In this document: piece after piece, positions 1-64,000 of the stretch | How the letters are laid out: every line of letters begins with the position of its first letter | Position numbering within the stretch: the stretch's first letter is position 1 | NCBI GenBank assembly: GCA_965195345.1 | Contig: OZ239628.1 | Coordinates: 1,088,001 to 1,152,000, forward strand | Source: an uncultured Thiomicrospira sp. | GTDB taxonomy: Bacteria; Pseudomonadota; Gammaproteobacteria; CAKMZV01 | Direction of reading: 5' to 3' | DNA length: 64,000 bases | The notes under the pieces: generated by a model | Told to the model about the DNA's origin: nothing | The model's input: only the letters and a program-made list of their open reading frames with translations | Databases searched by the model: none | Made by a program: the position numbers and the translations under genes

Positions 1-232
1 TTCGGACATAAATATTCTTATTAATATTGTTTGTTTTCAATGGTTTTATTATTAGGATTATAAGTGATTTAACTTCATTTATACAAGTAAATTAGAGCTA
101 AAACAATGGCTATTTTACTCTTCATGCATTTATTGCTCTAAAGGTAATTTGATGACTGCATCTAATAGAATAGTAAATACTCATAGTCTCTAATGGATTA
201 ACGAAGTTATATGGTTTTCCACGCTTCAATTT

Positions 233-1162
233 TTATTTGAAAGATTTGGCAATACAGAGCAGCCTTTGATGAAGAATCTTGTCTATTTCCAAAACAATTA
301 TCCCTGCTGTGAAAACGCATGCGATCCCTAACAAACTTATAAGATCTAAATGATTATTAAAAAAAGTTGCCCCAAAAATTGCAGAAAATATAATATATGA
401 ATAATCAAATGTTCCAACAACGGAAGGATTTCCTTTTTGATAGGCTGTAGAAGAGAAAACGCTGTACCCGACTACTAATATACTCATCAAGGTTAACCAA
501 AAATAGTCGATTGCATGAAGCATTTTCCAAGGAGCCAGAAGGAATGGGAATTCTTGAGCTGCTGTTTCTTCAAATGGAAAAAAGAAAACATAAATGCTTA
601 TGATTATGCAAAACACGAGCATTATAAAATTGAAGCCAAAAGCCAGGTGCAAAGGCTCTTCCTTTTCCAATTTAAATTTAGTAATCAACATAACGATCGC
701 ATAAATTATAGCGCTGATAAAAGGGAGCAGAAGATACCATGAAAATGTTGCGCTTCCGGGCTTAAGAATGGCAACAACGCCCAACAGTCCAAAAGACACA
801 CCAATCCATAATCGCAACTTCACCTTTTTTTTGAAAATAATAGTTGAGAAAAAAGTAATAAATAATGGCGCAGTATAAAGTCCTACAGCGGCTATAGCCA
901 GTTGTAATTTAGGCAATGCCGTAAAGTATAAAATTAAGAGAGAAACCAGTAAAAAGGAACGAAGAAAAATTATTTTTAGGTTCAGTGCGCGCATGCTTAT
1001 TTTTTGAATGCGTATTAATAAGTATATCCATGTAACTGCTAAAACGGATCGAATGGTTCCTAATTGCCACATTGACATGTGATCCGCAAGGAATTTAACG
1101 ATAACATCAGAACTGGCTATAAGGAATGTTGCCGTTATAATAGCAAGCACGCTTTTATTCAT
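233..1162 (-). CDS. DMT/EamA family transporter
   Basis: 309 aa, ~10 hydrophobic segments in two EamA-like halves. Confidence 0.85.
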   Translation of the reverse strand: MNKSVLAIITATFLIASSDVIVKFLADHMSMWQLGTIRSVLAVTWIYLLIRIQKISMRALNLKIIFLRSFLLVSLLILYFTALPKLQLAIAAVGLYTAPLFITFFSTIIFKKKVKLRLWIGVSFGLLGVVAILKPGSATFSWYLLLPFISAIIYAIVMLITKFKLEKEEPLHLAFGFNFIMLVFCIIISIYVFFFPFEETAAQEFPFLLAPWKMLHAIDYFWLTLMSILVVGYSVFSSTAYQKGNPSVVGTFDYSYIIFSAIFGATFFNNHLDLISLLGIACVFTAGIIVLEIDKILHQRLLCIAKSFK

Positions 1163-1361
1163 TATTATTTAAATGCTTTAGTATGGTCTTGAAGAGAATA
1201 TTTCTGGTGTTATACTTTTGATGTTGATGTATTCTACTCCTCCTTTTCGATTGAAGCGTTTAAAGATTTGAATTTAAGGTGTCTACATGGTAATTGCCTG
1301 AACGTTTAATTAATTGGTGATTTAATATTTTAGTAGCTCTAACTCTAAGAAAGATCAGATA

Positions 1362-2633
1362 ATGATAAGAAAGACAATCAAACTAATTGTTCCTTTGCTG
1401 ATAGTAGCCGGTGTTTTTTCAGGATATAAGTATCTACAAACTTTTAAAAAAGCACCGAAAGAAAATGTCAGCAAGGAAATTGTATACAACGTTGATTCAC
1501 TTTTAGTCGCACCATCAGACCATATACCTGTTCAACAACTTTATGGGCAAGTTAACAATCAAAAAATAGTGACTTTAGCCGCTCCAAGCGCAGGTGAAGT
1601 ACAAAAAGTTTCGGTATCTTCAGGCGAATGGGTGTCACAGGGGAAAGAGTTAATTGCCCTACATGATTCAGACTTTGATTTACGCATTAATCGAGCGAAG
1701 GTGGGGATTTCTGAAACGAACGCTACCATAGAAAAAATTGATCTTGATAGTGAAAGTTTAAAAAAGCAATTGAGCCGTCAACTTAAACTATTAGACTTGT
1801 TTGAAAGGAAATTCACTAGGGAACAAAGCATGAATTTGAAAAAATTCAGCACTCAAGAGCGGCTTGAAACAGCTGAGCAAAATTATTTACAGCAGTCTTT
1901 AGTTGTAGATCAAGTAGAAGATAATATTGAAGCATTGCAAGTTCAGAGAAGCAGGGCGCAGGCGGATGAAGAACGCAAGAAAATTGAATTGGAAGATGCG
2001 TATACGCTTAAAGATAGAAGTGTGCGTATATCCAATGAAGATTCTTTGATATTAGAAGTTTTAGTACAATCTGGTGCGACAGTTAATGCGGGAACCCCAT
2101 TAATTAGAATGATGGCATTGAATGATTTTGAGGTGGTAGCATCATTAATTGGCGCTCAAGCAATCAAAATTATTGAAGCTTTGGAGAAGGGTGAAGAGGT
2201 ATTGGCAAATGTTACATATCTAGGGAAGCTGCTCAGATTTAAGTTGGCTAGAATTCAAGGCAGTGCCGATAACGGCAGTCTGGTCGGCGTTTTTATACCC
2301 CTCAGTAGAGAAAAAGAGGATTTGAAGCTTCTGCGTCTCGGCATTTCTTTGCCAATCGATTTGTATCGTCCGGTTGAACCAAATTCAATTGGGGTGCCAT
2401 TTTCAGCTTTGTACGGAAGAGATAAAGTATATGCCATACAAGAGAACAGATTAAAAGAAGTGAAAGTTTCTTTTTTAGGAGTGATTGAAGTTCCAATACA
2501 GAATGAAAAAATGCAACTTTGGGCTTTAGTTAGGTCATCAGAAATAATCGATAGAACAGAAATTCTCACAACCTACTTGCCCAATGCGGCGAACGGCATA
2601 GCTGTTAAAAAAGTATATTCGCAAGATCAATAG
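1362..2633 (+). CDS. RND efflux periplasmic adaptor (membrane fusion protein)
   Basis: N-terminal anchor, lipoyl-like halves flanking a coiled coil; abuts RND permease. Confidence 0.85.
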   Translation: MIRKTIKLIVPLLIVAGVFSGYKYLQTFKKAPKENVSKEIVYNVDSLLVAPSDHIPVQQLYGQVNNQKIVTLAAPSAGEVQKVSVSSGEWVSQGKELIALHDSDFDLRINRAKVGISETNATIEKIDLDSESLKKQLSRQLKLLDLFERKFTREQSMNLKKFSTQERLETAEQNYLQQSLVVDQVEDNIEALQVQRSRAQADEERKKIELEDAYTLKDRSVRISNEDSLILEVLVQSGATVNAGTPLIRMMALNDFEVVASLIGAQAIKIIEALEKGEEVLANVTYLGKLLRFKLARIQGSADNGSLVGVFIPLSREKEDLKLLRLGISLPIDLYRPVEPNSIGVPFSALYGRDKVYAIQENRLKEVKVSFLGVIEVPIQNEKMQLWALVRSSEIIDRTEILTTYLPNAANGIAVKKVYSQDQ

Positions 2634-5600
2634 ATGAACCAAAAAGGATTTTTAGCCACACTTGCACAACACAAAGTAGCAGCTAATGTACTTATGCTAC
2701 TTATGTTTTTATCTGGTTTTTTTGCTTTAAAGCAGTTGAATCGCCAATTTTTCCCTACCTTCAACCTTGACGTGATTTCAGTGCGTATTAATTGGCAGTC
2801 GGCAAATTCTGAAGATATCGAACGTTCTATAACCATTCCAGTAGAAAAAGCACTTCGTAATGTAAACAGCCTCAATAAAATGACATCATCATCGGTTTTA
2901 GGTGGTTCGTTTATTACTTTAGAGTTTACCGAAGGTACGGATATGCCTCAGGCATTGGAGCAAGTTAAACAACTTGTTTCTGAAGTTCGCAATTTACCGT
3001 CTGATTCAGAAACAGCAGTCATCAATCGCGTAACACGTTATGAAAATGTTGGACGTATCCTTCTTTCTTCAAAATCGTTGGGTCTAGACGAATTAAGGGT
3101 ATATGCCTACAGAATTGAAGATTATTTGCTCAAAGAAGGCGTTGACAGAGTTAATTTTGTTGGATTGCCAAACCTACAAATGATTATCCGATTAGATAAT
3201 CAACAATTAGAAAATTATGATTTGACCATATCAGACATTGCCAGATCTGTGGCAGCCTCCAGTCGTGATATACCTTTAGGGTCTTTAGGTGGTAATGACT
3301 CTGAACGCGATTTACGTGTTCTCGCTCAAGGAAGAAGTATTGATGATTTCTCCTCCATTGTTATCCGCTCACGATTGGATAAGTTAATCACATTGGGTGA
3401 CATAGCTACTATTCATAGAGAACCCATAAAAAACCAACCTTTGCTCTATGTTGACAATAATAACGCCATCGAAATGATTGTTCAACGTCAAGAAGGTGGA
3501 GACACATTAGAAACAAGCAAAATTATTCAGGAATGGGAAGCGCAGGAAACAGCTGCTTTGGCATCGCAGGTGCAGATCAAAGTTTTTGACAAACGGTGGA
3601 AGTCTTTAGAGGATCGAATTGGTGTTTTGCTTGAAAACGGCATCAGTGGTATGGTCTTAGTGGTTTTGCTACTGTATCTATTCATGCATGGAAGAGTTGC
3701 TATTTGGGTAGCCATTGGTATACCAGCCTCTTATTCTTTGGCTTTGTTGGTTTTATATCTCATTGGTGGATCTATCAACATGCTGACATCTTTTGCATTG
3801 ATTATGTGTCTGGGAATTATTGTTGATGATGCTATTGTAGTGAGTGAAGAGGCGTTGCAAAATTTTGAGAAGGGAATGGATGCGAGAAAATCAGTTTTAC
3901 TGAGCATCGAAAAAATGTTCCCTCCCATCTTAGCCTCATCATTAACAACCGTAGCTGCTTTTTTACCACTGACTTTTATAGGTGGGACGTTTGGACAAAT
4001 TTTGATCGCGTTGCCAATCGTTACTATCTGTGTCATTGCCGCTTCGCTTATTGAAAGCTTTCTTGTTTTACCAGGACACTTAAATCATTCTTTTTCAAAG
4101 ATTAAATCAATCAATAACAAGGTTTTTTTTCGAGAACGTTTTGAGAATGGGTTTTATGCCGTACGTGACAATATGTTTATTCCATTGCTAAAAATTTGCC
4201 TTTCTAATCGTCTTAGCGTGTTGGTGATTAGTTTTGGAGCATTAATCTTGAGTCTTGGTATGTTGACTTCAGGTCTTCTGAAGTTTGAGTTTTTCCCTTC
4301 ACCTGAAGGAAGAAAGGTTTATATGCAAGCGAAATTTGCCGCTGGAACATCATCTGGCAAAGTGCAAGACTACCTTGTTGTTGCAAATGAAGCATTAAAT
4401 AAAACGCTTGATGAATTAGGAGAAGATATTGTTTCAGTTAGGGTGCAACGCGTTGGTCTTGGGGCGGGAAGTAATGCTATTCAAGCAAGCAATTATGGTT
4501 CTATCTTTGTTGAATTGATAGAGTCGGATTTGCGGAAAACGCGTAATGAGACATTTCTACAAACATGGAGGCGGCATTTACCCGAATGGTCTGGTCTGAT
4601 AGACGTTACCATGTCGCAAAGAAGAGTTGGTCCCCCAGGGAAAGATTTGTCTATTCGTCTTATCGGCGATGATGTTATTCAAGTGAAAAAAGCCGCTGAA
4701 GAGTTGATTATTGTTTTGCAGAATATAGCTGGGATAGAGAATGTTTTCGATGATTTACCTTACGGAAAAGATCAGTTGCTGTTTGAGTTAACACCCCAAG
4801 CTGTTTCTCTAGGTGTTACTGTTGGTGATTTGAGTGCACAAATTCGTAGTGCATTCTCTTCTCAATTAGTGCAAATTTATAATGAAGGAAATGACGACAT
4901 TGAGGTCCGAATATCTCTGCTTGAAGATCAAACTGATAATTTGGCTACGTTAGAAAATATTAATGTTGCACTGCCTAACGGAGGCTCAGCTCCACTGGCA
5001 AATCTTGTAAATTGGAAGAGCAATAATGGTTTTCAATCAATTCGACATTTTGATGCGAGAGCCGCCGTCGAAGTACAAGCAGATATTGATAAAAAGATAA
5101 CCAGCTTCGATGATGTGCGGACACTTTTGGTCAATGAAAAGCTAAGCGCTATTGTAAGTAAAAACAATGTACAGTGGGCGTTCTCTGGCAAAGCATTGGA
5201 GCAAGGGGAAACGTTTGCTGATATGAAGGTAGGAGGGTTATTAGGTTTAGCTTTGATTTACATTATTCTAGCGTGGATTTTTTCTTCGTGGGGTTGGCCC
5301 GTACTGGTTATGGCTATTATCCCTATGGGGTTGATAGGTGCCGTTTTAGGGCATTGGGCAATGGACATAAATTTAACTATTTTGTCCATATTTGGTTTAT
5401 TTGGTTTATCTGGGATAGTGATCAATGACTCAATCATTTTGGTAAGCGCATATCGAAAAATCCGAGATGCTGGAGCACACTATAAAGATGCGTTAGTTGA
5501 AGCAGTAAGAATTCGATTCAGAGCGGTATTGCTAACATCTTTGACAACGATAGGTGGTTTAATCTTTGGCAATCTTTGCTCCTTGACGTCCTATTTGTCC

Positions 5601-5642
5601 CCAAAAATACACGCCGATGTAAAAGAGTGGAATGCCAGTTAA
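2634..5642 (+). CDS. AcrB/AcrD/AcrF family RND permease, C-terminus disrupted by a 147-bp duplicated segment
   Basis: GIIVDDAIVV and GIVINDSII motifs, RFRAVLLTSLTT; the expected tail (LLFETSRQAQFLIPMA...) is found out of frame from 5710. Confidence 0.9.
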   Translation: MNQKGFLATLAQHKVAANVLMLLMFLSGFFALKQLNRQFFPTFNLDVISVRINWQSANSEDIERSITIPVEKALRNVNSLNKMTSSSVLGGSFITLEFTEGTDMPQALEQVKQLVSEVRNLPSDSETAVINRVTRYENVGRILLSSKSLGLDELRVYAYRIEDYLLKEGVDRVNFVGLPNLQMIIRLDNQQLENYDLTISDIARSVAASSRDIPLGSLGGNDSERDLRVLAQGRSIDDFSSIVIRSRLDKLITLGDIATIHREPIKNQPLLYVDNNNAIEMIVQRQEGGDTLETSKIIQEWEAQETAALASQVQIKVFDKRWKSLEDRIGVLLENGISGMVLVVLLLYLFMHGRVAIWVAIGIPASYSLALLVLYLIGGSINMLTSFALIMCLGIIVDDAIVVSEEALQNFEKGMDARKSVLLSIEKMFPPILASSLTTVAAFLPLTFIGGTFGQILIALPIVTICVIAASLIESFLVLPGHLNHSFSKIKSINNKVFFRERFENGFYAVRDNMFIPLLKICLSNRLSVLVISFGALILSLGMLTSGLLKFEFFPSPEGRKVYMQAKFAAGTSSGKVQDYLVVANEALNKTLDELGEDIVSVRVQRVGLGAGSNAIQASNYGSIFVELIESDLRKTRNETFLQTWRRHLPEWSGLIDVTMSQRRVGPPGKDLSIRLIGDDVIQVKKAAEELIIVLQNIAGIENVFDDLPYGKDQLLFELTPQAVSLGVTVGDLSAQIRSAFSSQLVQIYNEGNDDIEVRISLLEDQTDNLATLENINVALPNGGSAPLANLVNWKSNNGFQSIRHFDARAAVEVQADIDKKITSFDDVRTLLVNEKLSAIVSKNNVQWAFSGKALEQGETFADMKVGGLLGLALIYIILAWIFSSWGWPVLVMAIIPMGLIGAVLGHWAMDINLTILSIFGLFGLSGIVINDSIILVSAYRKIRDAGAHYKDALVEAVRIRFRAVLLTSLTTIGGLIFGNLCSLTSYLSPKIHADVKEWNAS

Positions 5643-5708
5643 ATAGAAAATAAAGATATTCAATGGTAACGATTCTGTATAGTTTGCCGCCAAAAAACCA
5701 GGAGGTAC
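5562..5708 (+). repeat. 147-bp direct copy of 5942-6088
   Basis: Identical sequence ATCTTTGGCAATC...GGAGGTAC at both places, offset 380 bp. Confidence 0.95.
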
Positions 5709-5845
5709 ATTATTGTTTGAGACTTCACGTCAGGCACAATTTTTAATTCCAATGGCCGCTACAATAGCTTTTGGGCTGGCAGTTTCTCCTGTTCAACTAT
5801 CCATTTACGAACAAGTAGTATTTTGGTTTAAGGATAAAAAATCAG

Positions 5846-6451
5846 TCATTGCTGAATCTGAGAAATTACCTGACTAACACCTGAATACAATAGATACAAG
5901 GCAAAAATTCCTAGAAGGGAGGCATTAAAATAACTTAGTTTATCTTTGGCAATCTTTGCTCCTTGACGTCCTATTTGTCCCCAAAAATACACGCCGATGT
6001 AAAAGAGTGGAATGCCAGTTAAATAGAAAATAAAGATATTCAATGGTAACGATTCTGTATAGTTTGCCGCCAAAAAACCAGGAGGTACTCCGATCCAAAC
6101 TTTTGGATTTGTCCAAGAAACTAAGGACATGGCTTTCCAGTTAAAGTTAAATTTTGCTTTATTGGCACCTTTAGCAACGACTATTTTCCAAGCAAGATAA
6201 AAAATAATGACCGATCCTATAAAGTAAAGAGCAGTGAAAATATTTTCATTCAATTCGCCTACCAAACCGATAACAAGTCCGATGATGGTAATAATTGGAA
6301 GCCAACATACTAGTATGTAAATGCTGTAGTTCTTATAGATATGGGAAAATGAAGTGTGGCTTGATGTTTCCATTATAGCTGTCCAAAATGCACCTGCTGT
6401 AAATACAAAAGTGAGCCAGAATATGAAAGTAGCTGCCAAGGATTCGATCAT
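5846..6451 (-). CDS. LysE-family amino acid exporter
   Basis: Hydrophobic ~200 aa, YLAWKI and NPKVW motifs; ATG 6451 preferred over ORF-track start 6517. Confidence 0.7.
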   Translation of the reverse strand: MIESLAATFIFWLTFVFTAGAFWTAIMETSSHTSFSHIYKNYSIYILVCWLPIITIIGLVIGLVGELNENIFTALYFIGSVIIFYLAWKIVVAKGANKAKFNFNWKAMSLVSWTNPKVWIGVPPGFLAANYTESLPLNIFIFYLTGIPLFYIGVYFWGQIGRQGAKIAKDKLSYFNASLLGIFALYLLYSGVSQVISQIQQ

Positions 6452-6787
6452 GTTTTTATTAATTAGGTAATAGAGGAATATCTTTTTAAGGGCTGTCTTT
6501 ATCAGGAATAGCAGCAAATATTTTTCCCTATGGTGGCTTACTATTAGTGCATTCAGAAAGCTGTAAGGGTAAAAGGTATTCTAACAAATTCATTTACAAT
6601 TTAAGTAACTATCAATTGTTTTCAATAATATATCATTAAAAGTTACGCGAAAGAAAATACGCCACTAAAATAAGATATTTTGTTTCGGCTTAATCAACAG
6701 CTTGATAGTACCTTATTGCTGTAAAATACGCTTAGTATCTAATTTTTACAAATCTATAATCCTAACGGCTACAAATTTCATTTCGAG

Positions 6788-8041
6788 ATGTCTAGTTTAC
6801 AATCTTATATAAATACAGTGGGCTTAAAGGCCAATAAAGCAGGAGAGGCAATTGTTTCTGCTGATTCTGAGAAAAAAAACAGTGCCTTGTTGGCTATTGC
6901 AAATAATCTTGATTTGAATAGGTCTGCTTTGAAGGAAGCCAATGAAAAAGACTTACAAAATGCTACTGCAAATAATGTGAGCGCTGCTTTGATTGACCGA
7001 TTACAGTTTGACGATAACATAATTGATGCAACAATTACCAGTCTACACGAAATAATAGCACTTGCTGATCCTATTGGGGAAGTCAATGACGTGAAGCCCC
7101 GCCCTTCAGGTATAAGCGTTGGGACGATGCGAGTACCTTTAGGTGTGATAGCAATTATCTATGAGTCAAGGCCAAATGTAACGGTAGATGCTGCAGCTTT
7201 ATGCTTAAAGGCAGGAAACGCTTGCGTATTGAGGGGTGGATCCGAAGCGTTGAATTCAAATAAAGCCATCGCTCGTTGCATTCAATTGGGTCTTTTAGAA
7301 GCAAAATTACCTGCTGAAGTGGTTCAGGTAATCAATGTGACCGATAGAGAAGTAGTCGCCCAAATGCTGCGCTCTCCTCATATTGATCTGATGATACCTC
7401 GCGGAGGAAAAGAGTTGATTCAGCGAGTTAGCGAAGAAGCTATTATGCCCGTCATTAAGCATTTAGATGGTGTTTGCCATGTATACATCCATGCTAATGC
7501 AGACATAGAGAAATCAATTAACATCGCAATGAATTCTAAAACGCATCGTTACGGCGTGTGCAACGCTATGGAAACACTTCTTGTTGATGCAAAAATTGCC
7601 CCTGATGTCTTAGAGCAATTAGCAAAATTGTATAGAGAAAAAAGTGTCACGCTGAAAGGGTGCGAAAAAACTAAGAAAATAATCAAGAATATTGAAGATG
7701 CTACAGAAGCAGACTGGTTTACTGAATATTTAGCTCCTATCTTGTCTATACGTGTTGTGAGTGATATTGATGAAGCTATTACTCATATTAATCATTACGG
7801 GTCTCATCATACTGACTCGATAGTTAGCGAAGACTATTCGGTAATAAAAAGATTTTTGAAGGAAGTTGATTCAGCCTCGGTGATTGTTAATGCGTCAACT
7901 CGATTTGGAGATGGTTTTGAATATGGATTAGGAGCTGAAATAGGCATAAGCACCGACAAATTTCATGCCAGAGGACCAGTGGGATTACACGGATTAACTT
8001 CACAAAAATATGTGGTTTTTGGTGATGGACAAATACGATAA
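6788..8041 (+). CDS. proA: gamma-glutamyl phosphate reductase
   Basis: [42 protein letters not shown]. Confidence 0.97.
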
Positions 8042-8615
8042 TGACGAATTGTCTTTGACGGCTTATTTTGGAGGCAGTTTCGATCCGTTGCATGAAGGAC
8101 ACATTCATTGTGCTCAAGCAGTATGTGAACGATTGAAAATTGAATATCTTTATTTGTTGCCTTGTAACGCATCAAGCAATAAAAAACCTGAAATGTCCGC
8201 TAAAAGACGATTGGAATATATGCGACAAATGCTGGAAAAACAATCGAGCATGCGCATAGATAGTCGAGAATTGAATAAAGGTGGGGTAAGTTACACCATC
8301 AACACCTTGAAAGAAATACGTGGTGAAAAAAGAGATTCAATATTAGTATACGTAATAGGAGAAGATGTATTACTAACAATTGATAAATGGAAGTCTTGGA
8401 AAGACTTATTGAAATTTTGTCATATTGTTGTAATAAAGCGTCAGGGTGTTGAAGGGATAATGCCTGTCGAAGTTAATGAATGGTATGAACGACACTTTTC
8501 AGATGATGAATGGATAATAAAAAATGAGAAGAGTGGGTACATATTTTTCTGGGATGTAGATGCACCTGACATAAGTTCAACACGTATCAGACAACTTAGA
8601 AGTTTTGGCGATTAA
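8010..8615 (+). CDS. nadD: nicotinate-nucleotide adenylyltransferase
   Basis: [26 protein letters not shown]; proA-nadD-rsfS-rlmH order; true start may be slightly downstream. Confidence 0.93.
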
Positions 8616-8659
8616 TGAAGCACAATTAAGCAATTAGAAAGAACAATTATTGGATTAGT

Positions 8660-8995
8660 ATGAATCAAGAACAACCGATCAAGTACCCTGAACTTATAAA
8701 TCTCATTGTCGAGACGATTGAAGCGATGAAGGGATCTGATATTACGATACTTGACGTATCAAAATTATGCAATTTCACCGACTGGATGGTTATTTCTACT
8801 GGACGCTCCTCTCGCCATGTCGTTGCCATTTCAGAAGAGATTGCTTTGCAGTATAAGAAGCATTCGTCACATATTCCATCGTCCGAAGGAGAAGAGGGCG
8901 CTGAGTGGGTCTTAGTTGATTGCGGTGACGTTATTATTCACGTAATGCAAGATGAGACGCGAGAAAGGTATGCTTTAGAGAAGTTGTGGGCTTAG
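8660..8995 (+). CDS. rsfS: ribosome silencing factor
   Basis: WVLVDCGDVIIHVM...RERYALEKLW. Confidence 0.95.
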   Translation: MNQEQPIKYPELINLIVETIEAMKGSDITILDVSKLCNFTDWMVISTGRSSRHVVAISEEIALQYKKHSSHIPSSEGEEGAEWVLVDCGDVIIHVMQDETRERYALEKLWA

Positions 8996-9005
8996 TGTTT
9001 TCTGT

Positions 9006-9464
9006 ATGATACATATAGTTGCTATAGGAAATAAATTGCCTGACTGGATTGATAAAGGGGTGTCGAATTATCAGAAACGTTTGCACGATCCATTTACTGT
9101 AGAGGTAACTGAGATTCCCAACATTAAAAACATACGAAGCTCTGATGTGCGAAAAGTATCTGAAGGAAAAGAGATAGTGAATAAATTGCCGAAGGGCATG
9201 CACATAGTCGCACTTGATGTGGCAGGGAAAGAAATCTCTACAAAACTATTTGCTCAGCACATAGAACGTTTTTTTAATGAAAGTACGCCACCTTGTTTTA
9301 TTATTGGAGGCGCGGATGGGCTTTGTGATGAAGTGTTGCAAAGAGCCGATTCGTGTTGGTCTTTGTCAAAATTAACATTTCCTCATGCACTGGTACGTAT
9401 TATATTAATGGAGCAAATATACAGGGCAGTCAGCATCATCAAAAAACATCCTTATCATCACTGA
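9006..9464 (+). CDS. rlmH: 23S rRNA m3Psi1915 methyltransferase
   Basis: FIIGGADGL, SLSKLTFPH, EQIYRA...HPYH. Confidence 0.95.
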   Translation: MIHIVAIGNKLPDWIDKGVSNYQKRLHDPFTVEVTEIPNIKNIRSSDVRKVSEGKEIVNKLPKGMHIVALDVAGKEISTKLFAQHIERFFNESTPPCFIIGGADGLCDEVLQRADSCWSLSKLTFPHALVRIILMEQIYRAVSIIKKHPYHH

Positions 9465-12400
9465 TGGCTTTAAACATATTTTCTAAATCGCTACTAACGC
9501 TCATTATGTTAGTTTTGATTCCAACCGCAATCTTGGCTACTTCAAGTCGCATTCTTATTCACTACGTGAAGAATGACCCAATCATTATTCGCCAAGCGAT
9601 TTATGATTTTTCTGGTATTGACGTGCGCTATCAAAATGCCGAACTAAGCACTCAACTCAATCACTGGAAACTAAAGATTGATCAACTTAAAGTATTTCAA
9701 GAAAACTTTACTTTCACAGCGGATTCTATTTTTCTCGACTTGTCGTTATTCCCTAGCTTTTTTAAAACCGGAATGTCTTCTTTTTATGCTGAAAATGCAA
9801 AAGTGATTATTAGCGATGAGGAAGGTACTTCAAAAAGTATGTCTGGACAATTGGAATTGTTAAACGCACTTTCTCATTGGAAATCCATTATTTTCACTAA
9901 GTTAATCATAACGGATGAAGATGAAGCGCTTACTGTGCAACTCGACAATCTTTCTTACATCAAAAAAGACTTGGCGTCTTTAACAGGAGAAATAGATTTC
10001 AAATGGGAAAATAAAAATATTCATGGTCAAGGATTATGGATTGAAGCGCGAGAAGACGAGAATAGTAATTGGCTATTTGAAATGAATGTGCCATCGATTT
10101 TCAAGGACTCGAGTCAAATAACTAATAATTTGGGAATACAAAGTTTTTGGCACATTAAGGATAACATTTGGCACGTTGGATTGATTGGAGAAATCGGTTG
10201 GCTTGAAGGAGAAGAATTACAACGCCTTGAAGTAAATGCACGATTGAATAACGATCAAGTGGTGATTGAAGATTTGAGGCTTGGTGCGTTTTTCACTAAA
10301 GGAATTGAAATTAAGAAAAGTGGGAGTAAAGTAACTGTTGCTGATCAAAACATTCCTATTAAACAATTGCAAACAGTTGTTGCGATCTTCACGACTTCTA
10401 CTAAAGGAGTAGTACTTGACGGGGTTTTAAATGAAATTGATGTGGTGTTTGATTCAGAAAAAAACAGCATGGATTCTCTTAAACTTGATATGAGTGATTT
10501 TTCATTGGAATTAGATAATGCTGACTTTCAATCCATTGCTTCTATCGATTTGCAACTCGAGTATGCAAATGATGCAGGTGAATTTAGAATACAATCAGAA
10601 AACGTTAATTTTGTTGCTTCCGCTCTTTACTCTCAACCAAAATATGGGCAAAATCTATCAGGCTATGGCAAATTAAAAAGGGCTGCAAACTCTTCGTTTG
10701 ATATTGAACTGACTAAAGCGTCATTTGAAACGCTTAAAGGCAACAAAGCCGATATGTCATTGCAGTTATCCGGCTTTCCAGATAACCTAAATATCTTTTA
10801 CGAACTGAAACTCCCAATAGTTTCAAGCGACGAGGCCAAGGATTGGTTGCCAGACAACAATATGAATCCAGTTGCATACTCTTGGATAAATCAAAACTTG
10901 ATTAAAGGAGATGTAAAGAATTTTTTCTTTGAACTTAAAGGCACTCCTGAATCAATCGCATCGCTAAAGCATAAAGATCATCATTTGAAAATAGAAGGAG
11001 TTTTAGATCAAACAATAATGACTCCACTTGCTGGATGGGAAAAAATAGAAATAGAAAATGCAGATTTAATCTTTTTTAAAAACGTACTAAAAGTTAATGC
11101 GTCAAAAGGAAATTTGGCTGGAATAAATATTGGACAAACAAAAGTTATCCTTGATACAAATACGACAAAAAATAGAGTATTGATCGATACGAACCTAGAA
11201 GGTAACGCGCTAGTAACTGACCAATATTTTAGAAATTCAAGGCTACCAGCAATATTAGGTATTGAGGATTTTATTACGAATACACAGCTTAAGTCTGGTA
11301 AGGTTTCTGTTGAACTTAAATTAGGAGTTCGAATAAGCGATACTGATGAAAAGCCAACAACAGTTAATGGGTTTGTTCAGTTTGATGAAACATCGGTTGA
11401 AATGTATAACCAACGCTTTGTCGATGGGGAAGGTCGGATAGAGTTTAAAAATGGAAGAACAATGTTCTCTAATTTAAAAGCGTTGTGGCATGATCATCCA
11501 ATAACGGCTAACCTTATTAATAGCCCTATATATACGGATGGTTACAGAATACAACTATCAGGAATAATTGAACCAAATAACTGGACGTCACATGTGGCTG
11601 GGACTAGCAATTTTGAAGGGTTTATTGATATCCCAGTTGATCATGATAAAAATTCTACGCTTTTTCAATTTAATTCTTCGCTTGAAGGGGTAACCAGCTT
11701 TTTGCCGTTGCCTTTCAATAAAGCGAAAAAAGATAGAATGGACTTTACATTGAATGCTTCTCAGTCAACTGAGAATTTGCAAGTGGATGTTAAGATTGGA
11801 AAAGAACTATCAGGCGTGAAATTAATCCGACGTAATGGGCAGACTCAATTTAATAAAGGGGCGATGTGGATTGGAGAGAAAAGTAAATTATCTTTACGAG
11901 AAGGTTCTTTTTTAGTCGATTTGACGTTACCCATCGTTTCTACAAATAGATGGTTTAAATTTATTGAACAGTTTAAAAAGCATCGAAAATCGAATACCGA
12001 TAGTAGTGGTTTAGAGTTCCCTCCGATTGACCAAGTTAAAATTAAAACAAATATACTACGTCTTAGCGAATCCAATTATGATGATGTCAATGCATTTGCC
12101 CAATTGAGCAATGATACGTGGACTATAACACTGGACTCTCCAGCAGCCAAAGGTACTATAGACTATGATGTTGAAACGAAATATGCTGTAGTTAATCTGG
12201 AACAATTTCATCTGTCGAATTCTCAATCTAGTGGCGAAAAGAAATGTTTATCTTATAAAAAAAGTGATTGGAATAATATTCAAGTTGATGTAAAGCAGTT
12301 TAAATTTGGTAATCAAGATTTGGGTCATCTTACCCTTACTGCTTCACAAGATCATGCGCACTTGGTTGTGCCTGCATTCAAAATAAGTAATTCTAATTTT

Positions 12401-13069
12401 GAATTAACGGGCGATGCGCAGCATAATCTTTATAAGAGCAGTACGACATTAAATTTCAACTATGACGGGAATAAATTGCTTTATTTGTTGAGATTGGTTG
12501 ATTTGAGTGAGAATGAAGTAGAAGCTAAAGAGGTTCGTACTTCTGGAATGGTGTCATGGGTTGGATCTTTATTTTGTCCCACTTTTGATAAATTGCATGG
12601 GAAAATAGAAGGCAATGGAAAGGACGGTGCGATATATAGTGCTGATCCTGGATTCGGGAGACTACTTTCTTTACTGAATTTACGTACATTGTCTCGTCGT
12701 TTTTCCTTTGAATGGTCAGATGTTACCCAACCCGGTATGGCATTTGATGAAGCGGTTTTAAATTTGGATATTAATGAGGGTCGCATTACATTGAATGAAA
12801 TAGCCATTAAATCAACTGCGGCTAATTTAAATATTGAAGGGAGTAGTAATGCGAACAACAAGACGCATGATTTACGAGCGCTTGTAGTCCCTAAGTACAC
12901 TGATGCATTGGTTCCTTTATATCTATTGTTTGGTGGCGTTACAGCGGGAGTAGGCTTCGGTGCAATAGCTGCTAATGAGGTGTTTAATTTATCCGGTGGA
13001 AATGAAGTTTTAACCGAGGTTTATACTATTAAAGGTTCGTGGGATAAGCCTGATATTAAAAGAGAGTGA
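9464..13069 (+). CDS. yhdP: YhdP/AsmA-like phospholipid transport protein
   Basis: ~1200 aa, beta-rich, C-terminal GRLLSLL...L.RR...D...G..FD and Y.I.GSW..P motifs; ATG 9464 overlaps rlmH stop. Confidence 0.8.
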   Translation: MALNIFSKSLLTLIMLVLIPTAILATSSRILIHYVKNDPIIIRQAIYDFSGIDVRYQNAELSTQLNHWKLKIDQLKVFQENFTFTADSIFLDLSLFPSFFKTGMSSFYAENAKVIISDEEGTSKSMSGQLELLNALSHWKSIIFTKLIITDEDEALTVQLDNLSYIKKDLASLTGEIDFKWENKNIHGQGLWIEAREDENSNWLFEMNVPSIFKDSSQITNNLGIQSFWHIKDNIWHVGLIGEIGWLEGEELQRLEVNARLNNDQVVIEDLRLGAFFTKGIEIKKSGSKVTVADQNIPIKQLQTVVAIFTTSTKGVVLDGVLNEIDVVFDSEKNSMDSLKLDMSDFSLELDNADFQSIASIDLQLEYANDAGEFRIQSENVNFVASALYSQPKYGQNLSGYGKLKRAANSSFDIELTKASFETLKGNKADMSLQLSGFPDNLNIFYELKLPIVSSDEAKDWLPDNNMNPVAYSWINQNLIKGDVKNFFFELKGTPESIASLKHKDHHLKIEGVLDQTIMTPLAGWEKIEIENADLIFFKNVLKVNASKGNLAGINIGQTKVILDTNTTKNRVLIDTNLEGNALVTDQYFRNSRLPAILGIEDFITNTQLKSGKVSVELKLGVRISDTDEKPTTVNGFVQFDETSVEMYNQRFVDGEGRIEFKNGRTMFSNLKALWHDHPITANLINSPIYTDGYRIQLSGIIEPNNWTSHVAGTSNFEGFIDIPVDHDKNSTLFQFNSSLEGVTSFLPLPFNKAKKDRMDFTLNASQSTENLQVDVKIGKELSGVKLIRRNGQTQFNKGAMWIGEKSKLSLREGSFLVDLTLPIVSTNRWFKFIEQFKKHRKSNTDSSGLEFPPIDQVKIKTNILRLSESNYDDVNAFAQLSNDTWTITLDSPAAKGTIDYDVETKYAVVNLEQFHLSNSQSSGEKKCLSYKKSDWNNIQVDVKQFKFGNQDLGHLTLTASQDHAHLVVPAFKISNSNFELTGDAQHNLYKSSTTLNFNYDGNKLLYLLRLVDLSENEVEAKEVRTSGMVSWVGSLFCPTFDKLHGKIEGNGKDGAIYSADPGFGRLLSLLNLRTLSRRFSFEWSDVTQPGMAFDEAVLNLDINEGRITLNEIAIKSTAANLNIEGSSNANNKTHDLRALVVPKYTDALVPLYLLFGGVTAGVGFGAIAANEVFNLSGGNEVLTEVYTIKGSWDKPDIKRE

Positions 13070-13073
13070 TTGT

Positions 13074-13736
13074 TTGAACAGCAAAAAAGTGATTGTATTG
13101 CCGGGTTGGAATATGCCCAAGACCATTTATCAATCATTGATACGCTTGCTCGAAGAATTAGGTATTGACTCCGTTTTTTGTGAACTGCCAGCTATAGAAA
13201 ACGTTTCAAAGGCACGTGCTTGGTTGCTCGATACTATCCCCAAAAATTCATACATTATTGGACATTCTCTAGGTGGTCAATGGGCATTAGAAGCGTCTGA
13301 ACGTGCGAAGTCAGTATTTTGCGTAGCAACGAACCCAAGCTTTATTAAAACGGATAATAATCCAGGTGTTGACGAAGAGTATTTTAATTTTCTTGAAAAG
13401 CAATTTGACAAAAACACGAGTGGTGCATTGAAATTATTTAAACGTCAAGTATTAAAAAGGTCAGAAATGTTAGAGGTGCATCCTCAAGTGAAACTTAATA
13501 CCACTGCTGGGTTAAAGCATTTGCGCGTCTTAAATGGTTATAAAAATTTAATGAAACGAGCCAATAAATGTACCATGTGGTTTGCAGAAAATGATCCATT
13601 AGTGCCATTTGAAGTTGCAGCATACGTGCAGAATCAATTTAATGTGAATGTTATTACAAATTCAGGAGGGCATTTTCCAATGCTTGAACATCCTGAGAGA
13701 TTTTCGAAAGAGATTATTAAATGGTTAACTCCTTAA
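13074..13736 (+). CDS. bioH: alpha/beta hydrolase, BioH-like
   Basis: GHSLGG nucleophile, D..VP, GHFP; directly upstream of bioC. Confidence 0.7.
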   Translation: MNSKKVIVLPGWNMPKTIYQSLIRLLEELGIDSVFCELPAIENVSKARAWLLDTIPKNSYIIGHSLGGQWALEASERAKSVFCVATNPSFIKTDNNPGVDEEYFNFLEKQFDKNTSGALKLFKRQVLKRSEMLEVHPQVKLNTTAGLKHLRVLNGYKNLMKRANKCTMWFAENDPLVPFEVAAYVQNQFNVNVITNSGGHFPMLEHPERFSKEIIKWLTP

Positions 13737-14572
13737 GCATATCTCGATCATTCAGCAAGGCTGCTCAAGCTTACGAAGATTTTGCAGCCATACAAAAGCA
13801 CATGGTAGAAGAAATAGACCAGAGGCTTGATTTTTTTCTTTTAAAACCCAAGGTTTGCTTGGATCTTGGAAGTGGCACGGGTCTTCTGACTCGCAAGCTG
13901 CAAAATCGCTTTGACGAGGCATATATCTACGCTCTTGATATTGCCCAACCGATGTTAGAAACGATGTTAGAGAAAAATCAAAAGAGCAACACTTTAGCAC
14001 TATGCGCTGATGTACATAAATTGCCTTTGCAAGCAGAAAGCGTTGATTTGATCGTTTCAAGTGCAATGCTTCAATGGTCGTATGATTTGCCGTTGTTGCT
14101 TAAAGAAGTCCAGCGTGTTTTAAAACCAGAAGGATTATTTATCTTTGCAACTTTCGGTCCTTTAACGTTGTCTGAGCTTCGCTTAGCTTGGCAAACGGTG
14201 GATGCTCATCCACATGTTAATCCGTTTGTGGACATGCATGATATTGGTGATATGCTAATGCATAGCGGGCTTGTTGACCCAGTCATGGATATGCACACTA
14301 TGATATTGGAATACAAAGATTGGCGCCCTGCACTAAACGATGTGCGCGGTGTTGGTTCTAGCAATTTGTTAAAAGGAAGGCGGAAAACTTTGACAGGGAG
14401 ACAGCGGTGGCGCAAAATGATTGAAGAACTGTCTCGTCAGTCCAGCATCCCAGAAGGATACTCTATGACTTATGAAGTAGTACATGGACACTGTTTTAAA
14501 GGCACTCCTCGTCCTCCTAAACATTCGCAGCCATATATTATTGATGCGAATAGTATAACCAAATTTTCATAG
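13721..14572 (+). CDS. bioC: malonyl-ACP O-methyltransferase
   Basis: FSKAA..Y, LDLGSGTG, TFGPLTL.EL, F.DMHDIGD. Confidence 0.9.
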   Translation: MVNSLSISRSFSKAAQAYEDFAAIQKHMVEEIDQRLDFFLLKPKVCLDLGSGTGLLTRKLQNRFDEAYIYALDIAQPMLETMLEKNQKSNTLALCADVHKLPLQAESVDLIVSSAMLQWSYDLPLLLKEVQRVLKPEGLFIFATFGPLTLSELRLAWQTVDAHPHVNPFVDMHDIGDMLMHSGLVDPVMDMHTMILEYKDWRPALNDVRGVGSSNLLKGRRKTLTGRQRWRKMIEELSRQSSIPEGYSMTYEVVHGHCFKGTPRPPKHSQPYIIDANSITKFS

Positions 14573-14582
14573 AGTAATTCGA

Positions 14583-15053
14583 ATGCGTTTTAGCCAAGTA
14601 ATTGCAACTTTAAAAGTGGCCGGTTCGATTATGTCGAGAGACTACTTTTTTTGGATTGCCGTTGTTGCCGCTCCAGTATTGTGGTTGCTGATGTCTTTTT
14701 ATCTACCGAGTAATCTTAACTTTCCTAATAGGGAGACACTCTTTAGCTGGGGATTAAATATACTTTTAGTTCCTATTTTGGAAGAATATATTTTTCGAAA
14801 AGAATTACAAGGTTTTCTTATCGGTAAAAAAGGCATGAAAAAAAGTTATAGAGGCTTTTCTTGCGCAAATGTCATAGTTTCCGTAGTATTCACACTCGCA
14901 CATCTATTAGTAACGATGAACATTTATACAATAAGTGTTTTTTTCCCATCGTTGGTTTTTGGCTTTTTCCGTGATCGTTATCAAACAATTTATGCGAGCA
15001 TTATTTTGCATTCTTTCTATAATCTTGGCTATTCGATTTTTTATGTACTTTGA
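14583..15053 (+). CDS. CPBP (CAAX-type) glutamic intramembrane protease, resembles JDVT-CTERM-associated subfamily
   Basis: EEYIFR, F...H, H.FYN motifs. Confidence 0.75.
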   Translation: MRFSQVIATLKVAGSIMSRDYFFWIAVVAAPVLWLLMSFYLPSNLNFPNRETLFSWGLNILLVPILEEYIFRKELQGFLIGKKGMKKSYRGFSCANVIVSVVFTLAHLLVTMNIYTISVFFPSLVFGFFRDRYQTIYASIILHSFYNLGYSIFYVL

Positions 15054-15156
15054 ATATCTTAGATGAAAGTCATTTTGAATGAAACAAAAAGTACATCAAC
15101 ATTTCCAGCACCCTAATTATAAGATTTTCATTGCCACAAAGCGTTAAAATAGCACT

Positions 15157-15975
15157 ATGCAGAACATGTCTCATGAAAAGAAAATAATTGGTTTTATCGG
15201 TGCAGGAAACATGGCATCTGCCATGTTGCATGGACTAATCGATTCTGGGTTCAACTCTACGAACATAGTCGTGTACGATTTGCGTGAAGAACTCCTAACA
15301 GAATGGAGTGCAAGAGGAGTACAAGTTGCGAGAAGTACTCCTGAATTGAATGAGATGAGTGATGTTATCGTCGTAGCTGTTAAGCCGCAACAAGCTGAAA
15401 AAGCACTCACTCGTATTTCAACGCAACAAAACAAAGTATTACTCTCTGTCATGGCGGGGATTTCTGTAGATTCTTTGCAAAATTTGACCAATATCAAATC
15501 AATCTCCAGAGCAATGCCTAATACTCCTGCTCTTATTGGTGAAGGCGCAACTGGCATATATTTTAATGACGCTGTTGCTGACAACGATAAAACACTCATA
15601 ATGCACATACTGAGTGCTCTTGGTCCTCAGATAGTACAAGTGGAACATGAAATGTTGATTGATGCTGTTACTGCTATTTCTGGTAGCGGTCCTGCATACG
15701 TCTACGCTTTTATGGAAGCTATGCATGCCTCTGCTATAAAACTTGGGCTGTCAGATGAAGACTCATTGCGATTGATTACCCAAACATTACTTGGGGCTGT
15801 AAAATTAGTAGAGTCAAGCGCACATTCTCTTTCTGAATTACGCCAACAAGTAACTTCTCCAGGTGGAACGACTGAAGCTGCATTGCACGTATTTCAAGAA
15901 TTAAATTTAAACGCCACTGTAGAAGCTGCTCTCTTAGCTGCCAACGACAGAGCGCGTGAATTAGCAAAAAATTAA
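15157..15975 (+). CDS. proC: pyrroline-5-carboxylate reductase
   Basis: GFIGAGNM, RAMPNTP, SGSGPAY, VTSPGGTT. Confidence 0.97.
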   Translation: MQNMSHEKKIIGFIGAGNMASAMLHGLIDSGFNSTNIVVYDLREELLTEWSARGVQVARSTPELNEMSDVIVVAVKPQQAEKALTRISTQQNKVLLSVMAGISVDSLQNLTNIKSISRAMPNTPALIGEGATGIYFNDAVADNDKTLIMHILSALGPQIVQVEHEMLIDAVTAISGSGPAYVYAFMEAMHASAIKLGLSDEDSLRLITQTLLGAVKLVESSAHSLSELRQQVTSPGGTTEAALHVFQELNLNATVEAALLAANDRARELAKN

Positions 15976-15985
15976 TAGAAAATAT

Positions 15986-16543
15986 ATGATTGTACTTTTG
16001 AGTAGTATTTTACAGCTGTTATTACATCTACTCAGTGTGGTAGCGGCTCTTAGGATTATGATGCGCGCGTGTTTTGTTAGCCCTCATGCTCCTTTAGCAC
16101 CGTTCGTTATTCAACTAACGCGTCCATTCATAAAAGTATTATCGTTAATTATCCCGAGTTCTCGCCGCATTGATATACCAGCGGTTGTTCTTTTGTTAAT
16201 TTTGGTGTTTTTCCAATTTGTGCTTGTTTACGGTCTTCCAGATACTTCGAAAATCATACCTTTGATTTTATTTATGTGCTTGAAGTCCATTGAAACGATG
16301 CTCAATATATTTTTTTTCGCAATATTGGTTAAGGCTCTAATTAGTTGGATCTCTCCGCAATCTAACCTTATGAACGAGCAATTATTGGTGCCGTTAACAT
16401 ATTGGATAGAAATGCCTGTACGGCGTATTATTCCAGCTATAGGCGGGGTTGACTTATCGCCAATGATTTTGTTGTTTATTATTCAAATGACGCAGAATTT
16501 GGTGCTCAGACCTCTAATGACTCAAATATTATTTAATTTGTGA
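15986..16543 (+). CDS. yggT: YggT family membrane protein
   Basis: Two YGGT repeats, P.RRIIP.IGG.DLSP; follows proC. Confidence 0.9.
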   Translation: MIVLLSSILQLLLHLLSVVAALRIMMRACFVSPHAPLAPFVIQLTRPFIKVLSLIIPSSRRIDIPAVVLLLILVFFQFVLVYGLPDTSKIIPLILFMCLKSIETMLNIFFFAILVKALISWISPQSNLMNEQLLVPLTYWIEMPVRRIIPAIGGVDLSPMILLFIIQMTQNLVLRPLMTQILFNL

Positions 16544-16755
16544 TTACAAAAAAAGTGAATATTATTCTCAACGGAAAATCACGAAGCATTCAGGACGGCG
16601 AATCTATTTCTGATTTGATTGAAAATTTAAACTTATCGGACACACGATACGCGGTTGAAATTAATGAATTGGTCATTCCTCGATCAAAACATTCGATTTA
16701 TGCGATTAATGAGAACGACAAAATTGAAATTATAAAAGCAGTAGGAGGTGGCTGA
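16540..16755 (+). CDS. thiS: sulfur carrier protein
   Basis: AVEIN...PRS, C-terminal GGG. Confidence 0.93.
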
Positions 16756-17537
16756 TGGAGAATGATAGCTTTAAAATTGGTGAGCGCGTTTTACATTCTC
16801 GCTTGTTAGTTGGTACTGGAAAATACAAGAATAATGCAGAAACTATCGCTGCTGTCGAGGCAAGCGGTGCTGAAATAATCACTGTTTCATTGCGACGCAC
16901 CAATATCGGGCAAAATAATGAAGAAGAAAGCTTAGTTGATGTACTATCTCCTGATAAGTATATGTATTTGCCTAACACAGCTGGTTGCTACACCATCAAA
17001 GATGCACTGAGGGTTTGTTATTTGGCGCGAGAATTGTTGAACGATTATCGATTAACAAAATTAGAAGTATTGGGCGATGAGAAAACACTTTATCCAGACA
17101 TACCCGCAACATTAGAAGCTGCCAAAATACTGGTAGATGATGGATTTGAGGTTATGGTGTATACAAATGATGATCCTATAACTGCAAAGAAATTAGAACA
17201 GTTAGGTTGTGTTGCAGTGATGCCTCTTGCTGCTCCTATTGGCTCAGGAATGGGTATTCGCAATCCATACAATATCCGTACTATTGTTGAACAAGCAGAA
17301 GTACCAGTTCTTGTGGATGCAGGGGTAGGTTGTGCTTCAGATGCGGCTATTGCGATGGAACTTGGCTGTGATGGCGTGTTAATGAACACCGCTATCGCAG
17401 CAGCTAAAGATCCCGTTAAAATGGCAAATGCTATGCGTCATGGAGTGCGAGCAGGTAGATTGTCATACTTGGCAGGTAGAATGCCTCGCAAACGTTTTGC
17501 TTCTGCTTCATCTCCTGAAGAGGGACTTTTCTTTTGA
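16755..17537 (+). CDS. thiG: thiazole synthase
   Basis: [27 protein letters not shown]. Confidence 0.97.
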
Positions 17538-18241
17538 GTTCTGCAGTGATTTCAGGTAGTGTTCGTAGTTATGTCCTTAGGCAAGGGCGGATGACAAATG
17601 CTCAAAAAAAAGCATTAGAACATGTGGATCAGTTTACTATTGGTCAAGGTTATGCGCTTTCGCCCGAAGAATCAACCATAGACCCCTCATCTTTATTTGG
17701 CAATCAAAATCCAACTATATTAGAAATTGGTTTTGGAATGGGGCACTTGATGGTGGAGATGGCTTTGCTTAGACCTGATTATAATTTCATTGGCGTAGAA
17801 GTGCATTTACCAGGCATTGCTAAAGCAACGCATGAATTAAAAAAACATGGTTTGAATAATGTACGCATAGTACGTCAAGACGCTTATTTGACTATGCATC
17901 GAATTCTTAGTGACTCAATATCAAAAGTATTATTATTTTTCCCTGATCCTTGGCCTAAAAAACGACAGCAAAAAAGAAGGATAGTGACATCAAAACTAAT
18001 ATCAGAAGTTTCAAGAATTCTAGTGGCAAAAGGCGTCTGGCATATAGCCACAGACTGCATAGACTATGCGGGATTTATTCAAGAAAAAATAGAAGAAAGT
18101 GAACATTTCACAACATTGAAAAAGTCTGATGAATCATTACACAGCAGACCAGTAACAAAGTACGAGGAACGTGGAATACGTTTAGAAAATCCAATTAGTG
18201 ACTTGTATTACGAAAGGTTAGAAAAACAAGAAAGCCAATGA
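17534..18241 (+). CDS. trmB: tRNA m7G46 methyltransferase
   Basis: [23 protein letters not shown]. Confidence 0.95.
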
Positions 18242-19041
18242 AAATCATTTCATTTAATGTCAATTCGGTACGCCTAAGGCTTCATCAATTACAAGTGATT
18301 GTTGAAAATCATCAACCTCAAATAATTGGATTGCAAGAAACCAAAGTGCAAGATCATGATTATCCTTTTGATGCTATAAAGGAATTAGGATATGAATCTA
18401 TTATCCATGGCGAAAAAACCCATAGAGGCGTTGCTTTATTGACAAATTTACCGATCATTGAGTCTGCGTGTGGCTTGGATATCGGTCCGAGTGAGACACA
18501 AACACGATTGATATACTGTAAGCTTGATTGGTTAGGTCGTGAGTTACATGTGTTCAACGGATATTTCCCGCAAGGAGACAATTTGGCGCATCCTACAAAA
18601 TTTTCTGACAAACGTTCTTTCTATGCTGATTTACTTGCGCATTTACAAAAATTTCACAATAAGGATGAAGAAATAATAGTTATGGGTGATTTAAATGTTG
18701 CACCTCAAGACATTGATATTGGGATAGATCATCCAGAGTCTTGGTTGAGAAGAGGTGCATGCAGTTTTTTGCCTGAAGAGAGGGATTGGCTTAATAAATT
18801 ATATGAATGGGGGTTGAGCGATAGCTACCGATATATAAAGCCTGAAGGTAAAGATTACTCGTGGTTCGACTACCGTACACGTGCTTTTGATCGCTCACAT
18901 AAACCAGGATTGCGCATAGACCACATATTACTTACCCCAGCATTACTTGATTTAGTCAAGGACTCTGGCGTAGATTACCCTATTCGAGCGATGGAGAAGC
19001 CTTCTGACCATGTGCCAGTTTGGACTGAAATTAGCCGGTAA
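18238..19041 (+). CDS. xthA: exodeoxyribonuclease III
   Basis: SFNVNS, LQETK, GDLNVA, GLRIDH, SDHVP. Confidence 0.93.
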   Translation: MKIISFNVNSVRLRLHQLQVIVENHQPQIIGLQETKVQDHDYPFDAIKELGYESIIHGEKTHRGVALLTNLPIIESACGLDIGPSETQTRLIYCKLDWLGRELHVFNGYFPQGDNLAHPTKFSDKRSFYADLLAHLQKFHNKDEEIIVMGDLNVAPQDIDIGIDHPESWLRRGACSFLPEERDWLNKLYEWGLSDSYRYIKPEGKDYSWFDYRTRAFDRSHKPGLRIDHILLTPALLDLVKDSGVDYPIRAMEKPSDHVPVWTEISR

Positions 19042-19591
19042 AAGCCTGATCTGAATTCAACCATTCAACTTCTTCGGGTGTACTTGTGCGACCGAGCAGG
19101 GCGTTGCGATGGGGGAAACGACCAAACTTATAAATTATCTCTCTGTGGTGCTTAGCATAATGGATGTTTGATTCTCCAGCAATCTTGCTCATCGTAGCAA
19201 CGTTTAACTCTTGATCTTGAATATCTTCGCTGTGCATCAATGGCATTAGTAAGAAAAGCGCTTTATCAGCTGGTAATTGCTGGAGGAATCCCATATCAAG
19301 AGCATGTTTACAAATTGTCACCGCTTTCTTTTCAGAGCTCCAAGCTTTGGAATCGCCTCTAAACATGTTGAGAGGAAACTGATCAAGTACGATACATAGT
19401 GCGAGACAACCAAGCGCTGAATGTTTCCAATCATCGAGTGCGCCAGCGCAGGCACGTTCCCATAGTTCTTCATAATGCGACTTAATAGTACTATCTACTT
19501 CTGGTGTACTCATAAACCAGTGATTTGACATGGGCTTTGAATGCCAAAAATCAATAATTGAATGAATGTCTTTTTCTGTATTACTTTTCAT
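19031..19591 (-). CDS. DUF924 family protein
   Basis: LDQFP.NMFR, PLMHSE, FGRFPHRN..LGR.ST. Confidence 0.92.
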   Translation of the reverse strand: MKSNTEKDIHSIIDFWHSKPMSNHWFMSTPEVDSTIKSHYEELWERACAGALDDWKHSALGCLALCIVLDQFPLNMFRGDSKAWSSEKKAVTICKHALDMGFLQQLPADKALFLLMPLMHSEDIQDQELNVATMSKIAGESNIHYAKHHREIIYKFGRFPHRNALLGRTSTPEEVEWLNSDQAFTG

Positions 19592-19608
19592 GGATTTATC
19601 TTTCTAAG

Positions 19609-20310
19609 TCAATTTCTAGGACCGAATATACTTGTACCTAAACGAATCATGGTACTGCCACAGTGAACAGCAGTTTGCCAGTCAGAGCTCATTCCCATTG
19701 ATAAAGTATCTAACGTTAATGTGGGAAATGTGTTTTTTGCTTCTACTAATAATTGTTGCATTTGTTGAAAAGTGCTTTCTTGCTCTAAAGCATTGCAACC
19801 AATTGCTGGTATTGACATCAAACCTCTGATGTTTATGTTATTTAGATCTTTAATTTCTTCAATAAGTGGTAGTAGTTCGCTTTTGTGCAAACCGTATTTT
19901 TGTGCTTCTTCATGCAAATTAATTTGAATGCATATGTTTAAAGGTGAAAGGTTACTGGGTCGCTGGTCATTCAGTATTTTTGCTATCTTAACACGATCAA
20001 CGCTGTGCACCCAATGAACTTGTTTGGCGATTTCAGACGCCTTGTTGCTTTGAATGCCTCCGATAAAATGCCAACAAATATTTAGATCGTCTAACCGAGA
20101 TATTTTCTCTTGCATTTCTTTCCAATAATTTTCACCAAAATGCAATTGACCTGCTGTATACGCTGCTCGAATGCTTTCTATAGGTTGACGTTTGCTTACC
20201 GCAATTACTTGAAGTGACGTTCTTTCTCGATTGGCATTGTTAAGTGCATCGACTATTGACAGTTCAAGTATTTCTAATCGTTGACCTATGCTTCGAGGCA
20301 TGCTATTCAT
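19609..20310 (-). CDS. yggS: PLP homeostasis protein
   Basis: AVSK, FGENY, WHFIG.IQSNK, LSMGMS.D. Confidence 0.95.
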   Translation of the reverse strand: MNSMPRSIGQRLEILELSIVDALNNANRERTSLQVIAVSKRQPIESIRAAYTAGQLHFGENYWKEMQEKISRLDDLNICWHFIGGIQSNKASEIAKQVHWVHSVDRVKIAKILNDQRPSNLSPLNICIQINLHEEAQKYGLHKSELLPLIEEIKDLNNINIRGLMSIPAIGCNALEQESTFQQMQQLLVEAKNTFPTLTLDTLSMGMSSDWQTAVHCGSTMIRLGTSIFGPRN

Positions 20311-21248
20311 TCTGCTACAGTAATGACAATTTTTCCTCGAACATGTCCTTCTTCACAAATCTGGTGCGCTGGTGTAATCTCATGCAATGCATACGTTTTT
20401 TGGATTTCTACTTTCACTTTCTTTTCAGAAAGCAAAACAAGCATTTTTTCAAGAAGTACAACGTCTAACTGATAGATCATAGTATCGGCGTTTTTCCCAT
20501 GCGTTTCAGCCACTTCGATTATTTCTTTAGCGGTAATAGATGGAATGGTGACCATTTTCCCCCCGTCTTTAAGCGCACTTAGAGCGTTAATTCCCGTATT
20601 GCCACCTATTAGATCAATAATGCCATCGAAAGATTTTTCCTCAAGGGTTTCTGCGTTGTAGTCAATTGGGTGTACGCCTAAGCTTTGCAAAAATACTTTA
20701 TTCTTTGTGGATGTGGTTGCGCTAACATGTGCACCACGAAGTCTTGCAAATTGACAGCATAGATGTCCTACACCACCAGCGCCACCTAGTATAAGAATTT
20801 GATCATTTTGCTCAATTCCAATGAGATCAAGAGATTGCCACCCTGTCATTCCTGCAAGTGGTAATGCGGCAGCGTCTTTGAAATCAACATTTTCAGGAAT
20901 TGCGACAAGACGTGAGGCAGAAACAGCAATTAATTCAGCATAACTGCCCCCACTGTTGAGCATATCAGTCGTTGTGCACACCCGCGAACCAACCTTAAAA
21001 GAATCCACATCCTTCCCCACCGAAATTACTTCGCCAGCAACGTCGAAACCTAATACCCAGGGGAGTTTGTTTTTTATGCTCTCAGCCGCCCAACCAAGCC
21101 CTTTACGGGTTTTCCAATCTATGGGGTTAATGCTTGCACAGCGAACTTTTAATAAAACTTCATCAGCCGCTAATTGCGGTTGCGCCCAATCATCAACTAT
21201 TTGTAATTTTTTTGCATCACCAAATTCAGTAACAATAACAGCTTTCAT
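20307..21248 (-). CDS. NADP-dependent quinone oxidoreductase (MDR family)
   Basis: INPIDWK, GFDVAG, GGAGGVG, GHVRGKIV. Confidence 0.9.
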   Translation of the reverse strand: MKAVIVTEFGDAKKLQIVDDWAQPQLAADEVLLKVRCASINPIDWKTRKGLGWAAESIKNKLPWVLGFDVAGEVISVGKDVDSFKVGSRVCTTTDMLNSGGSYAELIAVSASRLVAIPENVDFKDAAALPLAGMTGWQSLDLIGIEQNDQILILGGAGGVGHLCCQFARLRGAHVSATTSTKNKVFLQSLGVHPIDYNAETLEEKSFDGIIDLIGGNTGINALSALKDGGKMVTIPSITAKEIIEVAETHGKNADTMIYQLDVVLLEKMLVLLSEKKVKVEIQKTYALHEITPAHQICEEGHVRGKIVITVAE

Positions 21249-21250
21249 AT

Positions 21251-21523
21251 TTATTCCATCGGTTTGAAAGCATCAGGCAATTCAATATCAGAATCGCCAA
21301 ATAAAAACTTTTCACGTTCATCAGCAAGAAAAGTGCGTGCTTTAGGATCAAGAGAGGATAGGCGGTATTCATTGATTAATATAGTTTGATAGCCTATCCA
21401 CTCCTCCCATGCCTTTTGAGAAATGTTCTCAAAAATTCGTTGACCTTCATCATTAGGAAACGGCGCTTTTTCTAAGGCTGGCAATTCACGTTCATGCTTT
21501 AAGCAAAATACTACTTTACTCAT
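21251..21523 (-). CDS. yggX: Fe(II)-trafficking/oxidative damage protection protein
   Basis: AWEEW...QTILINEYRL; follows mutY. Confidence 0.93.
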   Translation of the reverse strand: MSKVVFCLKHERELPALEKAPFPNDEGQRIFENISQKAWEEWIGYQTILINEYRLSSLDPKARTFLADEREKFLFGDSDIELPDAFKPME

Positions 21524-22576
21524 ATTTCTCCAAGTTGTTTTTTTCAGCGACCATCGATAAGCTCGTTTTCGAACTAAAATCCTGCAATACAGTGCTTATT
21601 GGAGCAGCAAGTCCAATTGCAGCAGGACTACTTAGATTGTACCAAAGCCATCCATCATTAGGATGTTCAAATTGAAGCACTTGTGCAGGCGTAATAGTGA
21701 AATCTAAATGATAATGACTGAACGTTGTTCTTCTTATGGGCCACGTATCGTATTCCATCCATTGCCAAATTTGATTAGACAATTCTTTGTACTCCGGTAA
21801 AGCCCATAAATTTGCCCAAACTCCAGTAGAAGGCCTTTTTTTCAAAAGAACATGCTCACCGTCAAACAACAACATAAAGTTTGCTTTTTTAAAAGGTTTT
21901 ACCTTGTTCTTTTTCTTTACTGGAATTTCTGTTTGCCAATTATATGAAAATGCCAAACAACCTGACTTTAAAGGGCATTCAGAGCATTGGGGCTGCTTGA
22001 TAGAGCAAATACTTGCTCCAAGATCCATCAATCCTTGATTGTATATATCAACATTACTGGTTGGCAGCATGCTTTGGGCTTGTTGCCACAACTTGTTATG
22101 TGCTTTGCTTTGCGTTAAGTCTTCTTTATTGCCTAAGTATCGTGCTAATACACGTTTTAGATTGGTATCCAGCACAACGTGACGTTGTTTTCCTGCAAGA
22201 CTTAACACAGCACCAGCAGTAGAAGGTCCAATGCCGGGCAGTTTTATCAAATCGTCGTATTTTTCAGGGAACTTTCCTTGAAAATCTTTACAAATAATAC
22301 GCGCACTTTTGTGCAGATTTATCGCGCGCGAGTAGTATCCTAAACCCGACCATAAATGCATGACCTCGTCACTATGTGCAACGCTCAAACTCTGTACATT
22401 GGGAAACCGTAGAATAAACCGCTGGTAATAAGGGATAACTTTAGAAACTTGGGTCTGTTGAAGCATAATTTCAGAAACCCATACCGCATAATAGGTTTTT
22501 TCATTCTGCCATGGTAGATTCTTCCGCCCGTGCTCTACCTGCCAAGCAATGACCTTGTCAGAAAAATGGTCTGCAT
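21516..22576 (-). CDS. mutY: A/G-specific adenine glycosylase; 5' end anomalous
   Basis: GRK.LPW, VWVSEIMLQQTQV, LPGIG HhH, C-x6-C-x2-C-x5-C; nearest suitable ATG (22576) is one base out of frame. Confidence 0.88.
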
Positions 22577-22645
22577 TCTTTTGATTGCCAGAACTAGGAT
22601 TAGAGGAATTGAGGATTTTGCCTCTAAGCTTATTGATATTACTAA

Positions 22646-24022
22646 TTAGCAGGCTGTAATATTAACCGCCAAGCCTCCAAGTGAAGTTTCTTTGAATCGG
22701 TGAGACATTTCATCGCCTATGTCTTTCATGGCACTAATGCAATTATCAAGTGGCATAAAATGCTCACCATCGCCTTTTAATGCAAGGGAAGATGCTGTGA
22801 ATGCTTTAACTGCCCCAAAAGCGTTTCTTTCTATACAAGGGACTTGAACCAAACCGGCTACTGGGTCGCATGTCATACCTAAATGGTGTTCAAGAGCCAT
22901 TTCAGCAGCGTTTTCTATTTGGGTTATGCTGCCCCCGTTTACCGCACAAAGACCGGCAGCTGTCATAGCAGAAGCTGATCCTACCTCTCCTTGACAACCA
23001 GCTTCAGCTCCAGATATTGAACTATTATGCTTAATAATCCCACCAATAGCTGTTGCAGTCAAAAGAAAATCTCGTATTTGCTCAACAGTGCCGTTGCAAT
23101 GTTTGAAGAAATAATAAACAACGGCCGGGAGAACTCCAGCAGCACCGTTTGTTGGGGCAGTTACAACCATGTGCCCATCGGCATTCTCCTCGTTAACGGC
23201 CATTGCATAGGTACTAAGCCATTCATTTATTGTGGGTTGTTCTTCATTGAGGAGTTTTTGATATATTTCCTTGGCGCGACGTTTAACCTTTAAACCACCA
23301 GGTAGAATTCCATCAGCAGAAAGACCATTTTCAACACAAGTACGCATAGCCTCCCATATCTCATCAAGCCCATTATTTAGATCTTTTTCAGATATAAATA
23401 CCAATTCGTTTTCTCGTTTAATCTGTGCGATGGTTTTGTTGCTCGATTTAGCCATTTCCAACATGGATTTTGCGTTATTAAAAGGGTAAGGGCAACGAGA
23501 AGCAGATTCTGAAAGGAGGGGAGCCTTAATATTTGCTATTTCTGCTTTGTCACAAATGAAGCCTCCTCCGATGGAGAAATAAGTTTCCTCTAATACAATA
23601 CAATTCTCAACCTCTATCAATTCAAAAATCATACCATTGGCATGCTCAGGCAACGTTTCAGACTTGTCAAATACAATATCAAACTCTGGACGAAACGAGA
23701 TGTTGTGTTCTCCTACAGTTATAGAAGACGTTTTCCATAAATCCTCTACTACGGAATTAACATTCAGTTTTGCTAAAACCTTTGGTGTGTAATCGTGCAA
23801 ACCTAATAACACTGCACGGTCTGTAGCGTGCCCCCGTCCTGTAAAAGCGAGTGAGCCTTTGAGTACGCAACGTATTGAATATTGCTTGTTAGTGTCGTCT
23901 AATGACGATAATTTTTGCAGAATGCGTGTCAAAAATTCATTCGCTGCAAACATTGGACCCATCGTATGAGAGCTTGATGGACCGATTCCTATTTTAAGTA
24001 GATCTAAAGCGCTGATAAACAT
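22646..24022 (-). CDS. sdaA: L-serine ammonia-lyase
   Basis: [36 protein letters not shown]. Confidence 0.95.
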
Positions 24023-24546
24023 GATAATTTCTCGTAATTAATGACAATTGTTAAATACATGGATTTCTTAGTAGAACCCGCTGAAAAATGGGATTCATTT
24101 TCACTGCATTGTGCGATTATATAGTATTAAATATTGCACTGAATATAGTATTGAAAGTACTATTAAAAAAACTCATGACAAGTAGAGGAAAACATGAACT
24201 GTACCCTTATTTCTACACTAAGTAAGAACTCTTTTTTACTTCCCATAATGAGCAATAGATCTGTGATTGTATTGAGTAACAAGACAACTTTGTAAATCAG
24301 ATTAGAGTTTTATATTCTATCTTCTGAAGTTTTTGAAAGTTAAGTGCTGAGGAATAAGTCATAATTCATTCTTTTCTTTCTAACTGCTTGATGATGTTTT
24401 TCCTGATACAATGCCTTTTCCTCAATTTCTAAGAATATTTAAGTGCGGTTTAAATGCCTTTTAAAATTCGATTCACTGATTCTTGGAAATTATATAATTA
24501 GGATAGGAAGCGTTTATTTAAACATTTAGGAGTTTAGCAGACTTAG

Positions 24547-26484
24547 ATGCCACTTATTACATTACCGGACGGTTCATCACGGCGCTTTGAAGCGCCAATT
24601 TCTTTATTTGATATAGCAAGAGACATCGGGTCAGGTCTTGCTAAGGTCGCAGTTGCTGGAAAAATAAATGGAAATCTTCATGATTTGAGTGATGTTGTTG
24701 AAAACAATAGCTCAATTAACATAGTTACTATTAAAGATGAAGAAGGGTTGCATATTATGCGCCATTCGTGTGCGCATCTACTTGGTCATGCGCTAAAACA
24801 GCTTTTCCCTCAAGCAAAAATGGCGATAGGTCCTGTTATTGAAAATGGGTTTTACTACGATATTGATATCGATCCTTCGCTCACTTTTGATGATTTGTCC
24901 GCTCTTGAAGAGCGAATGTATGTGTTGGCTAAAACAGGCTACCCAGTCAATAAAGTAATTACTTCGCGTGACGCTTCTATAGAGCTGTTCAAAAAGCGTG
25001 GCGAAGATTATAAGCTCCAATTAATCGCTGATTTACCAAATGAGTCCGCTTTTGCCTTATATCATCACGAAGAATATACGGACATGTGCATAGGACCCCA
25101 TGTGCCATCAATGCAATTTTGCAAAGCATTCAAACTGACCAGTCTTGCTGGAGCATATTGGCGTGGAGATTCCAATAATAATATGTTGCAACGGATTTAT
25201 GGAGTTGCTTTTGAGAACAAAAAAGATTTGTCTGCATATTTGGAAATGCAAATAGAGGCGGAAAAAAGAGATCATAGAAAGATTGGCAAGGCATTAAAAA
25301 TTTTCCATACCCAAGAAGATGCACCAGGCATGCCCTTTTGGCATCCAAGAGGCAAAGTTCTATACCAAACAGTAGAGAACTATATGCGAGAGAAGACTTT
25401 AGAAAGAGGATATCAAGAAGTACGTACACCGCTTCTATTAGATCGTTCATTGTGGGAGCGCTCTGGTCATTGGGAAAAGTATGCAGATGACATGTTTACT
25501 ATCAGCACAGACAATCGTGAATATGCAATCAAACCCATGAATTGCCCGTGTCATGTTCAAATATTCAATCAACACTTACACAGTTATCGTGATTTACCAA
25601 TTCGCTTGTCAGAGTTTGGTAACTGCCACCGTAATGAAGCATCTGGCACACTACATGGTTTGATGCGCGCGCGCAGCTTTACGCAAGATGATGGGCATAT
25701 TTTCTGCTCCCCAGAAATGATATCTGAAGAAGTCAAAGGGTGTCTTGATTTGGTATTTGAAGTGTACAAAGACTTTGGATTTGAAGAGGTTGAACTTAAA
25801 TTGTCAACACGACCAAAAGAGCGTGTTGGTAGCGACGAAATGTGGGATCAAGCTGAGCAGGCACTGGAAAAAGTGCTCGACGAGAGTGGTAGTAAATGGG
25901 AGTTGCAGATAGGAGAAGGCGCTTTTTATGGTCCTAAAATCGAATGTTCATTGCGCGACTGCATCAATCGAGTATGGCAATGTGGGACGGTGCAGTTGGA
26001 TTTTTCAATGCCAGAGCGTTTGGGGGCACAATTTGTTGATGAAAATGGACTGAAAAAGACTCCTGTCATGATTCATCGAGCCATCATAGGTTCATTAGAG
26101 CGGTTTATTGGTATTTTGATTGAACAATACGAAGGAAAGTTTCCCGTTTGGTTGGCGCCGGTTCAAGTAGCAGTAATGACAATAACTCAAGCGCAAACGA
26201 ATTATGCACAAACAGTTGTTGATCAACTCAAAGCTGCAGGTATACGCGTAGAGGGAGATTTTCGTAACGAAAAAATTGGGTATAAGATACGAGAAAACAC
26301 CCTACAACGCATCCCTTGGTTAATCATAGTAGGTCAACAAGAAATGGAAAGTAACATGATTGCATTGCGCCATCGTGACGGTCGTAATTTAGGGGTCGTT
26401 ACAGCAGATGATTTTATTGAAAAAATAACGACGTATATAAAACAAAAAAATGATATGGCATCAACAAACGAGGAAAACGCTTAA
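24547..26484 (+). CDS. thrS: threonyl-tRNA synthetase
   Basis: TGS domain, [20 protein letters not shown]. Confidence 0.98.
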
Positions 26485-27036
26485 ATGAAGAGAAAAGGAG
26501 GACGTCGTCCACAAGAAAGAATTTCATTACCAAAGGTAAATATTAATGAAAAGATAAGAGCTGCCACTGTTCGGCTGCTTGATTCGGATGGGGAATTTTT
26601 AGGGATAGTTGACCTTAAAGAGGCTCAAGAAAAAGCCAGTGAAGCAGAATTAGATCTGGTTGAAATAGCGAGCCAAGCAGAGCCTCCTGTATGCAAAATA
26701 ATGAATTACAGTAAGTATCTTTTTGAGCTCAAGAAAAAGAAATTAGAAGCAAAGAAGAATCAAAAACAAATAGTACACAAATCCATAAAATTTAGACCAA
26801 ACACCGATAAAGGTGATTATGAAGTCAAAATGAAAAAGATCAATGACTTTTTGGAGAAAGGCAATCACGTTAAAGTTATTGTGTGGTTTAGGGGAAGGGA
26901 AATGGCGCATCAACAATTAGGGACGCGCTTGCTAAACCAAGTACATGAAGACTTAGGCGAGAATGTTAATGTTCAATCGGAAGCGAAAATGGAAGGGCGA
27001 CAAATGATAATGGTGATATCTCCGTCTAAAGTTTAA
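26485..27036 (+). CDS. infC: translation initiation factor IF-3
   Basis: INEKI, LDLVEI, PPVCKIM, FRGRE. Confidence 0.97.
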   Translation: MKRKGGRRPQERISLPKVNINEKIRAATVRLLDSDGEFLGIVDLKEAQEKASEAELDLVEIASQAEPPVCKIMNYSKYLFELKKKKLEAKKNQKQIVHKSIKFRPNTDKGDYEVKMKKINDFLEKGNHVKVIVWFRGREMAHQQLGTRLLNQVHEDLGENVNVQSEAKMEGRQMIMVISPSKV

Positions 27037-27104
27037 CTTTTTTGAATGGATTGTTAGTTTTTTCTAATATTATGTAGAAGCGATAAAAAATTAGGAACCT
27101 ACTT

Positions 27105-28037
27105 ATGAATTTTTCTGATCGAGATGGCACAATTTGGATGGATGGGGAGTGGGTGGATTGGCGTGATGCGAAAATTCACGTTATGACTCATACGCTCCAC
27201 TATGGAATGGGAGTTTTTGAAGGGGTGAGAGCTTATGAAACCTCTAAAGGTCCTGCTATTTTTCGTTTGAGCGATCATACGGATCGGTTGTTCAATTCGG
27301 CAAAGATCATGCAAATGGACATTCCTTTTGATAAGGAAATATTGAATCAAGTTCAACTTGAATCTGTGGCACGCAACAATCTATCTTCTGCCTATATAAG
27401 GCCCGTAGTATTCTATGGTTCTGAAGGCATGGGGTTGCGCGCAGACAATCTATGTGTACACGTTGCTATTGCCGCATGGTCTTGGGGAGCTTATCTCGGA
27501 CAAGAGAATTTAGAGCGTGGCATTCGCATTCACACTTCGTCTTTTGCACGCCATCATGTTAATGTTTCAATGTGCCGTGCAAAAGCAAATGGACAATATA
27601 TCAACTCTATGATGGCACTGTCTGAAGCACTACGTAATGGCTATGATGAAGCCCTTTTACTTGATGTCGATGGCTTTGTTGCTGAAGGAAGCGGAGAGAA
27701 TTTCTTCATAATCAATAAAGGCGTTATCTATACGCCTGATTTAACATCAGCGCTTGATGGTATTACCAGACAAACGATCATGTTTCTTGCACGTGAACAA
27801 GGAATTGAAATTGTAGAAAAGCGCATAACCCGTGATGAAGTTTATTGTGCTGATGAGGCTTTTTTCACTGGAACAGCGGCAGAAGTAACGCCTATTCGTG
27901 AACTTGACGGAAGAGCTATAGGTAACGGACAAAGAGGCGAAATAACGAAACGTCTGCAAAAGACATATTTTGATTTAGTCAGTGGAAAGTTAGAAGGCTA
28001 TGACGATTGGTTGTCATTAGTTTCTGAATTAGAATAA
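27105..28037 (+). CDS. ilvE: branched-chain amino acid transaminase
   Basis: LHYG.GVFEG, EGSGEN, FTGTAAEVTP. Confidence 0.97.
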   Translation: MNFSDRDGTIWMDGEWVDWRDAKIHVMTHTLHYGMGVFEGVRAYETSKGPAIFRLSDHTDRLFNSAKIMQMDIPFDKEILNQVQLESVARNNLSSAYIRPVVFYGSEGMGLRADNLCVHVAIAAWSWGAYLGQENLERGIRIHTSSFARHHVNVSMCRAKANGQYINSMMALSEALRNGYDEALLLDVDGFVAEGSGENFFIINKGVIYTPDLTSALDGITRQTIMFLAREQGIEIVEKRITRDEVYCADEAFFTGTAAEVTPIRELDGRAIGNGQRGEITKRLQKTYFDLVSGKLEGYDDWLSLVSELE

Positions 28038-28060
28038 GAGCAGTTATAAAGAGGTAAACA

Positions 28061-28240
28061 ATGGATGATGCTAAAACTAAAACTATTGTGCTAACGCGTT
28101 CTGAGTTACCATTGCATTGCCCCCGCGATGAAGATAGTGCTTGGAACTCACACCCAAGAGTATTTATTCCCATTGAAGATAACCCAGATCTTAGCGCACA
28201 GTGTCCATATTGCGGATCTAAATATCAATTGCAAGATTAA
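28061..28240 (+). CDS. zf-CHCC zinc-finger protein (59 aa, not in ORF track)
   Basis: Manual translation MDDAK...LPLHCP...WNSHPRVF...CPYCG; GAGG RBS; TAA overlaps gmhA ATG. Confidence 0.88.
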   Translation: MDDAKTKTIVLTRSELPLHCPRDEDSAWNSHPRVFIPIEDNPDLSAQCPYCGSKYQLQD

Positions 28241-28809
28241 TGTCTTTTCTTGACACATTGAAACAACACCAAGAGACCGTTGGAGCGTTATCTGATCATG
28301 TCAAGGATATAGAACAGATTGCTGAGTGCCTAATTGATACATTTGAAAATAATAAAAAATTAATGTGGGCAGGAAATGGTGGCAGTGCCGCTGATGCACA
28401 GCATATGTCTGCTGAATTAGTTGTACGATTTCGTAAAAACCGACGCGCTCTTCCATCAATAGCATTAAACACAGACACCTCTACTTTAACAGCTTGTAGT
28501 AATGACTTTGGCTATGAAGAATTATTTGCTCGTCAAGTCGAAGCGTTAGGAAACGCTGGAGATGCACTGATTTTATTAAGTACTTCAGGCAATAGTGAAA
28601 ACTGTATCAAGGCAGCGCTTCTTGCCAAAGAGAAGAAAATTTGCGTGATTGTATTAACTGGAAGTAAAGAATCCCAATTATCTCGCAATGCAGATATGGT
28701 TATACATGTGCCTTCAGCAGATACGGCGCGTATTCAAGAAGCGCACGCGCTCATTGCTCATTGGTGGTGCCAAAAAATTGAAGAAAGCATTAGAAGTACA
28801 GCGAAATGA
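28240..28809 (+). CDS. gmhA: phosphoheptose isomerase
   Basis: GNGGSAADAQH, STSGNS, RIQEAH. Confidence 0.95.
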   Translation: MSFLDTLKQHQETVGALSDHVKDIEQIAECLIDTFENNKKLMWAGNGGSAADAQHMSAELVVRFRKNRRALPSIALNTDTSTLTACSNDFGYEELFARQVEALGNAGDALILLSTSGNSENCIKAALLAKEKKICVIVLTGSKESQLSRNADMVIHVPSADTARIQEAHALIAHWWCQKIEESIRSTAK

Positions 28810-30227
28810 ACCTAAAAGAAGCAAATATATTGGTTATTGGCGATGTCATGCTGGATCGTTATTGGTACGGTGACGTTAGCCGTTTATCCCCAGAGGCACC
28901 CGTGCCTATCATCGGCGTAGAACGCGAAGAATATAGACCAGGTGGCGCTGCTAATGTTGCATTGAACTTGGCTTGTCTTGACACCAAAGTTACATTAGTC
29001 GGAATAACTGGTAATGATGAGAATGCTAAGCTGCTTGAAGAAGAGTTAGTCAGCTCAAAGGTGGAATGTCATTTTTTAAAAATGGAAAACTCTCCAACAA
29101 TCTCTAAGCTAAGAGTTCTTGGGCGACAACAACAAATATTACGCGCAGATTTTGAAGACGGTTTCCCAGAATATGATTCGAAGTTACTGTCTGCGCACAT
29201 AAAAGAGTTATGGGATCAATGTGATTTGGTTATTTTTTCAGATTATGCCAAAGGATGCTTACAAAACATAGAGTCTTTGATTGATGAAGCTAAACAGCAG
29301 AATAAAACGGTTTTAATCGATCCTAAAGGAAGTGATTTTGGTCGTTATGCAGGGGCTGACATCATCACCCCTAACAGCAATGAATTAAAAGCACTGGTGG
29401 GTGAATGGGAAGACAATGAAGACCTTATCAATAAGGCACGTTTTCTTGCGGAAGTAAATGACATTGAAGCCATTTTAGTAACGCGTGGTTCTAAAGGCAT
29501 GAGTTGGGTGCCTGTACATGGGGAAGCCTTTCATATACCAACAAAAGCACGCGAAGTATTTGATGTTTCTGGAGCAGGCGACACAGTTATTGCTACATTG
29601 GGAGCTTGTTTGGCTGCTGGTTGCTCCACTAAACAAGCTATTGAATTCGCAAACCATGCGGCAGGAATAGTCGTTAGCAAGCAAGGCACTGCGAGCATAA
29701 CAGTTAGCGAGTTATTTGGTGAATTTGTTGAATCTAAAGACAAACCTATACCATTAGAGCTTTTAAAAAACTTAGTTCTTGAATCAAAGAGTCGCGGAGA
29801 AACAGTTGTAATGACCAATGGCTGTTTTGATATTCTACATGCGGGGCACATTGAGTCACTTGAAAAAGCACGCTCTTTAGGTGATCGCTTAATAGTCGCG
29901 GTTAATAGCAACGCTTCAGTACATCGACTAAAAGGGCAGGGACGTCCTATTAACAAATTAGAACATCGCATAATGATTTTAAATGCACTAAGTTGTGTTG
30001 ATTGGGTAGTGGATTTTGGCGATGATATTTTAGATGCAGACACTCCACAGTCTTTGTATGAGATTCTGTTGCCCAACGTGTTAGTCAAAGGCGGGGATTA
30101 TGAAACGAAAGATATTGCCGGAGCTCAAGCGGTAATAGAGGCTGGCGGGAAAGTTGTTACTATTGAATTACTTGAGGAGTTATCAACGACTGCTATGGTT
30201 AGGAAATTAAAAGAGATCGACCAATGA
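28806..30227 (+). CDS. hldE: bifunctional heptose kinase/adenylyltransferase
   Basis: SPEAPVP, DVSGAGDT, TNGCFDILHAGH. Confidence 0.96.
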   Translation: MNLKEANILVIGDVMLDRYWYGDVSRLSPEAPVPIIGVEREEYRPGGAANVALNLACLDTKVTLVGITGNDENAKLLEEELVSSKVECHFLKMENSPTISKLRVLGRQQQILRADFEDGFPEYDSKLLSAHIKELWDQCDLVIFSDYAKGCLQNIESLIDEAKQQNKTVLIDPKGSDFGRYAGADIITPNSNELKALVGEWEDNEDLINKARFLAEVNDIEAILVTRGSKGMSWVPVHGEAFHIPTKAREVFDVSGAGDTVIATLGACLAAGCSTKQAIEFANHAAGIVVSKQGTASITVSELFGEFVESKDKPIPLELLKNLVLESKSRGETVVMTNGCFDILHAGHIESLEKARSLGDRLIVAVNSNASVHRLKGQGRPINKLEHRIMILNALSCVDWVVDFGDDILDADTPQSLYEILLPNVLVKGGDYETKDIAGAQAVIEAGGKVVTIELLEELSTTAMVRKLKEIDQ

Positions 30228-31165
30228 AAAAACGTATAGTAGTAACTGGTGCGGCGGGAATGATCGGTAGTAATATTATCTCAGGGCTTAATGAAAATGG
30301 TTACGATGATGTTGTTGCGGTTGATGACTTAACCAATGGACACAAGTTTTTGAATTTAGTTGGAATGAAAATAAGTGACTATATCGATAAGTTGGATTTT
30401 TTAGAAAGCCTCGCTAACGATCGTTTGGGAAAAATAGATTGCGTATTTCATCAAGGTGCTTGTTCAACAACTACTGAATGGGATGGCAAATACATGATGC
30501 ACAATAATTATGAATATACTAAAAAGCTATATCATATGTGTGTGGAAAAAAGAATTCGATTCCTTTATGCATCCTCTGCAGCAGTGTATGGCGATGGTGT
30601 TAGAGGTTTCTCTGTTTCTCCAGAGTGTGAAAATCCATTGAATGTCTATGGCTATTCTAAATGGCTATTTGATTATTATCTCCTCCAACAAGCTCCTTCA
30701 AGTACGCAAGTTGTGGGATTGCGCTATTTCAATGTTTATGGTCCTAATGAACAACACAAAGGTTCAATGGCTTCGGTAGCATGGCATTTATACAATCAAC
30801 ATATGCGGGGAGAAAATCTGAAATTATTTGGTTCTTGGGATGGATTTGCTGCTGGTGAGCAAATGCGTGACTTCATATACGTTAAAGATGTAGTAGCAGT
30901 GAATTTATGGCTGCTTGAGAATCCAGAAGTGACGGGTGTTGTTAACTGCGGCTCTGGACAAGCTGAAACATTCAATTCAGTAGCTCATGCAATTATAGAT
31001 TATTATCAGTGCGGAGAAATAGAGTATATAGATTTTCCTGATCACCTCAAAAAGGCATATCAAAGCTATACTCAGGCGGATATGGGGCGTCTATATGAAC
31101 TGGGCTATAAAAAAGATTTTTATAGTGTAAGTGATGGCGTCACCGATTATTTGAATTGTCTTTAG
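30224..31165 (+). CDS. hldD: ADP-L-glycero-D-manno-heptose 6-epimerase
   Basis: FHQGACS.TTEWDG, YGYSK, HKGSMASV. Confidence 0.96.
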   Translation: MKKRIVVTGAAGMIGSNIISGLNENGYDDVVAVDDLTNGHKFLNLVGMKISDYIDKLDFLESLANDRLGKIDCVFHQGACSTTTEWDGKYMMHNNYEYTKKLYHMCVEKRIRFLYASSAAVYGDGVRGFSVSPECENPLNVYGYSKWLFDYYLLQQAPSSTQVVGLRYFNVYGPNEQHKGSMASVAWHLYNQHMRGENLKLFGSWDGFAAGEQMRDFIYVKDVVAVNLWLLENPEVTGVVNCGSGQAETFNSVAHAIIDYYQCGEIEYIDFPDHLKKAYQSYTQADMGRLYELGYKKDFYSVSDGVTDYLNCL

Positions 31166-31202
31166 GTTAAAGAAATTAAAACATTGAAAAACGTGAGATT
31201 AA

Positions 31203-31949
31203 ATGAAAAAGAAACTAATACTTGGAAATTGGAAGATGAATGGTTCATTGGATTCCAATACAGCATTGATTAAGCACATTCATGCTTGGGAAGGAACGGC
31301 ATTGGTTGGTGTTTGTCCTCCTAGTGTATATCTAGGACAAATTGCTGCGTTATTGCGAGGCAGTCAAGTCACTTTAGGGGCACAAGATTGCAGCGTACAC
31401 AATGCAGGGGCATACACTGGTGAGAACTCGGCACAAATGATTGCAAGTCTGGAAGCTAAATGGTGTTTGGTTGGACATTCAGAGCGTCGACAATACCATA
31501 ACGAAAGTGATGAATTAGTCGTTACTAAAGCAAATGCGGCGGCCGATGCTGGTTTACTTCCAGTTATATGTGTAGGTGAATCTTTGGAAGAGAGAGAAAG
31601 CGGACGAATGCCTGCAATTATAAAAAAACAAATAGAGCATATTTTTCAATTTGGCAACAAATCAACTCTTGAAAATATGATTATTGCCTACGAACCAGTA
31701 TGGGCTATAGGCACAGGAAAAACTGCAACTCCTGAACAAGCACAAGAAGTGCATTCCATGATTCGTGAACTATGTCGCGCGCATGACAGATCTCTTGAAG
31801 ACATCTATATCATTTATGGTGGAAGCATGAATGTTCAAAATGTCAAAGATTTATTGTCGCAAAGTGATATAGATGGCGGATTGATTGGGGGCGCTTCGCT
31901 GAAAGGAGATGAATTTTTATCAATCATGGAACATGCTTGTGTATGTTAA
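31203..31949 (+). CDS. tpiA: triosephosphate isomerase
   Basis: GNWKMN, GHSERR, AYEPVWAIGTG. Confidence 0.98.
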   Translation: MKKKLILGNWKMNGSLDSNTALIKHIHAWEGTALVGVCPPSVYLGQIAALLRGSQVTLGAQDCSVHNAGAYTGENSAQMIASLEAKWCLVGHSERRQYHNESDELVVTKANAAADAGLLPVICVGESLEERESGRMPAIIKKQIEHIFQFGNKSTLENMIIAYEPVWAIGTGKTATPEQAQEVHSMIRELCRAHDRSLEDIYIIYGGSMNVQNVKDLLSQSDIDGGLIGGASLKGDEFLSIMEHACVC

Positions 31950-32048
31950 CATCAGAATTAAAACTTTAATATGTATAAGAATATCATATTGAAAACTGTT
32001 TTGATATAATGAAATACTTACGATCAATAAAAACTTATAGGAGCACTC

Positions 32049-33458
32049 ATGGATAGTGGCGATATACTTCAGTTGATAGAAGAAAAGGAAATCGAATTTG
32101 TTGATTTTCGATTTACCGATACACTGGGAAAAGAACACCACGTAACATTGGCGGCAGACGATGTTGACGAGGCAATTCTTGAAGACGGAAAGACTTTTGA
32201 TGGTTCGTCTATAAAAGGGTGGAAAGATATTCATGACTCTGATATGATTTTGCAGCCCGACTTGACCACTGGAGTGGTTGATCCCTTTGCGCAGGCTTCT
32301 CAATTAAACATTCGTTGCGATATAATTGATTCAGGAAGTATGACAGGGTATAACCGAGATCCACGTTCGGTGGCAAAACGTGCAGAAGCATACTTAAAAT
32401 CTACTGGAATAGCTGATTCTTGTTTTGTTGGACCAGAGCCAGAGTTTTTTGTTTTTGACGATGTGCGTTGGGGAAATGCTCCAAACGGATGTTTCTCTGA
32501 AATAAATTCAAACGAAGGTGCATGGGCTTCTAGTCATAAAATTGAAGGTGGGAACCTTGGTCATAGACCATCACAAAAGGGCGGTTATTTCCCAGTTCCT
32601 CCAGTTGATTCATTGCACGATTTTCGTTCTGAAACTTGTCAGGTATTGAAAGAAGTCGGTATCAAAGTTGAGGTACATCATCATGAAGTTGCTACTGGCG
32701 GACAATGTGAAATAGGTTGTGCTGGCAATACCTTGGTTAACAAGGCCGATGAAGTTCAGCTCTTCAAATACATTGTGCACAATATGGCGCATTTGTACGG
32801 GAAAACATCCACTTTTATGCCTAAACCTCTTGTAGGAGACAATGGCTCAGGAATGCATTGCAACGTCTCATTGTCAAAAAATGGGCAAAACATATTTGAT
32901 GGCAATAATTATGCAAGTCTATCAGAGGAAGCTATTTTCTTTATTGGTGGCTTGCTTAAGCATTCGAGAGTAATCAATGCATTCGCTAATCCAGGAACAA
33001 ATTCATATAAACGGTTAGTGCCGGGATATGAAGCACCTGTGTTACTTGCGTATTCTGCAAAAAATCGTTCAGCATCAATTCGTATTCCTTTAGTGTTAAG
33101 TGCTAAAGCGCGTAGGGTTGAATTACGTTATCCTGATCCATCAGCGAACCCATACTTAGCATTTTCTGCCATTTTGATGGCTGGACTAGATGGAATCGAA
33201 AATAAAATTCACCCAGGTGATCCTTCTGATAAAGATTTATACGATTTACCTCCAGAAGTTGAAAAAGACTTTCCAACGGTATGTGCATCGCTTGATGAAG
33301 CGTTGGATGCATTGGCTAAAGATTCGGCCTTTTTGGAGAAAGGAGGCGTTTTCGATAAAGATATGATACAGGGTTATTTGGAATTGAAACAAGCTGATGT
33401 TGACCGTATTCGTATGTCTACTCATCCTATCGAATACGAAATGTATTATTCGCTATAA
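32049..33458 (+). CDS. glnA: glutamine synthetase type I
   Basis: [30 protein letters not shown]. Confidence 0.98.
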
Positions 33459-33482
33459 TTTTTCGAATATATTGCGTATATG

Positions 33483-33508
33483 AAGCGCCCTTCAGGGCGC
33501 TTTTTTTT
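33483..33508 (+). terminator. intrinsic terminator after glnA
   Basis: AAGCGCCC-TTCA-GGGCGCTT followed by T run. Confidence 0.9.
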
Positions 33509-33814
33509 GGTTTGAAGATAAAACTCCACTGGAGTGTCACTTAACGATAGCACATAAGCAGCTTATTTAAAAGGATTTGACTGTTTTCTTGCAATAGAAA
33601 GGTGAGGGGGTGCTTATTCTCAAATGAAGCAACTATGCACGATTTATACGATAATGCACATCTTAGATAAACGTTAGGCGTTTACAAAATTATTTGTGCG
33701 TGATTGTGATATTTTAATTGCCAAGCGCACGAATCCGTTAGACTGCTTAAGCAAGCTGATAATTTAGTACTATAAAGAAATCAAAATAAAACATATCCTT
33801 ATAGGTGGTGTTCA

Positions 33815-34339
33815 ATGAAGTTGTTATTAGGTGTTTGTGGCAGTGTTGCTGCTTATAAAAGTCTCGAGTTAATTCGACTTTTGAACAAAAATGAGTGCGA
33901 AATAAAAGTAATTTTAACTGCAGGAGGTGCACGATTTATCCATCCTCTTGCATTTCTTTCTCTGGGTGTTGATAAAGTTGTTCAGGATTTGTGGGATGCT
34001 GAAAATAGCATGGCACATATTACATTGACTCGATGGGCTGATTGCTTTCTTGTCGCTCCAGCAACAGCTCAATGCCTTGCTAAAACCGCTAACGGAAACG
34101 CTGATGACTTATTAAGCAGTGCGTTATTGGCTGTCGATGAGATACCAATAGTTCTTGCACCAGCAATGAATCAGGCAATGTACAAAAATTCAGCGACACA
34201 ACGCAATGTAGAGCAATTAAAAGCCGATGGCGTGCAAATCTGGGGTCCAGACAGTGGAGAACAGGCTTGTGGTGAGCACGGTGAAGGAAGAATGCTTGAA
34301 CCTAATGAATTACATGAGCGATTGCAAAACTTCTTTTGA
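33815..34339 (+). CDS. coaC: phosphopantothenoylcysteine decarboxylase half of CoaBC
   Basis: GSVAAYK, APATA, PAMN..M, QACG..G.GRM. Confidence 0.88.
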   Translation: MKLLLGVCGSVAAYKSLELIRLLNKNECEIKVILTAGGARFIHPLAFLSLGVDKVVQDLWDAENSMAHITLTRWADCFLVAPATAQCLAKTANGNADDLLSSALLAVDEIPIVLAPAMNQAMYKNSATQRNVEQLKADGVQIWGPDSGEQACGEHGEGRMLEPNELHERLQNFF

Positions 34340-34985
34340 AAGAGTATTACTCACTCTGGGCGCAACAAGAGAGTCCATTGATCCTGTTCGATATATATCT
34401 AATCGTAGTTCTGGGAAAATGGGCGTTGCACTGATTAAAGCTTTTCAAGAGCTTGGTTGTAATGTGTGTGTCATAAAAGCACACTGTGAAAGCATTGATA
34501 TACCAAGTAATATTGAAATACATGAAGTAAGTAGTTCAAGTGAAATGCTGGCATCTGTAAATCAACAAATGATTAATTTTAAACCGCAACTTTTTGTAGG
34601 GTGTGCGGCAGTTTCTGACTTTATTCCCCAAAATAGCGCGAACAAAATTAAGAAGCAACAGGGTATCAATTTAATATTTGAAAAGGCACCAGACATTATT
34701 GCTGGAGTAGTTGGTCGCTGCCCCTATGTGGCAGGTTTTGCCGCTGAAACAACCAATATTCAACAGAATGCGTACGAAAAAATGCACGGTAAGGGACTGG
34801 ACGTTATTTTTGCCAACGATGCCAGATGCGCTATGGGGAGCGATAGCAATCAAGTCGTTATTGTTACAAAAAATAATTTTATAGAAACAGAAAAAATGAC
34901 AAAAGAGGCACTAGCAAAATTATTGGTGCAATGGTTGAAAAAAGATTGGTTGCGGAAATTTGCTACAAATAGGATGGGAACTTAA
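34315..34985 (+). CDS. coaB: phosphopantothenate-cysteine ligase half of CoaBC (separate frame)
   Basis: TRE.IDPVRYISNRSSGKMG, AAVSDF, GFAAET; start uncertain (ORF track 34227, approximate internal ATG used). Confidence 0.8.
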
Positions 34986-35052
34986 AGAATGGGTTTTAAT
35001 CTTCTCTTAAATTCCATGTAATTTTGAAAATTCAATTTTAAGTTTAAATTAG

Positions 35053-35514
35053 ATGAAAAAAAATATTCAATTAAAAATTTTAGATAAACGTATCGGAAAT
35101 CAATTTCCAATGCCTAGTTATGCTACTGAAGGATCTGCAGCGATTGACTTGGTCGCTTGCATTGATCAAGCAGTTGATTTAAAAGCTGGAGAATGTCAAC
35201 TAATATCAACGGGTTTGTCTATCTACATACAAGATAAATCCTACGCAGCTTTACTGGTACCTCGATCTGGTCTGGGAGTGCGAGATGGTATCGTTTTAGG
35301 CAATTTAGTTGGTTTAATAGACTCAGACTATCAAGGGCCATTGAAAGTTCCACTATGGAACCGCAGTGATAAAGCGGTGACTATAGAACCAGGTTTACGT
35401 ATGGCTCAAATGTTACTGCTCCCTGTTGCGCAGATGCACTTCGATATTGTAGAAGAATTTGATGAATCAACCAACAGAGGGGTAGGTGGATTTGGCAGTA
35501 CAGGAAAAAAATAA
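35053..35514 (+). CDS. dut: dUTPase
   Basis: [25 protein letters not shown]. Confidence 0.97.
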
Positions 35515-36229
35515 CATGCTTGAGACGTTAAAAAAAGCAGCGCAGGATTTATTTGCGGCTAAATTTTTATGGCTATCTATTTGGCCATTGGCATTATCAA
35601 TCATTTTTTGGACGAGTGTGTTCTACATTTTTGCTGGCGATTGGAACGTAAGCATAAATCATTTCTACAGTGATACTTGGATAGATGATTTGGGTGAAAC
35701 CAACGGACTCCATTGGTTAACAGCGTATTTGGGCTTTTTTCTTTTATTCCTACTGTGGATGCCTGCAGTTTATATAACGAGTCTATTAATTGTCGCTTTT
35801 TTCATTATGCCTCTCATCATGAAACACGTTTCACAGAATCATTATCCAGAGTTAGAGCAGTATTCAGGCGGAACTTTTATCGGTTCGATCTTTAACACAG
35901 TAATTACAATGATTATCTATTTGTTCTTATGGCTGTTATTATTGCCTTTCTGGTTCTTTCTGCCGCTGGGTTTCGTAATTACGCTTTTTTTGAGCGCTTG
36001 GGTCAACAAGCGTTTATTTGCTTATGAGGCACTTTGTGATTACGCATCAAAAAATGAATTGAGTACATTGAGAAAAGATGGTTTCTGGCTAAGTGCGCTG
36101 TTAGGGTCGATTTATTTCATTCCCTTTTTGAATTTATTTGCCTCTGTTTTCATGGGATTAGCCTTTGCTCATCATTATTTGAAACTATTATCAATGCACA
36201 GACAGTCATCAAATGAGCGTGCCAGATAA
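35486..36229 (+). CDS. EI24/CysZ-like membrane protein
   Basis: Multi-TM protein with HYPELE..GG and IP..NL...V.....F.H pattern. Confidence 0.7.
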
Positions 36230-36626
36230 ATTGGAACTTGCCATTCAAGGAAAACTGCTTCTGCCCGCACTTAGGAAAACCGATGAGGATAAACTTTTTT
36301 GGGTAGCCGATTCACTTAAAGAAATTTATTTATTATTTCATTATATCCAAAAAATTCAAAAGGATAGCCGCAGAAAAAAATTGATTCTATTAGGTCCAAT
36401 AGAACTCTTGAAACAACCCTTAACACCTGCCAAAATAATAGTGAACGCACCGGATGGAGTCATTGGCGCACTGCCTCTTTTGGAAGATTGGGGAGTTGCT
36501 CACCGTTGTTTTAGCATGAACGAGACGGCTGGCGCGTTTTCAGGTACGAGTAAAGCGTTCGTTAAGTCGTTGAATATTAATGAAAAAGAAATATTTTATT
36601 TATCGATGCTAAACGTTACTCTTTAA
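36213..36626 (+). CDS. hypothetical protein (possible fragment of a ferredoxin-reductase/PyrK-like fold)
   Basis: Operonic ORF; PLLEDWGV..R..S motif; assignment weak. Confidence 0.4.
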   Translation: MSVPDKLELAIQGKLLLPALRKTDEDKLFWVADSLKEIYLLFHYIQKIQKDSRRKKLILLGPIELLKQPLTPAKIIVNAPDGVIGALPLLEDWGVAHRCFSMNETAGAFSGTSKAFVKSLNINEKEIFYLSMLNVTL

Positions 36627-36629
36627 AAG

Positions 36630-37394
36630 TTAATAGCTGACAGTAAGATTAGTGAGGCATGTGCGTTGAATCCATATCGGTATCCACGTATTTAGTTGAG
36701 GTATTCGGTTTCCAAGCGCTTCAAGACTCATTCCACGAATCAATGCTTTGACTGCTAAAGCCTCATTGCGTTCACAGAGGCTTAGACAGACTTTATTGTT
36801 TAAACGGTATATGATGTACCATCCGCCATTTAAACTGTCTACACTCAAATACGGGTGCTCTTCTGCTAGTAAAGCTACATGATCACTATTGATAAAGAAC
36901 GAGGATAACGTATCTTGGAACTCTAAGAAAGTTTTAATAGATTCTTGTGACTGTTGAGCTTCTATCCACTTTTCAACCATTGACATGTCAAATTGAGGTT
37001 GATTTTCAGCATAATAAGTCTTTTCAATGCTTAATTCGCAAGCAGCTAAGGTAATTAAGCCTTTAATTTGTCTTGCGTCTGGGTAAAGTTTTAAGTACTC
37101 AGAAAAATTATCACCATACTCATTCAAATCTTGACTATAGGCACTTTCATTTAAATAATAGTAGTTTGCGATGCCTGTATATACATCACCCAATAACTTT
37201 TTAACGCAAGGGAAACGTGTTCTTAACGCACTAATATGCGCATACTTAACAGTTTTTTTATAAATTTCGTGTCGATTTTCCGAACGAGATTTCTCTGCGA
37301 GATAGCTCTTAAAATTATTCTTTGCATCCGCCACTCGAATCATCTTCCAAAAATCATTTTGTAATTGTTTTAAAGAAGGCGCTTCAGGCTTCAT
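36630..37394 (-). CDS. DUF2063 (BufC/HvfC-like) RiPP partner protein
   Basis: L..LQ..F, L...FP....LLG, L..YG..F; downstream of DUF692. Confidence 0.8.
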   Translation of the reverse strand: MKPEAPSLKQLQNDFWKMIRVADAKNNFKSYLAEKSRSENRHEIYKKTVKYAHISALRTRFPCVKKLLGDVYTGIANYYYLNESAYSQDLNEYGDNFSEYLKLYPDARQIKGLITLAACELSIEKTYYAENQPQFDMSMVEKWIEAQQSQESIKTFLEFQDTLSSFFINSDHVALLAEEHPYLSVDSLNGGWYIIYRLNNKVCLSLCERNEALAVKALIRGMSLEALGNRIPQLNTWIPIWIQRTCLTNLTVSY

Positions 37395-38238
37395 TTTTCA
37401 CTATGTTACGTGCGTAATCAGCTTCCTTATAGAGAGTCATAAAATCTGGTAAATCATTGTCCCATTCAATTAAAGTAGGAATATGATGATTTTCTCGGAT
37501 GAAGCGTGCATATAAATCCCAAACCTTTGGGTGCACTTTATTATTGTGTGCATCGATTAGATACTCATCACAATCTTCAAAACCAGCGAGGTGTATTTCT
37601 GCAATTCGATCGACAGGAATTTTATTAAAATAGTCTTCGATGTCGGTGCCATTATTGTAATGTGCCACGTATATATTATTGATATCAAACAAGATTTTGC
37701 AGTCGGATTCAATTGCCACATTAGCAACAAATTCACCTTCAGTCATAGTGGAATGTTCAAAATTCAAATAAGTTGAAACATTCTCAATTGCAAAAGGACA
37801 TTCGAAATAATCTTGAATTTCTCGTATGCGAGATGCAGCGTGTTTAACCGTTTCTTCAGTATACGGCAAGGGTAACAAATCATGAGCGTGTTGACCATGA
37901 ACACTTGTCCAGCATAAATGATCTGACATGAGCCAAGGATTGACCAATTTTGCCAGTTCCTTCAACTTACGCATGTACTCACGATCTAAAGGATCCGTGC
38001 TTCCTATAGATAAACCAACGGAGTGTTGCGTTATTGGATAGCGCTCAGCGATCATTTGTGCTTCATATAAAGAAGCACCTCCACCGCAAGTGTGATTATC
38101 TGCCAGAATTTCGAACCAATCTATATTGGGATCTTTTTGAAGAACTTCTTTGAAGTGTTGTGACCTAAACCCTAATCCAATGGGCAAAACGTCCGCCCCA
38201 AATATTGAGGCGGACGAAGAATTTTCACCTGATGACAT
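37384..38238 (-). CDS. DUF692 multinuclear non-heme iron oxidase (BufB-like)
   Basis: GLGFR..H, SDHLCW, DLLPLPY, ENVS.Y, EIHLAG, TLIEWD. Confidence 0.93.
   Translation of the reverse strand: MSSGENSSSASIFGADVLPIGLGFRSQHFKEVLQKDPNIDWFEILADNHTCGGGASLYEAQMIAERYPITQHSVGLSIGSTDPLDREYMRKLKELAKLVNPWLMSDHLCWTSVHGQHAHDLLPLPYTEETVKHAASRIREIQDYFECPFAIENVSTYLNFEHSTMTEGEFVANVAIESDCKILFDINNIYVAHYNNGTDIEDYFNKIPVDRIAEIHLAGFEDCDEYLIDAHNNKVHPKVWDLYARFIRENHHIPTLIEWDNDLPDFMTLYKEADYARNIVKNEA
38186..38216 (-). terminator. hairpin with short T tail just after the RiPP precursor gene
   Basis: CGTCCGCC...GGCGGACG stem followed by TTTT on the minus strand. Confidence 0.5.
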
Positions 38239-38241
38239 TAA

Positions 38242-38538
38242 TTACTTAGCTTTTTTAACTAAAGCAACTTTACCACCAGTGATTTTGGAACAAGTTCCTT
38301 GAGGAACGTAGACCCACTCACTATCAAGGTTAGTAGATTTAGCTTGTCCAGCACAAGCATGCTTGCCATCAAGAGCGCCGCAATCATTCTTTCCAGCTTT
38401 TGCAATACCTGCACACTTTTCCCATGCTTTAGGTGCATCAGGAACGGCTGCATTTGCGCTAGATGCCAATAATAGTCCAGCAGTGAAAACACTAGCTAGT
38501 GTTACTTTTGCGATATTTCTATCCATCAGATTCTCCAA
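38242..38538 (-). CDS. DUF2282 (BufA1-like) secreted Cys-rich precursor peptide
   Basis: Signal peptide, [13 protein letters not shown]...H.CAGQ...EW.YVP.GTC.KI.GG. Confidence 0.9.
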
Positions 38539-38628
38539 TTTAGAGTTATAAAAAATAGCAATTCTAATTGCTCTCAGTCTACTAAGACGATAAAAAGTGA
38601 CTATTACCCCGTAAAAGAATGGAAAAAA

Positions 38629-39222
38629 TCATCTATTCAGTAAAATAGAGCGCACATAATACAAAGCAAACAATGAACGCGCTTCTGTTACATCATCACG
38701 CAGCACTAAACTTTCTATACTGTTTAAGTCAATAGGGCACACTTCAAGTTGTTCGGGTTCATCGCCTACAAGAGGAGAAAAATAAAGGTCTTCAAGCATA
38801 ACAATATGCGTCATGTGTGTCATGTATCCAGGCGATAAGCTAACACTTTTAAGATATGTCGCTTTTTTTGCACCGTAGCCAGTCTCTTCTTGACTTTCTC
38901 TACAGGCGGCTTTGACGGGGGTTTCATGCTCTTCGATATGTCCTTTCGGTAATGCCCACTCGTATTGAGCATTACCTGCACAATATTCACGTATGATCAA
39001 TGCTTCGAAATTATCGGTAATAGGGACTGCAAGAACAGAACCTTTTTTACTGCCAAGAGCACGCCTGAATTGTCTTCTCTCTCCGTTACTAAAGCACAAA
39101 TCCTGCACCTCTAACCGATAATTGGAATGATTAATTAGGAGTTCTGAGCGTTCAACAGTCGGCAGTGTGTGTTTTAAGTCAAGGTTTTTTTGTATTTTAG
39201 GCAGTCTGTTTTCATTATCCAT
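38629..39222 (-). CDS. nudE: ADP compounds hydrolase (Nudix)
   Basis: L.FSNG.RR, REY.AG, LPKG...AA.RE.QEE.G, GDEPE. Confidence 0.85.
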   Translation of the reverse strand: MDNENRLPKIQKNLDLKHTLPTVERSELLINHSNYRLEVQDLCFSNGERRQFRRALGSKKGSVLAVPITDNFEALIIREYCAGNAQYEWALPKGHIEEHETPVKAACRESQEETGYGAKKATYLKSVSLSPGYMTHMTHIVMLEDLYFSPLVGDEPEQLEVCPIDLNSIESLVLRDDVTEARSLFALYYVRSILLNR

Positions 39223-39327
39223 TAAGCTATAATACCAGATAAATTAGTGGCAGGCGGGAAAAGCTATTCAGAATGACTTCGTCATTTCACTCGTCAGCAA
39301 AATATTATTATCCTAATCTGAATATCA

Positions 39328-40092
39328 ATGCTCAAAGTCCTTTCTATAAACTGTAATGGTATCCGTGCTGCATACAAAAAAGATTTTTTTGCATGGGTTG
39401 CTAGCATGGATTGTGATGTTCTTTGCCTACAGGAAGTACGTGCAGATAAAGAAGTTTTAGCGGATGAAAAATTCACTTTAAATGGATACGTGCATCATCA
39501 TGTGGTTGCAGAAAAGAAAGGCTACAGTGGTGTTAGCATCTACAGCCGTTTAAAAATAGATAAAGTAGTTAGTGCTTGCAATAACACCGTAATGACGGTA
39601 GAAGGCCGATGGATTGAAGTAATTATAGGAAAACTGCATATCGTATCTCTCTATTTGCCGTCAGGTTCATCTGGAGATATTGCACAGTGTAAAAAAAATA
39701 AAATTCTCGATTGGCTATTGCCTGAACTTCAGAAAAAACAGGACGATGGCGATTCATGGATTATATGTGGTGACTTTAATATAGCGCATACTAACAAAGA
39801 TATAAAAAATTGGCGTGGAAATCAAAAGAACTCGGGATTTTTACCGCATGAAAGGGCTTGGTTGGATGCAGTGTTCTCTATGGGATGGGTTGATGTTTTT
39901 AGAACGTTGAATAACGAGGAGCATCAATACACTTGGTGGTCCAATCGAGGACAAGCATGGGCAAACAATGTTGGGTGGCGTATTGATTATCAAATAACTA
40001 CAAAGGATATGGCAGAGAAAGCGCAAAGCGTTGAAATTTATAAAAATAAGCGTTTTTCAGATCATGCTCCTTTAATAATAAAATATGATTGA
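39328..40092 (+). CDS. second exodeoxyribonuclease III family protein (ExoA/Crc-like subgroup)
   Basis: NCNGIRA, LQEV, YTWWSNRG, GWRIDY, SDHAP. Confidence 0.9.
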   Translation: MLKVLSINCNGIRAAYKKDFFAWVASMDCDVLCLQEVRADKEVLADEKFTLNGYVHHHVVAEKKGYSGVSIYSRLKIDKVVSACNNTVMTVEGRWIEVIIGKLHIVSLYLPSGSSGDIAQCKKNKILDWLLPELQKKQDDGDSWIICGDFNIAHTNKDIKNWRGNQKNSGFLPHERAWLDAVFSMGWVDVFRTLNNEEHQYTWWSNRGQAWANNVGWRIDYQITTKDMAEKAQSVEIYKNKRFSDHAPLIIKYD

Positions 40093-40945
40093 CATGATAA
40101 AAGAAAACGAAACATATAATCGACAAACAATTTTAGGAAAACGAGTAGCAGCCCCCAAAGAACGTACTGCCGAAGTGCTTCAAGCCATCCCCAGAGAGGA
40201 ACAACGCAATAAAATCAGTTTAGATTTTAATTTCAAGGGCACAGATCTCTGGAATGTATGGGATGCTTACTGGGTAGATTGCAATAATCAAGCCCATTGC
40301 TGCTTGTTACAACTTGAAATTGACGCATCTTCAAAGTATATCGTCGAATCCAAATCTCTCAAGCATTATTTAGAAGGGATTACTTGGATAAAATTTGAAA
40401 ATGAAGAGGCATATCTTAAAGTTATCGTTCAAGATTTGAGCGAATGTTTAAAGGATAGCGTTGTTGCTAAATTGATCCCTCCGCTCGGTGTTATACGCAC
40501 AGCAACCCCTGGGTTGAATTTGGATAACTCTTTACTTGAAGGAAGAGTTGATAATTTCTGCTATAACAAAGAATTACTTAAGTTTTCAAAAAAGGAAGTG
40601 GAAAGCAAAGAACATATAAATAAAGTATGTATATACAACACGGATACTTTTCGCAGCCTTTGTCCCGTAACCAATCAACCCGACTACGCAACGGTTGTGA
40701 TTGCTTCCGTTGGAGAAATTATTGATCCAGAGAACTTATTGAGATATTTACAAAGTTATCGTAATCATACGGGATTTCACGAAAACTGTTGCGAACGCAT
40801 TTTTGATGATTTGCGCAACACCTTTTCTTTCGAGCGTTTATCTGTGATTATGGCTTTTAGTCGCAGAGGTGGCATCGATATAACGCCAATGCGTTGGCTT
40901 GATGGTCAGCCAAAGCCGGAGATAGGGCATCTATGGCGACAGTAA
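40085..40945 (+). CDS. queF: 7-cyano-7-deazaguanine reductase
   Basis: VESKSLK.YL, SLCPVT.QPD, FHE.C.ERIF, RRGGIDI.P. Confidence 0.9.
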   Translation: MIDMIKENETYNRQTILGKRVAAPKERTAEVLQAIPREEQRNKISLDFNFKGTDLWNVWDAYWVDCNNQAHCCLLQLEIDASSKYIVESKSLKHYLEGITWIKFENEEAYLKVIVQDLSECLKDSVVAKLIPPLGVIRTATPGLNLDNSLLEGRVDNFCYNKELLKFSKKEVESKEHINKVCIYNTDTFRSLCPVTNQPDYATVVIASVGEIIDPENLLRYLQSYRNHTGFHENCCERIFDDLRNTFSFERLSVIMAFSRRGGIDITPMRWLDGQPKPEIGHLWRQ

Positions 40946-41009
40946 TCCTATAATGAGTCTTACAGTGGTTTCATGAGTGAATATGCGTACGATCTCATGA
41001 ACATCGTGG

Positions 41010-41627
41010 CTATACAGGCAAATGATTTAACCCAATTAAATACGTTTCACGCGAGTTTTTACGCGATGATTCAGGCTTAATTGTTTTGACTTGCTTAAAT
41101 TGCTTACGAACTGAAGCCAATAAGGGCTCAAAGCCTTCTCCATGAAAGCTTTTCATAATCAAATAACCTTCTTTTTTTAGAATAGATTGAGTCAATTCAA
41201 GTACTAACTCACATAAATACATACTCTTAGGCATATCAACAGACTTGTTCCCACTCATGTTTGGTGCCATATCCGACATAATAAGATCAACACGAGAGTC
41301 GCCAACGCTCTCGAGAATTTTAGCGAGCGTTTCATCTTCGATAAAATTGCCTTGAATGAAAGATACACGTGCTAACGAGTCCATTTCTAATAAATCACAA
41401 CCTACAATTTTTGCATTAGAGTGATTTACAGCATACTGAGACCATCCGCCAGGAGAACAACCTAAGTCGACTATTGAGTTGCAATTTTTAATTATTTTAT
41501 ATTTGAGGTCAATTTCTTGTAATTTAAACAAGGACCTTGAGCGGTATCCAGCTTTCTTCGCCTCTTTTACATAAGGGTCACTATGCTGCCTATTTAACCA
41601 CCGTTGAGAGCTTACTGAGCGTGCCAT
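41010..41627 (-). CDS. rlmE: 23S rRNA Um2552 methyltransferase
   Basis: YRSRS.FKL, DLGCSPGGWSQ, SDMAPN. Confidence 0.96.
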   Translation of the reverse strand: MARSVSSQRWLNRQHSDPYVKEAKKAGYRSRSLFKLQEIDLKYKIIKNCNSIVDLGCSPGGWSQYAVNHSNAKIVGCDLLEMDSLARVSFIQGNFIEDETLAKILESVGDSRVDLIMSDMAPNMSGNKSVDMPKSMYLCELVLELTQSILKKEGYLIMKSFHGEGFEPLLASVRKQFKQVKTIKPESSRKNSRETYLIGLNHLPV

Positions 41628-41639
41628 ACATTATGTAGG

Positions 41640-41942
41640 TTATTTTGAAGGCAAAGCGATTAGAGGTTTTTTTTCATTTCGGCGATACAGCAGGCACATC
41701 TTCCCAATCTTTTGCACTAAGGACGCATTTAGTTTATTTGATAATGCTGTTATTTGGCCCTCTCTTAATTCGCGTGTTTCTTCAGAAATACGAATTTTAA
41801 TCAATTCATGCGTAACCAACATATTATCAGCCTCGCCAATAAAACTCTCTGAAAGACCTTTATCTCCCAAACGCATCAAAGGCGTTTTTGTATTATGTCC
41901 AATTTGAAGTAAATGTCTAATTTGATTCTTAGTTAATTGCAT
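41640..41942 (-). CDS. yhbY: CRM-domain RNA-binding protein
   Basis: G.KGL, HELIKI, QKIG...LYR. Confidence 0.9.
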   Translation of the reverse strand: MQLTKNQIRHLLQIGHNTKTPLMRLGDKGLSESFIGEADNMLVTHELIKIRISEETRELREGQITALSNKLNASLVQKIGKMCLLYRRNEKKPLIALPSK

Positions 41943-41944
41943 GT

Positions 41945-43132
41945 TTAAAACCGGATGTCGTTTATTATGTCGTCTATATGCTCAAGTCCAACAGAGATTC
42001 GAATCATATTTTCTGAAATTCCTGCATTTTCTCGCTCTTGCGCACTCATTCTCCAATGCGTTGTTGTTGCTGGATGCGTAATCGTGCTTTTAGCGTCACC
42101 GAGATTTGCCGTAATAGAAAGAAGTTGACATCTATTTATAAGAGTCCAAGCCTCTTTTCTATCTCCCTTCACCTGAAAGGATAACACACCACCACCGCCA
42201 TCAGGATGCTGTTTTTTTGCCAGCTCTCTTTGAGGATGTGAAGGTAGGGCGGAATAATTAACTTGCTCTACTTGTGGCTGTTCTTGTAACCACAACGCTA
42301 AAGCCAACGCATTATCGCAATGTTTTTGCATACGCAGTGACAATGTTTCAAGGCTTTTGGCAAGCACCCAAGAATTGAAAGCATTCAATCCAGTGCCAGC
42401 GGTACGAACTACACTGTATTGTTCTTTATACAAACTTTCTTGATTAGTAATTAATGCTCCCCCCAAACAACGGCCCTGACCATCGATGAATTTAGTGGCG
42501 GAATGCATTACAACGTCTGCACCAAATTTCAAAGGTTTTTGTAAATGAGGCGTGCAAAAACAATTATCTACAACTAAAAGTGCGTTATTCTCATGCGCAA
42601 TATCAGCCAATACTTGTAAATCCGCTATTTCAGCTGTTGGATTAGCAGGTGTTTCGCAAAATAAAATTTTCGTATCCGAACAAATAGCATCTCGCCACTC
42701 TTGTGCTTCGGACAAAGGTACAAAAGTGGTTTTAATAGCGAATTGCGCCATTAAGTCCCTAAAAAGTCCAATGGTCGTGCCAAAAACGCAATCGGCACAA
42801 ACAACATGATCCCCGCTTTTAAGGTGAGCAAGAGCCATAGTCAAAATAGCCGACATTCCTGTATTTGTCGCTATCCCATAGCTACCTTCTTCTAAAATTG
42901 CTAATCTTCGAGAAAACGTGCTTTCATTGGGATTGCTAAAGCGTGCATATATATTGCCTTCTTCATCGCCTCTAAAACGAGCCGCTGCTTGTTGCGCATC
43001 CTTGAAAACAAAGCTGGAAGTTAAATAAACAGGTTCTGAATGCTCTCCGTGGGGCGAACTTTCAGAGCGCGTTCTCACCGCGCGTGTTTGGCTGTGATAT
43101 TTGCTATAATCTTTTGGACTATTTGAACTCAT
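41945..43132 (-). CDS. metZ: O-succinylhomoserine sulfhydrylase
   Basis: EHSE..YLTSSF, Y.RF.NP, HSATKFIDGQGR.LGG, HPATTTH. Confidence 0.93.
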   Translation of the reverse strand: MSSNSPKDYSKYHSQTRAVRTRSESSPHGEHSEPVYLTSSFVFKDAQQAAARFRGDEEGNIYARFSNPNESTFSRRLAILEEGSYGIATNTGMSAILTMALAHLKSGDHVVCADCVFGTTIGLFRDLMAQFAIKTTFVPLSEAQEWRDAICSDTKILFCETPANPTAEIADLQVLADIAHENNALLVVDNCFCTPHLQKPLKFGADVVMHSATKFIDGQGRCLGGALITNQESLYKEQYSVVRTAGTGLNAFNSWVLAKSLETLSLRMQKHCDNALALALWLQEQPQVEQVNYSALPSHPQRELAKKQHPDGGGGVLSFQVKGDRKEAWTLINRCQLLSITANLGDAKSTITHPATTTHWRMSAQERENAGISENMIRISVGLEHIDDIINDIRF

Positions 43133-43234
43133 ATGCCTTATTGTACCTTGCTTTCAAAACTTCGTTAGTTGAATGGGGATGTCTTCATTTTTTTAAAATC
43201 ATCCTGAAATTCAAAAAAACTGCGCCTGCGTGAT

Positions 43235-44386
43235 CTACAAGCGCTTCTTTTTCATGGCATTGTGCCATTCATCTTCTTCAATATGTAAGTAGCGTTGCGT
43301 CGTTTCAAGGCTCTCGTGTCTTGCTGTTGCTTTAAGAAACCGCATATCAACACCGCTATCGGCTAAATGTGTCAAACCAGTGTGTCGCAACCAATGTGTA
43401 GAGGTTTTTCTCAATCGCTCAGCTTCATAAGGATCAACGTGTTCAAGCTCTAATGCAGCTTCAGCAACGCAACCTTTGACAATTCTATAAACCATATCCG
43501 CTGTTATCGCACGAGTTCCATCCAGTGAAGTGAGCAAAGGTTCATGGGAAGAGGGGGTAGGGGTGGCAGGTAGATTGCGGTGTAGTCGATAACGCTCTAA
43601 CGATTTCATCATCTCTTCTGATACGGGGACTTTCCTTGTTTTATTACCTTTTCCATGAATAAGCCACCACCAATTACCCCTGTCTTTGTAAAAACTACTC
43701 ATAGAATGCTTTACCACTTCGCTAACACGAGGCATCTGTAAATAAAGTAATGCAAATAAAAAACGCATTCGTTCCTTTTTGGCGATTTCTTTGGGGTCAT
43801 TAGATTGCTTACTTTCAATAAAGCGCCAAAGGAAATCCCACAGTTCCCGTGGTAGATAGCGCTCAATAGTTGCACGTTTGTCAACATTTCTACGGCCACT
43901 TTTTCCCATCAAGCGTATAGGATTACCTCTGAGATACCCTGCGTCAGTGAGGAATGAGAAACAACGTCCAAGAATAGTTAAAGCTAATTCGCGACTGGGA
44001 TCAGATAATGGACCAGAAAAAGGTTTCCAATGTTTATGATGTCGCGGGCGTTTTGGTCCACACCAAACTTCTGCTGGTGACGGATTACGCATAAAGCGCC
44101 AATAAGCGGTTATGTCCTCAACATCAAGGCTTGATATTGGCTTTCGGCAATCTACCAAGCACCAGCGATACAAACGTTCGACTTCTTTGCGATAGCTTCG
44201 GAAAGTTTGCGGTGAGTCTCGATATAAATTCAACCACGCCCCAATGGCTTCCAAATCATCATCCGCTTTAATCAAAGAAGATGGGGTGGCATTTCGATTA
44301 GTACCGAAACGGCCATTGAGCGTGTCAGGGAGAGTTAATGGCGTTTCAATGGGTTTGATAAGATCTTTGGAATTGTGCATGCGCAT
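43235..44386 (-). CDS. tyrosine recombinase (Xer-like/TnpS-like resolvase type)
   Basis: SAM-like N-terminus (T.RSYRKEVER), catalytic R (PRVSE), K (GKGNK), HWLRH, RH, TQRY all intact. Confidence 0.93.
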   Translation of the reverse strand: MRMHNSKDLIKPIETPLTLPDTLNGRFGTNRNATPSSLIKADDDLEAIGAWLNLYRDSPQTFRSYRKEVERLYRWCLVDCRKPISSLDVEDITAYWRFMRNPSPAEVWCGPKRPRHHKHWKPFSGPLSDPSRELALTILGRCFSFLTDAGYLRGNPIRLMGKSGRRNVDKRATIERYLPRELWDFLWRFIESKQSNDPKEIAKKERMRFLFALLYLQMPRVSEVVKHSMSSFYKDRGNWWWLIHGKGNKTRKVPVSEEMMKSLERYRLHRNLPATPTPSSHEPLLTSLDGTRAITADMVYRIVKGCVAEAALELEHVDPYEAERLRKTSTHWLRHTGLTHLADSGVDMRFLKATARHESLETTQRYLHIEEDEWHNAMKKKRL

Positions 44387-44442
44387 CTCATTAAATTTTC
44401 AATTTAATGATTATAACATCTTGTTAAAAAAGAATATATGTA

Positions 44443-44470
44443 ATTCGTGATTATGAAGATAATCACGAAT
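44443..44470. other. palindromic 11-6-11 recombination site (site A; attL of prophage 1)
   Basis: ATTCGTGATTA-TGAAGA-TAATCACGAAT, perfect inverted arms; the tandem duplication begins inside it. Confidence 0.85.
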
Positions 44471-44856
44471 GGAGGCTAAAAACTGCCGGATATTTAAGCA
44501 ATGAAAACGGAAATAATCGATCAAATTATGAACCGCTTATATCGTTCGAATCTTCTAAAAAATCACGGGTCAAGGAAATGATTGTTGATGAACTTGGTGA
44601 AGTTGGTGCAAATGCTTTAGAACAGCTATACAACAAGTATTTGCGCCCTTATGACGTTAATCAAATAGGCATAAATGGGATATATAGAATTATTAATAAA
44701 TTTGATGCCTCATTCCTCTCTACTTTCGCTTTTAGATTGAAAACAAAAGAATACAGCTTTATCGCTAACGTGATCGCCGACATGCTACGCACGGACGAAT
44801 TAGGCGGTGATGAAACAATGGATATTCCTGTTTTTACCGCCGTGAAAATAGCCTAA
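44455..44856 (+). CDS. 133-codon reading frame open from the att core; candidate alternative repressor C-terminus (ORF track calls 44578-44856)
   Basis: No stop between GAA 44455 and ATG 44578; no start codon upstream; conserved in copy 2. Confidence 0.65.
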   Translation, partial: EDNHEWRLKTAGYLSNENGNNRSNYEPLISFESSKKSRVKEMIVDELGEVGANALEQLYNKYLRPYDVNQIGINGIYRIINKFDASFLSTFAFRLKTKEYSFIANVIADMLRTDELGGDETMDIPVFTAVKIA

Positions 44857-44878
44857 AGCCCCAATATAACGGGGCTTT
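44855..44878. terminator. bidirectional terminator-like hairpin
   Basis: AAAGCCCC-N8-GGGGCTTT between convergent frames. Confidence 0.7.
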
Positions 44879-44898
44879 CAGCGTTCTAAACCTTTGAT

Positions 44899-45258
44899 TT
44901 ACTTCGTCTCGTGATTATCTTCAGAGTTACGAACGTCATCAACCAGTTCAAAGCCAGTATATTGGGCGTATTTATGCGCCCACCATTGAGCGATTGACTT
45001 GTCTTTACGCGGGTCTTTGATCGCTCTTTGATAGTTTGATGCTGCGATCAATGCAAGCGGGTTTTCATTGAGTAAATCAGAGAAAACAAGACATGCACGA
45101 TCATCGAAAGAGTTTATCTCTTTTCTATAGCTTGATAGGGCTTGTTGTGATATTGATGTTTGTTTCCAAATTTTATAATCTGAATTGACACCAAGCGCAT
45201 TTTTAACGCGATCTAAGTATTCCGCCGTTGTTGGTATGTTTAGCATTTTTCCGTCCAT
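44899..45258 (-). CDS. phage HTH repressor (copy 1)
   Basis: YLD..K..LGV.SDY....IS...LS.YR pattern typical of small temperate phage repressors; divergent from early operon. Confidence 0.8.
   Translation of the reverse strand: MDGKMLNIPTTAEYLDRVKNALGVNSDYKIWKQTSISQQALSSYRKEINSFDDRACLVFSDLLNENPLALIAASNYQRAIKDPRKDKSIAQWWAHKYAQYTGFELVDDVRNSEDNHETK
44907..44934 (-). other. second, inverted recombination site (site B) inside repressor 3' end
   Basis: TCTCGTGATTA-TCTTCA-GAGTTACGAAC; 15 bp exact reverse complement of site A spacer plus right arm. Confidence 0.8.
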
Positions 45259-45283
45259 TGGTATAGTACATAATTAAAGTATA

Positions 45284-45360
45284 CAATAAATATGGTTCAA
45301 CCATTACTATGTTATAAACCATAATCATGGTTGACTTATACTCCATAATCATGGTATATT
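45284..45360 (+). promoter_or_regulatory. early promoter with operator repeats (copy 1)
   Basis: TTGACT 45331 / TATATT 45355; CCATAATCATGG at 45319 and 45343, degenerate copies at 45284 and 45301. Confidence 0.75.
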
Positions 45361-45518
45361 CTTGGCATGGACAAAATGCTAAACGAAAAAACCGCCATCA
45401 ATCTATCAAACTCAACGAAATCAAAAGCGGTTATTAGCATACCGTCCATTGATTGGAGAGCGGGCGTTTTTTCTATGGAAACGCCCATTCTCCACCTTTT
45501 AACCAATGGAGCAAACTA

Positions 45519-45734
45519 ATGAGTAAACCTAAACTAACGATAGCAAAATTTAATAAGCAAGGACAAGTTGTCTATTATCTGTACGACAAAAAAGGAAAGC
45601 GATATAAGCTATATCATGATTTTCATTATAGCGATCTGGGCTTATACAAAGTTGATCCAGAATTACATGAACGCTTGAAGTTTGAATTTGGAATCATCAA
45701 CGAAATAATAGATAACGAACCAGGCGAGCGATGA
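45519..45734 (+). CDS. phage early protein (71 aa)
   Basis: GGAG RBS; protein identical in copy 2 from MSKPK onward. Confidence 0.7.
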   Translation: MSKPKLTIAKFNKQGQVVYYLYDKKGKRYKLYHDFHYSDLGLYKVDPELHERLKFEFGIINEIIDNEPGER

Positions 45735-46006
45735 ACACAACGACCAATAACCCTTTAATTGATAGGTTTTTAAAAGCGTCGCAAGAATTGCGTGCTGAAC
45801 AAGAAGCAGTTGAAAAAACCATCATTGAAGCTGGTGGCACTATAACTCCAGAAATGCTATTAGTACCAGAAGAAACCTCAATGAAATATTTAAACGCTTT
45901 AATATCTGTAACAGAACTTGCACGGGCGAGTGAATTCATCCGAGCCGATGTACTTAAACCAGATAGCAAAATTGAAGCAAACATTGCAAGCGAAACAATC
46001 CACTAA
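45731..46006 (+). CDS. phage hypothetical protein
   Basis: ATGA overlap; identical in copy 2. Confidence 0.7.
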   Translation: MNTTTNNPLIDRFLKASQELRAEQEAVEKTIIEAGGTITPEMLLVPEETSMKYLNALISVTELARASEFIRADVLKPDSKIEANIASETIH

Positions 46007-46011
46007 TCAAA

Positions 46012-46284
46012 ATGAGCGCACAAAGTAAAAAAGAGAGTTGGCGCGAGGCGTACAGGAATACCGCGCTGGCTTTCGTTGTGTCGCTATTGGCGCACAAATA
46101 CATAGTAGCCCCTGCTCTATCATGGCACATTGAGCAAGGTGGGGATCAAACAACGTTTATTGTTGCTTTTTTAGTAACCAGCTTCTATACCCTGCTTTCG
46201 CTTGGTCGTAATTATTTCATTAGGCGTATGCACGTTAAAAATAAGGTATTGCCACCGATGCCACCCATCCCACGCGTGAAATGA
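46012..46284 (+). CDS. small phage membrane protein (QSK..S..EA..NT...R.Y.IRR family)
   Basis: Two hydrophobic segments; motif seen in small phage proteins near methylases. Confidence 0.65.
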   Translation: MSAQSKKESWREAYRNTALAFVVSLLAHKYIVAPALSWHIEQGGDQTTFIVAFLVTSFYTLLSLGRNYFIRRMHVKNKVLPPMPPIPRVK

Positions 46285-47108
46285 AGTTGCCTCCGATCCT
46301 TAAATATTTAGGAGGTAAGCACTCTATTGCACCGCAAATAATTGCGCATTTTCCTGATCATCATACATACGTTGAGCCTTTTGGCGGTGCGGGTTCTGTT
46401 CTGTTCAGAAAGGAGCGTTCACGGGTTGAGGTTTACAACGATAAGTATGATCGCATTGTCAATTTGTTTTCTGTTTTGCGTTCTCCTGAACTTTCTGAAA
46501 AGTTACGCTCTTTATTAAAAAATACGCCCTATTCTAAAACTGAATTTTATCGATGTGCAGAGCAATCAGATGATCCAGTTGAAGACGCGCGGCGTCTTTT
46601 TGTAAGCGGGGCAATGTGTTTTGGAGGTTACAACAGTGGCAGAAATAGCATTACAGGATTTGCCCGTACTGCGGACGCAAACATAGCAAAAACTTACGCA
46701 AACAAGATTGAGCAGCTTGAACTTTTTACCGCCCGCCTGCAGGGAGTTACTTTTGAGAACGACAGTGCGGACAGAATAATAGAACTTTGGGATAGTACAA
46801 AAACGCTTTTCTATGTTGATCCGCCCTACTTACCAAGCACACGCAAACAAGCAAAATCCAAACAATATGCATACGAGATGAACGAGATGGATCACGTGGT
46901 GTTATTGGAGAGGTTAAAGAGTTGCGCAGGTATGGTGGTTTTGTCTGGTTATCCCTCTGATCTATATGATGAGTTTTTAGAGGGTTGGGAAACATTAGAC
47001 ATTAATAGCGTTGATGCAGGCAGCAACAAGCGCATTGATCGTGTATGGATAAAGCCAAATTCACACGCCCACCTGCCCCTATTCAATAAAGCGCAGGTAA
47101 TGGCATGA
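46281..47108 (+). CDS. Dam-like (D12 class) N6-adenine DNA methyltransferase
   Basis: YLGGK, YVEPFGGAGSV, VYND, FYVDPPY. Confidence 0.93.
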   Translation: MKLPPILKYLGGKHSIAPQIIAHFPDHHTYVEPFGGAGSVLFRKERSRVEVYNDKYDRIVNLFSVLRSPELSEKLRSLLKNTPYSKTEFYRCAEQSDDPVEDARRLFVSGAMCFGGYNSGRNSITGFARTADANIAKTYANKIEQLELFTARLQGVTFENDSADRIIELWDSTKTLFYVDPPYLPSTRKQAKSKQYAYEMNEMDHVVLLERLKSCAGMVVLSGYPSDLYDEFLEGWETLDINSVDAGSNKRIDRVWIKPNSHAHLPLFNKAQVMA

Positions 47109-47320
47109 AAAACTATACAAAATCAGATGCAACGCACTTACTGCAATGCCGTAGCTTTAATGGCAGTGTTGGAATTGATTATTCTATGGATTGCTTGCCA
47201 TTAAAAACAACAAAGAGAGGTATGGCTAAAGTTGTGGTTTTTGGTTTTCGTAGCTTTGTATCAGAGGATGTAAGGATCAGATATGTTAAACCTGATAGAT
47301 TGATCGAGAAAAGTAAATGA
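47105..47320 (+). CDS. phage hypothetical protein
   Basis: Operonic overlap; conserved in copy 2. Confidence 0.65.
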   Translation: MKNYTKSDATHLLQCRSFNGSVGIDYSMDCLPLKTTKRGMAKVVVFGFRSFVSEDVRIRYVKPDRLIEKSK

Positions 47321-47658
47321 TCCAGCGCGTTAATCAAGATGTCTTTAATAGTGATTTTAAAACGCTTGTGAATGTAACCGTTGGCGAATGTACGCCTATT
47401 GCCAGCACTTATTTAATTCGTGGTATTGATTTTGTTGTGGTTGTGTTGTCGTGTGATCTGATTCATTTGAATGAAGAATTACAGCGCATTCCAGAACACG
47501 GCTTATTCAATGTGCATACTTTTTCAGTGTTCAATGCTGAAAAACGCGAAGCGGATGCCGGCAGGACAGAAGATGCGATCCATGCCAACCGCATTTATAA
47601 CTCGCGAGTTGAATACTATAAAAGCATAGAGTATCAAAAAGTGCAGGGCTTGACGTGA
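47317..47658 (+). CDS. phage hypothetical protein
   Basis: Operonic overlap; conserved in copy 2 with mostly synonymous changes. Confidence 0.65.
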   Translation: MIQRVNQDVFNSDFKTLVNVTVGECTPIASTYLIRGIDFVVVVLSCDLIHLNEELQRIPEHGLFNVHTFSVFNAEKREADAGRTEDAIHANRIYNSRVEYYKSIEYQKVQGLT

Positions 47659-49205
47659 TGAGCGATTATTTTTCGCCCTTACCGCCCGCCCTCGCCCGCA
47701 TTGGCAATGCGCTTTCAGAAAATTACAAAGACTTTGAAGACTTTGAAAAAGGTTTTCAAGATGCGCCGTGCAGCCTTGATCTTGATGCTATTGAAAACGC
47801 CGGCGATCACATGGCGCATAAATGCTACGGCGCGCGTCTGCGCAACGGGGAAAAAGCTGTTTATGGCGTTGTGGGCGATGAATGCAGTAAATGGCGGGGC
47901 TATGCGGGGCTAACGCACACGGATGATGCCCTACTCGCCCGCGCTGAATCCTCAAGCTACTGGCGCAAGAAATGGAAGCAAGCAACGCTTCGCTGGTGGG
48001 CGCATACATTGATGAAAGAGGGATTAAACGCCAATTACATTGCTGATGATGTAGTCAACTTGGTAAATGAAGCACAAAAGCGTAGTAATAATTTGATGGC
48101 ACAGATGGTTGCCACGCATGAAGAGATGCCCACGTCTGCAAATACGATGGTATTACAAGATGCAATTGATAAATCGGTTAGTAATCCGCACATAAAGAAA
48201 GCAGAATTGATTGTGCGCCTGCGCGGTGCGCAGAAGTATGCGGATGAATTCGGGTATGTTTGCACATTCGTTACAGTTACAGCACCGTCAAAGTATCACG
48301 CGAGCAAATCAAGCAATCCAGATATAGACAATGCACCGCTTGAGAGCAATCCAAAGTATGAAGATTTTACCCCCCGCGAGACGTCTCAATATTTGGGGCT
48401 TGTGTGGAAGCGAGTGCGGGCGAAGTTTGGTCGCGATTGTTTAGATTATTTCGGTTTGCGGGTTGCTGAACCGCATCGCAACGGCACACCGCACCACCAT
48501 TATGTGATCTTTCACAAAAAAGAAGATACACAGCAGATGCGCGCCGTATTTCTTCATCAGGGACTAAAAGCGAGTGCGGGCGAATATGGAAGTAATCACC
48601 GCATTAAATTCAAAGCAATAGATCGCTCGCGGGGCGATGTTATTGCATACCTAATCAAATATTTAGCAAAGAACATACACAGCAGACGCGCGCCCCGCGA
48701 TTTATACGGAAATATTGGTTATGATGAAGCGTTGAAAGCGGTGACAGCGTGGGCAAAAGTCTGGGGTATTCGCCAGTTTGATCCCATAGGGATTCAACCT
48801 GTAGGCGTTTGGCGGGAATTACGGCGGGCATCGCGTGATTATTGCGGACGCAACGCCCGCAAGATTGCAGGCGACAAGTACCGCCCATTACGACAAGCAA
48901 TGCAGGCATCCACAGACGGCGATTATTATCGCTATATGAAGTTGATGCACCGCTACAGTAAAAAAATACGCCTATTGAAAGAAACAGTAAAAAACAAATA
49001 TGATGAAGATGTAACAAAAACGCAGGGGCTTTTATTTAAGGAAGCCAAGCCCGTCCAGATAATTACGCGCTTTATTAAATGGGTAATTGGAAAGGCAGAA
49101 GATTTGCTCGATGAAGCAGAACTTGAAGCATGGCAAATGAAGCAGCAGACGCAGGCGGGTATGCAGGCGATCGCGGGCGTTCGCCCCGCTGTAATGCAGT
49201 TATGA
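47655..49205 (+). CDS. rolling-circle replication endonuclease (P2 gpA-like HUH)
   Basis: FVTVTAPS.YH, GLRVAEPH..GTPHHH, Y..KY.AKNI, AWA..WGIRQF, WRELRR. Confidence 0.93.
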   Translation: MMSDYFSPLPPALARIGNALSENYKDFEDFEKGFQDAPCSLDLDAIENAGDHMAHKCYGARLRNGEKAVYGVVGDECSKWRGYAGLTHTDDALLARAESSSYWRKKWKQATLRWWAHTLMKEGLNANYIADDVVNLVNEAQKRSNNLMAQMVATHEEMPTSANTMVLQDAIDKSVSNPHIKKAELIVRLRGAQKYADEFGYVCTFVTVTAPSKYHASKSSNPDIDNAPLESNPKYEDFTPRETSQYLGLVWKRVRAKFGRDCLDYFGLRVAEPHRNGTPHHHYVIFHKKEDTQQMRAVFLHQGLKASAGEYGSNHRIKFKAIDRSRGDVIAYLIKYLAKNIHSRRAPRDLYGNIGYDEALKAVTAWAKVWGIRQFDPIGIQPVGVWRELRRASRDYCGRNARKIAGDKYRPLRQAMQASTDGDYYRYMKLMHRYSKKIRLLKETVKNKYDEDVTKTQGLLFKEAKPVQIITRFIKWVIGKAEDLLDEAELEAWQMKQQTQAGMQAIAGVRPAVMQL

Positions 49206-49212
49206 ACAAGCC

Positions 49213-49252
49213 AACGCGGGCGGGCGTTCCAAAGCTCTACCCGCGTTTTTTT
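49213..49252 (+). terminator. intrinsic terminator after rep
   Basis: AACGCGGG...CCCGCGTT stem plus T run. Confidence 0.7.
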
Positions 49253-49263
49253 GGTTTTTCTTA

Positions 49264-49290
49264 AAACTTGGACTTGTATCAATAACTGTA
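49264..49290 (+). other. putative rolling-circle origin (nick site)
   Basis: AAACTTG/GACTTGTATCAATAACTGT resembles the P2 ori (CCTCG/GAGTCCTGTCAATAAC) and phiX174 ori (CAACTTG/ATATTAATAAC) as recalled; identical in copy 2. Confidence 0.7.
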
Positions 49291-49348
49291 CGGAGATTTA
49301 GAAGAAAGGAAATATTTACCAGGGCAAAAAAATAATTAGAGGTGGTCA

Positions 49349-49525
49349 ATGGAAAAAATAGAAATTTACGAAGAAGCTTCTGAAATTGAGGAGGCTACCA
49401 CGCGCATACTGCAAAGCATGAAAGCGCAATTATTGCCTGCAGAAGTACGGACGTTGTTACAGCGCACAGCTGTATTGAATTTAAGAATGGCAAGCGCGAT
49501 TAAAAAACTACAGGAGGAGCGGTAA
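49349..49525 (+). CDS. 58-aa phage protein (not in ORF track)
   Basis: GAGGTG RBS, MEKIEIYEE...LQEER; TAATG overlap with next gene. Confidence 0.7.
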   Translation: MEKIEIYEEASEIEEATTRILQSMKAQLLPAEVRTLLQRTAVLNLRMASAIKKLQEER

Positions 49526-49758
49526 TGACGGAATTTATATGCAAGGCGGTTATAGATGGATTGGATTCAGAAATATACAAGAATACTCAAAACAGGCTAT
49601 ATGCGAAAAATGTTAATGGCATGATGAGTTTTCAAACGAAGAAAGGACAAGCACACCTTCAAAGCCTGATTGACAAGGCAAACAAAGTGCCACCGCCTGC
49701 AACAGATGACAATTCACAAGAGGATGATCCAGATGATGATAGTATCTTCTTAATTTAA
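49525..49758 (+). CDS. phage hypothetical protein with acidic tail
   Basis: GGAGG RBS; located where PM2-like viruses place small regulators. Confidence 0.6.
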   Translation: MTEFICKAVIDGLDSEIYKNTQNRLYAKNVNGMMSFQTKKGQAHLQSLIDKANKVPPPATDDNSQEDDPDDDSIFLI

Positions 49759-49767
49759 AGGTAGAAC

Positions 49768-50229
49768 ATGAGCAAAGAAAACACAAACACCATTGATACC
49801 AGTGATGAAACCATCAATAAAGGCTGGGACACGATAGAAACTACTATTATTGATAATCCTGTCATTGATCCAATTGAACCAGATGAACAAGCAGAAGAAC
49901 AAGCAGCTGAACACGATGATGCAGAATGCGCGGATATGCTTTATAAAATGCTGAAAATGGGACTGGGTAACAGCAAAGTCAATGTTGATATTACGAAAAT
50001 AGATGAAGAAATAATGAAATGCGCTCAATCATGGAATGCTTTTATTAACAAAAGATTTGGTGGTATGCATGGTTTTCTTGAACGCTACGGCGTTGAAGTA
50101 ATGATGGTATTCAATACAGGATATTTGCTTTTTACAGCAGCTGATCATAGAAAAGCACCCACTGATCAAGAAGAGGTCAAAGCTGGTGCAGCACCTAAAA
50201 CAACCACGCAAACAATAGACCCATTATGA
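49768..50229 (+). CDS. acidic protein preceding packaging ATPase
   Basis: Acidic N-terminus, hydrophobic C-terminal stretch; position typical of PM2-like proviruses. Confidence 0.65.
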   Translation: MSKENTNTIDTSDETINKGWDTIETTIIDNPVIDPIEPDEQAEEQAAEHDDAECADMLYKMLKMGLGNSKVNVDITKIDEEIMKCAQSWNAFINKRFGGMHGFLERYGVEVMMVFNTGYLLFTAADHRKAPTDQEEVKAGAAPKTTTQTIDPL

Positions 50230-50885
50230 GAAAAGACGGAAAAATCACGCTTATATTAGGCGTTACTGGATCGGGTAAAACATCGATCGCAAAGGCTTTG
50301 ATGAAATCGCACAAGCGTATATTAGCGTATGATCCAAAACTGGAATTTTGCCAGTTATCAGGATTTGTTAAAACAGAAAGCCAACGTCAATTGTTGGAAA
50401 AACTAAAAGCAACAAAGGCAAGTGGGCGAATCGCGCATTGTGTCGCGCAATCCTCGAAAGAATTTGACTTTTTCACGCGATGCTTTAGCAATTGGGCGCG
50501 TCAAAAGGAATGCACGGCCGTTGTTGAAGAATTAGCAGCTGTTACCAGTGTAGGAAAGGCGCGCGATGGTTGGAATATAGCAGTCAATCAATCAAGAGCA
50601 TTAGGAGCTAATGTATTAGTTTTGGCACAAAAACCCGAAGAGATAGATAAAAGCACACTGGATCAAGCAAAAGAGATTTATTGTTGTCAAGTGTCGGCGA
50701 AGACTGCAAGCTATATGGGCGATCGCTTTGGATTAGATGCTAAAGCATTAAAATCATTTCCAAGTGAACCATTGAAGTTTATTCGCATAATTGCAGGTAA
50801 AGGATTAGATTTGTCGAATGGTAAAATTCAATTCAAAGATAAAGAACCGATGCTTTACAATGGGAAGAAAGAATTAAAGGGGTAG
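50226..50885 (+). CDS. FtsK/HerA-type genome packaging ATPase (PM2 P9-like)
   Basis: Walker A GVTGSGKT, Walker B VVEE, SR..G....AQ.P..IDK; 219 aa with no Zot-like TM. Confidence 0.9.
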   Translation: MRKDGKITLILGVTGSGKTSIAKALMKSHKRILAYDPKLEFCQLSGFVKTESQRQLLEKLKATKASGRIAHCVAQSSKEFDFFTRCFSNWARQKECTAVVEELAAVTSVGKARDGWNIAVNQSRALGANVLVLAQKPEEIDKSTLDQAKEIYCCQVSAKTASYMGDRFGLDAKALKSFPSEPLKFIRIIAGKGLDLSNGKIQFKDKEPMLYNGKKELKG

Positions 50886-50887
50886 AG

Positions 50888-51145
50888 ATGAGCACAAACA
50901 AACAAGCATTAGCAATATTTGAGAACGACAAGCTAAACCATGTTTTATATGGTGCAGTTGCGGGCGGTCTTGGTATAGCTATGACTGGATCAATGACGGG
51001 TGGCTTGTTCGTTTCGGCTCTTGTTGCTGGTGGCGTTGAAATCTACGATTATGTTACAGGACGAGGAACGTCTTCTTTTCTTGATTTTCTCGCAACGATC
51101 AGCATCCCTGCTTTGTTATTCGCGGTTGAGTTGCTTATTAAGTAA
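50888..51145 (+). CDS. small VanZ-like membrane protein
   Basis: DK..H...G, E..D...G......D..AT pattern. Confidence 0.6.
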   Translation: MSTNKQALAIFENDKLNHVLYGAVAGGLGIAMTGSMTGGLFVSALVAGGVEIYDYVTGRGTSSFLDFLATISIPALLFAVELLIK

Positions 51146-51172
51146 CAATCCCCCCAACCGCGAAAACATGTG

Positions 51173-51197
51173 AAGCACCCTGCGGGGTGCTTTTTTT
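51173..51197 (+). terminator. intrinsic terminator
   Basis: AAGCACCC-TGCG-GGGTGCTT plus T run. Confidence 0.8.
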
Positions 51198-51237
51198 ATT
51201 CTTTATTTATCGGGTCGTCATTTTTCTGTATTTCATA

Positions 51238-52554
51238 TCATAGATGATCTTTAGGATCGAAGTCTTCAGGAAAAATTGTGTGGCTGTTATAAGTAGCCCC
51301 TTTTAAATTCGCCTTTTGTAAATTTGCGTATTCTAAATTCGCCTCTTTTAAATTCGCACCTTCTAAATTCGCCTCTTTTAAATTCGCCTCTTTTAAATTC
51401 GCCTCTTTTAAATTCGCCTCTTTTAAATTCGCCTCTTCTAAATTCGCCTCTTGTAAATCCGCCCCTTGTAAAATCGCCCTTTCTAAATTCGCCACTTGTA
51501 AATCCGCCCCGTATAAATTCGCCCCTTTTAAATCCGCCCCGTATAAATTCGCCACTTGTAAATCCGCCCCTTTTAAATTCGCCCCTTTTAAATCCGCATC
51601 AAATAAAGACGCCTTTTGTAAATTCGCCCTTTCTAAATTCGCCTCTTGTAAATTCGCATAAAATAAAACCACCATTTCTAAATACGCCTCTTTTAAATTC
51701 GCCTCTTTTAAATTCGCCTCTCTTAAATTCGCCCTTTCTAAATTTGCCTTTTCTAAATTCGTTTCTTTTAAATTTGCCTTTTCTAAATCCGCCCCATGTA
51801 ACTTCGCCCTTTCTAAATTCATCCCTCCTAAATCCGCCACTTGTAAATTTGCAACCTCTGACGCATCTATTTTCTTACTCTGTTGTAGTGTTGGCATTGT
51901 TGGTTTATTGGCTCTTTCGGTGCTCGTGAGTATCAAGCCTCTAGTAATACTATCAATCTGCTCGCTAAAAGCGGGATAATTTCTTTTTAATATTGCTAAT
52001 GACTTAACACCAATACAACGACTCACTAATTCAGGTGATGCCAGTAAATTATAGCCATGAGATAGTGTTGATGTGTTGATGCTCTCGTCTGTTTTTTCAA
52101 CTTGCTCCTGTGATTTTTCAATCTGATTTTGTGATATTTCAATCTGAATTTGTGTTTTTTCAATTTGTTCTCTGGTGTCATTTGTTCTGAAGTACCACAA
52201 ACCAATTAATACAGGGAGAGATAGTAATAGAAAGCGCATAGAGTGTCCTGCATAATTATTTTCGTCAGTGATTTTCCAAATATCTAAAATAAATTTAGTT
52301 ATCTCAGTAGCAGATAGGAAACCCAATACAGCTAATGCAGAAAGGAAGAACAATCGATTCATCTTTTTTTCAGATGGTTTTTCTGGATTCTTCATGAAAA
52401 AATACACTACGAAGAATGTAGCGAAATATGAAAGGCAGTAGAGAAGGAGCACTAAAGGACTTTTAATTCCCGTTTGTTTAAGCGTTTCCATTGTTCTTCC
52501 GTTTAGAACAAGCATTAAAGAATCTATATTTTCCGTTTGTATTAACCATTCCAT
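51238..52554 (-). CDS. membrane-anchored pentapeptide repeat protein (prophage cargo)
   Basis: Three hydrophobic segments, short coiled coil, then >30 A(N/D)Lxx repeats. Confidence 0.9.
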   Translation of the reverse strand: MEWLIQTENIDSLMLVLNGRTMETLKQTGIKSPLVLLLYCLSYFATFFVVYFFMKNPEKPSEKKMNRLFFLSALAVLGFLSATEITKFILDIWKITDENNYAGHSMRFLLLSLPVLIGLWYFRTNDTREQIEKTQIQIEISQNQIEKSQEQVEKTDESINTSTLSHGYNLLASPELVSRCIGVKSLAILKRNYPAFSEQIDSITRGLILTSTERANKPTMPTLQQSKKIDASEVANLQVADLGGMNLERAKLHGADLEKANLKETNLEKANLERANLREANLKEANLKEAYLEMVVLFYANLQEANLERANLQKASLFDADLKGANLKGADLQVANLYGADLKGANLYGADLQVANLERAILQGADLQEANLEEANLKEANLKEANLKEANLKEANLEGANLKEANLEYANLQKANLKGATYNSHTIFPEDFDPKDHL

Positions 52555-52635
52555 TGTTCTTTTCCTTTTTATTTTGGTTTTGTTAGATTATCAAGTGAAT
52601 TTTACCCTCTCCGTCTGCGAAAGTTAAAAAAGTGC

Positions 52636-52666
52636 TTGACACGCGTCTGCATGTGTTTTGTATAAG
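52636..52666 (+). promoter_or_regulatory. candidate promoter of structural operon
   Basis: TTGACA-19 bp-TATAAG upstream of P7-like/capsid genes. Confidence 0.45.
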
Positions 52667-52708
52667 TCGCTTTTAATTATTAAATGGCTGTTTTACTTTG
52701 GAGAAAGA

Positions 52709-52834
52709 ATGAACAAAAGCACAATGAAAACGATTACGGGCGTAGTATTTACTGCTGCGGTCGCATTCGCAACGGTTGCAATTGCAACGCGTTTTAAGCC
52801 AGCACGCAAAGTGTTGAACGTTGACAACTATTAA
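52709..52834 (+). CDS. 41-aa membrane protein, PM2 P7-like (not in ORF track)
   Basis: MNKSTMKTITGVVFTAAVAFATVAIATRFKPARKVLNVDNY; GGAG RBS; immediately upstream of capsid gene as in PM2. Confidence 0.75.
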   Translation: MNKSTMKTITGVVFTAAVAFATVAIATRFKPARKVLNVDNY

Positions 52835-52843
52835 GGGGTTGCA

Positions 52844-53623
52844 ATGAGAATTAGACAACAAAAACTTGATTCGCCTAATGGAGGCGGATTTGATAACGAT
52901 TTTATTTTTACCCTGCCAAAAGGCATCAGCATTCATGAAGTGGCATTCGTGCTTTCTGCAATGGCTATAAGTGATGTCAAAAAGGTAGTGGTTGAAATAG
53001 ACGGCGTTACTAATGTTGAATGCAGTGGAGAAGATTTGTCCCTATTGCAAGCACTCTACTCAAAACCACAAAAAGACAACACTCTGATTATTCCTTTTTC
53101 AGGGCAAAACAGTCAAACGTGGCAAGGAGCAATAGACGGACTATTGACAATATTACCAAATGAACAATGCGTTATCCGCTTAAGCATTGGTGCTGGTAAT
53201 GGTAATGGTAATCCCTCAGTTGATGGTTTCATCCGTTATCAGTTTGCAACAGCTCGCACGGCATTACCAAGAATACAACGCATTCCCCTGCCCCAAGTTG
53301 AGATTGGCGAGCGTTTGTTTTCTTACCCCCATGCACGCCGTTTTGTTCGCACAATGATATTGACTGGTGGCGCACCTGATAAATTCAAGATTGTGCAAAA
53401 CGGGCAAGCGTTGTTTGTAACGACCGATGAATTAAATCGTTTCATGTTAGAGCGCAACGGGCTAACGCCTCAAGACGGGCATTTTGCATTTGTTCCAGCA
53501 ATGGAAGGTTTTGAAGCGGCTGACAAGCTCAATGGTGCTAATGCACGTATTGAATTTTCAGCAACGCAAGCGGGTGCAACGTCTGTGCTTATTCATACGA
53601 TCGAGCCTACTCAAGCGCAGTAA
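52844..53623 (+). CDS. double jelly-roll major capsid protein (PM2 P2-like)
   Basis: 259 aa beta-rich; aligns by eye with recalled PM2 P2 (L.S..., LP.G, K.V.VE.DG, N...LE..G, F..EG). Confidence 0.85.
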   Translation: MRIRQQKLDSPNGGGFDNDFIFTLPKGISIHEVAFVLSAMAISDVKKVVVEIDGVTNVECSGEDLSLLQALYSKPQKDNTLIIPFSGQNSQTWQGAIDGLLTILPNEQCVIRLSIGAGNGNGNPSVDGFIRYQFATARTALPRIQRIPLPQVEIGERLFSYPHARRFVRTMILTGGAPDKFKIVQNGQALFVTTDELNRFMLERNGLTPQDGHFAFVPAMEGFEAADKLNGANARIEFSATQAGATSVLIHTIEPTQAQ

Positions 53624-53970
53624 TGAGTAAACTTTCGTTGAATGACATCATTCGAGGCGGTCAAGACATCACCCGCGATATTGAAAACGCGGGTGATACT
53701 GATATTAGCAACGAGATAGGCAATGCAGGAACACGCTTATTGAATGAACCAATCAAATATTCACCCATCCACCCTACACAAGCAAGCATTGCGGGAAGCG
53801 AGCCTATTCATAAAACAGGCGCGCCATTGGCATTGTTTGGTGCAGGTGCGGGAGTTGGTGCGGGATATGGTTTATCGCAAGCCCTATCCTCCCCCATTGG
53901 GAAAGTAGGCTTGGCAGTGGTTGCTACTGTATTGGGTGCATTTGTAATTAAACGGTTTAAGTTAGCATGA
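53623..53970 (+). CDS. virion membrane protein (P3-like position)
   Basis: C-terminal TM plus basic tail, directly after capsid gene. Confidence 0.6.
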   Translation: MSKLSLNDIIRGGQDITRDIENAGDTDISNEIGNAGTRLLNEPIKYSPIHPTQASIAGSEPIHKTGAPLALFGAGAGVGAGYGLSQALSSPIGKVGLAVVATVLGAFVIKRFKLA

Positions 53971-54185
53971 TCTCGCCACTCGGACCCGTTTCAGCAGGTG
54001 GCGATATTTCGCCTGATCTATCATCAACCGCAACAAGTGGTGATGCAAGCAATGATAGTGAAAATAACTTTAGCTTTGGAGATAAGCACATCAACAACGG
54101 CGCGCAAGGCATTCCAGCATGGATTGCTGTTGCAGGTGGTATTTTAATCGCAGGTGGATTATGGTTTTTTGGACGGCGGGCATAG
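53967..54185 (+). CDS. virion membrane protein, PM2 P8-like
   Basis: Gly/Ser-rich SS.ATSG...FG then C-terminal TM and basic end. Confidence 0.7.
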   Translation: MISPLGPVSAGGDISPDLSSTATSGDASNDSENNFSFGDKHINNGAQGIPAWIAVAGGILIAGGLWFFGRRA

Positions 54186-54517
54186 ATGAAACATTTGTGC
54201 CTGCAGGCATTAAAAAAGCACTTGGTAATGCAATCAATGCAATCAAGATTGAATGTATCAAGGGCGTTTGTCAATGCTGGAAATTTAACAATGGGCGTTT
54301 CATTACCCGCATTGAGCATAAGGAGTTAGTGATCGTGGCATTCACTGGACGCAATACTTCAAATGTTTTTTCAGCAATCTATCAATCTGCAAAGAATGGT
54401 GGTTTTCAATCGATCCGCATTCACACGAACAATCCAAAATGGGTGCGCTTTATTCGCATTAAAGGGTTTGTATTTGATGAATTAGCAAGCGGTGTATATC
54501 AGTTGGAGGTTGCGTAA
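54119..54517 (+). CDS. conserved corticovirus-type protein (GNAT-like pattern)
   Basis: SIR.HT......R.....GF motif; located between P8- and P10-like genes; start uncertain. Confidence 0.55.
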   Translation: MDCCCRWYFNRRWIMVFWTAGIDETFVPAGIKKALGNAINAIKIECIKGVCQCWKFNNGRFITRIEHKELVIVAFTGRNTSNVFSAIYQSAKNGGFQSIRIHTNNPKWVRFIRIKGFVFDELASGVYQLEVA

Positions 54518-54933
54518 TGGGCGGTAGTAGCAGGAGCAGAACGTCCTCAGATGTTTACAATCAACAGCAGGATAGATCGGTTGTTTTTGCACCAAGTGGT
54601 AACGGAAATCAAACGGCCGTAACGGGCAATGTTGGCGGTGATGTAGTTATTGAGAACACGGATCATGGCGCAATTGAAGCCTCGTTTAGCTTTGGCGAGC
54701 GCATTGGCGCATTGGCGATTGATAGAAGTGCCGATTCAGCAGAGTTTGCAATTGAGGCGGTACAAGATGCCCATCGTGAAGCAAGCGAAAGCGCAAGCGA
54801 GCAAAACAAAGCATTCAGTGGCGCAATCAGTGCATTCAAATCAGAAACGCAAGGGCTTGGTAAAAACCTCTTGATCGTTAGCGGAGCGGGCGCGTTTTCT
54901 TTAGTAGCGATTGTATTTTTAATTAAGAAATAA
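54517..54933 (+). CDS. virion membrane protein, PM2 P10-like
   Basis: MGGSS.S.TSS, TDHGAI, C-terminal TM. Confidence 0.7.
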   Translation: MGGSSRSRTSSDVYNQQQDRSVVFAPSGNGNQTAVTGNVGGDVVIENTDHGAIEASFSFGERIGALAIDRSADSAEFAIEAVQDAHREASESASEQNKAFSGAISAFKSETQGLGKNLLIVSGAGAFSLVAIVFLIKK

Positions 54934-54934
54934 C

Positions 54935-55366
54935 ATGGCAAGAATAAACATAAAAGCGCATGGCGCGATCGATTTACCAATCAATCAGCGATTTATTCTT
55001 TTTCTTAGTAGTTCACGTGCAACTATTGAAGGCGTGCGGATCACTCGAGGATTAACAGTTGAGCGTTCAGATATAGAGCCACTAATCCGCATTGAAAATC
55101 CAAGCACCACTTCTACAACAATTGATTATGTCATAAGTGGCAACCGCATTATTATCCCTGTCAATGATGTAGTAATCAGCGAAGCAATAGCAATTAGTAA
55201 TGCGGTAGAAATTGCCAATGCTGTTGAAATAAAAAACCAAATATCAGAGGCAAAAATTGCGCGCAGTGTCGTCATTGGTAACTACTACATAGCGCATCCT
55301 GATGAAGTGCCAGAGGCAGAACATCCAGCAGACTTGCAAAAAATATTAGAGAAAATCGGAGTTTAA
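54935..55366 (+). CDS. putative penton/vertex protein
   Basis: Beta-rich N-terminus, I.N.V.I repeats; position before spike gene. Confidence 0.45.
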   Translation: MARINIKAHGAIDLPINQRFILFLSSSRATIEGVRITRGLTVERSDIEPLIRIENPSTTSTTIDYVISGNRIIIPVNDVVISEAIAISNAVEIANAVEIKNQISEAKIARSVVIGNYYIAHPDEVPEAEHPADLQKILEKIGV

Positions 55367-55368
55367 CA

Positions 55369-55881
55369 ATGGCAAACAAATATCAATCTTACGAAGAACG
55401 ACAAAACGATCGCATTAGCGCATTGGAGCAAGTCAATGGTATAGAGGTCGATGATGGCAATGTTGGCATACCGTCTATCAAAGGCGAGCAAGGCGAAAAA
55501 GGCGAGCAAGGCATACAGGGCGTACAGGGCGTACAGGGCGAAAAAGGCGACAACGGTGCAGATGGGATAACGACTAACTATATTGATATAGACGTTGTAA
55601 AAAACCAGACCTACATAATTCCGCACTCGCTTGGTGCATTGCCTAAAGGCGTACAGTTGTCCGTAAAGATTACCGATGCTGAACGTAGTGATTTTTCTGT
55701 TAACAAATGGCGTTTAATTTCTTCTCCAACGGATTTTTGGAGCGGTCGCCAGCATCATGTAGGCGCAATAGTGGCAATAAATGTTTCAGAAATAGAGATA
55801 CAAACGGGGAATTTACTCTACCACGATGAATCAGACGATACGTCCATGGATGCTGGAACTGTCCGCGTCACTTATTTTTAA
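55369..55881 (+). CDS. collagen-repeat spike/fibre protein
   Basis: G-X-Y run (GEQGEKGEQGIQGVQGVQGEKGDNGADG) then beta-rich head with HSLG..P. Confidence 0.75.
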   Translation: MANKYQSYEERQNDRISALEQVNGIEVDDGNVGIPSIKGEQGEKGEQGIQGVQGVQGEKGDNGADGITTNYIDIDVVKNQTYIIPHSLGALPKGVQLSVKITDAERSDFSVNKWRLISSPTDFWSGRQHHVGAIVAINVSEIEIQTGNLLYHDESDDTSMDAGTVRVTYF

Positions 55882-55896
55882 TTTATAAGGAAAAAA

Positions 55897-56286
55897 ATGA
55901 GCAAATTTTTAGCATTTAACAAAAAAGGCGAGTGTGTAAGTATTGTTGATGAAAAAGTATTTCTAAACACAACCTATGCAGAAGCCCCTAAAGGCGCAAA
56001 TAAAAGAAACTTCACGAACTATGTTATTCGTGATGATGGAACAGTAGAGGAAAAATCAAAAAAAGAAATAGAACAAGAAGCAGTTGCAGGCTTATTGGCG
56101 GGCATAAAAGAAAGACGTAATGCCCTGCTCGCCCGCTCCGACTGGACACAATTGGCAGATGTTGCATTGAGTAATGAAGCAGGTGTGGAATGGACGCAAT
56201 ACCGCGCAAAGTTGCGTGCAATTGCTGATGGGATAACAACAGCCAAAGAAGCGGATGCCGTTGTTTTTCCTGATGAGCCTGCCTAA
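55897..56286 (+). CDS. tail-fibre assembly chaperone-like protein
   Basis: RN.LL..SDWTQL.D....W..YR..LR.I......FP..P. Confidence 0.8.
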   Translation: MSKFLAFNKKGECVSIVDEKVFLNTTYAEAPKGANKRNFTNYVIRDDGTVEEKSKKEIEQEAVAGLLAGIKERRNALLARSDWTQLADVALSNEAGVEWTQYRAKLRAIADGITTAKEADAVVFPDEPA

Positions 56287-56438
56287 TGGGTCAAGCTGTT
56301 GGATTTATTGCAGGATTTGCTATTGTGTATTTACTTTTATCGATAAAACCAACGGATAAACAGCTTGCAGAAAGTGGCAACACGATAGCACAAAAACGTG
56401 TTAATCATGATTATGTTAATGAATTTGGCAAGTTGTGA
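56286..56438 (+). CDS. 50-aa membrane protein (not in ORF track)
   Basis: MGQAVGFIAGFAIVYLLLSIK...; TAATG and GTGA overlaps with both neighbours. Confidence 0.65.
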   Translation: MGQAVGFIAGFAIVYLLLSIKPTDKQLAESGNTIAQKRVNHDYVNEFGKL

Positions 56439-56935
56439 AAGTAGGTTTATTTGCAGGCGCATTGCTTGCAGTTTTAGTCTTTTATTTAGGGAAAGAAATG
56501 CAAAGAAGAAAACCAAGAGGAATTAGAAATAATAACCCTGGGAACATAACGATAAATTTTAGCAATCGTTGGAAAGGTTCAATTCCACGCTCCCAAAACA
56601 CAGACGGTCGTTTTGTCCAGTTTATGACGATGGAAGCAGGCGTGCGCGCTATGACGATTGTGATCATCAACTACTACAAACGTGGATTGACGACAATACG
56701 CGAAATGATTTCAACTTATGCGCCCTCTTTTGAAAACAGAACGGACGCTTATATTGATCACGTTGAAGATCGGATTGACATTGATGAAAATCAACATCTT
56801 GATCGGGATATGTTCATTGAAAAGATACCGCTAATTGTCAAGGCAATAATCAGACATGAAAACGGCGAAACCATTGATCCTCAAGAAGTTTCAGCAGGTG
56901 TTTTTATGGGTAAAAAAGATAAAGGATTTTTATGA
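56435..56935 (+). CDS. membrane-anchored virion lysozyme-like protein (PM2 P5-like)
   Basis: RGIRNNNPGNI, F.....G.RA, YAP..EN.T.AY, AII.HENG. Confidence 0.85.
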   Translation: MKVGLFAGALLAVLVFYLGKEMQRRKPRGIRNNNPGNITINFSNRWKGSIPRSQNTDGRFVQFMTMEAGVRAMTIVIINYYKRGLTTIREMISTYAPSFENRTDAYIDHVEDRIDIDENQHLDRDMFIEKIPLIVKAIIRHENGETIDPQEVSAGVFMGKKDKGFL

Positions 56936-57345
56936 TATTTGACTGGGTTGCAGACATATTTGAAACAAGTTCAAAGCACATAGACGAGTGGTTTACCACT
57001 GATGAAGAACGCGACAAAATGCGCAACGAATTTGCACGCATTAAGAACGCTGTTTCTATTAAGGTGCTGGCATTAGAAAAACAGCTGCTAACGGCGCAAA
57101 CAAAAATAATTACCGCAGAGGCACAAGGGCAATCATGGCTACAACGCTCATGGCGTCCAATAACGATGCTTACCTTTTTAATTCTGGTCGTACTTGATTC
57201 AGGTGGACACTTAGCAAATCCACTTGCACCCGAAGCATGGACGCTTTTGCAAATTGGGATTGGTGGGTATGTAGTCGGGCGAAGCGTTGAAAAAATCGCG
57301 CCTAAAGTAATTGACACATTGAATCAAAATAATGGACGGGTTTAG
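56932..57345 (+). CDS. holin (3TM GTA-type)
   Basis: AEAQG.SWLQRSWRP, GIGGYV.GRS.EK. Confidence 0.85.
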   Translation: MIFDWVADIFETSSKHIDEWFTTDEERDKMRNEFARIKNAVSIKVLALEKQLLTAQTKIITAEAQGQSWLQRSWRPITMLTFLILVVLDSGGHLANPLAPEAWTLLQIGIGGYVVGRSVEKIAPKVIDTLNQNNGRV

Positions 57346-57607
57346 TTTTTTTGAACTCATAGCGGGCGGTATTGGTGTTCAGCTGATCGCTAATTATTTG
57401 ATAACACAACGCGCAGTGCAGTCAGCTGTTCAATCAATAGACAAGCGTTTACTGGTTTTAGAACATAAACAAGCTGAAATGGAAAAGGAATACATTAGTG
57501 ATTCAGAATGCAAACACAGAATGCAAACGATAGAAACAGATAAATACAAAGAAATTGCGAAAAACTTAGAAAAAGCAGGTTACCACAAACCACAAACAAG
57601 ATTATGA
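57332..57607 (+). CDS. lysis-region membrane/coiled-coil protein
   Basis: N-terminal hydrophobic segment, IDKRL.VLE. Confidence 0.55.
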   Translation: MDGFSFFELIAGGIGVQLIANYLITQRAVQSAVQSIDKRLLVLEHKQAEMEKEYISDSECKHRMQTIETDKYKEIAKNLEKAGYHKPQTRL

Positions 57608-58008
57608 GCAAAACAGCACAAGAATTCCAAATAACGAAAACAACTAAAATATTTTCGCAAGCCAACAAAAATAGGAAGAAAGGCGAAAAGCCAGAATATT
57701 TTGAGATTATGGAAATGAATGAGCTGATGCCTATTGACCCATTGACAAACAAACTATATGAGCTAACAGCACCAGCACCAGCCAAGCGGAAAGCACCAAC
57801 CAAAGCCAAAGCACCAGCAAAGCGAAAAGCACCAGCCAAGCGAAAAGCACCAACCAAGCGAAAAGCACCAGCCAAGCGAAAAGCACCAGCCAAGCGAAAA
57901 GTAAGATCAATTATGTGTAAGGAAGGGCTTAAGGGTAACGGCGCATTAAAAAAGGGGCATAGGTTCTTAAAAGGTGGGCGCGTAGTTAAGGCAAAAGCAA
58001 AAAAATAA
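57604..58008 (+). CDS. highly basic histone H1-like protein with KRKAPA repeats
   Basis: About seven 18-bp/6-aa repeats at 57769-57900. Confidence 0.7.
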   Translation: MSKTAQEFQITKTTKIFSQANKNRKKGEKPEYFEIMEMNELMPIDPLTNKLYELTAPAPAKRKAPTKAKAPAKRKAPAKRKAPTKRKAPAKRKAPAKRKVRSIMCKEGLKGNGALKKGHRFLKGGRVVKAKAKK

Positions 58009-58147
58009 TTCCGTAGTATTTTCAGAAAGAACATTTACCAGGGCAAAAAAATAATTCCGTATTATTTTCAGAAAGAACATTTCCCTGGGCAAAAAAATAA
58101 TTCCGTAGTATTTTCAGAAAGAACATTTCCCTGGGCAAAAAAATAAT
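57997..58147 (+). repeat. 46-bp tandem repeat, ~3.3 copies
   Basis: Unit GCAAAAAAATAATTCCGTAGTATTTTCAGAAAGAACATTT(A/C)CC(A/T)GG starting 57997, 58043, 58089, 58135. Confidence 0.95.
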
Positions 58148-58276
58148 AATAATTAAGGGTTTATATTTGTGTGGCTCTTGGTTTGGCGATCGCCATTTTT
58201 TGATAATTCAAAAAGATAAATAAAGAAAGATAATGAACGGCATTATATTTTTGCTGTAAGTCTTTGATTTTGAATA

Positions 58277-58304
58277 TAAGTTGCGTATGAAGATAATCAC
58301 GAAT
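58277..58304. other. prophage-prophage junction site (attP-like)
   Basis: TAAGTTGCGTA-TGAAGA-TAATCACGAAT: same spacer and right arm as 44443-44470, degenerate left arm. Confidence 0.85.
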
Positions 58305-58690
58305 GGAGGCTAAAAACTGCCGAATATTTAAGCAATGAAAACGAAAATAATCGATCAAATTATGAACCGCTTATATCGTTCGAATCTTCTAAAAAATCAC
58401 GGGTCAAGGAAATGATTGTTGATGAACTTGGTGAAGTTGGTGCAAGTGCTTTAGAACAGCTATACAACAAGTATTTGCGCACTTATGACGTTAATCAAAT
58501 AGGCATAAATGGGATATATAGAATTATTAATAAATTTGATGCGTCATTCTTCTCTACTTTCGCTTTCAGATTGAAAACAAAAGAATACAGCTTTATCGCT
58601 AACGTGATCGCCGATATGCTACGCACTGATGACTTAGGCGGCGATGAAACGATGAATATTCCTGTTTTTACCGCCGTGAAAATAGCCTAA
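58289..58690 (+). CDS. 133-codon start-less frame, copy 2 (ORF track 58412-58690)
   Basis: Open from att core; TAA in frame at 58277. Confidence 0.65.
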   Translation, partial: EDNHEWRLKTAEYLSNENENNRSNYEPLISFESSKKSRVKEMIVDELGEVGASALEQLYNKYLRTYDVNQIGINGIYRIINKFDASFFSTFAFRLKTKEYSFIANVIADMLRTDDLGGDETMNIPVFTAVKIA

Positions 58691-58732
58691 AGCCCAAATA
58701 TAACGGGGCTTTCAGCGTTCTAAACCTTTGAT

Positions 58733-59077
58733 TTACTTCGTCTCGTGATTATCTTCAGAGTTACGAACGTCATCAACCAGTTCAAAGCCTGTAAACGTGG
58801 CGTATTTATGCGCCCACCACTCAACGTCTTGTTTGGCTTTGCGTGGGTCTTTACTTGCCCTTTGATAATTTGAAGCGGCTAACACTGCCATTGGATTTTC
58901 ACCTGTAATATCAGAAAAGACAACGATTGCCTTATCATCAAATGCCCTTTTGCATTGTCTGTAATCAGATATTGCAGATTGTGCAATTCCTGTTTGCTTC
59001 CAAAGTTGGTAATCAGAGGATGCTCCGATTGCTTTTTGTGCTCGATTAAGAAAATCAGCGGTAGTTGGTATATTCAT
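58733..59077 (-). CDS. phage HTH repressor (copy 2)
   Basis: Homologous to 44899-45258; divergent HTH, identical C-terminal TGFELVDDVRNSEDNHETK. Confidence 0.8.
   Translation of the reverse strand: MNIPTTADFLNRAQKAIGASSDYQLWKQTGIAQSAISDYRQCKRAFDDKAIVVFSDITGENPMAVLAASNYQRASKDPRKAKQDVEWWAHKYATFTGFELVDDVRNSEDNHETK
58741..58768 (-). other. inverted site B, copy 2
   Basis: Identical to 44907-44934. Confidence 0.8.
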
Positions 59078-59130
59078 TTAAACCTCGTTGAACAATTGCT
59101 TTTATTTAGTATATCTTAATTGGCAACCAA

Positions 59131-59190
59131 TCGCAATATAGAAATATATCTGTATTGCGGTTGACAAATCAATCTATATTGCGGTATATT
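59131..59190 (+). promoter_or_regulatory. early promoter with operator repeats (copy 2)
   Basis: TTGACA 59161 / TATATT 59185; ATCT(G/A)TATTGCGG at 59148 and 59172, inverted copy at 59131. Confidence 0.75.
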
Positions 59191-59313
59191 TATACAAAGT
59201 GTATTCGGTTGCACTTCATATTCATCAACTAAGCAGAACAATGAACATCAACAAAGCAATAAACAAACAACAACAGATCAGCGGGAACAATTGCTTTGTA
59301 TTCCCAATGTGTG

Positions 59314-59350
59314 GGGGGTGCGTAGGCTTAGTACGCACCCCCTTTTTTTT
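59314..59350 (+). terminator. strong terminator in early leader
   Basis: GGGGGTGCGTA-N7-TACGCACCCCC plus T8. Confidence 0.85.
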
Positions 59351-59368
59351 ATCGAACGGAGCAAATCA

Positions 59369-59584
59369 ATGAGTAAACCTAAACTAACGATAGCAAAATT
59401 TAATAAGCAAGGACAAGTTGTCTATTACCTGTACGACAAAAAAGGAAAGCGATATAAGCTATATCATGATTTTCATTATAGCGATCTGGGCTTATACAAA
59501 GTTGATCCAGAATTACATGAACGCTTGAAGTTTGAATTTGGAATCATCAACGAAATAATAGATAACGAACCAGGCGAGCGATGA
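59369..59584 (+). CDS. phage early protein (copy 2)
   Basis: Same protein as 45519-45734. Confidence 0.7.
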   Translation: MSKPKLTIAKFNKQGQVVYYLYDKKGKRYKLYHDFHYSDLGLYKVDPELHERLKFEFGIINEIIDNEPGER

Positions 59585-59856
59585 ACACAACGACCAATAA
59601 CCCTTTAATTGATAGGTTTTTAAAAGCGTCGCAAGAATTGCGTGCTGAACAAGAAGCAGTTGAAAAAACCATCATTGAAGCTGGTGGCACTATAACTCCA
59701 GAAATGCTATTAGTACCAGAAGAAACCTCAATGAAATATTTAAACGCTTTAATATCTGTAACAGAACTTGCACGGGCGAGTGAATTCATCCGAGCCGATG
59801 TACTTAAACCAGATAGCAAAATTGAAGCAAACATTGCAAGCGAAACAATCCACTAA
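59581..59856 (+). CDS. phage hypothetical protein (copy 2)
   Basis: Same protein as 45731-46006. Confidence 0.7.
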   Translation: MNTTTNNPLIDRFLKASQELRAEQEAVEKTIIEAGGTITPEMLLVPEETSMKYLNALISVTELARASEFIRADVLKPDSKIEANIASETIH

Positions 59857-59875
59857 TCATTGAGAGTAATTTATT

Positions 59876-60286
59876 ATGAGAAAAGATATTGAAAAGGCTT
59901 TGAAATCGATCGAGAGCAATGCCGAAATATTGAAATCAAATGAATGGACAGTCTTATTGGCGTCGGGTGTAGATAAAAACAAAACCAAAAATAGTATTAC
60001 TGTATTCGGAAAAATTGTAGTCCGAATTTACAGAAAAGGTCTGCTTTTCAATTCGATTCCACCATTTAATTTTGATCACAGATGCACAGGATTTGTGCTG
60101 TCGTCTTGCATTCATAGGATTGATAGTAAAGCCCGCATTAGATTTTTAGACTTTAACAATGTTAGTGATGGTGATTTGATGGACATAGGCAGTAGCGCAA
60201 GAGAAGTGAATTTATTGGAATTTAACGAATTTACATCGCAAGAGTTGGAAAAAGAAGTGAATGAGGTTGATCATGGGACGCGATGA
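59876..60286 (+). CDS. hypothetical protein unique to copy 2
   Basis: 136-aa ORF with GAGAG RBS, absent from copy 1. Confidence 0.65.
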   Translation: MRKDIEKALKSIESNAEILKSNEWTVLLASGVDKNKTKNSITVFGKIVVRIYRKGLLFNSIPPFNFDHRCTGFVLSSCIHRIDSKARIRFLDFNNVSDGDLMDIGSSAREVNLLEFNEFTSQELEKEVNEVDHGTR

Positions 60287-60545
60287 TAAATTGTATATGC
60301 GGATGGGAAGAAAAATTGCTTCTGTCTGGGATTTTAAAAACAACAACATAGCATTTAGTGTTAAAAAATCAGGAAAGCTATCAGATAACGCACTACGCGA
60401 GATAGGCGAAAACGCGTACCAAAGCATTTATGGTGAGTACCAATGTGCTACAGGCAAAGAAATTGAAATCAATGGCGAATTCACAAAAAGTGGTCGTCCT
60501 GAATTGATAAGCATTCCAGTATCATTGAGAGGATGGTCTAACTAA
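60261..60545 (+). CDS. hypothetical protein unique to copy 2
   Basis: 94-aa ORF, TAATG overlap with next gene. Confidence 0.6.
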   Translation: MRLIMGRDDKLYMRMGRKIASVWDFKNNNIAFSVKKSGKLSDNALREIGENAYQSIYGEYQCATGKEIEINGEFTKSGRPELISIPVSLRGWSN

Positions 60546-60790
60546 TGCACGCACAAAGTAAAAAAGAGAGTTGGCGCGAGGCGTACAGGAATACCGCGTT
60601 GGCGTTCGTTGTGTCGCTATTGGCGCACAAATACATAGTAGCCCCTGCCCTATCATGGCACATTGAGCAAGGTGGCGATCAAACAACGTTTATTGTTGCT
60701 TTTTTAGTAACCAGCTTCTATACCCTGCTTTCGCTTGGTCGTAATTATTTCATTAGGCGCATGCACGTAACGAAAAAGGACGTGAAATGA
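60545..60790 (+). CDS. small phage membrane protein (copy 2)
   Basis: Homologue of 46012-46284. Confidence 0.65.
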   Translation: MHAQSKKESWREAYRNTALAFVVSLLAHKYIVAPALSWHIEQGGDQTTFIVAFLVTSFYTLLSLGRNYFIRRMHVTKKDVK

Positions 60791-61614
60791 AACTGCCACC
60801 AATCCTTAAATATTTAGGTGGTAAGCACTCTATTGCACCGCAAATAATTGCGCATTTTCCTGATCATCATACATACGTTGAGCCTTTTGGCGGTGCGGGT
60901 TCTGTTCTGTTCAGAAAGGAGCGTTCACGGGTTGAGGTTTACAACGATCGATATGATCGCATTGTCAATTTATTTTCTGTTTTGCGTTCTCCTGAACTTG
61001 CTGAAAAGTTATGCTCTTTATTAAAAAATACGCCCTATTCTAAAACTGAATTTTATCGATGTGCAGAGCAATCAGATGATCCAGTCGAAGACGCGCGCCG
61101 TCTTTTTGTAAGCGGGGCAATGTGTTACGGTGGTTACTCTGCAGGCAACAACATCTGTTCAGGATTTGCCCGTCATGCGGACGCAAACATAGCAAAAATT
61201 TATGCAAACAAGATTGATCTGCTTGAACTTTTTACGGCGCGCCTGCAGGGAGTTACCATTGAGAACGACAGTGCGAACAGAATAATTGAGCTGTGGGATA
61301 GTACAAAAACGCTTTTCTATGTTGATCCGCCCTACTTACCAAGCACACGCAGACAAGCAAAATCAAAGCAATATTTGCACGAAATGAGCGAAGCGGATCA
61401 CTTGAGCCTTTTGGAGCAATTGCAGCGTTGTGATGGTCTGGTTGTTTTGTCTGGTTATCCTTCTGATATGTACAGAGATACCTTAAAGGGTTGGGAAACA
61501 TTAGACATTAATAGCGTTGATGCAGGCAGTAACAAGCGTATTGATCGTGTATGGATAAAGCCAAATTCACACGCCCACCTGCCCCTATTCAATAAAGCGC
61601 AGGTGATGGCATGA
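60787..61614 (+). CDS. Dam-like N6-adenine methyltransferase (copy 2)
   Basis: Same motifs as 46281-47108. Confidence 0.93.
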   Translation: MKLPPILKYLGGKHSIAPQIIAHFPDHHTYVEPFGGAGSVLFRKERSRVEVYNDRYDRIVNLFSVLRSPELAEKLCSLLKNTPYSKTEFYRCAEQSDDPVEDARRLFVSGAMCYGGYSAGNNICSGFARHADANIAKIYANKIDLLELFTARLQGVTIENDSANRIIELWDSTKTLFYVDPPYLPSTRRQAKSKQYLHEMSEADHLSLLEQLQRCDGLVVLSGYPSDMYRDTLKGWETLDINSVDAGSNKRIDRVWIKPNSHAHLPLFNKAQVMA

Positions 61615-61826
61615 CAAACTATACAAAAGCAGATGCAACGCACTTACTGCAATGCCGTAGCTTTAATGGCAGTGTTGGAATTGATTATTCGATGGATTGC
61701 TTGCCATTAAAAACAACAAAGAGAGGTATGGCTAAAGTTGTGGTTTTTGGTTTTCGTAGCTTTGTATCAGAGGATGTAAGGATCAGATATGTTAAACCTG
61801 ATAGATTGATCGAGAAAAGTAAATGA
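61611..61826 (+). CDS. phage hypothetical protein (copy 2)
   Basis: Homologue of 47105-47320. Confidence 0.65.
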   Translation: MTNYTKADATHLLQCRSFNGSVGIDYSMDCLPLKTTKRGMAKVVVFGFRSFVSEDVRIRYVKPDRLIEKSK

Positions 61827-62164
61827 TTCAGCGCGTTAATCAAGATGTCTTTAATAGTGATTTTAAAACGCTTGTGAATGTAACCGTTGGCTATTGCTCG
61901 CCAATAGCGAGTACGTATTTAATTCGTGGTATAGATTTTGTTGTTGTTGTGTTGTCGTGTGATCTGATTCATTTGAATGAAGAATTACAGCGCATTCCAG
62001 AACACGGCTTATTCAATGTGCATACTTTTTCAGTGTTCAATGCTGAAAAACGTGAAGCTGACGCAGGCAGGACAGAAGACGCGGTCCATGCAAATCGCAT
62101 GTATAGATCACGAGTTGAATTCTATAAAAGCAGAGAGTATCAAATTGTGCAGGGTTTGACGTGA
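61823..62164 (+). CDS. phage hypothetical protein (copy 2)
   Basis: Homologue of 47317-47658. Confidence 0.65.
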   Translation: MIQRVNQDVFNSDFKTLVNVTVGYCSPIASTYLIRGIDFVVVVLSCDLIHLNEELQRIPEHGLFNVHTFSVFNAEKREADAGRTEDAVHANRMYRSRVEFYKSREYQIVQGLT

Positions 62165-63708
62165 TGAGCGATTATTTTTCGCCCTTACCGCCCGCCCTCG
62201 CCCGCATTGGCAATGCGCTTTCAGAAAATTACAAAGACTTTGAAGACTTTGAAAAAGGTTTTCAAGATGCGCCGTGCAGCCTTGATCTTGATGCTATTGA
62301 AAACGCGGGCGATCACATGGCGCATAAATGCTACGGCGCGCGTCTGCGCAACGGGGAAAAAGCTGTTTATGGCGTTGTGGGCGATGAATGCAGTAAATGG
62401 CGGGGCTATGCGGGGCTAACGCACACGGATGATGCCCTACTCGCCCGCGCTGAATCCTCAAGCTACTGGCGCAAGAAATGGAAGCAAGCAACGCTTCGCT
62501 GGTGGGCGCATACATTGATGAAAGAGGGATTAAACGCCAATTACATTGCTGATGATGTAGTCAACTTGGTAAATGAAGCACAAAAGCGTAGTAATAATTT
62601 GATGGCGCAGATGGTTGCCACGCATGAAGAGATGCCAACGTCCGCGAATACGATGGCATTACAAGAGGCAATTGATAAATCGGTTAGTAATCCCGATATA
62701 AAGATGGCTGAATTGATTGTACGGATGCGCGGTGCGCAGAAGTACGCCGACGAATTCGGGTATATCTGTACTTTCGTTACAGTTACAGCACCATCACGCT
62801 ATCACGCGAGCAAATCGAGCAATCCAGATATAGACAATGCACCGCTTGAGAGCAATCCAAAGTATGAAGATTTTACCCCCCGCGAAACGTCTCAATATTT
62901 GGGTGGTGTGTGGTCGCGAGTGCGGGCGAAATTTGCCCGCGATGGTTTAGATTATTTCGGTTTACGCGTTGCTGAACCGCATCGCAATGGCACACCCCAT
63001 CATCACTATACTATTTTTCACAAAAAAGAAGACACATACAAAATGCGTGGTGCTTTTTTGGAACACGGATTAAAAGATAGTGCAGGCGAATATGGAAGCA
63101 ACCATCGAATTGAATTCAAAGCAATAGATCGCTCGCGGGGCGATGTTATTGCATACCTAATCAAATATCTAACAAAGAACATAAACAGCAGACGCGCCCC
63201 GCGCGATTTATATGGAAAAGTTGATTATGTGCAGGCGTTGAAAGCGGTGACAGCGTGGGCAAAAGTATGGGGCATTCGCCAATTTCAGTCGATAGGCATT
63301 CAACCCGTAGGCGTTTGGCGTGAATTACGGCGGGCATCGCGTGATTATTGCGGACGCAACGCCCGCAAGATTGCAGGCGACAAGTACCGCCCATTACGAC
63401 AAGCAATGCAGGCATCCACAGACGGCGATTATTATCGCTATATGAAGTTGATGCACCGCTACAGTAAAAAAATACGCCTATTGAAAGAAACAGTAAAAAA
63501 CAAATATGATGAAGATGTAACAAAAACGCAGGGGCTTTTGTTTAAGGAAGCCAAGCCCGTCCAGATAATTACGCGCTTTATTAAATGGGTAATTGGAAAG
63601 GCAGAAGATTTGCTCGATGAAGCAGAACTTGAAGCGTGGCAAATACAGCAGACGCAGGCGGGTATGCAGGCGATCGCGGGCGTTCGCCCCGCTGTAATGC
63701 AGTTATGA
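62161..63708 (+). CDS. rolling-circle replication endonuclease (copy 2)
   Basis: Homologue of 47655-49205 with HUH and Y..KY motifs. Confidence 0.93.
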   Translation: MMSDYFSPLPPALARIGNALSENYKDFEDFEKGFQDAPCSLDLDAIENAGDHMAHKCYGARLRNGEKAVYGVVGDECSKWRGYAGLTHTDDALLARAESSSYWRKKWKQATLRWWAHTLMKEGLNANYIADDVVNLVNEAQKRSNNLMAQMVATHEEMPTSANTMALQEAIDKSVSNPDIKMAELIVRMRGAQKYADEFGYICTFVTVTAPSRYHASKSSNPDIDNAPLESNPKYEDFTPRETSQYLGGVWSRVRAKFARDGLDYFGLRVAEPHRNGTPHHHYTIFHKKEDTYKMRGAFLEHGLKDSAGEYGSNHRIEFKAIDRSRGDVIAYLIKYLTKNINSRRAPRDLYGKVDYVQALKAVTAWAKVWGIRQFQSIGIQPVGVWRELRRASRDYCGRNARKIAGDKYRPLRQAMQASTDGDYYRYMKLMHRYSKKIRLLKETVKNKYDEDVTKTQGLLFKEAKPVQIITRFIKWVIGKAEDLLDEAELEAWQIQQTQAGMQAIAGVRPAVMQL

Positions 63709-63766
63709 ACAAGTCAACGCGGGCGGGCGTTCCGAAGCTCTACCCGCGTTTTTTTGGTTTTTCTTA

Positions 63767-63793
63767 AAACTTGGACTTGTATCAATAACTGTA
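63767..63793 (+). other. putative rolling-circle origin (copy 2)
   Basis: Identical to 49264-49290. Confidence 0.7.
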
Positions 63794-63851
63794 CGGAGAT
63801 TTAGAAGAAAGGAAATATTTACCAGGGCAAAAAAATAATTAGAGGTGGTCA

Positions 63852-64000
63852 ATGGAAAAAATAGAAATTTACGAAGAAGCTTCTGAAATTGAGGAGGCTA
63901 CCACGCGCATACTGCAAAGCATGAGAGCGCAATTATTGCCTGCAGAAGTACGGACGTTGTTACAGCGTACAGCTGTATTGAATTTAAGAATGGCAAGAGA
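63852..64000 (+). CDS. partial homologue of 49349-49525
   Basis: Same start and frame, cut by window end. Confidence 0.65.
   Translation, partial: MEKIEIYEEASEIEEATTRILQSMRAQLLPAEVRTLLQRTAVLNLRMAR

Follow-up and report, generated by a model that had tools for sequence, protein, structure and literature searches.

A single tyrosine recombinase with an upstream perfect palindrome, a probable XerL-kind dif/Xer system occupied by integrase-less PM2-like prophages

XerS acting at difSL in streptococci and XerH acting at difH in Campylobacter and Helicobacter resolve chromosome dimers with a single recombinase, and in both systems gene and site are linked. How dimers are resolved in proteobacteria without XerCD was reportedly an open question to Carnoy and Roten in 2009. 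As far as the literature examined goes, a published answer is known for Legionellales only: the single recombinase XerL acts with a perfect-palindrome dif, which is hijacked by the integrase-less phage LME-1 (Nicholson et al., mBio 2022, PMC9765430). The same paper describes the dif arms of XerS and XerH as only partly symmetric. Two other kinds of system are related. TnpS (with TnpT) and its rst site serve cointegrate resolution of Tn4651-type Tn3-family transposons (PMC7157771). Integrative mobile elements exploiting Xer (IMEXs) at XerCD dif include CTXphi-type filamentous phages and tailless NO16-like/PM2-like vibriophages; for the tailless vibriophages, the two reports state that the integration mechanism is inconclusive and that many carry integrases (PMC9966536, PMC11630473).

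Here we describe a locus on a 1.92 Mb chromosome of another uncultured gammaproteobacterial lineage, obtained as one closed contig (G000, the genome under study). The window is the whole stretch of DNA analysed, 64,000 nucleotides long; its features are listed in Table 1. With a probability of roughly 0.7, the recombinase and the adjacent 28-bp palindrome constitute a chromosome-dimer resolution system, a XerL-kind single-recombinase dif/Xer built from a TnpS-type resolvase module. The preliminary description of this DNA had proposed that one TnpS-like recombinase resolves dimers and that the phages have adapted to its site; this proposal, of which dimer resolution is the deduced part, is supported by the lack of XerCD and canonical dif and by the conserved gene and site.

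Table 1. Features of the recombinase–prophage locus in window coordinates
Feature	Position	Strand	Evidence and remarks
Cys/Met-metabolism PLP enzyme (metZ of the preliminary description)	41945..43132	-	Host gene flanking the recombinase; Pfam PF01053, E 1.2e-129
Tyrosine recombinase, 383 aa	43235..44386	-	XerL/TnpS-like superfamily; proposed sole Xer of the genome
Palindromic site, 28 bp	44443..44470	.	ATTCGTGATTAT-GAAG-ATAATCACGAAT; proposed dif and left junction (J1) of the stacked prophages
Prophage 1, PM2-like tailless (corticovirus-type), 13,834-bp unit	44454..58287	+	Pfam and PHROGs
HTH repressor, prophage 1	44899-45258	-	
Dam methylase, prophage 1	46281-47108		Pfam MethyltransfD12
Rolling-circle Rep (HUH-type), prophage 1	47655-49205		Pfam Phage_GPA, E 2.5e-53; PHROGs nickase
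Packaging ATPase, prophage 1	50226-50885		Weak P-loop matches in Pfam and PHROG 2666
Pentapeptide-repeat cargo, prophage 1	51238-52554	-	Pfam Pentapeptide
Double-jelly-roll coat, prophage 1	52844-53623		Pfam P2_N, E 7.6e-13, and P2_C, E 2.2e-16; PHROGs MCP
Collagen-like spike, prophage 1	55369-55881		
Endolysin, prophage 1	56435-56935		PHROGs
Holin, prophage 1	56932-57345		PHROGs
Hybrid junction J2	58277..58304	.	TAAGTTGCGTA-TGAAGA-TAATCACGAAT; read directly
Prophage 2, 14,313-bp unit	58288..64000	+	Continues past the window to genome 1,160,600; ends in J3

The palindrome lies upstream of the recombinase gene, 56 bp from the start codon. The preliminary description had read it as a perfect 11-6-11 palindrome (ATTCGTGATTA-TGAAGA-TAATCACGAAT), which was confirmed, and the arms are in fact perfect to 12 bp each around a 4-bp centre (12-4-12). 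When up to three mismatches were allowed, the window contained one occurrence and 100 shuffles contained none; with up to six mismatches, the whole 1.92 Mb genome still contained only one. Thus the site shows the features of a XerL/dif-type site: it is intergenic, of about 28–30 bp, with uninterrupted perfect inverted arms, in single copy, and kept between species.

The recombinase matched the Pfam Phage_integrase family (E 5.6e-20), and residues R220, K249, H331, R334, H357 and Y366, to which a catalytic role is assigned by sequence, were invariant in an alignment of seven orthologues. In the phylogenetic tree it fell with XerL-type proteins into one clade (support 94/99) separate from XerC/XerD, and within that clade it sat in the other, sister subclade, composed of unclassified small-genome gammaproteobacteria. 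It was 30% identical to a XerL-type protein of Legionella sp. (which is not L. pneumophila lpg1867), 33% identical to the tyrosine-type Tn4401 resolvase (E 8e-56), and about 40% identical to megaplasmid recombinases; the match to the Tn4401 resolvase makes the earlier label “TnpS-like” an apt one. A similar palindrome was located 32–284 bp upstream of the gene in 45 of 80 related loci from distant relatives, and none was found elsewhere in 360 kb.

The genome contains no other recognisable Xer. The best matches of the XerC and XerD models in G000 were the recombinase itself, at 82 and 77 bits, far under the cut-offs of 335 and 330 bits, respectively; scored on this protein, the two models gave 88 and 81 bits. 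The canonical dif, searched as a 22-mer core with up to three mismatches, was absent from G000, and the same core was found once in each of four Halomonadaceae genomes used as a control. Both results accord with the preliminary description, which had made its interpretation depend on the absence of xerC/xerD and a canonical dif. Genome-wide there were four PF00589 matches, the recombinase included; the other three are a P4-type integrase by tRNA-Ile, a split P4-type integrase by tRNA-Met, and a divergent 431-aa protein. The genome thus resembles those with a XerL system in having no other Xer, as judged from a search with XerC and XerD models and from the XerS model scored on the recombinase. 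G000 encodes RecA as well as an FtsK that includes the gamma domain, so chromosome dimers should form.

The cumulative GC-skew maximum of G000 is at 1,198,000. The site complex spans genome positions 1,132,443–1,160,617 and lies 37–66 kb from this maximum, or about 33 kb when phage DNA is disregarded, in agreement with the terminus-proximal position that the preliminary description had anticipated. In G002, for which the skew was sampled in 20 windows of 20 kb and one contiguous 140 kb stretch, the site lies inside the interval of the plus-to-minus switch, 23 kb from the local maximum; in G001, for which only local skew was calculated, it lies 22 kb from a local maximum. PMC9765430 gives dif-to-skew offsets of 35–43 kb for L. 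pneumophila; for other Legionella they range from 89 bp to 79 kb, and the offsets of 22–66 kb in our three genomes fall within this range. Location near the skew maximum is by itself weak evidence, since the site of G000 is 33–66 kb from it and about 7% of the genome is as close. Two other markers were considered for G000: dnaA was rejected as an origin proxy because it lies 186 kb from the skew minimum, and gene-strand bias was too weak as a terminus marker.

Both gene and site are conserved in phage-free relatives. Orthologues of the recombinase were 51–60% identical in all four same-family genomes and 52% identical in G033, whereas the preliminary description would have been refuted by absence of the gene from phage-free relatives. 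The phage coat gene was found in G000 only among 61 genomes searched (none of the 60 others). XerD over the cut-off was found in none of these five relatives, and in G001 and G002 the orthologue was the sole XerD-like match. The 28-mer was present in single copy in all five, and a reversed control gave no matches; its arms, conserved across two families, were kept except for one base in G001, and other change was confined to the 4-bp centre. In G001 and G002, which belong to the same genus, the site is empty and the host genes to its right are syntenic with those of G000. The preliminary description had proposed comparing the synteny of metZ, recombinase and site: the metZ–recombinase neighbourhood is indeed syntenic in both genomes, but there some 50 kb separate the site from the gene, so the trio is not conserved. 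A simple inversion between G000 and G002 was rejected as a model, since the site centre is flipped relative to the shared flank. No G000-like site pattern was found in G005, G066, G067, G068 and G077; their sites, if any, have diverged.

The strongest alternative is that the locus is a resident resolvase module of the TnpS/plasmid type, whether domesticated, left over or in another terminus-linked role, which the phages borrow and which does not resolve dimers, these being handled otherwise or tolerated. Plasmids do carry many homologues of the recombinase (1,864 records, among them the Tn4401 resolvase and recombinases of megaplasmids). In addition, four Halomonadaceae genomes carry canonical XerC, XerD and dif together with a homologous recombinase–palindrome module. 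That copy lies 4–11 kb from the canonical dif and is accompanied by a divergent KfrA_N helper-like gene, which recalls the TnpS/TnpT-rst arrangement (PMC7157771). Because of this coexistence and of the plasmid and transposon homologues, family membership alone does not mean chromosome-dimer resolution. However, this lineage has no other Xer although RecA is present, the site is a single copy with arms kept across two families apart from the base changed in G001, and it lies near the skew switch in three genomes, persisting even where it is 50 kb from the gene. Moreover, neither a Tn3-type transposase nor terminal repeats nor a TnpT/KfrA_N helper gene was found in this genome, the neighbours of the recombinase being the PLP enzyme gene and a prophage, and a tblastn search of G000 with E up to 1 gave no homologue of the KfrA_N helper-like protein. 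We therefore regard a module without a part in dimer resolution as unlikely, and favor the dimer-resolution reading.

The prophages bear the marks of PM2-like phages (Corticoviridae/Vinavirales), since prophage 1 combines a P2 coat, a packaging ATPase and a small genome unit with a rolling-circle Rep. The nearest database records are Vibrio elements of 12–15 kb with 21–25% identity. The preliminary description had noted that the recombinase lies outside the repeated phage unit without being duplicated and that the prophages lack an integrase. Our analysis bears out both points: the recombinase gene is a single copy left of the prophages, no PF00589 match lies inside them, and in prophage 1 no integrase was found among 26 ORFs with Pfam or among 24 ORFs with the PHROGs integration/excision families. 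The centre and right arm of the site, TGAAGATAATCACGAAT, occur three times in the genome, at window positions 44454 and 58288 and at genome position 1,160,601, beyond the window. The second and third copies are preceded by the degenerate left arm TAAGTTGCGTA, forming the hybrid junctions J2 and, at the right end of prophage 2, the identical J3. This left arm is derived from the phage and matches the host arm at 4 of 11 bases, while the centre and right arm are intact, so that the junction keeps one good arm, as had been described. The prophages therefore agree with the IMEX definition in having no integrase of their own and in being flanked by a dif (J1, perfect) and dif-like hybrids (J2 and J3), provided that the site is dif.

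These junctions also bear on a second alternative, in which the palindrome serves mainly as an operator of the recombinase gene, while integration relies on an activity encoded by the phages, either through an integrase hidden in a small ORF or through a Rep nickase that targets the sequence. The short distance of the site from the start codon would suit an operator, 12 of the 24 prophage-1 ORFs scanned had no PHROGs family match, and the phage does encode an HUH-type Rep (Phage_GPA). On the other hand, the arms are kept in G001 and G002 at about 50 kb from the gene, so the site is not just a promoter element, and a promoter and terminator scan around the 28-bp site gave no match, including no sigma-70-like site. 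As exact reciprocal hybrids with the centre and one palindrome arm in common, the junctions carry the signature of a tyrosine-recombinase crossover and not of nicking and joining by Rep. An operator combined with self-directed integration is thus improbable.

That the tandem arrangement arose in assembly, or that a single prophage was simply duplicated, as long, similar repeats and contig-level public data might suggest, is very improbable, since the chromosome is one closed contig, the units differ by 479 bp in length and by non-homologous segments, and their pentapeptide cargo genes differ, at 79% identity. A contig from an independent public run leads from the end of prophage 1 (58285) into a phage start (44452); J2 and a circle fit it equally, and it is not weighed as evidence. 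By segment, units 1 and 2 are 79–99% identical and differ by indels, as two related phages would and not as copies of one. Prophage 1 is the most recent insertion, being the copy nearest the intact site. To the right of J3 lies a decayed remnant of about 4 kb from a third prophage of the same family, with three tandem pentapeptide-repeat genes, and therefore at least three integrations took place. The original right junction of the stack on the host side was not recognisable. A low-depth contig of run X4 starts in the core (44482) and continues into sequence right of J3; it could be a prophage-free joint or may be chimeric, the shared core of 31 bp being about the word size of those assemblies, and it is likewise not weighed as evidence. 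The coat protein had no relative in viral_contigs, in which we looked for free phage genomes with a mimic site. Twelve exact 17-mer matches in that collection were rejected as free phages, as their flanks were unrelated and seven came from one phage family; twelve is close to the number estimated to arise by chance, given an approximate collection size.

From the anatomy, conservation, context and homologies observed here we infer binding, catalysis, the order of strand exchange and dimer resolution as follows. On each sister chromosome a pair of recombinase monomers would occupy the two identical 12-bp arms, and strand exchange by the complex across the 4–6 bp centre would resolve, near the terminus, dimers made by RecA. 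The circular genome of an integrase-less PM2-like phage would carry a mimic consisting of the host centre and right arm with a degenerate left arm. Crossover between mimic and dif by the host recombinase would insert the phage, restoring a perfect dif next to the recombinase and leaving a one-armed hybrid on the far side. The hybrid may recombine poorly, making the prophage stable, and the intact dif would stay functional and open to the next phage; a stack of at least three prophages would arise because the rebuilt dif stays open.

If so, the locus extends the single-recombinase, perfect-palindrome solution beyond Legionellales, and its homology to transposon and plasmid resolvases suggests where XerL-type systems originated. 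A broader reading, which we advance tentatively and at somewhat less than even odds, is that XerL is not an invention of Legionellales. It would be one fast-evolving branch of a large superfamily of resolvase-type tyrosine recombinases with an upstream palindrome, a module that repeatedly replaced XerCD/dif in chromosome-dimer resolution, with tailless phages following by means of one-armed mimics. The Tn4401 resolvase, TnpS-like proteins and megaplasmid recombinases, each with a core site just upstream, would be members. Candidate lineages would be the present one together with its relatives of small genome size (10 genomes that lack XerD), probably also Methyloversatilis and Zoogloea, and carriers of XerL-type proteins outside Legionellales such as Microbulbifer; the Halomonadaceae copy near the canonical dif may be a frozen intermediate of takeover. 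The recombinase gene with a 12-4-12 palindrome upstream provides a searchable signature, and the 28-bp site and 383-aa enzyme are small enough for heterologous work. The locus would also be a clean case, found in nature, of a dsDNA phage without tail or integrase that acts as an IMEX, three insertions in succession having been preserved.

Compared with the known single-recombinase systems, the locus differs from XerS and XerH in recombinase family, since the recombinase scored 38 bits against the XerS model and E 5.8e-5 against the XerH structure. It resembles XerL/dif in having one tyrosine recombinase in a genome without XerC/XerD, uninterrupted perfect inverted arms (12 bp here and, by the published description, 10–12 bp in Legionellales), and a site that is some tens of kb away from the maximum of the skew. 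In contrast, the recombinase is only 30% identical to the XerL-type protein and belongs to a sister subclade, and gene and site are adjacent here, whereas in L. pneumophila they are more than 400 kb apart. As with LME-1, an integrase-less phage with a partial mimic would have left an intact dif upstream and a modified site downstream, which in LME-1 recombines poorly. However, LME-1 is a T7-like podovirus and the present hijacker a tailless PM2-like phage, the mimic left arm differs from the host arm at 7 of 11 bases as against three substitutions in LME-1, and three insertions are stacked here. In the LME-1 record, the 22-bp att could not be singled out among its palindromes.

With TnpS and Tn4401 the locus shares a homologous recombinase, a palindromic core immediately upstream and, as the expected reaction, resolution between direct repeats, the sequence compared being that of Tn4401 and not Tn4651 TnpS. 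Unlike TnpS/TnpT-rst, the site here occupies a conserved chromosomal position close to the terminus, without transposase, terminal repeats or helper. With the IMEXs at XerCD dif it shares phages that are integrase-less or possibly host-dependent, a dif-like site, tandem occupancy and tailless double-jelly-roll members; those phages, however, use a two-recombinase site, whereas the target here is a single-recombinase palindrome and no integrase is found. The locus is thus a variant of the published XerL/LME-1 kind and not a new principle. What appears to be new, judging from sequence comparison, is its distance from XerL (30% identity, sister clade), its kinship with Tn4401 and megaplasmid recombinases, and the palindrome upstream of the gene in 45 of 80 distant relatives.

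The proposed dif of the Thiomicrospira host (closed chromosome, 1,920,693 bp, 39.8% G+C) is a 28-mer beside the gene of a tyrosine recombinase, the proposed sole Xer of this genome. The window covers G000:C1:1088001-1152000 of this chromosome. Its arms pair perfectly across 12 bp around a 4-bp centre; the 11-6-11 palindrome read in the preliminary description was correct, and the arms extend to 12-4-12. The 28-mer was single in the window, where none of 100 shuffles gave a match, and had one copy genome-wide even with 6 mismatches permitted.

Coordinates of the features discussed (L132, prophage region of the host genome; other L-numbers, loci elsewhere)
Feature	Coordinates	Strand	Remark
Tyrosine recombinase ORF, 383 aa	window 43235-44386	minus	Phage_integrase catalytic domain
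Palindromic site ATTCGTGATTATGAAGATAATCACGAAT	window 44443-44470		56 bases upstream of recombinase start
Long pentapeptide-repeat cargo genes	window 51238-52554; L132 7422-8891	minus	opposite strand; differ between prophages
Three tandem pentapeptide-repeat genes	L132 15301-18424	minus	third, decayed copy
18-bp coding repeat (KAPAKR-like, DUF1388)	window 57774-57917		in last phage ORF
Three 46-bp direct repeats	window 57997-58147		just inside right end of prophage 1, ~140 bp from junction
dnaA of the host	G000:C1:414595-415890
Five tandem 57-bp units	L017 1500-1850		beside intact 28-bp site of G033
Halomonadaceae module, example	L148: dif 4550; recombinase 9974-11209; palindrome 11223; KfrA_N gene 11373-12458
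Tn4401 "TnpR"	L159 1922-3637
Methyloversatilis universalis recombinase homologue	G044 2,089,490-2,090,650		51% along scaffold counted from dnaA

Absence of the recombinase from phage-free relatives, a counter-case named in the preliminary description, was not borne out. The phage coat gene was found in 1 of the 61 genomes searched, the host itself. Recombinase orthologues were present in both same-genus genomes (G001 and G002, 60% identity each), in the other two genomes of the family (59% and 51%), in G033 of a different family (52%) and in a further genome, G005 (47%). The 28-mer had one copy in each of G001-G004 and G033, and a reversed 28-mer gave no match in these genomes. Variation was confined to the 4-bp centre, except that a single arm base differs in G001. 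The site is empty in G001 and G002, where it abuts orthologues of the genes right of the prophage stack. These results indicate that the recombinase is not carried by the phage and that the site is a conserved chromosomal locus. The suggested metZ-recombinase-site synteny did not hold, since the recombinase-metZ block (metZ, a PLP enzyme gene) lies ~50 kb from the site in G001 and G002; the gene-site adjacency of the host is not kept within the genus. Each 57-bp unit beside the G033 site opens with a near-perfect right arm (CTAATCACGAAT), and this array could represent footprints of repeated recombination or accessory binding sites.

The centre and right arm are repeated at window position 58288 and genome position 1,160,601, and TAAGTTGCGTA replaces the host left arm ahead of both copies. 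The three junctions bound two units of 13,834 and 14,313 bp. The units align at 88-99% across most of their length; they also differ by a non-homologous stretch and a ~700-bp insertion, and their pentapeptide-repeat cargo genes are just 79% alike; they are therefore two related phages rather than a duplication. Both encode a PM2-type double-jelly-roll coat protein (P2_N + P2_C), a rolling-circle initiator resembling P2 gpA and a small packaging ATPase. Both also have genes for a Dam methylase, an HTH repressor and a collagen-like spike, along with an endolysin and a holin. The claim that the prophages are integrase-less was borne out: no integrase was found among 26 prophage ORFs by Pfam, none of 24 matched PHROGs integration/excision families, and none of the four PF00589 matches of the genome lies inside the prophages. 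The ~4 kb right of the third junction starts with the same 29-bp core, contains three pentapeptide-repeat genes in tandem as well as 200 bp that match the prophage at 89% identity, and is the leftover of an older, third insertion. This suggests that cargo was retained after loss of phage genes. Identity between the junctions continues 12 bp beyond the right arm, because this flank is phage remnant rather than host DNA; the original host-side right junction is no longer recognisable in this genome. Assembled contigs of public read data gave ambiguous joints only. The 46-bp direct repeats of prophage 1 may be accessory or iteron-like sites.

The host encodes RecA and an FtsK with gamma domain. 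A check of the full genome for xerC, xerD and a canonical dif found none: the XerD and XerC models scored highest on the recombinase itself (77 and 82 bits; cut-offs 330 and 335), and the dif core was absent, although in four Halomonadaceae genomes the same query gave one match apiece. Apart from this recombinase, the genome encodes three tyrosine recombinases: a P4-type integrase by tRNA-Ile, a split one by tRNA-Met and a divergent 431-aa protein. None of G001-G004 and G033 had a XerD above cut-off, and in G001 and G002 the sole XerD-model match was the recombinase orthologue. Cumulative GC skew of the host peaks at 1,198,000, with its minimum at 228,000. The site complex (1,132,443-1,160,617) is 37-66 kb from the peak, or ~33 kb discounting phage remnant, as the proposed proximity to the skew switch would have it. 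This is within published dif offsets, namely 35-43 kb in L. pneumophila, 89 bp to 79 kb in other Legionella (PMC9765430) and, in the part of a survey available to us, 388 bp to 57 kb in Proteobacteria generally and up to 90 kb in Helicobacter (PMC2731167). The sampled skew of G002 changes sign, plus to minus, between 1.28 and 1.365 Mb; over a contiguous stretch of 140 kb there, it peaks at 1,324,000, is flat until 1,356,000 and then declines, with the site at 1,347,524. In G001, 22 kb separate the site (117,953) from a local peak at ~140,000 within the 140 kb examined. Terminus location by itself is weak evidence, because ~7% of the host genome lies equally close to the peak. The host dnaA is 186 kb from the skew minimum, so that this gene marks the origin poorly in this lineage; dnaA and the dif-like site are only 250-280 kb apart in G001 and G002.

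The nearest solved structure by sequence was E. coli XerD (E 8.5e-11). A maximum-likelihood tree placed the recombinase in one clade (94/99) with XerL-type proteins of Rickettsiella, Aquirickettsiella, Coxiellaceae, Legionella and Legionellales MAGs, away from XerC/XerD and the host integrases. By eye, the C-terminal ...SSAITDxYIDIE motif of the XerL-type proteins agrees with Coxiella and Aquicella XerL (Table S3, PMC9765430). The recombinase is 30% identical to a Legionella sp. XerL-type protein (E 4e-47) and falls, within that clade, in a subclade (99/95) of unclassified gammaproteobacteria with small genomes, four further complete genomes of which had no XerD-like match at E <= 1e-30. Relatives are encoded at >580 loci on genome contigs (Competibacteraceae, Thioalkalispiraceae, Salinisphaera, Halomonadaceae, Methyloversatilis, Zoogloea, Variovorax) and on 1,864 plasmid records. 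The earlier label "TnpS-like" was apt: megaplasmids of Burkholderia, Cupriavidus and Ralstonia carry relatives at ~40% identity, and Klebsiella plasmids encode the 571-aa "Tn4401 family resolvase TnpR", with 33% identity across the entire recombinase (E 8e-56). The C-terminal 370 residues of this "TnpR" are a tyrosine recombinase of the superfamily; it is not a serine resolvase, despite what the name usually implies. The XerL family was described as restricted to Legionellales in a 2022 paper, which does not mention TnpS or Tn3 (PMC9765430). Outside that order, a Legionellales-type query matched XerL-type recombinases at 54-61% identity in Microbulbifer, Pseudohongiella and a Hahellaceae MAG (L193, L197, L199, L211). 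M. universalis has no XerD above cut-off (best 83 bits), and a Zoogloea MAG (G075) has no XerD-like match at E <= 1e-30; a relative, Aromatoleum, is listed without dif/Xer in the available part of a 2009 survey (PMC2731167).

Among 80 related loci fetched, 45 carry a 12-4-12 palindrome of the type ATTC[A/G][A/T/G]GAT... 32-284 bp upstream of the gene, and this type occurred nowhere else in 360 kb of those loci. Arm changes between groups (CGTGAT, CATGAT, CAAGAT) appear on both sides, as would be expected if two copies of the same protein bind the site. Four Halomonadaceae genomes with canonical XerC, XerD and dif also carry a homologous recombinase-palindrome module 4-11 kb from dif; therefore, the family is not tied to chromosome-dimer resolution in general. 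The module includes a 12-4-12 palindrome upstream of the recombinase and a divergent KfrA_N coiled-coil gene within a conserved gene block, and looks like a chromosomal TnpS/TnpT-rst-like module beside dif. These loci (L147-L150; Vreelandella, Kushneria, Halomonas) often have a second palindrome of the TAATTACGTAAT... type.

The use of a single-recombinase palindromic dif by an integrase-less phage is a published principle (PMC9765430), and there are also reports of tailless phages at the dif of XerCD, which in the available parts leave the mechanism open (PMC9966536; PMC11630473). Our search of literature outside subscription journals (XerL; IMEX, integrative mobile elements exploiting Xer, with Xer and dif, from 2022 on) found no extension beyond Legionellales and no link of XerL to TnpS-type resolvases.

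TnpS/TnpT systems, according to the part of the source available, have a helper gene divergent from that of the recombinase, with the crossover repeat in between (PMC7157771). The host has no helper homologue, unlike these systems; the palindrome upstream of the gene in the surveyed loci matches this architecture. In the stack, the site next to the recombinase is perfect, the hybrids further right are one-armed and identical to each other, and no phage integrase was found. From this we infer the attachment site, crossover, prophage stability and insertion order. The phage circle would bear the hybrid sequence as attachment site, and the host recombinase would cross it with dif inside the shared centre, rebuilding dif on the left and leaving a hybrid altered at 7 of the 11 bases of its left arm. 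This hybrid would recombine poorly with dif, giving a stable prophage and a working dif; the next phage would enter at the left end, so that the youngest copy would be nearest to the recombinase. For LME-1, the phage of the Legionellales single-recombinase system, excision fell markedly when the downstream site carried three substitutions (PMC9765430), a measured loss that parallels the poor recombination proposed for the hybrid.

Follow-up and report, generated by a model that had tools for sequence, protein, structure and literature searches.

Tandem integrase-less PM2-like prophages at a predicted XerL-type dif site carry a second, inverted dif mimic in the repressor gene

Results

The window analysed here is a stretch of 64,000 nucleotides from an uncultured Thiomicrospira sp. 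It contains a PM2-like prophage of 13,834 bp that lacks an integrase (copy 1, 44454..58287, plus strand), directly followed by a second one (copy 2, 58288..64000, plus strand), which continues past the window as a unit of 14,313 bp. The array comprises three units; the third is truncated, and no attR, the boundary with the host on the right, is left. Copy 1 encodes a rolling-circle Rep of the GPA type (47655-49205, Pfam Phage_GPA), a P-loop ATPase (50226-50885) and a double jelly-roll capsid protein (52844-53623, Pfam P2_N/P2_C), the latter matching PF18628 at 7.6e-13 and PF25513 at 2.2e-16. Three 46-bp direct repeats (57997..58147, plus strand) are located immediately upstream of the phage attP. 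Outside the repeated phage unit, a gene for a XerL-like tyrosine recombinase of 383 aa (43235..44386, minus strand) lies 56 bp from the left end site of the array, site A1.

Close to this end, copy 1 encodes a helix-turn-helix repressor of 119 aa (44899..45258, minus strand), a homologue of P16 (Orf c) of PM2 with 33% identity over 78 aa (E 9e-11). Its residues 8-97 match phrog_4441 (E 2.3e-15) and hold the complete P16 domain. Members of the PM2 P16/phrog_4441 family are stand-alone proteins with a length of about 92-98 aa. The working repressor is presumably the 119-aa protein on its own. Its counterpart in copy 2 (58733..59077, minus strand) has 114 aa and is 66% identical, with the last 19 residues being the same in both. 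A word-based protein search for repressor relatives of 65-209 aa returned only the genome's own two proteins among 4 candidates. In the divergent control region of copy 1 (45259..45521), the 12-mer CCATAATCATGG occurs twice (45319, 45343), and 45331-45360 resembles a promoter.

Convergent with the repressor gene lies orf92 (44578..44856 in copy 1 and 58412..58690 in copy 2, plus strand), an orphan gene that occupies the P15/XafT slot of PM2 in the opposite orientation; the co-directional arrangement of P15/XafT with P16 that characterizes the PM2-like module was not found. No significant Pfam or PHROG match, including DUF3653, was obtained for orf92, matches to NCBIfam models were at E 0.04 or weaker and far under the cut-off, and the comparison with PM2 P15 gave E 0.17. 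DUF3653, the domain of P15/XafT, was also absent from the 20 phage proteins scanned. The sole match of orf92 among 1,835,955,588 protein representatives is a 92-aa protein, which is 95% identical and starts at ATG. The two copies of orf92 differ at 12 positions, 7 of them synonymous. A G+C-rich hairpin (44855-44878) is situated between the convergent genes; it had been thought to terminate transcription in either orientation of the segment, but is terminator-like on the minus strand only.

The initial annotation of this locus had pointed to two inverted sites, A and B, with 15 bp in exact reverse complement, the latter in the final codons of the repressor gene. Both observations hold. Site A1 (44443-44470) is a perfect 11-6-11 palindrome, ATTCGTGATTA-TGAAGA-TAATCACGAAT, and forms the left junction (attL) of the array. 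Site B1 (44907-44934, minus strand), an inverted and one-armed version of it, reads GTTCGTAACTC-TGAAGA-TAATCACGAGA, with an identical spacer, a good arm with 9/11 matching bases and a poor arm with 7/11; it falls within the end of the repressor ORF, 44899-45258(-) (...S-E-D-N-H-E-T-K-stop). The phage-phage junction A2 (58277-58304) has the phage attP form, TAAGTTGCGTA-TGAAGA-TAATCACGAAT; because its left arm differs from that of A1, it is a junction site and not a palindrome. A3, with the same sequence as A2, is located at 72590, outside the window, where the second unit ends, and B2 (58741-58768, minus strand) is the copy-2 counterpart of B1. The 15-mer common to A1, B1, A2 and B2 includes the species-specific spacer and occurs 4 times in the window against 0.01 expected, a count reached in 0 of 100 shuffles. 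Site B is more than a chance match to the dif-type site.

We searched 41 genomes for the arms ATTCGTGATTA/TAATCACGAAT. These occurred once per genome in six of them, the present genome (G000) and G001-G004 and G033, where the conserved arms enclose the spacers TGAAGA, TAAAGA, TTAAGA and TGTAAA. Orthologues of the recombinase, 47-60% identical, are encoded in six relatives (G001-G005 and G033). The site was present in five of these six other genomes with a strong orthologue (E < 1e-100) and in 0 of the remaining 34; G005 encodes a 47% identical orthologue, but the site is absent even at up to 2 mismatches. The five relatives searched for the capsid gene (G001-G004 and G033) all possess the dif-type site and lack that gene, which among 5 genomes of the order occurs only in the present one. 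One flank of the site is syntenic in the relatives, the other is not. The gene beside the site in G001 and G002 has its orthologue (64% over 274 aa) at 77413-78693 in window numbering, which identifies 44471 to about 76,500 as an insertion at the site. The cumulative GC skew of the 1.92-Mb genome has its maximum at about 1.199 Mb and its minimum at 0.229 Mb. The site, at 1.132 Mb, is positioned about 67 kb from the maximum and not on it, with 32 kb of this distance being the inserted array; in Legionella species, the distance from dif to the skew inflection ranges from 89 bp to 79 kb (PMC9765430). This comparison shows site A1 to be the predicted dif-type site of the host chromosome, not a phage inversion site.

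The adjacent recombinase matches PF00589 (E 5.6e-20) and is the genome's best match to both the XerC model (82 bits, cut-off 335) and the XerD model (77 bits, cut-off 330). No XerC/XerD equivalogs were found in the closed genome, which is 99.7% complete. The genome has four PF00589 matches in total, the others being open frames of 192, 419 and 445 aa, and none of the four falls within 44471-76500. Aligned end to end with CBUA0010 of the Coxiella burnetii plasmid QpH1 (425 aligned columns, E 4e-49), the recombinase shows 29% identity. CBUA0010 is probably the XerL of PMC9765430, as it is the sole recombinase listed on QpH1 and has a palindromic site, GAAGTGATTA-TCAAAG-TAATCACC, beside the gene, about 160 bp upstream. 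With only 29% identity to the Coxiella enzyme, membership in XerL is one by distant homology, and the recombinase is nearer (41-42%) to plasmid-borne homologues in Burkholderiales and Halioglobus. The Halioglobus homologue (42.5% identical) has ATTCATGATTA-ACCCTA-TAATCATGAAT about 90 bp upstream of its gene. Its orthologues in capsid-free relatives identify the enzyme as a host protein rather than a phage integrase, and the survey shows it to be the host's only Xer-like enzyme, with a predicted function in dimer resolution.

The junctions of the array differ in their left arms: A1 has that of the host, A2 and A3 have the poor one of the phage, and spacer and right arm are identical in all (17 bp). 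As these 17 bp of attP equal those of the host, an intact dif would be regenerated upstream of the integrated phage. With attR lost and copy 3 truncated, integration is deduced from the left and internal junctions. In sample S2, where the A-type sites appear to be recombinationally active, one contig (run X4) joins the recombinase flank and dif straight to the remnant beyond A3, and another (run X2) joins the recombinase flank to the phage. By gene content and junctions, the phages are integrase-less PM2-like prophages arranged in tandem at the putative dif, i.e. predicted Xer-exploiting elements (IMEX).

In-silico inversion of the 470 bp between the spacers (44454-44923) extends the repressor ORF of copy 1 from 119 to 245 aa without a stop, in agreement with the in-frame fusion of about 245 aa described in the initial annotation. 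In copy 2, the same operation converts an ORF of 114 aa into one of 240 aa. The fusion is thus kept in both copies; however, the homology of the two starts at 44452 and the block 44452-44985 is about 98% identical, so that its preservation in copy 2 is not independent evidence. On the plus strand, the frame of orf92 is open from 44428 and its earliest ATG/GTG/TTG is at 44578, where AGGA stands just 1 nt ahead of the ATG, a poor Shine-Dalgarno spacing; the lack of an earlier start and the poorly spaced ribosome-binding site had likewise been recognized correctly. The 50 codons ahead of orf92 accordingly contain neither stop nor start, and the part to the right of site A1 (44471..44577, plus strand) forms a stop-free leader in frame with orf92. 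Among 20,000 composition shuffles, 5.6% produce such a leader of 35 codons; with a prior of 1 in 3 for the phase match, the joint chance of a stop-free and in-phase leader is only about 2%. Its codon-usage score of 0.114, equal to the 13th percentile of true coding windows, is above that of 97% of 552 stop-free off-frame windows and is matched or exceeded by 34% of 378 stop-free intergenic windows. The two differences between the copies in the leader are both non-synonymous, a number too small to judge the mode of selection.

We also tested whether inverted DNA or a fused protein can be detected. In the contigs of four runs (X1-X4; two samples of one study, X1 possibly being the source sample of the genome), 0 strand-changing joints or loose ends occurred at either site, and the contigs matching 44453-44955, 44863-45545 and 44730-44985 traverse site B in the reference orientation. 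Since contigs drop rare variants, this argues only against a frequent second state. No fused repressor-orf92 homologue was present among the 1,835,955,588 protein representatives, so the search for two-domain proteins of about 240 aa that had been proposed as a check found none, and the single match to orf92 was the 92-aa protein. Repressor relatives of 210-2000 aa numbered 0 among 158 candidates, which is weak evidence. At the DNA level, 43235-45400 had no match in 50,697 phage records. Exact scans with the 15-mer hit at least 112 loci in viral_contigs and at least 120 in genome_contigs, which among the matches listed were single, unrelated chance matches. A degenerate 28-nt pattern covering the present and the flipped site-B junction occurred 0 times in metagenome_contigs and 0 times in viral_contigs; since not even the present form was hit, the phage is missing from both collections, which are uninformative on inversion. 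Relatives of the module were found in none of the collections searched (phage records, protein representatives, viral_contigs and metagenome_contigs).

Discussion

Uninterrupted palindromic arms and a location at the terminus are features of dif/XerL (PMC9765430). The system described here resembles that of Legionellales in its dyad-symmetric, uninterrupted arms around a 6-bp centre, with the inner TGATTA/TAATCA common to both, in a near-terminus site with variable flanking genes, and in a recombinase of about 380-420 aa that is homologous over its full length. The att site of LME-1 in L. pneumophila, as given in PMC5071653, has TGATTA-N6-TAATC in common with the present site. The distance between dif and the recombinase gene is different: the 56 bp found here are similar to the situation on the Coxiella plasmid, whereas the two are > 400 kb apart in L. 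pneumophila. Once LME-1 has integrated, the upstream dif is intact and the downstream one modified (PMC9765430); the partial dif mimic of the present phage has the same outcome. However, LME-1 is a T7-like phage, while the hijacker described here is tailless and PM2-like, forms an array of three units and bears a second, inverted dif mimic; the LME-1 phage paper (PMC12407071) does not mention dif, XerL or inversion.

In its capsid, rolling-circle Rep and lack of an integrase, the phage resembles the dif-type double jelly-roll prophages of Vibrio and Pseudoalteromonas (P16/RstR - attP - P15/XafT; PMC12715192), with which it also shares a one-armed 17-bp attP (arm plus centre), a P16 homologue adjoining the attP position and the formation of tandem arrays at dif. 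In contrast to these, the enzyme that it would exploit is of the XerL type and not XerC/XerD, and it has the orphan 92-aa gene in place of a DUF3653 protein. PM2 is annotated as P15(DUF3653) - attP - P16 (NC_000867), and the one-armed 17-bp attP of PM2-like phages is located between p15 and p16 (PMC12715192). As site B occupies this attP position, the cassette with orf92 lies the other way round than in PM2, and it is bounded by two sites where PM2 has one. A search of PM2 for an additional inverted copy of its 17-mer, allowing 4 mismatches, found none, and the two-site layout is therefore not general.

Taken together, we consider it probable that integrase-less PM2-like prophages have integrated in tandem at a XerL-type dif of their host, that the cassette was once flipped and that the fusion frame is a by-product. 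In this scenario, spacer and right arm of the phage attP would recombine with the host dif, so that the dif on the upstream side is intact again, while A2 and A3 on the downstream side carry the poor left arm of the phage. Site B would be a second one-armed dif mimic, inverted, at the PM2 attP position and with the same polarity, so that the present layout would correspond to the PM2 module (P16 - attP - downstream gene) with the cassette from attP to orf92 turned around. The position of site B points to at least one past flip of the cassette through site-specific recombination. The most likely agent is XerL, with sites A and B as its substrates, as we infer from synteny with one reference phage, PM2. 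The stop-free leader and the 245-aa fusion frame would then be by-products. Counting against the latter, the two good arms and the host-specific spacer look selected rather than accidental, and a functional role for site B fits them better than a relic does.

Such a role was envisaged in the initial annotation, by which the recombinase reversibly inverts the 470-bp cassette and toggles the repressor between 119 aa and a form of 245 aa fused to orf92, acting as a lysis/lysogeny switch; such a switch might also govern immunity. This may be refined in that the flip would transfer orf92 to the repressor operon from its place at the end of the late operon, and would provide the repressor-gene junction with a better attP (arms of 7/11 + 11/11 instead of 4/11 + 11/11). 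The site geometry, the in-frame fusion and the terminator inside the segment stand; a flipped joint and a fused homologue were not found. That spacer and 9 bp of arm are common to the two inverted sites, far above chance, that the fusion of 245 or 240 aa is in frame in both copies, and that the 50 codons ahead of the poorly spaced ATG of orf92 have neither stop nor start all speak for a switch, as do a leader that scores above most off-frame windows, a hairpin that would lie between two convergent units whichever way the segment is oriented, a flipped state equal to the PM2 gene order and the apparent activity of A-type sites in sample S2. We nevertheless regard the switch as unlikely. No strand-changing joint was seen in the four runs, which speaks against a frequent second state only; the sole relative of orf92 among the protein representatives has 92 aa and begins at its ATG, the search for longer repressor relatives was negative (if weak as evidence), and the P16 domain is already complete in residues 8-97. 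Moreover, the leader substitutions are both non-synonymous where orf92 has 7/12 synonymous ones, a third of the stop-free intergenic windows appear as coding as the leader or more so, and copy 2 adds no independent support. That a host dimer-resolution enzyme would at once flip the cassette, fuse the repressor, relocate orf92 and change the better attP we also hold to be doubtful. C-terminus-swapping inversion systems are well known from the shufflon Rci, the Gin/Cin tail-fibre switches, hsdS shuffling and intragenic invertons. The present locus resembles them in having inverted sites around a promoterless alternative 3' segment that is in frame after inversion, but only one orientation occurs in the contigs of the four runs, a dedicated invertase is missing and the alternative segment holds a gene that begins at an ATG of its own.

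Site B might instead be a second attachment site. Crossing-over between B and dif would insert the phage the other way round and exchange the last residues of the repressor for host-encoded ones. Its host-specific spacer and 9/11 arm, its overlap with the 3' end of the repressor gene and its location at the canonical attP position of PM2-like phages are consistent with this, but the junctions A1, A2 and A3 are all of the A type, both B sites are intact inside the prophages and no joint of B with host DNA occurs in the contigs of the four runs, which makes such a use rather improbable. In the mycobacteriophages BPs and Brujita, the recombination site reportedly lies in the 3' end of the repressor gene, and recombination alters the C-terminus. 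The position of site B is similar to that in this integration-dependent immunity (PMC3694055). The present prophage junctions are, however, not at the repressor site, B being intact, and the enzyme is of the host Xer type rather than a phage integrase. CTX phage, which exploits Xer, has two inverted dif-like sites, attP1 and attP2, near the prophage end. By analogy, the single-stranded plus strand might fold during rolling-circle replication, with the A-B hairpin as the real attP. The phage has a GPA-type rolling-circle Rep, a junction site plus an inner inverted site corresponds to the CTX prophage topology, and in 58270-58775 folded as single-stranded DNA, sites A and B close a stem of about 22 pairs that includes a 4-nt bulge (z = -2.25). 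This idea appears very improbable to us: the loop of about 440 nt, in place of about 90 nt in CTX, would hold a whole gene, pairing involves the spacer and one good arm only and builds no better site, the second arm being no better than in the double-stranded site, and PM2-like virions hold double-stranded DNA. In addition, the one-armed 17-bp sites of the PM2 type are described as sufficient (PMC12715192). A mere chance resemblance of site B, unrelated to recombination, has nothing beyond the low regional G+C to recommend it and can practically be dismissed, given the 4 copies of a 15-mer with 0.01 expected and its species-specific spacer.

For annotation, the locus teaches that an apparent 'integrase' may be a host gene and that prophage borders may be dif half-sites. 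dif/XerL was described only in 2022, and in the literature searched for XerL no hijacker other than the T7-like LME-1 is named. A PM2-like phage, tailless and with a membrane, at a XerL-type dif would widen both the range of Xer-exploiting phages and that of dif-type double jelly-roll prophages, and the pair of recombinase and site recurs as a compact module on Halioglobus and Coxiella plasmids. Among Xer-exploiting elements, a second half-site in inverted orientation is unusual. If the switch were true, the enzyme for chromosome-dimer resolution would double as the driver of a phage decision. If site B is used, a housekeeping enzyme of the host would serve the phage to rewire its repressor, which would be a new mechanism; if it is not, the locus may record a rearrangement of the lysogeny module by the very enzyme that the phage exploits.

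Site A1 and the neighbouring recombinase gene

In the source genome (G000), site A1 (44443-44470) is a perfect 11-6-11 palindrome, ATTCGTGATTA-TGAAGA-TAATCACGAAT, next to the gene of a 383-aa recombinase (43235-44386, minus strand). The initial annotation had read the site as half of an inversion switch, probably worked by this recombinase. A search of five related genomes with the DNA of 44400-45300 matched only the site itself, in all five, and none of these relatives carried the phage capsid gene. There, ATTCGTGATTA-N6-TAATCACGAAT occurs once per genome, with the spacers TAAAGA, TTAAGA and TGTAAA and with one mismatch in the copy of G001. Among 41 genomes, the site was found in six (G000-G004 and G033). 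A strong recombinase orthologue (47-60% identity) is encoded in six other genomes, five of which have the site (not G005); the site is present in 0 of the remaining 34. The G000 site maps to 1.132 Mb, on a chromosome whose cumulative GC skew bottoms out at 0.229 Mb and peaks at ~1.199 Mb. Neither XerC nor XerD was found in the genome, the best matches to their models being this same recombinase, at 82 and 77 bits compared to cut-offs of 335 and 330.

PMC9765430 describes a single recombinase, XerL, with a dif near the terminus that has uninterrupted palindromic arms, and a phage that carries a partial mimic of dif and hijacks dif/XerL, leaving the upstream dif intact and the downstream dif modified. 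Judged by sequence, the host system matches this type. Its recombinase aligns end to end with that of the C. burnetii plasmid QpH1 (29% identity, E 4e-49), where GAAGTGATTA-TCAAAG-TAATCACC is located ~160 bp upstream of the gene. On the Halioglobus pacificus plasmid CP019045 (L254), a 42.5% identical homologue (1501-2622) is preceded at ~90 bp by a perfect palindrome (1387-1412; ATTCATGATTA-ACCCTA-TAATCATGAAT) in which each arm differs from that of site A at a single base; gene and site together resemble a portable dimer-resolution module. Homologues of ~41% identity are common on Burkholderiales megaplasmids. The att site of L. pneumophila LME-1, as given in PMC5071653, has TGATTA-N6-TAATC in common with site A. 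Taken together, the retention of the site in phage-less relatives, its chromosomal position, the lack of XerC/XerD and the match to the dif/XerL type indicate that site A1 and the recombinase are the host's dimer-resolution system, and both were reassigned to the host.

One contig of sample S2 (run X4) leaves the reference at 43396, inside the recombinase gene in its 3' part; the unlike sequence to the left hints at a different arrangement in this sample.

A tandem prophage array inserted at the site

In G001 and G002, the gene flanking the site is orthologous to that at 77413-78693 (64% over 274 aa), which identifies 44471 to ~76,500 as an insertion at the site. The array consists of three tandem units, of which copy 1 measures 13,834 bp, copy 2 measures 14,313 bp and the third starts at A3 (72590, beyond the window). 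The units encode a P2-type double jelly-roll capsid protein, a GPA-type rolling-circle Rep and a small P-loop ATPase, and no tyrosine recombinase was found inside the repeat unit. The third unit is cut off 12 bp past A3, into the C-terminal half of the packaging ATPase gene (region 72590-72960; G000:C1:1160590-1160960); this break is a deletion beginning right beside A3, and the host right-hand junction is lost. The phage attP, as derived from A2 (58277-58304) and A3, has 17 bp in common with dif, namely the spacer and one arm. The same one-armed design is described for PM2-like 'dif-type' prophages in PMC12715192. About 130 bp upstream of attP lie three 46-bp direct repeats (57997-58147; 95-97% alike), which may be bound by an accessory protein or one that acts in replication.

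Two contigs of S2 (region 44340-44564) join the recombinase flank and dif either to phage with copy-2 alleles (X2 record 11) or straight to the truncated third prophage, both full prophages being absent (X4 record 28). Hence the array is either polymorphic or in the course of excision, and the A-type sites seem to be active.

Each prophage bears a membrane-anchored pentapeptide-repeat protein gene with 15-bp DNA periodicity on the opposite strand (51238-52554, minus; beyond the window, 65422-66891 and 73301-76424), with three paralogues in series in the truncated third. Further genes encode a phage D12-class adenine methyltransferase (46281-47108) and a lysine-rich protein with DUF1388-type 6-residue repeats (57604-58008), the latter being the final gene before attP. 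Only copy 2 has two extra early ORFs (59876-60545), of 136 and 94 aa, neither of them with a Pfam match.

The 119-aa repressor (44899-45258, minus strand) matches phrog_4441 'HTH DNA binding protein' (E 2e-15, residues 8-97) and shares 33% identity with PM2 Orf c (P16; E 9e-11). The repressors of copies 1 and 2 (66% identity overall) differ in their N-terminal 90 residues. The operator-like repeats differ too, being CCATAATCATGG in copy 1 and TATTGCGGT in copy 2, each present twice and 24 bp apart; on these grounds the two phages look heteroimmune. The immunity regions (44985-45497 and 58819-59347) have been exchanged between the prophages, with sharp breakpoints.

The segment between sites A and B

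Site B (44907-44934; minus strand GTTCGTAACTC-TGAAGA-TAATCACGAGA) spans the final codons of the repressor gene. A 15-mer common to A1, A2 and their partners B1 and B2 occurs four times in the window where 0.01 would be expected, a count seen in 0 of 100 shuffles, which bears out the annotated inverted pair. Each site has one good arm relative to dif (site A, 11/11 and 4/11; site B, 9/11 and 7/11). As both good arms point into the ~470-bp cassette (44454-44923), and as both sites have this host's spacer, though the spacer varies among host species, A and B are predicted to be real substrates of the recombinase and the cassette to have flipped at least once. That the two sites form a CTX-like folded attP is highly improbable.

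In PM2, P16 is followed by attP ~87 bp downstream (position according to PMC12715192) and then by P15 (DUF3653), all leftward. With respect to the P16 homologue, site B occupies the place of attP, and its good arm is likewise directed away from the repressor. That site B serves as an alternative, BPs-like attP is very unlikely. Unlike in PM2, where no second inverted site was found, the next gene, orf92 (44578-44856, plus strand), is inverted and site A lies beyond it; a cassette flip would recover the PM2 gene order. Between copies 1 and 2, orf92 has 12 differences, 7 of them synonymous, as would fit a genuine gene. It is an orphan without DUF3653 likeness, its single match among 1.84 billion protein representatives being 92 aa long.

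The initial annotation proposed that cassette inversion swaps the repressor C-terminus as a lysis/lysogeny switch. The geometry holds: in silico inversion yields a stop-free, in-frame ORF of 245 aa (240 aa in copy 2), and the open plus-strand frame starts at 44428 and has its earliest ATG, GTG or TTG at 44578, where AGGA lies only 1 nt upstream, giving orf92 a weak ribosome-binding site. The stop-free 35-codon leader (5.6% of shuffles; ~2% jointly with phase) and a two-site design that looks selected also favour a switch. However, both leader substitutions between the copies are non-synonymous (2/2), and the leader's codon score falls inside the range of stop-free intergenic DNA. Contigs of four runs (two samples, one study), from which rare forms may escape, contained 0 strand-changing joints or loose ends at either site, and those of X1, X2 and X3 span site B in the reference orientation. 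The search of the 1.84 billion protein representatives returned no fused ~240-aa homologue, and P16 family proteins are stand-alone (~92-98 aa). The hairpin at 44855-44878, annotated as bidirectional, resembles a terminator only when read on the minus strand. The arrangement recurs in copy 2 with its fusion frame, but the left arm of A2 differs (TAAGTTGCGTA) and the copies have one common, ~98% identical block (44452-44985), so that copy 2 is not independent evidence. The initial interpretation is thus partly supported, in its geometry but with the recombinase and dif assigned to the host; we consider a regulated repressor switch unlikely.

Discussion

The robust part of our findings joins two known kinds of system, namely dif-type PM2-like prophages and a dif/XerL system hijacked by a phage. 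What sets this case apart is an XerL-type host enzyme instead of XerC/XerD, the absence of the DUF3653 partner and a cassette flanked by a pair of inverted half-sites, one lying within the repressor gene. Among the XerL papers searched, none of those relevant by title mentions a tailless phage in its title or abstract opening. If both orientations of the cassette exist, the importance would be high.
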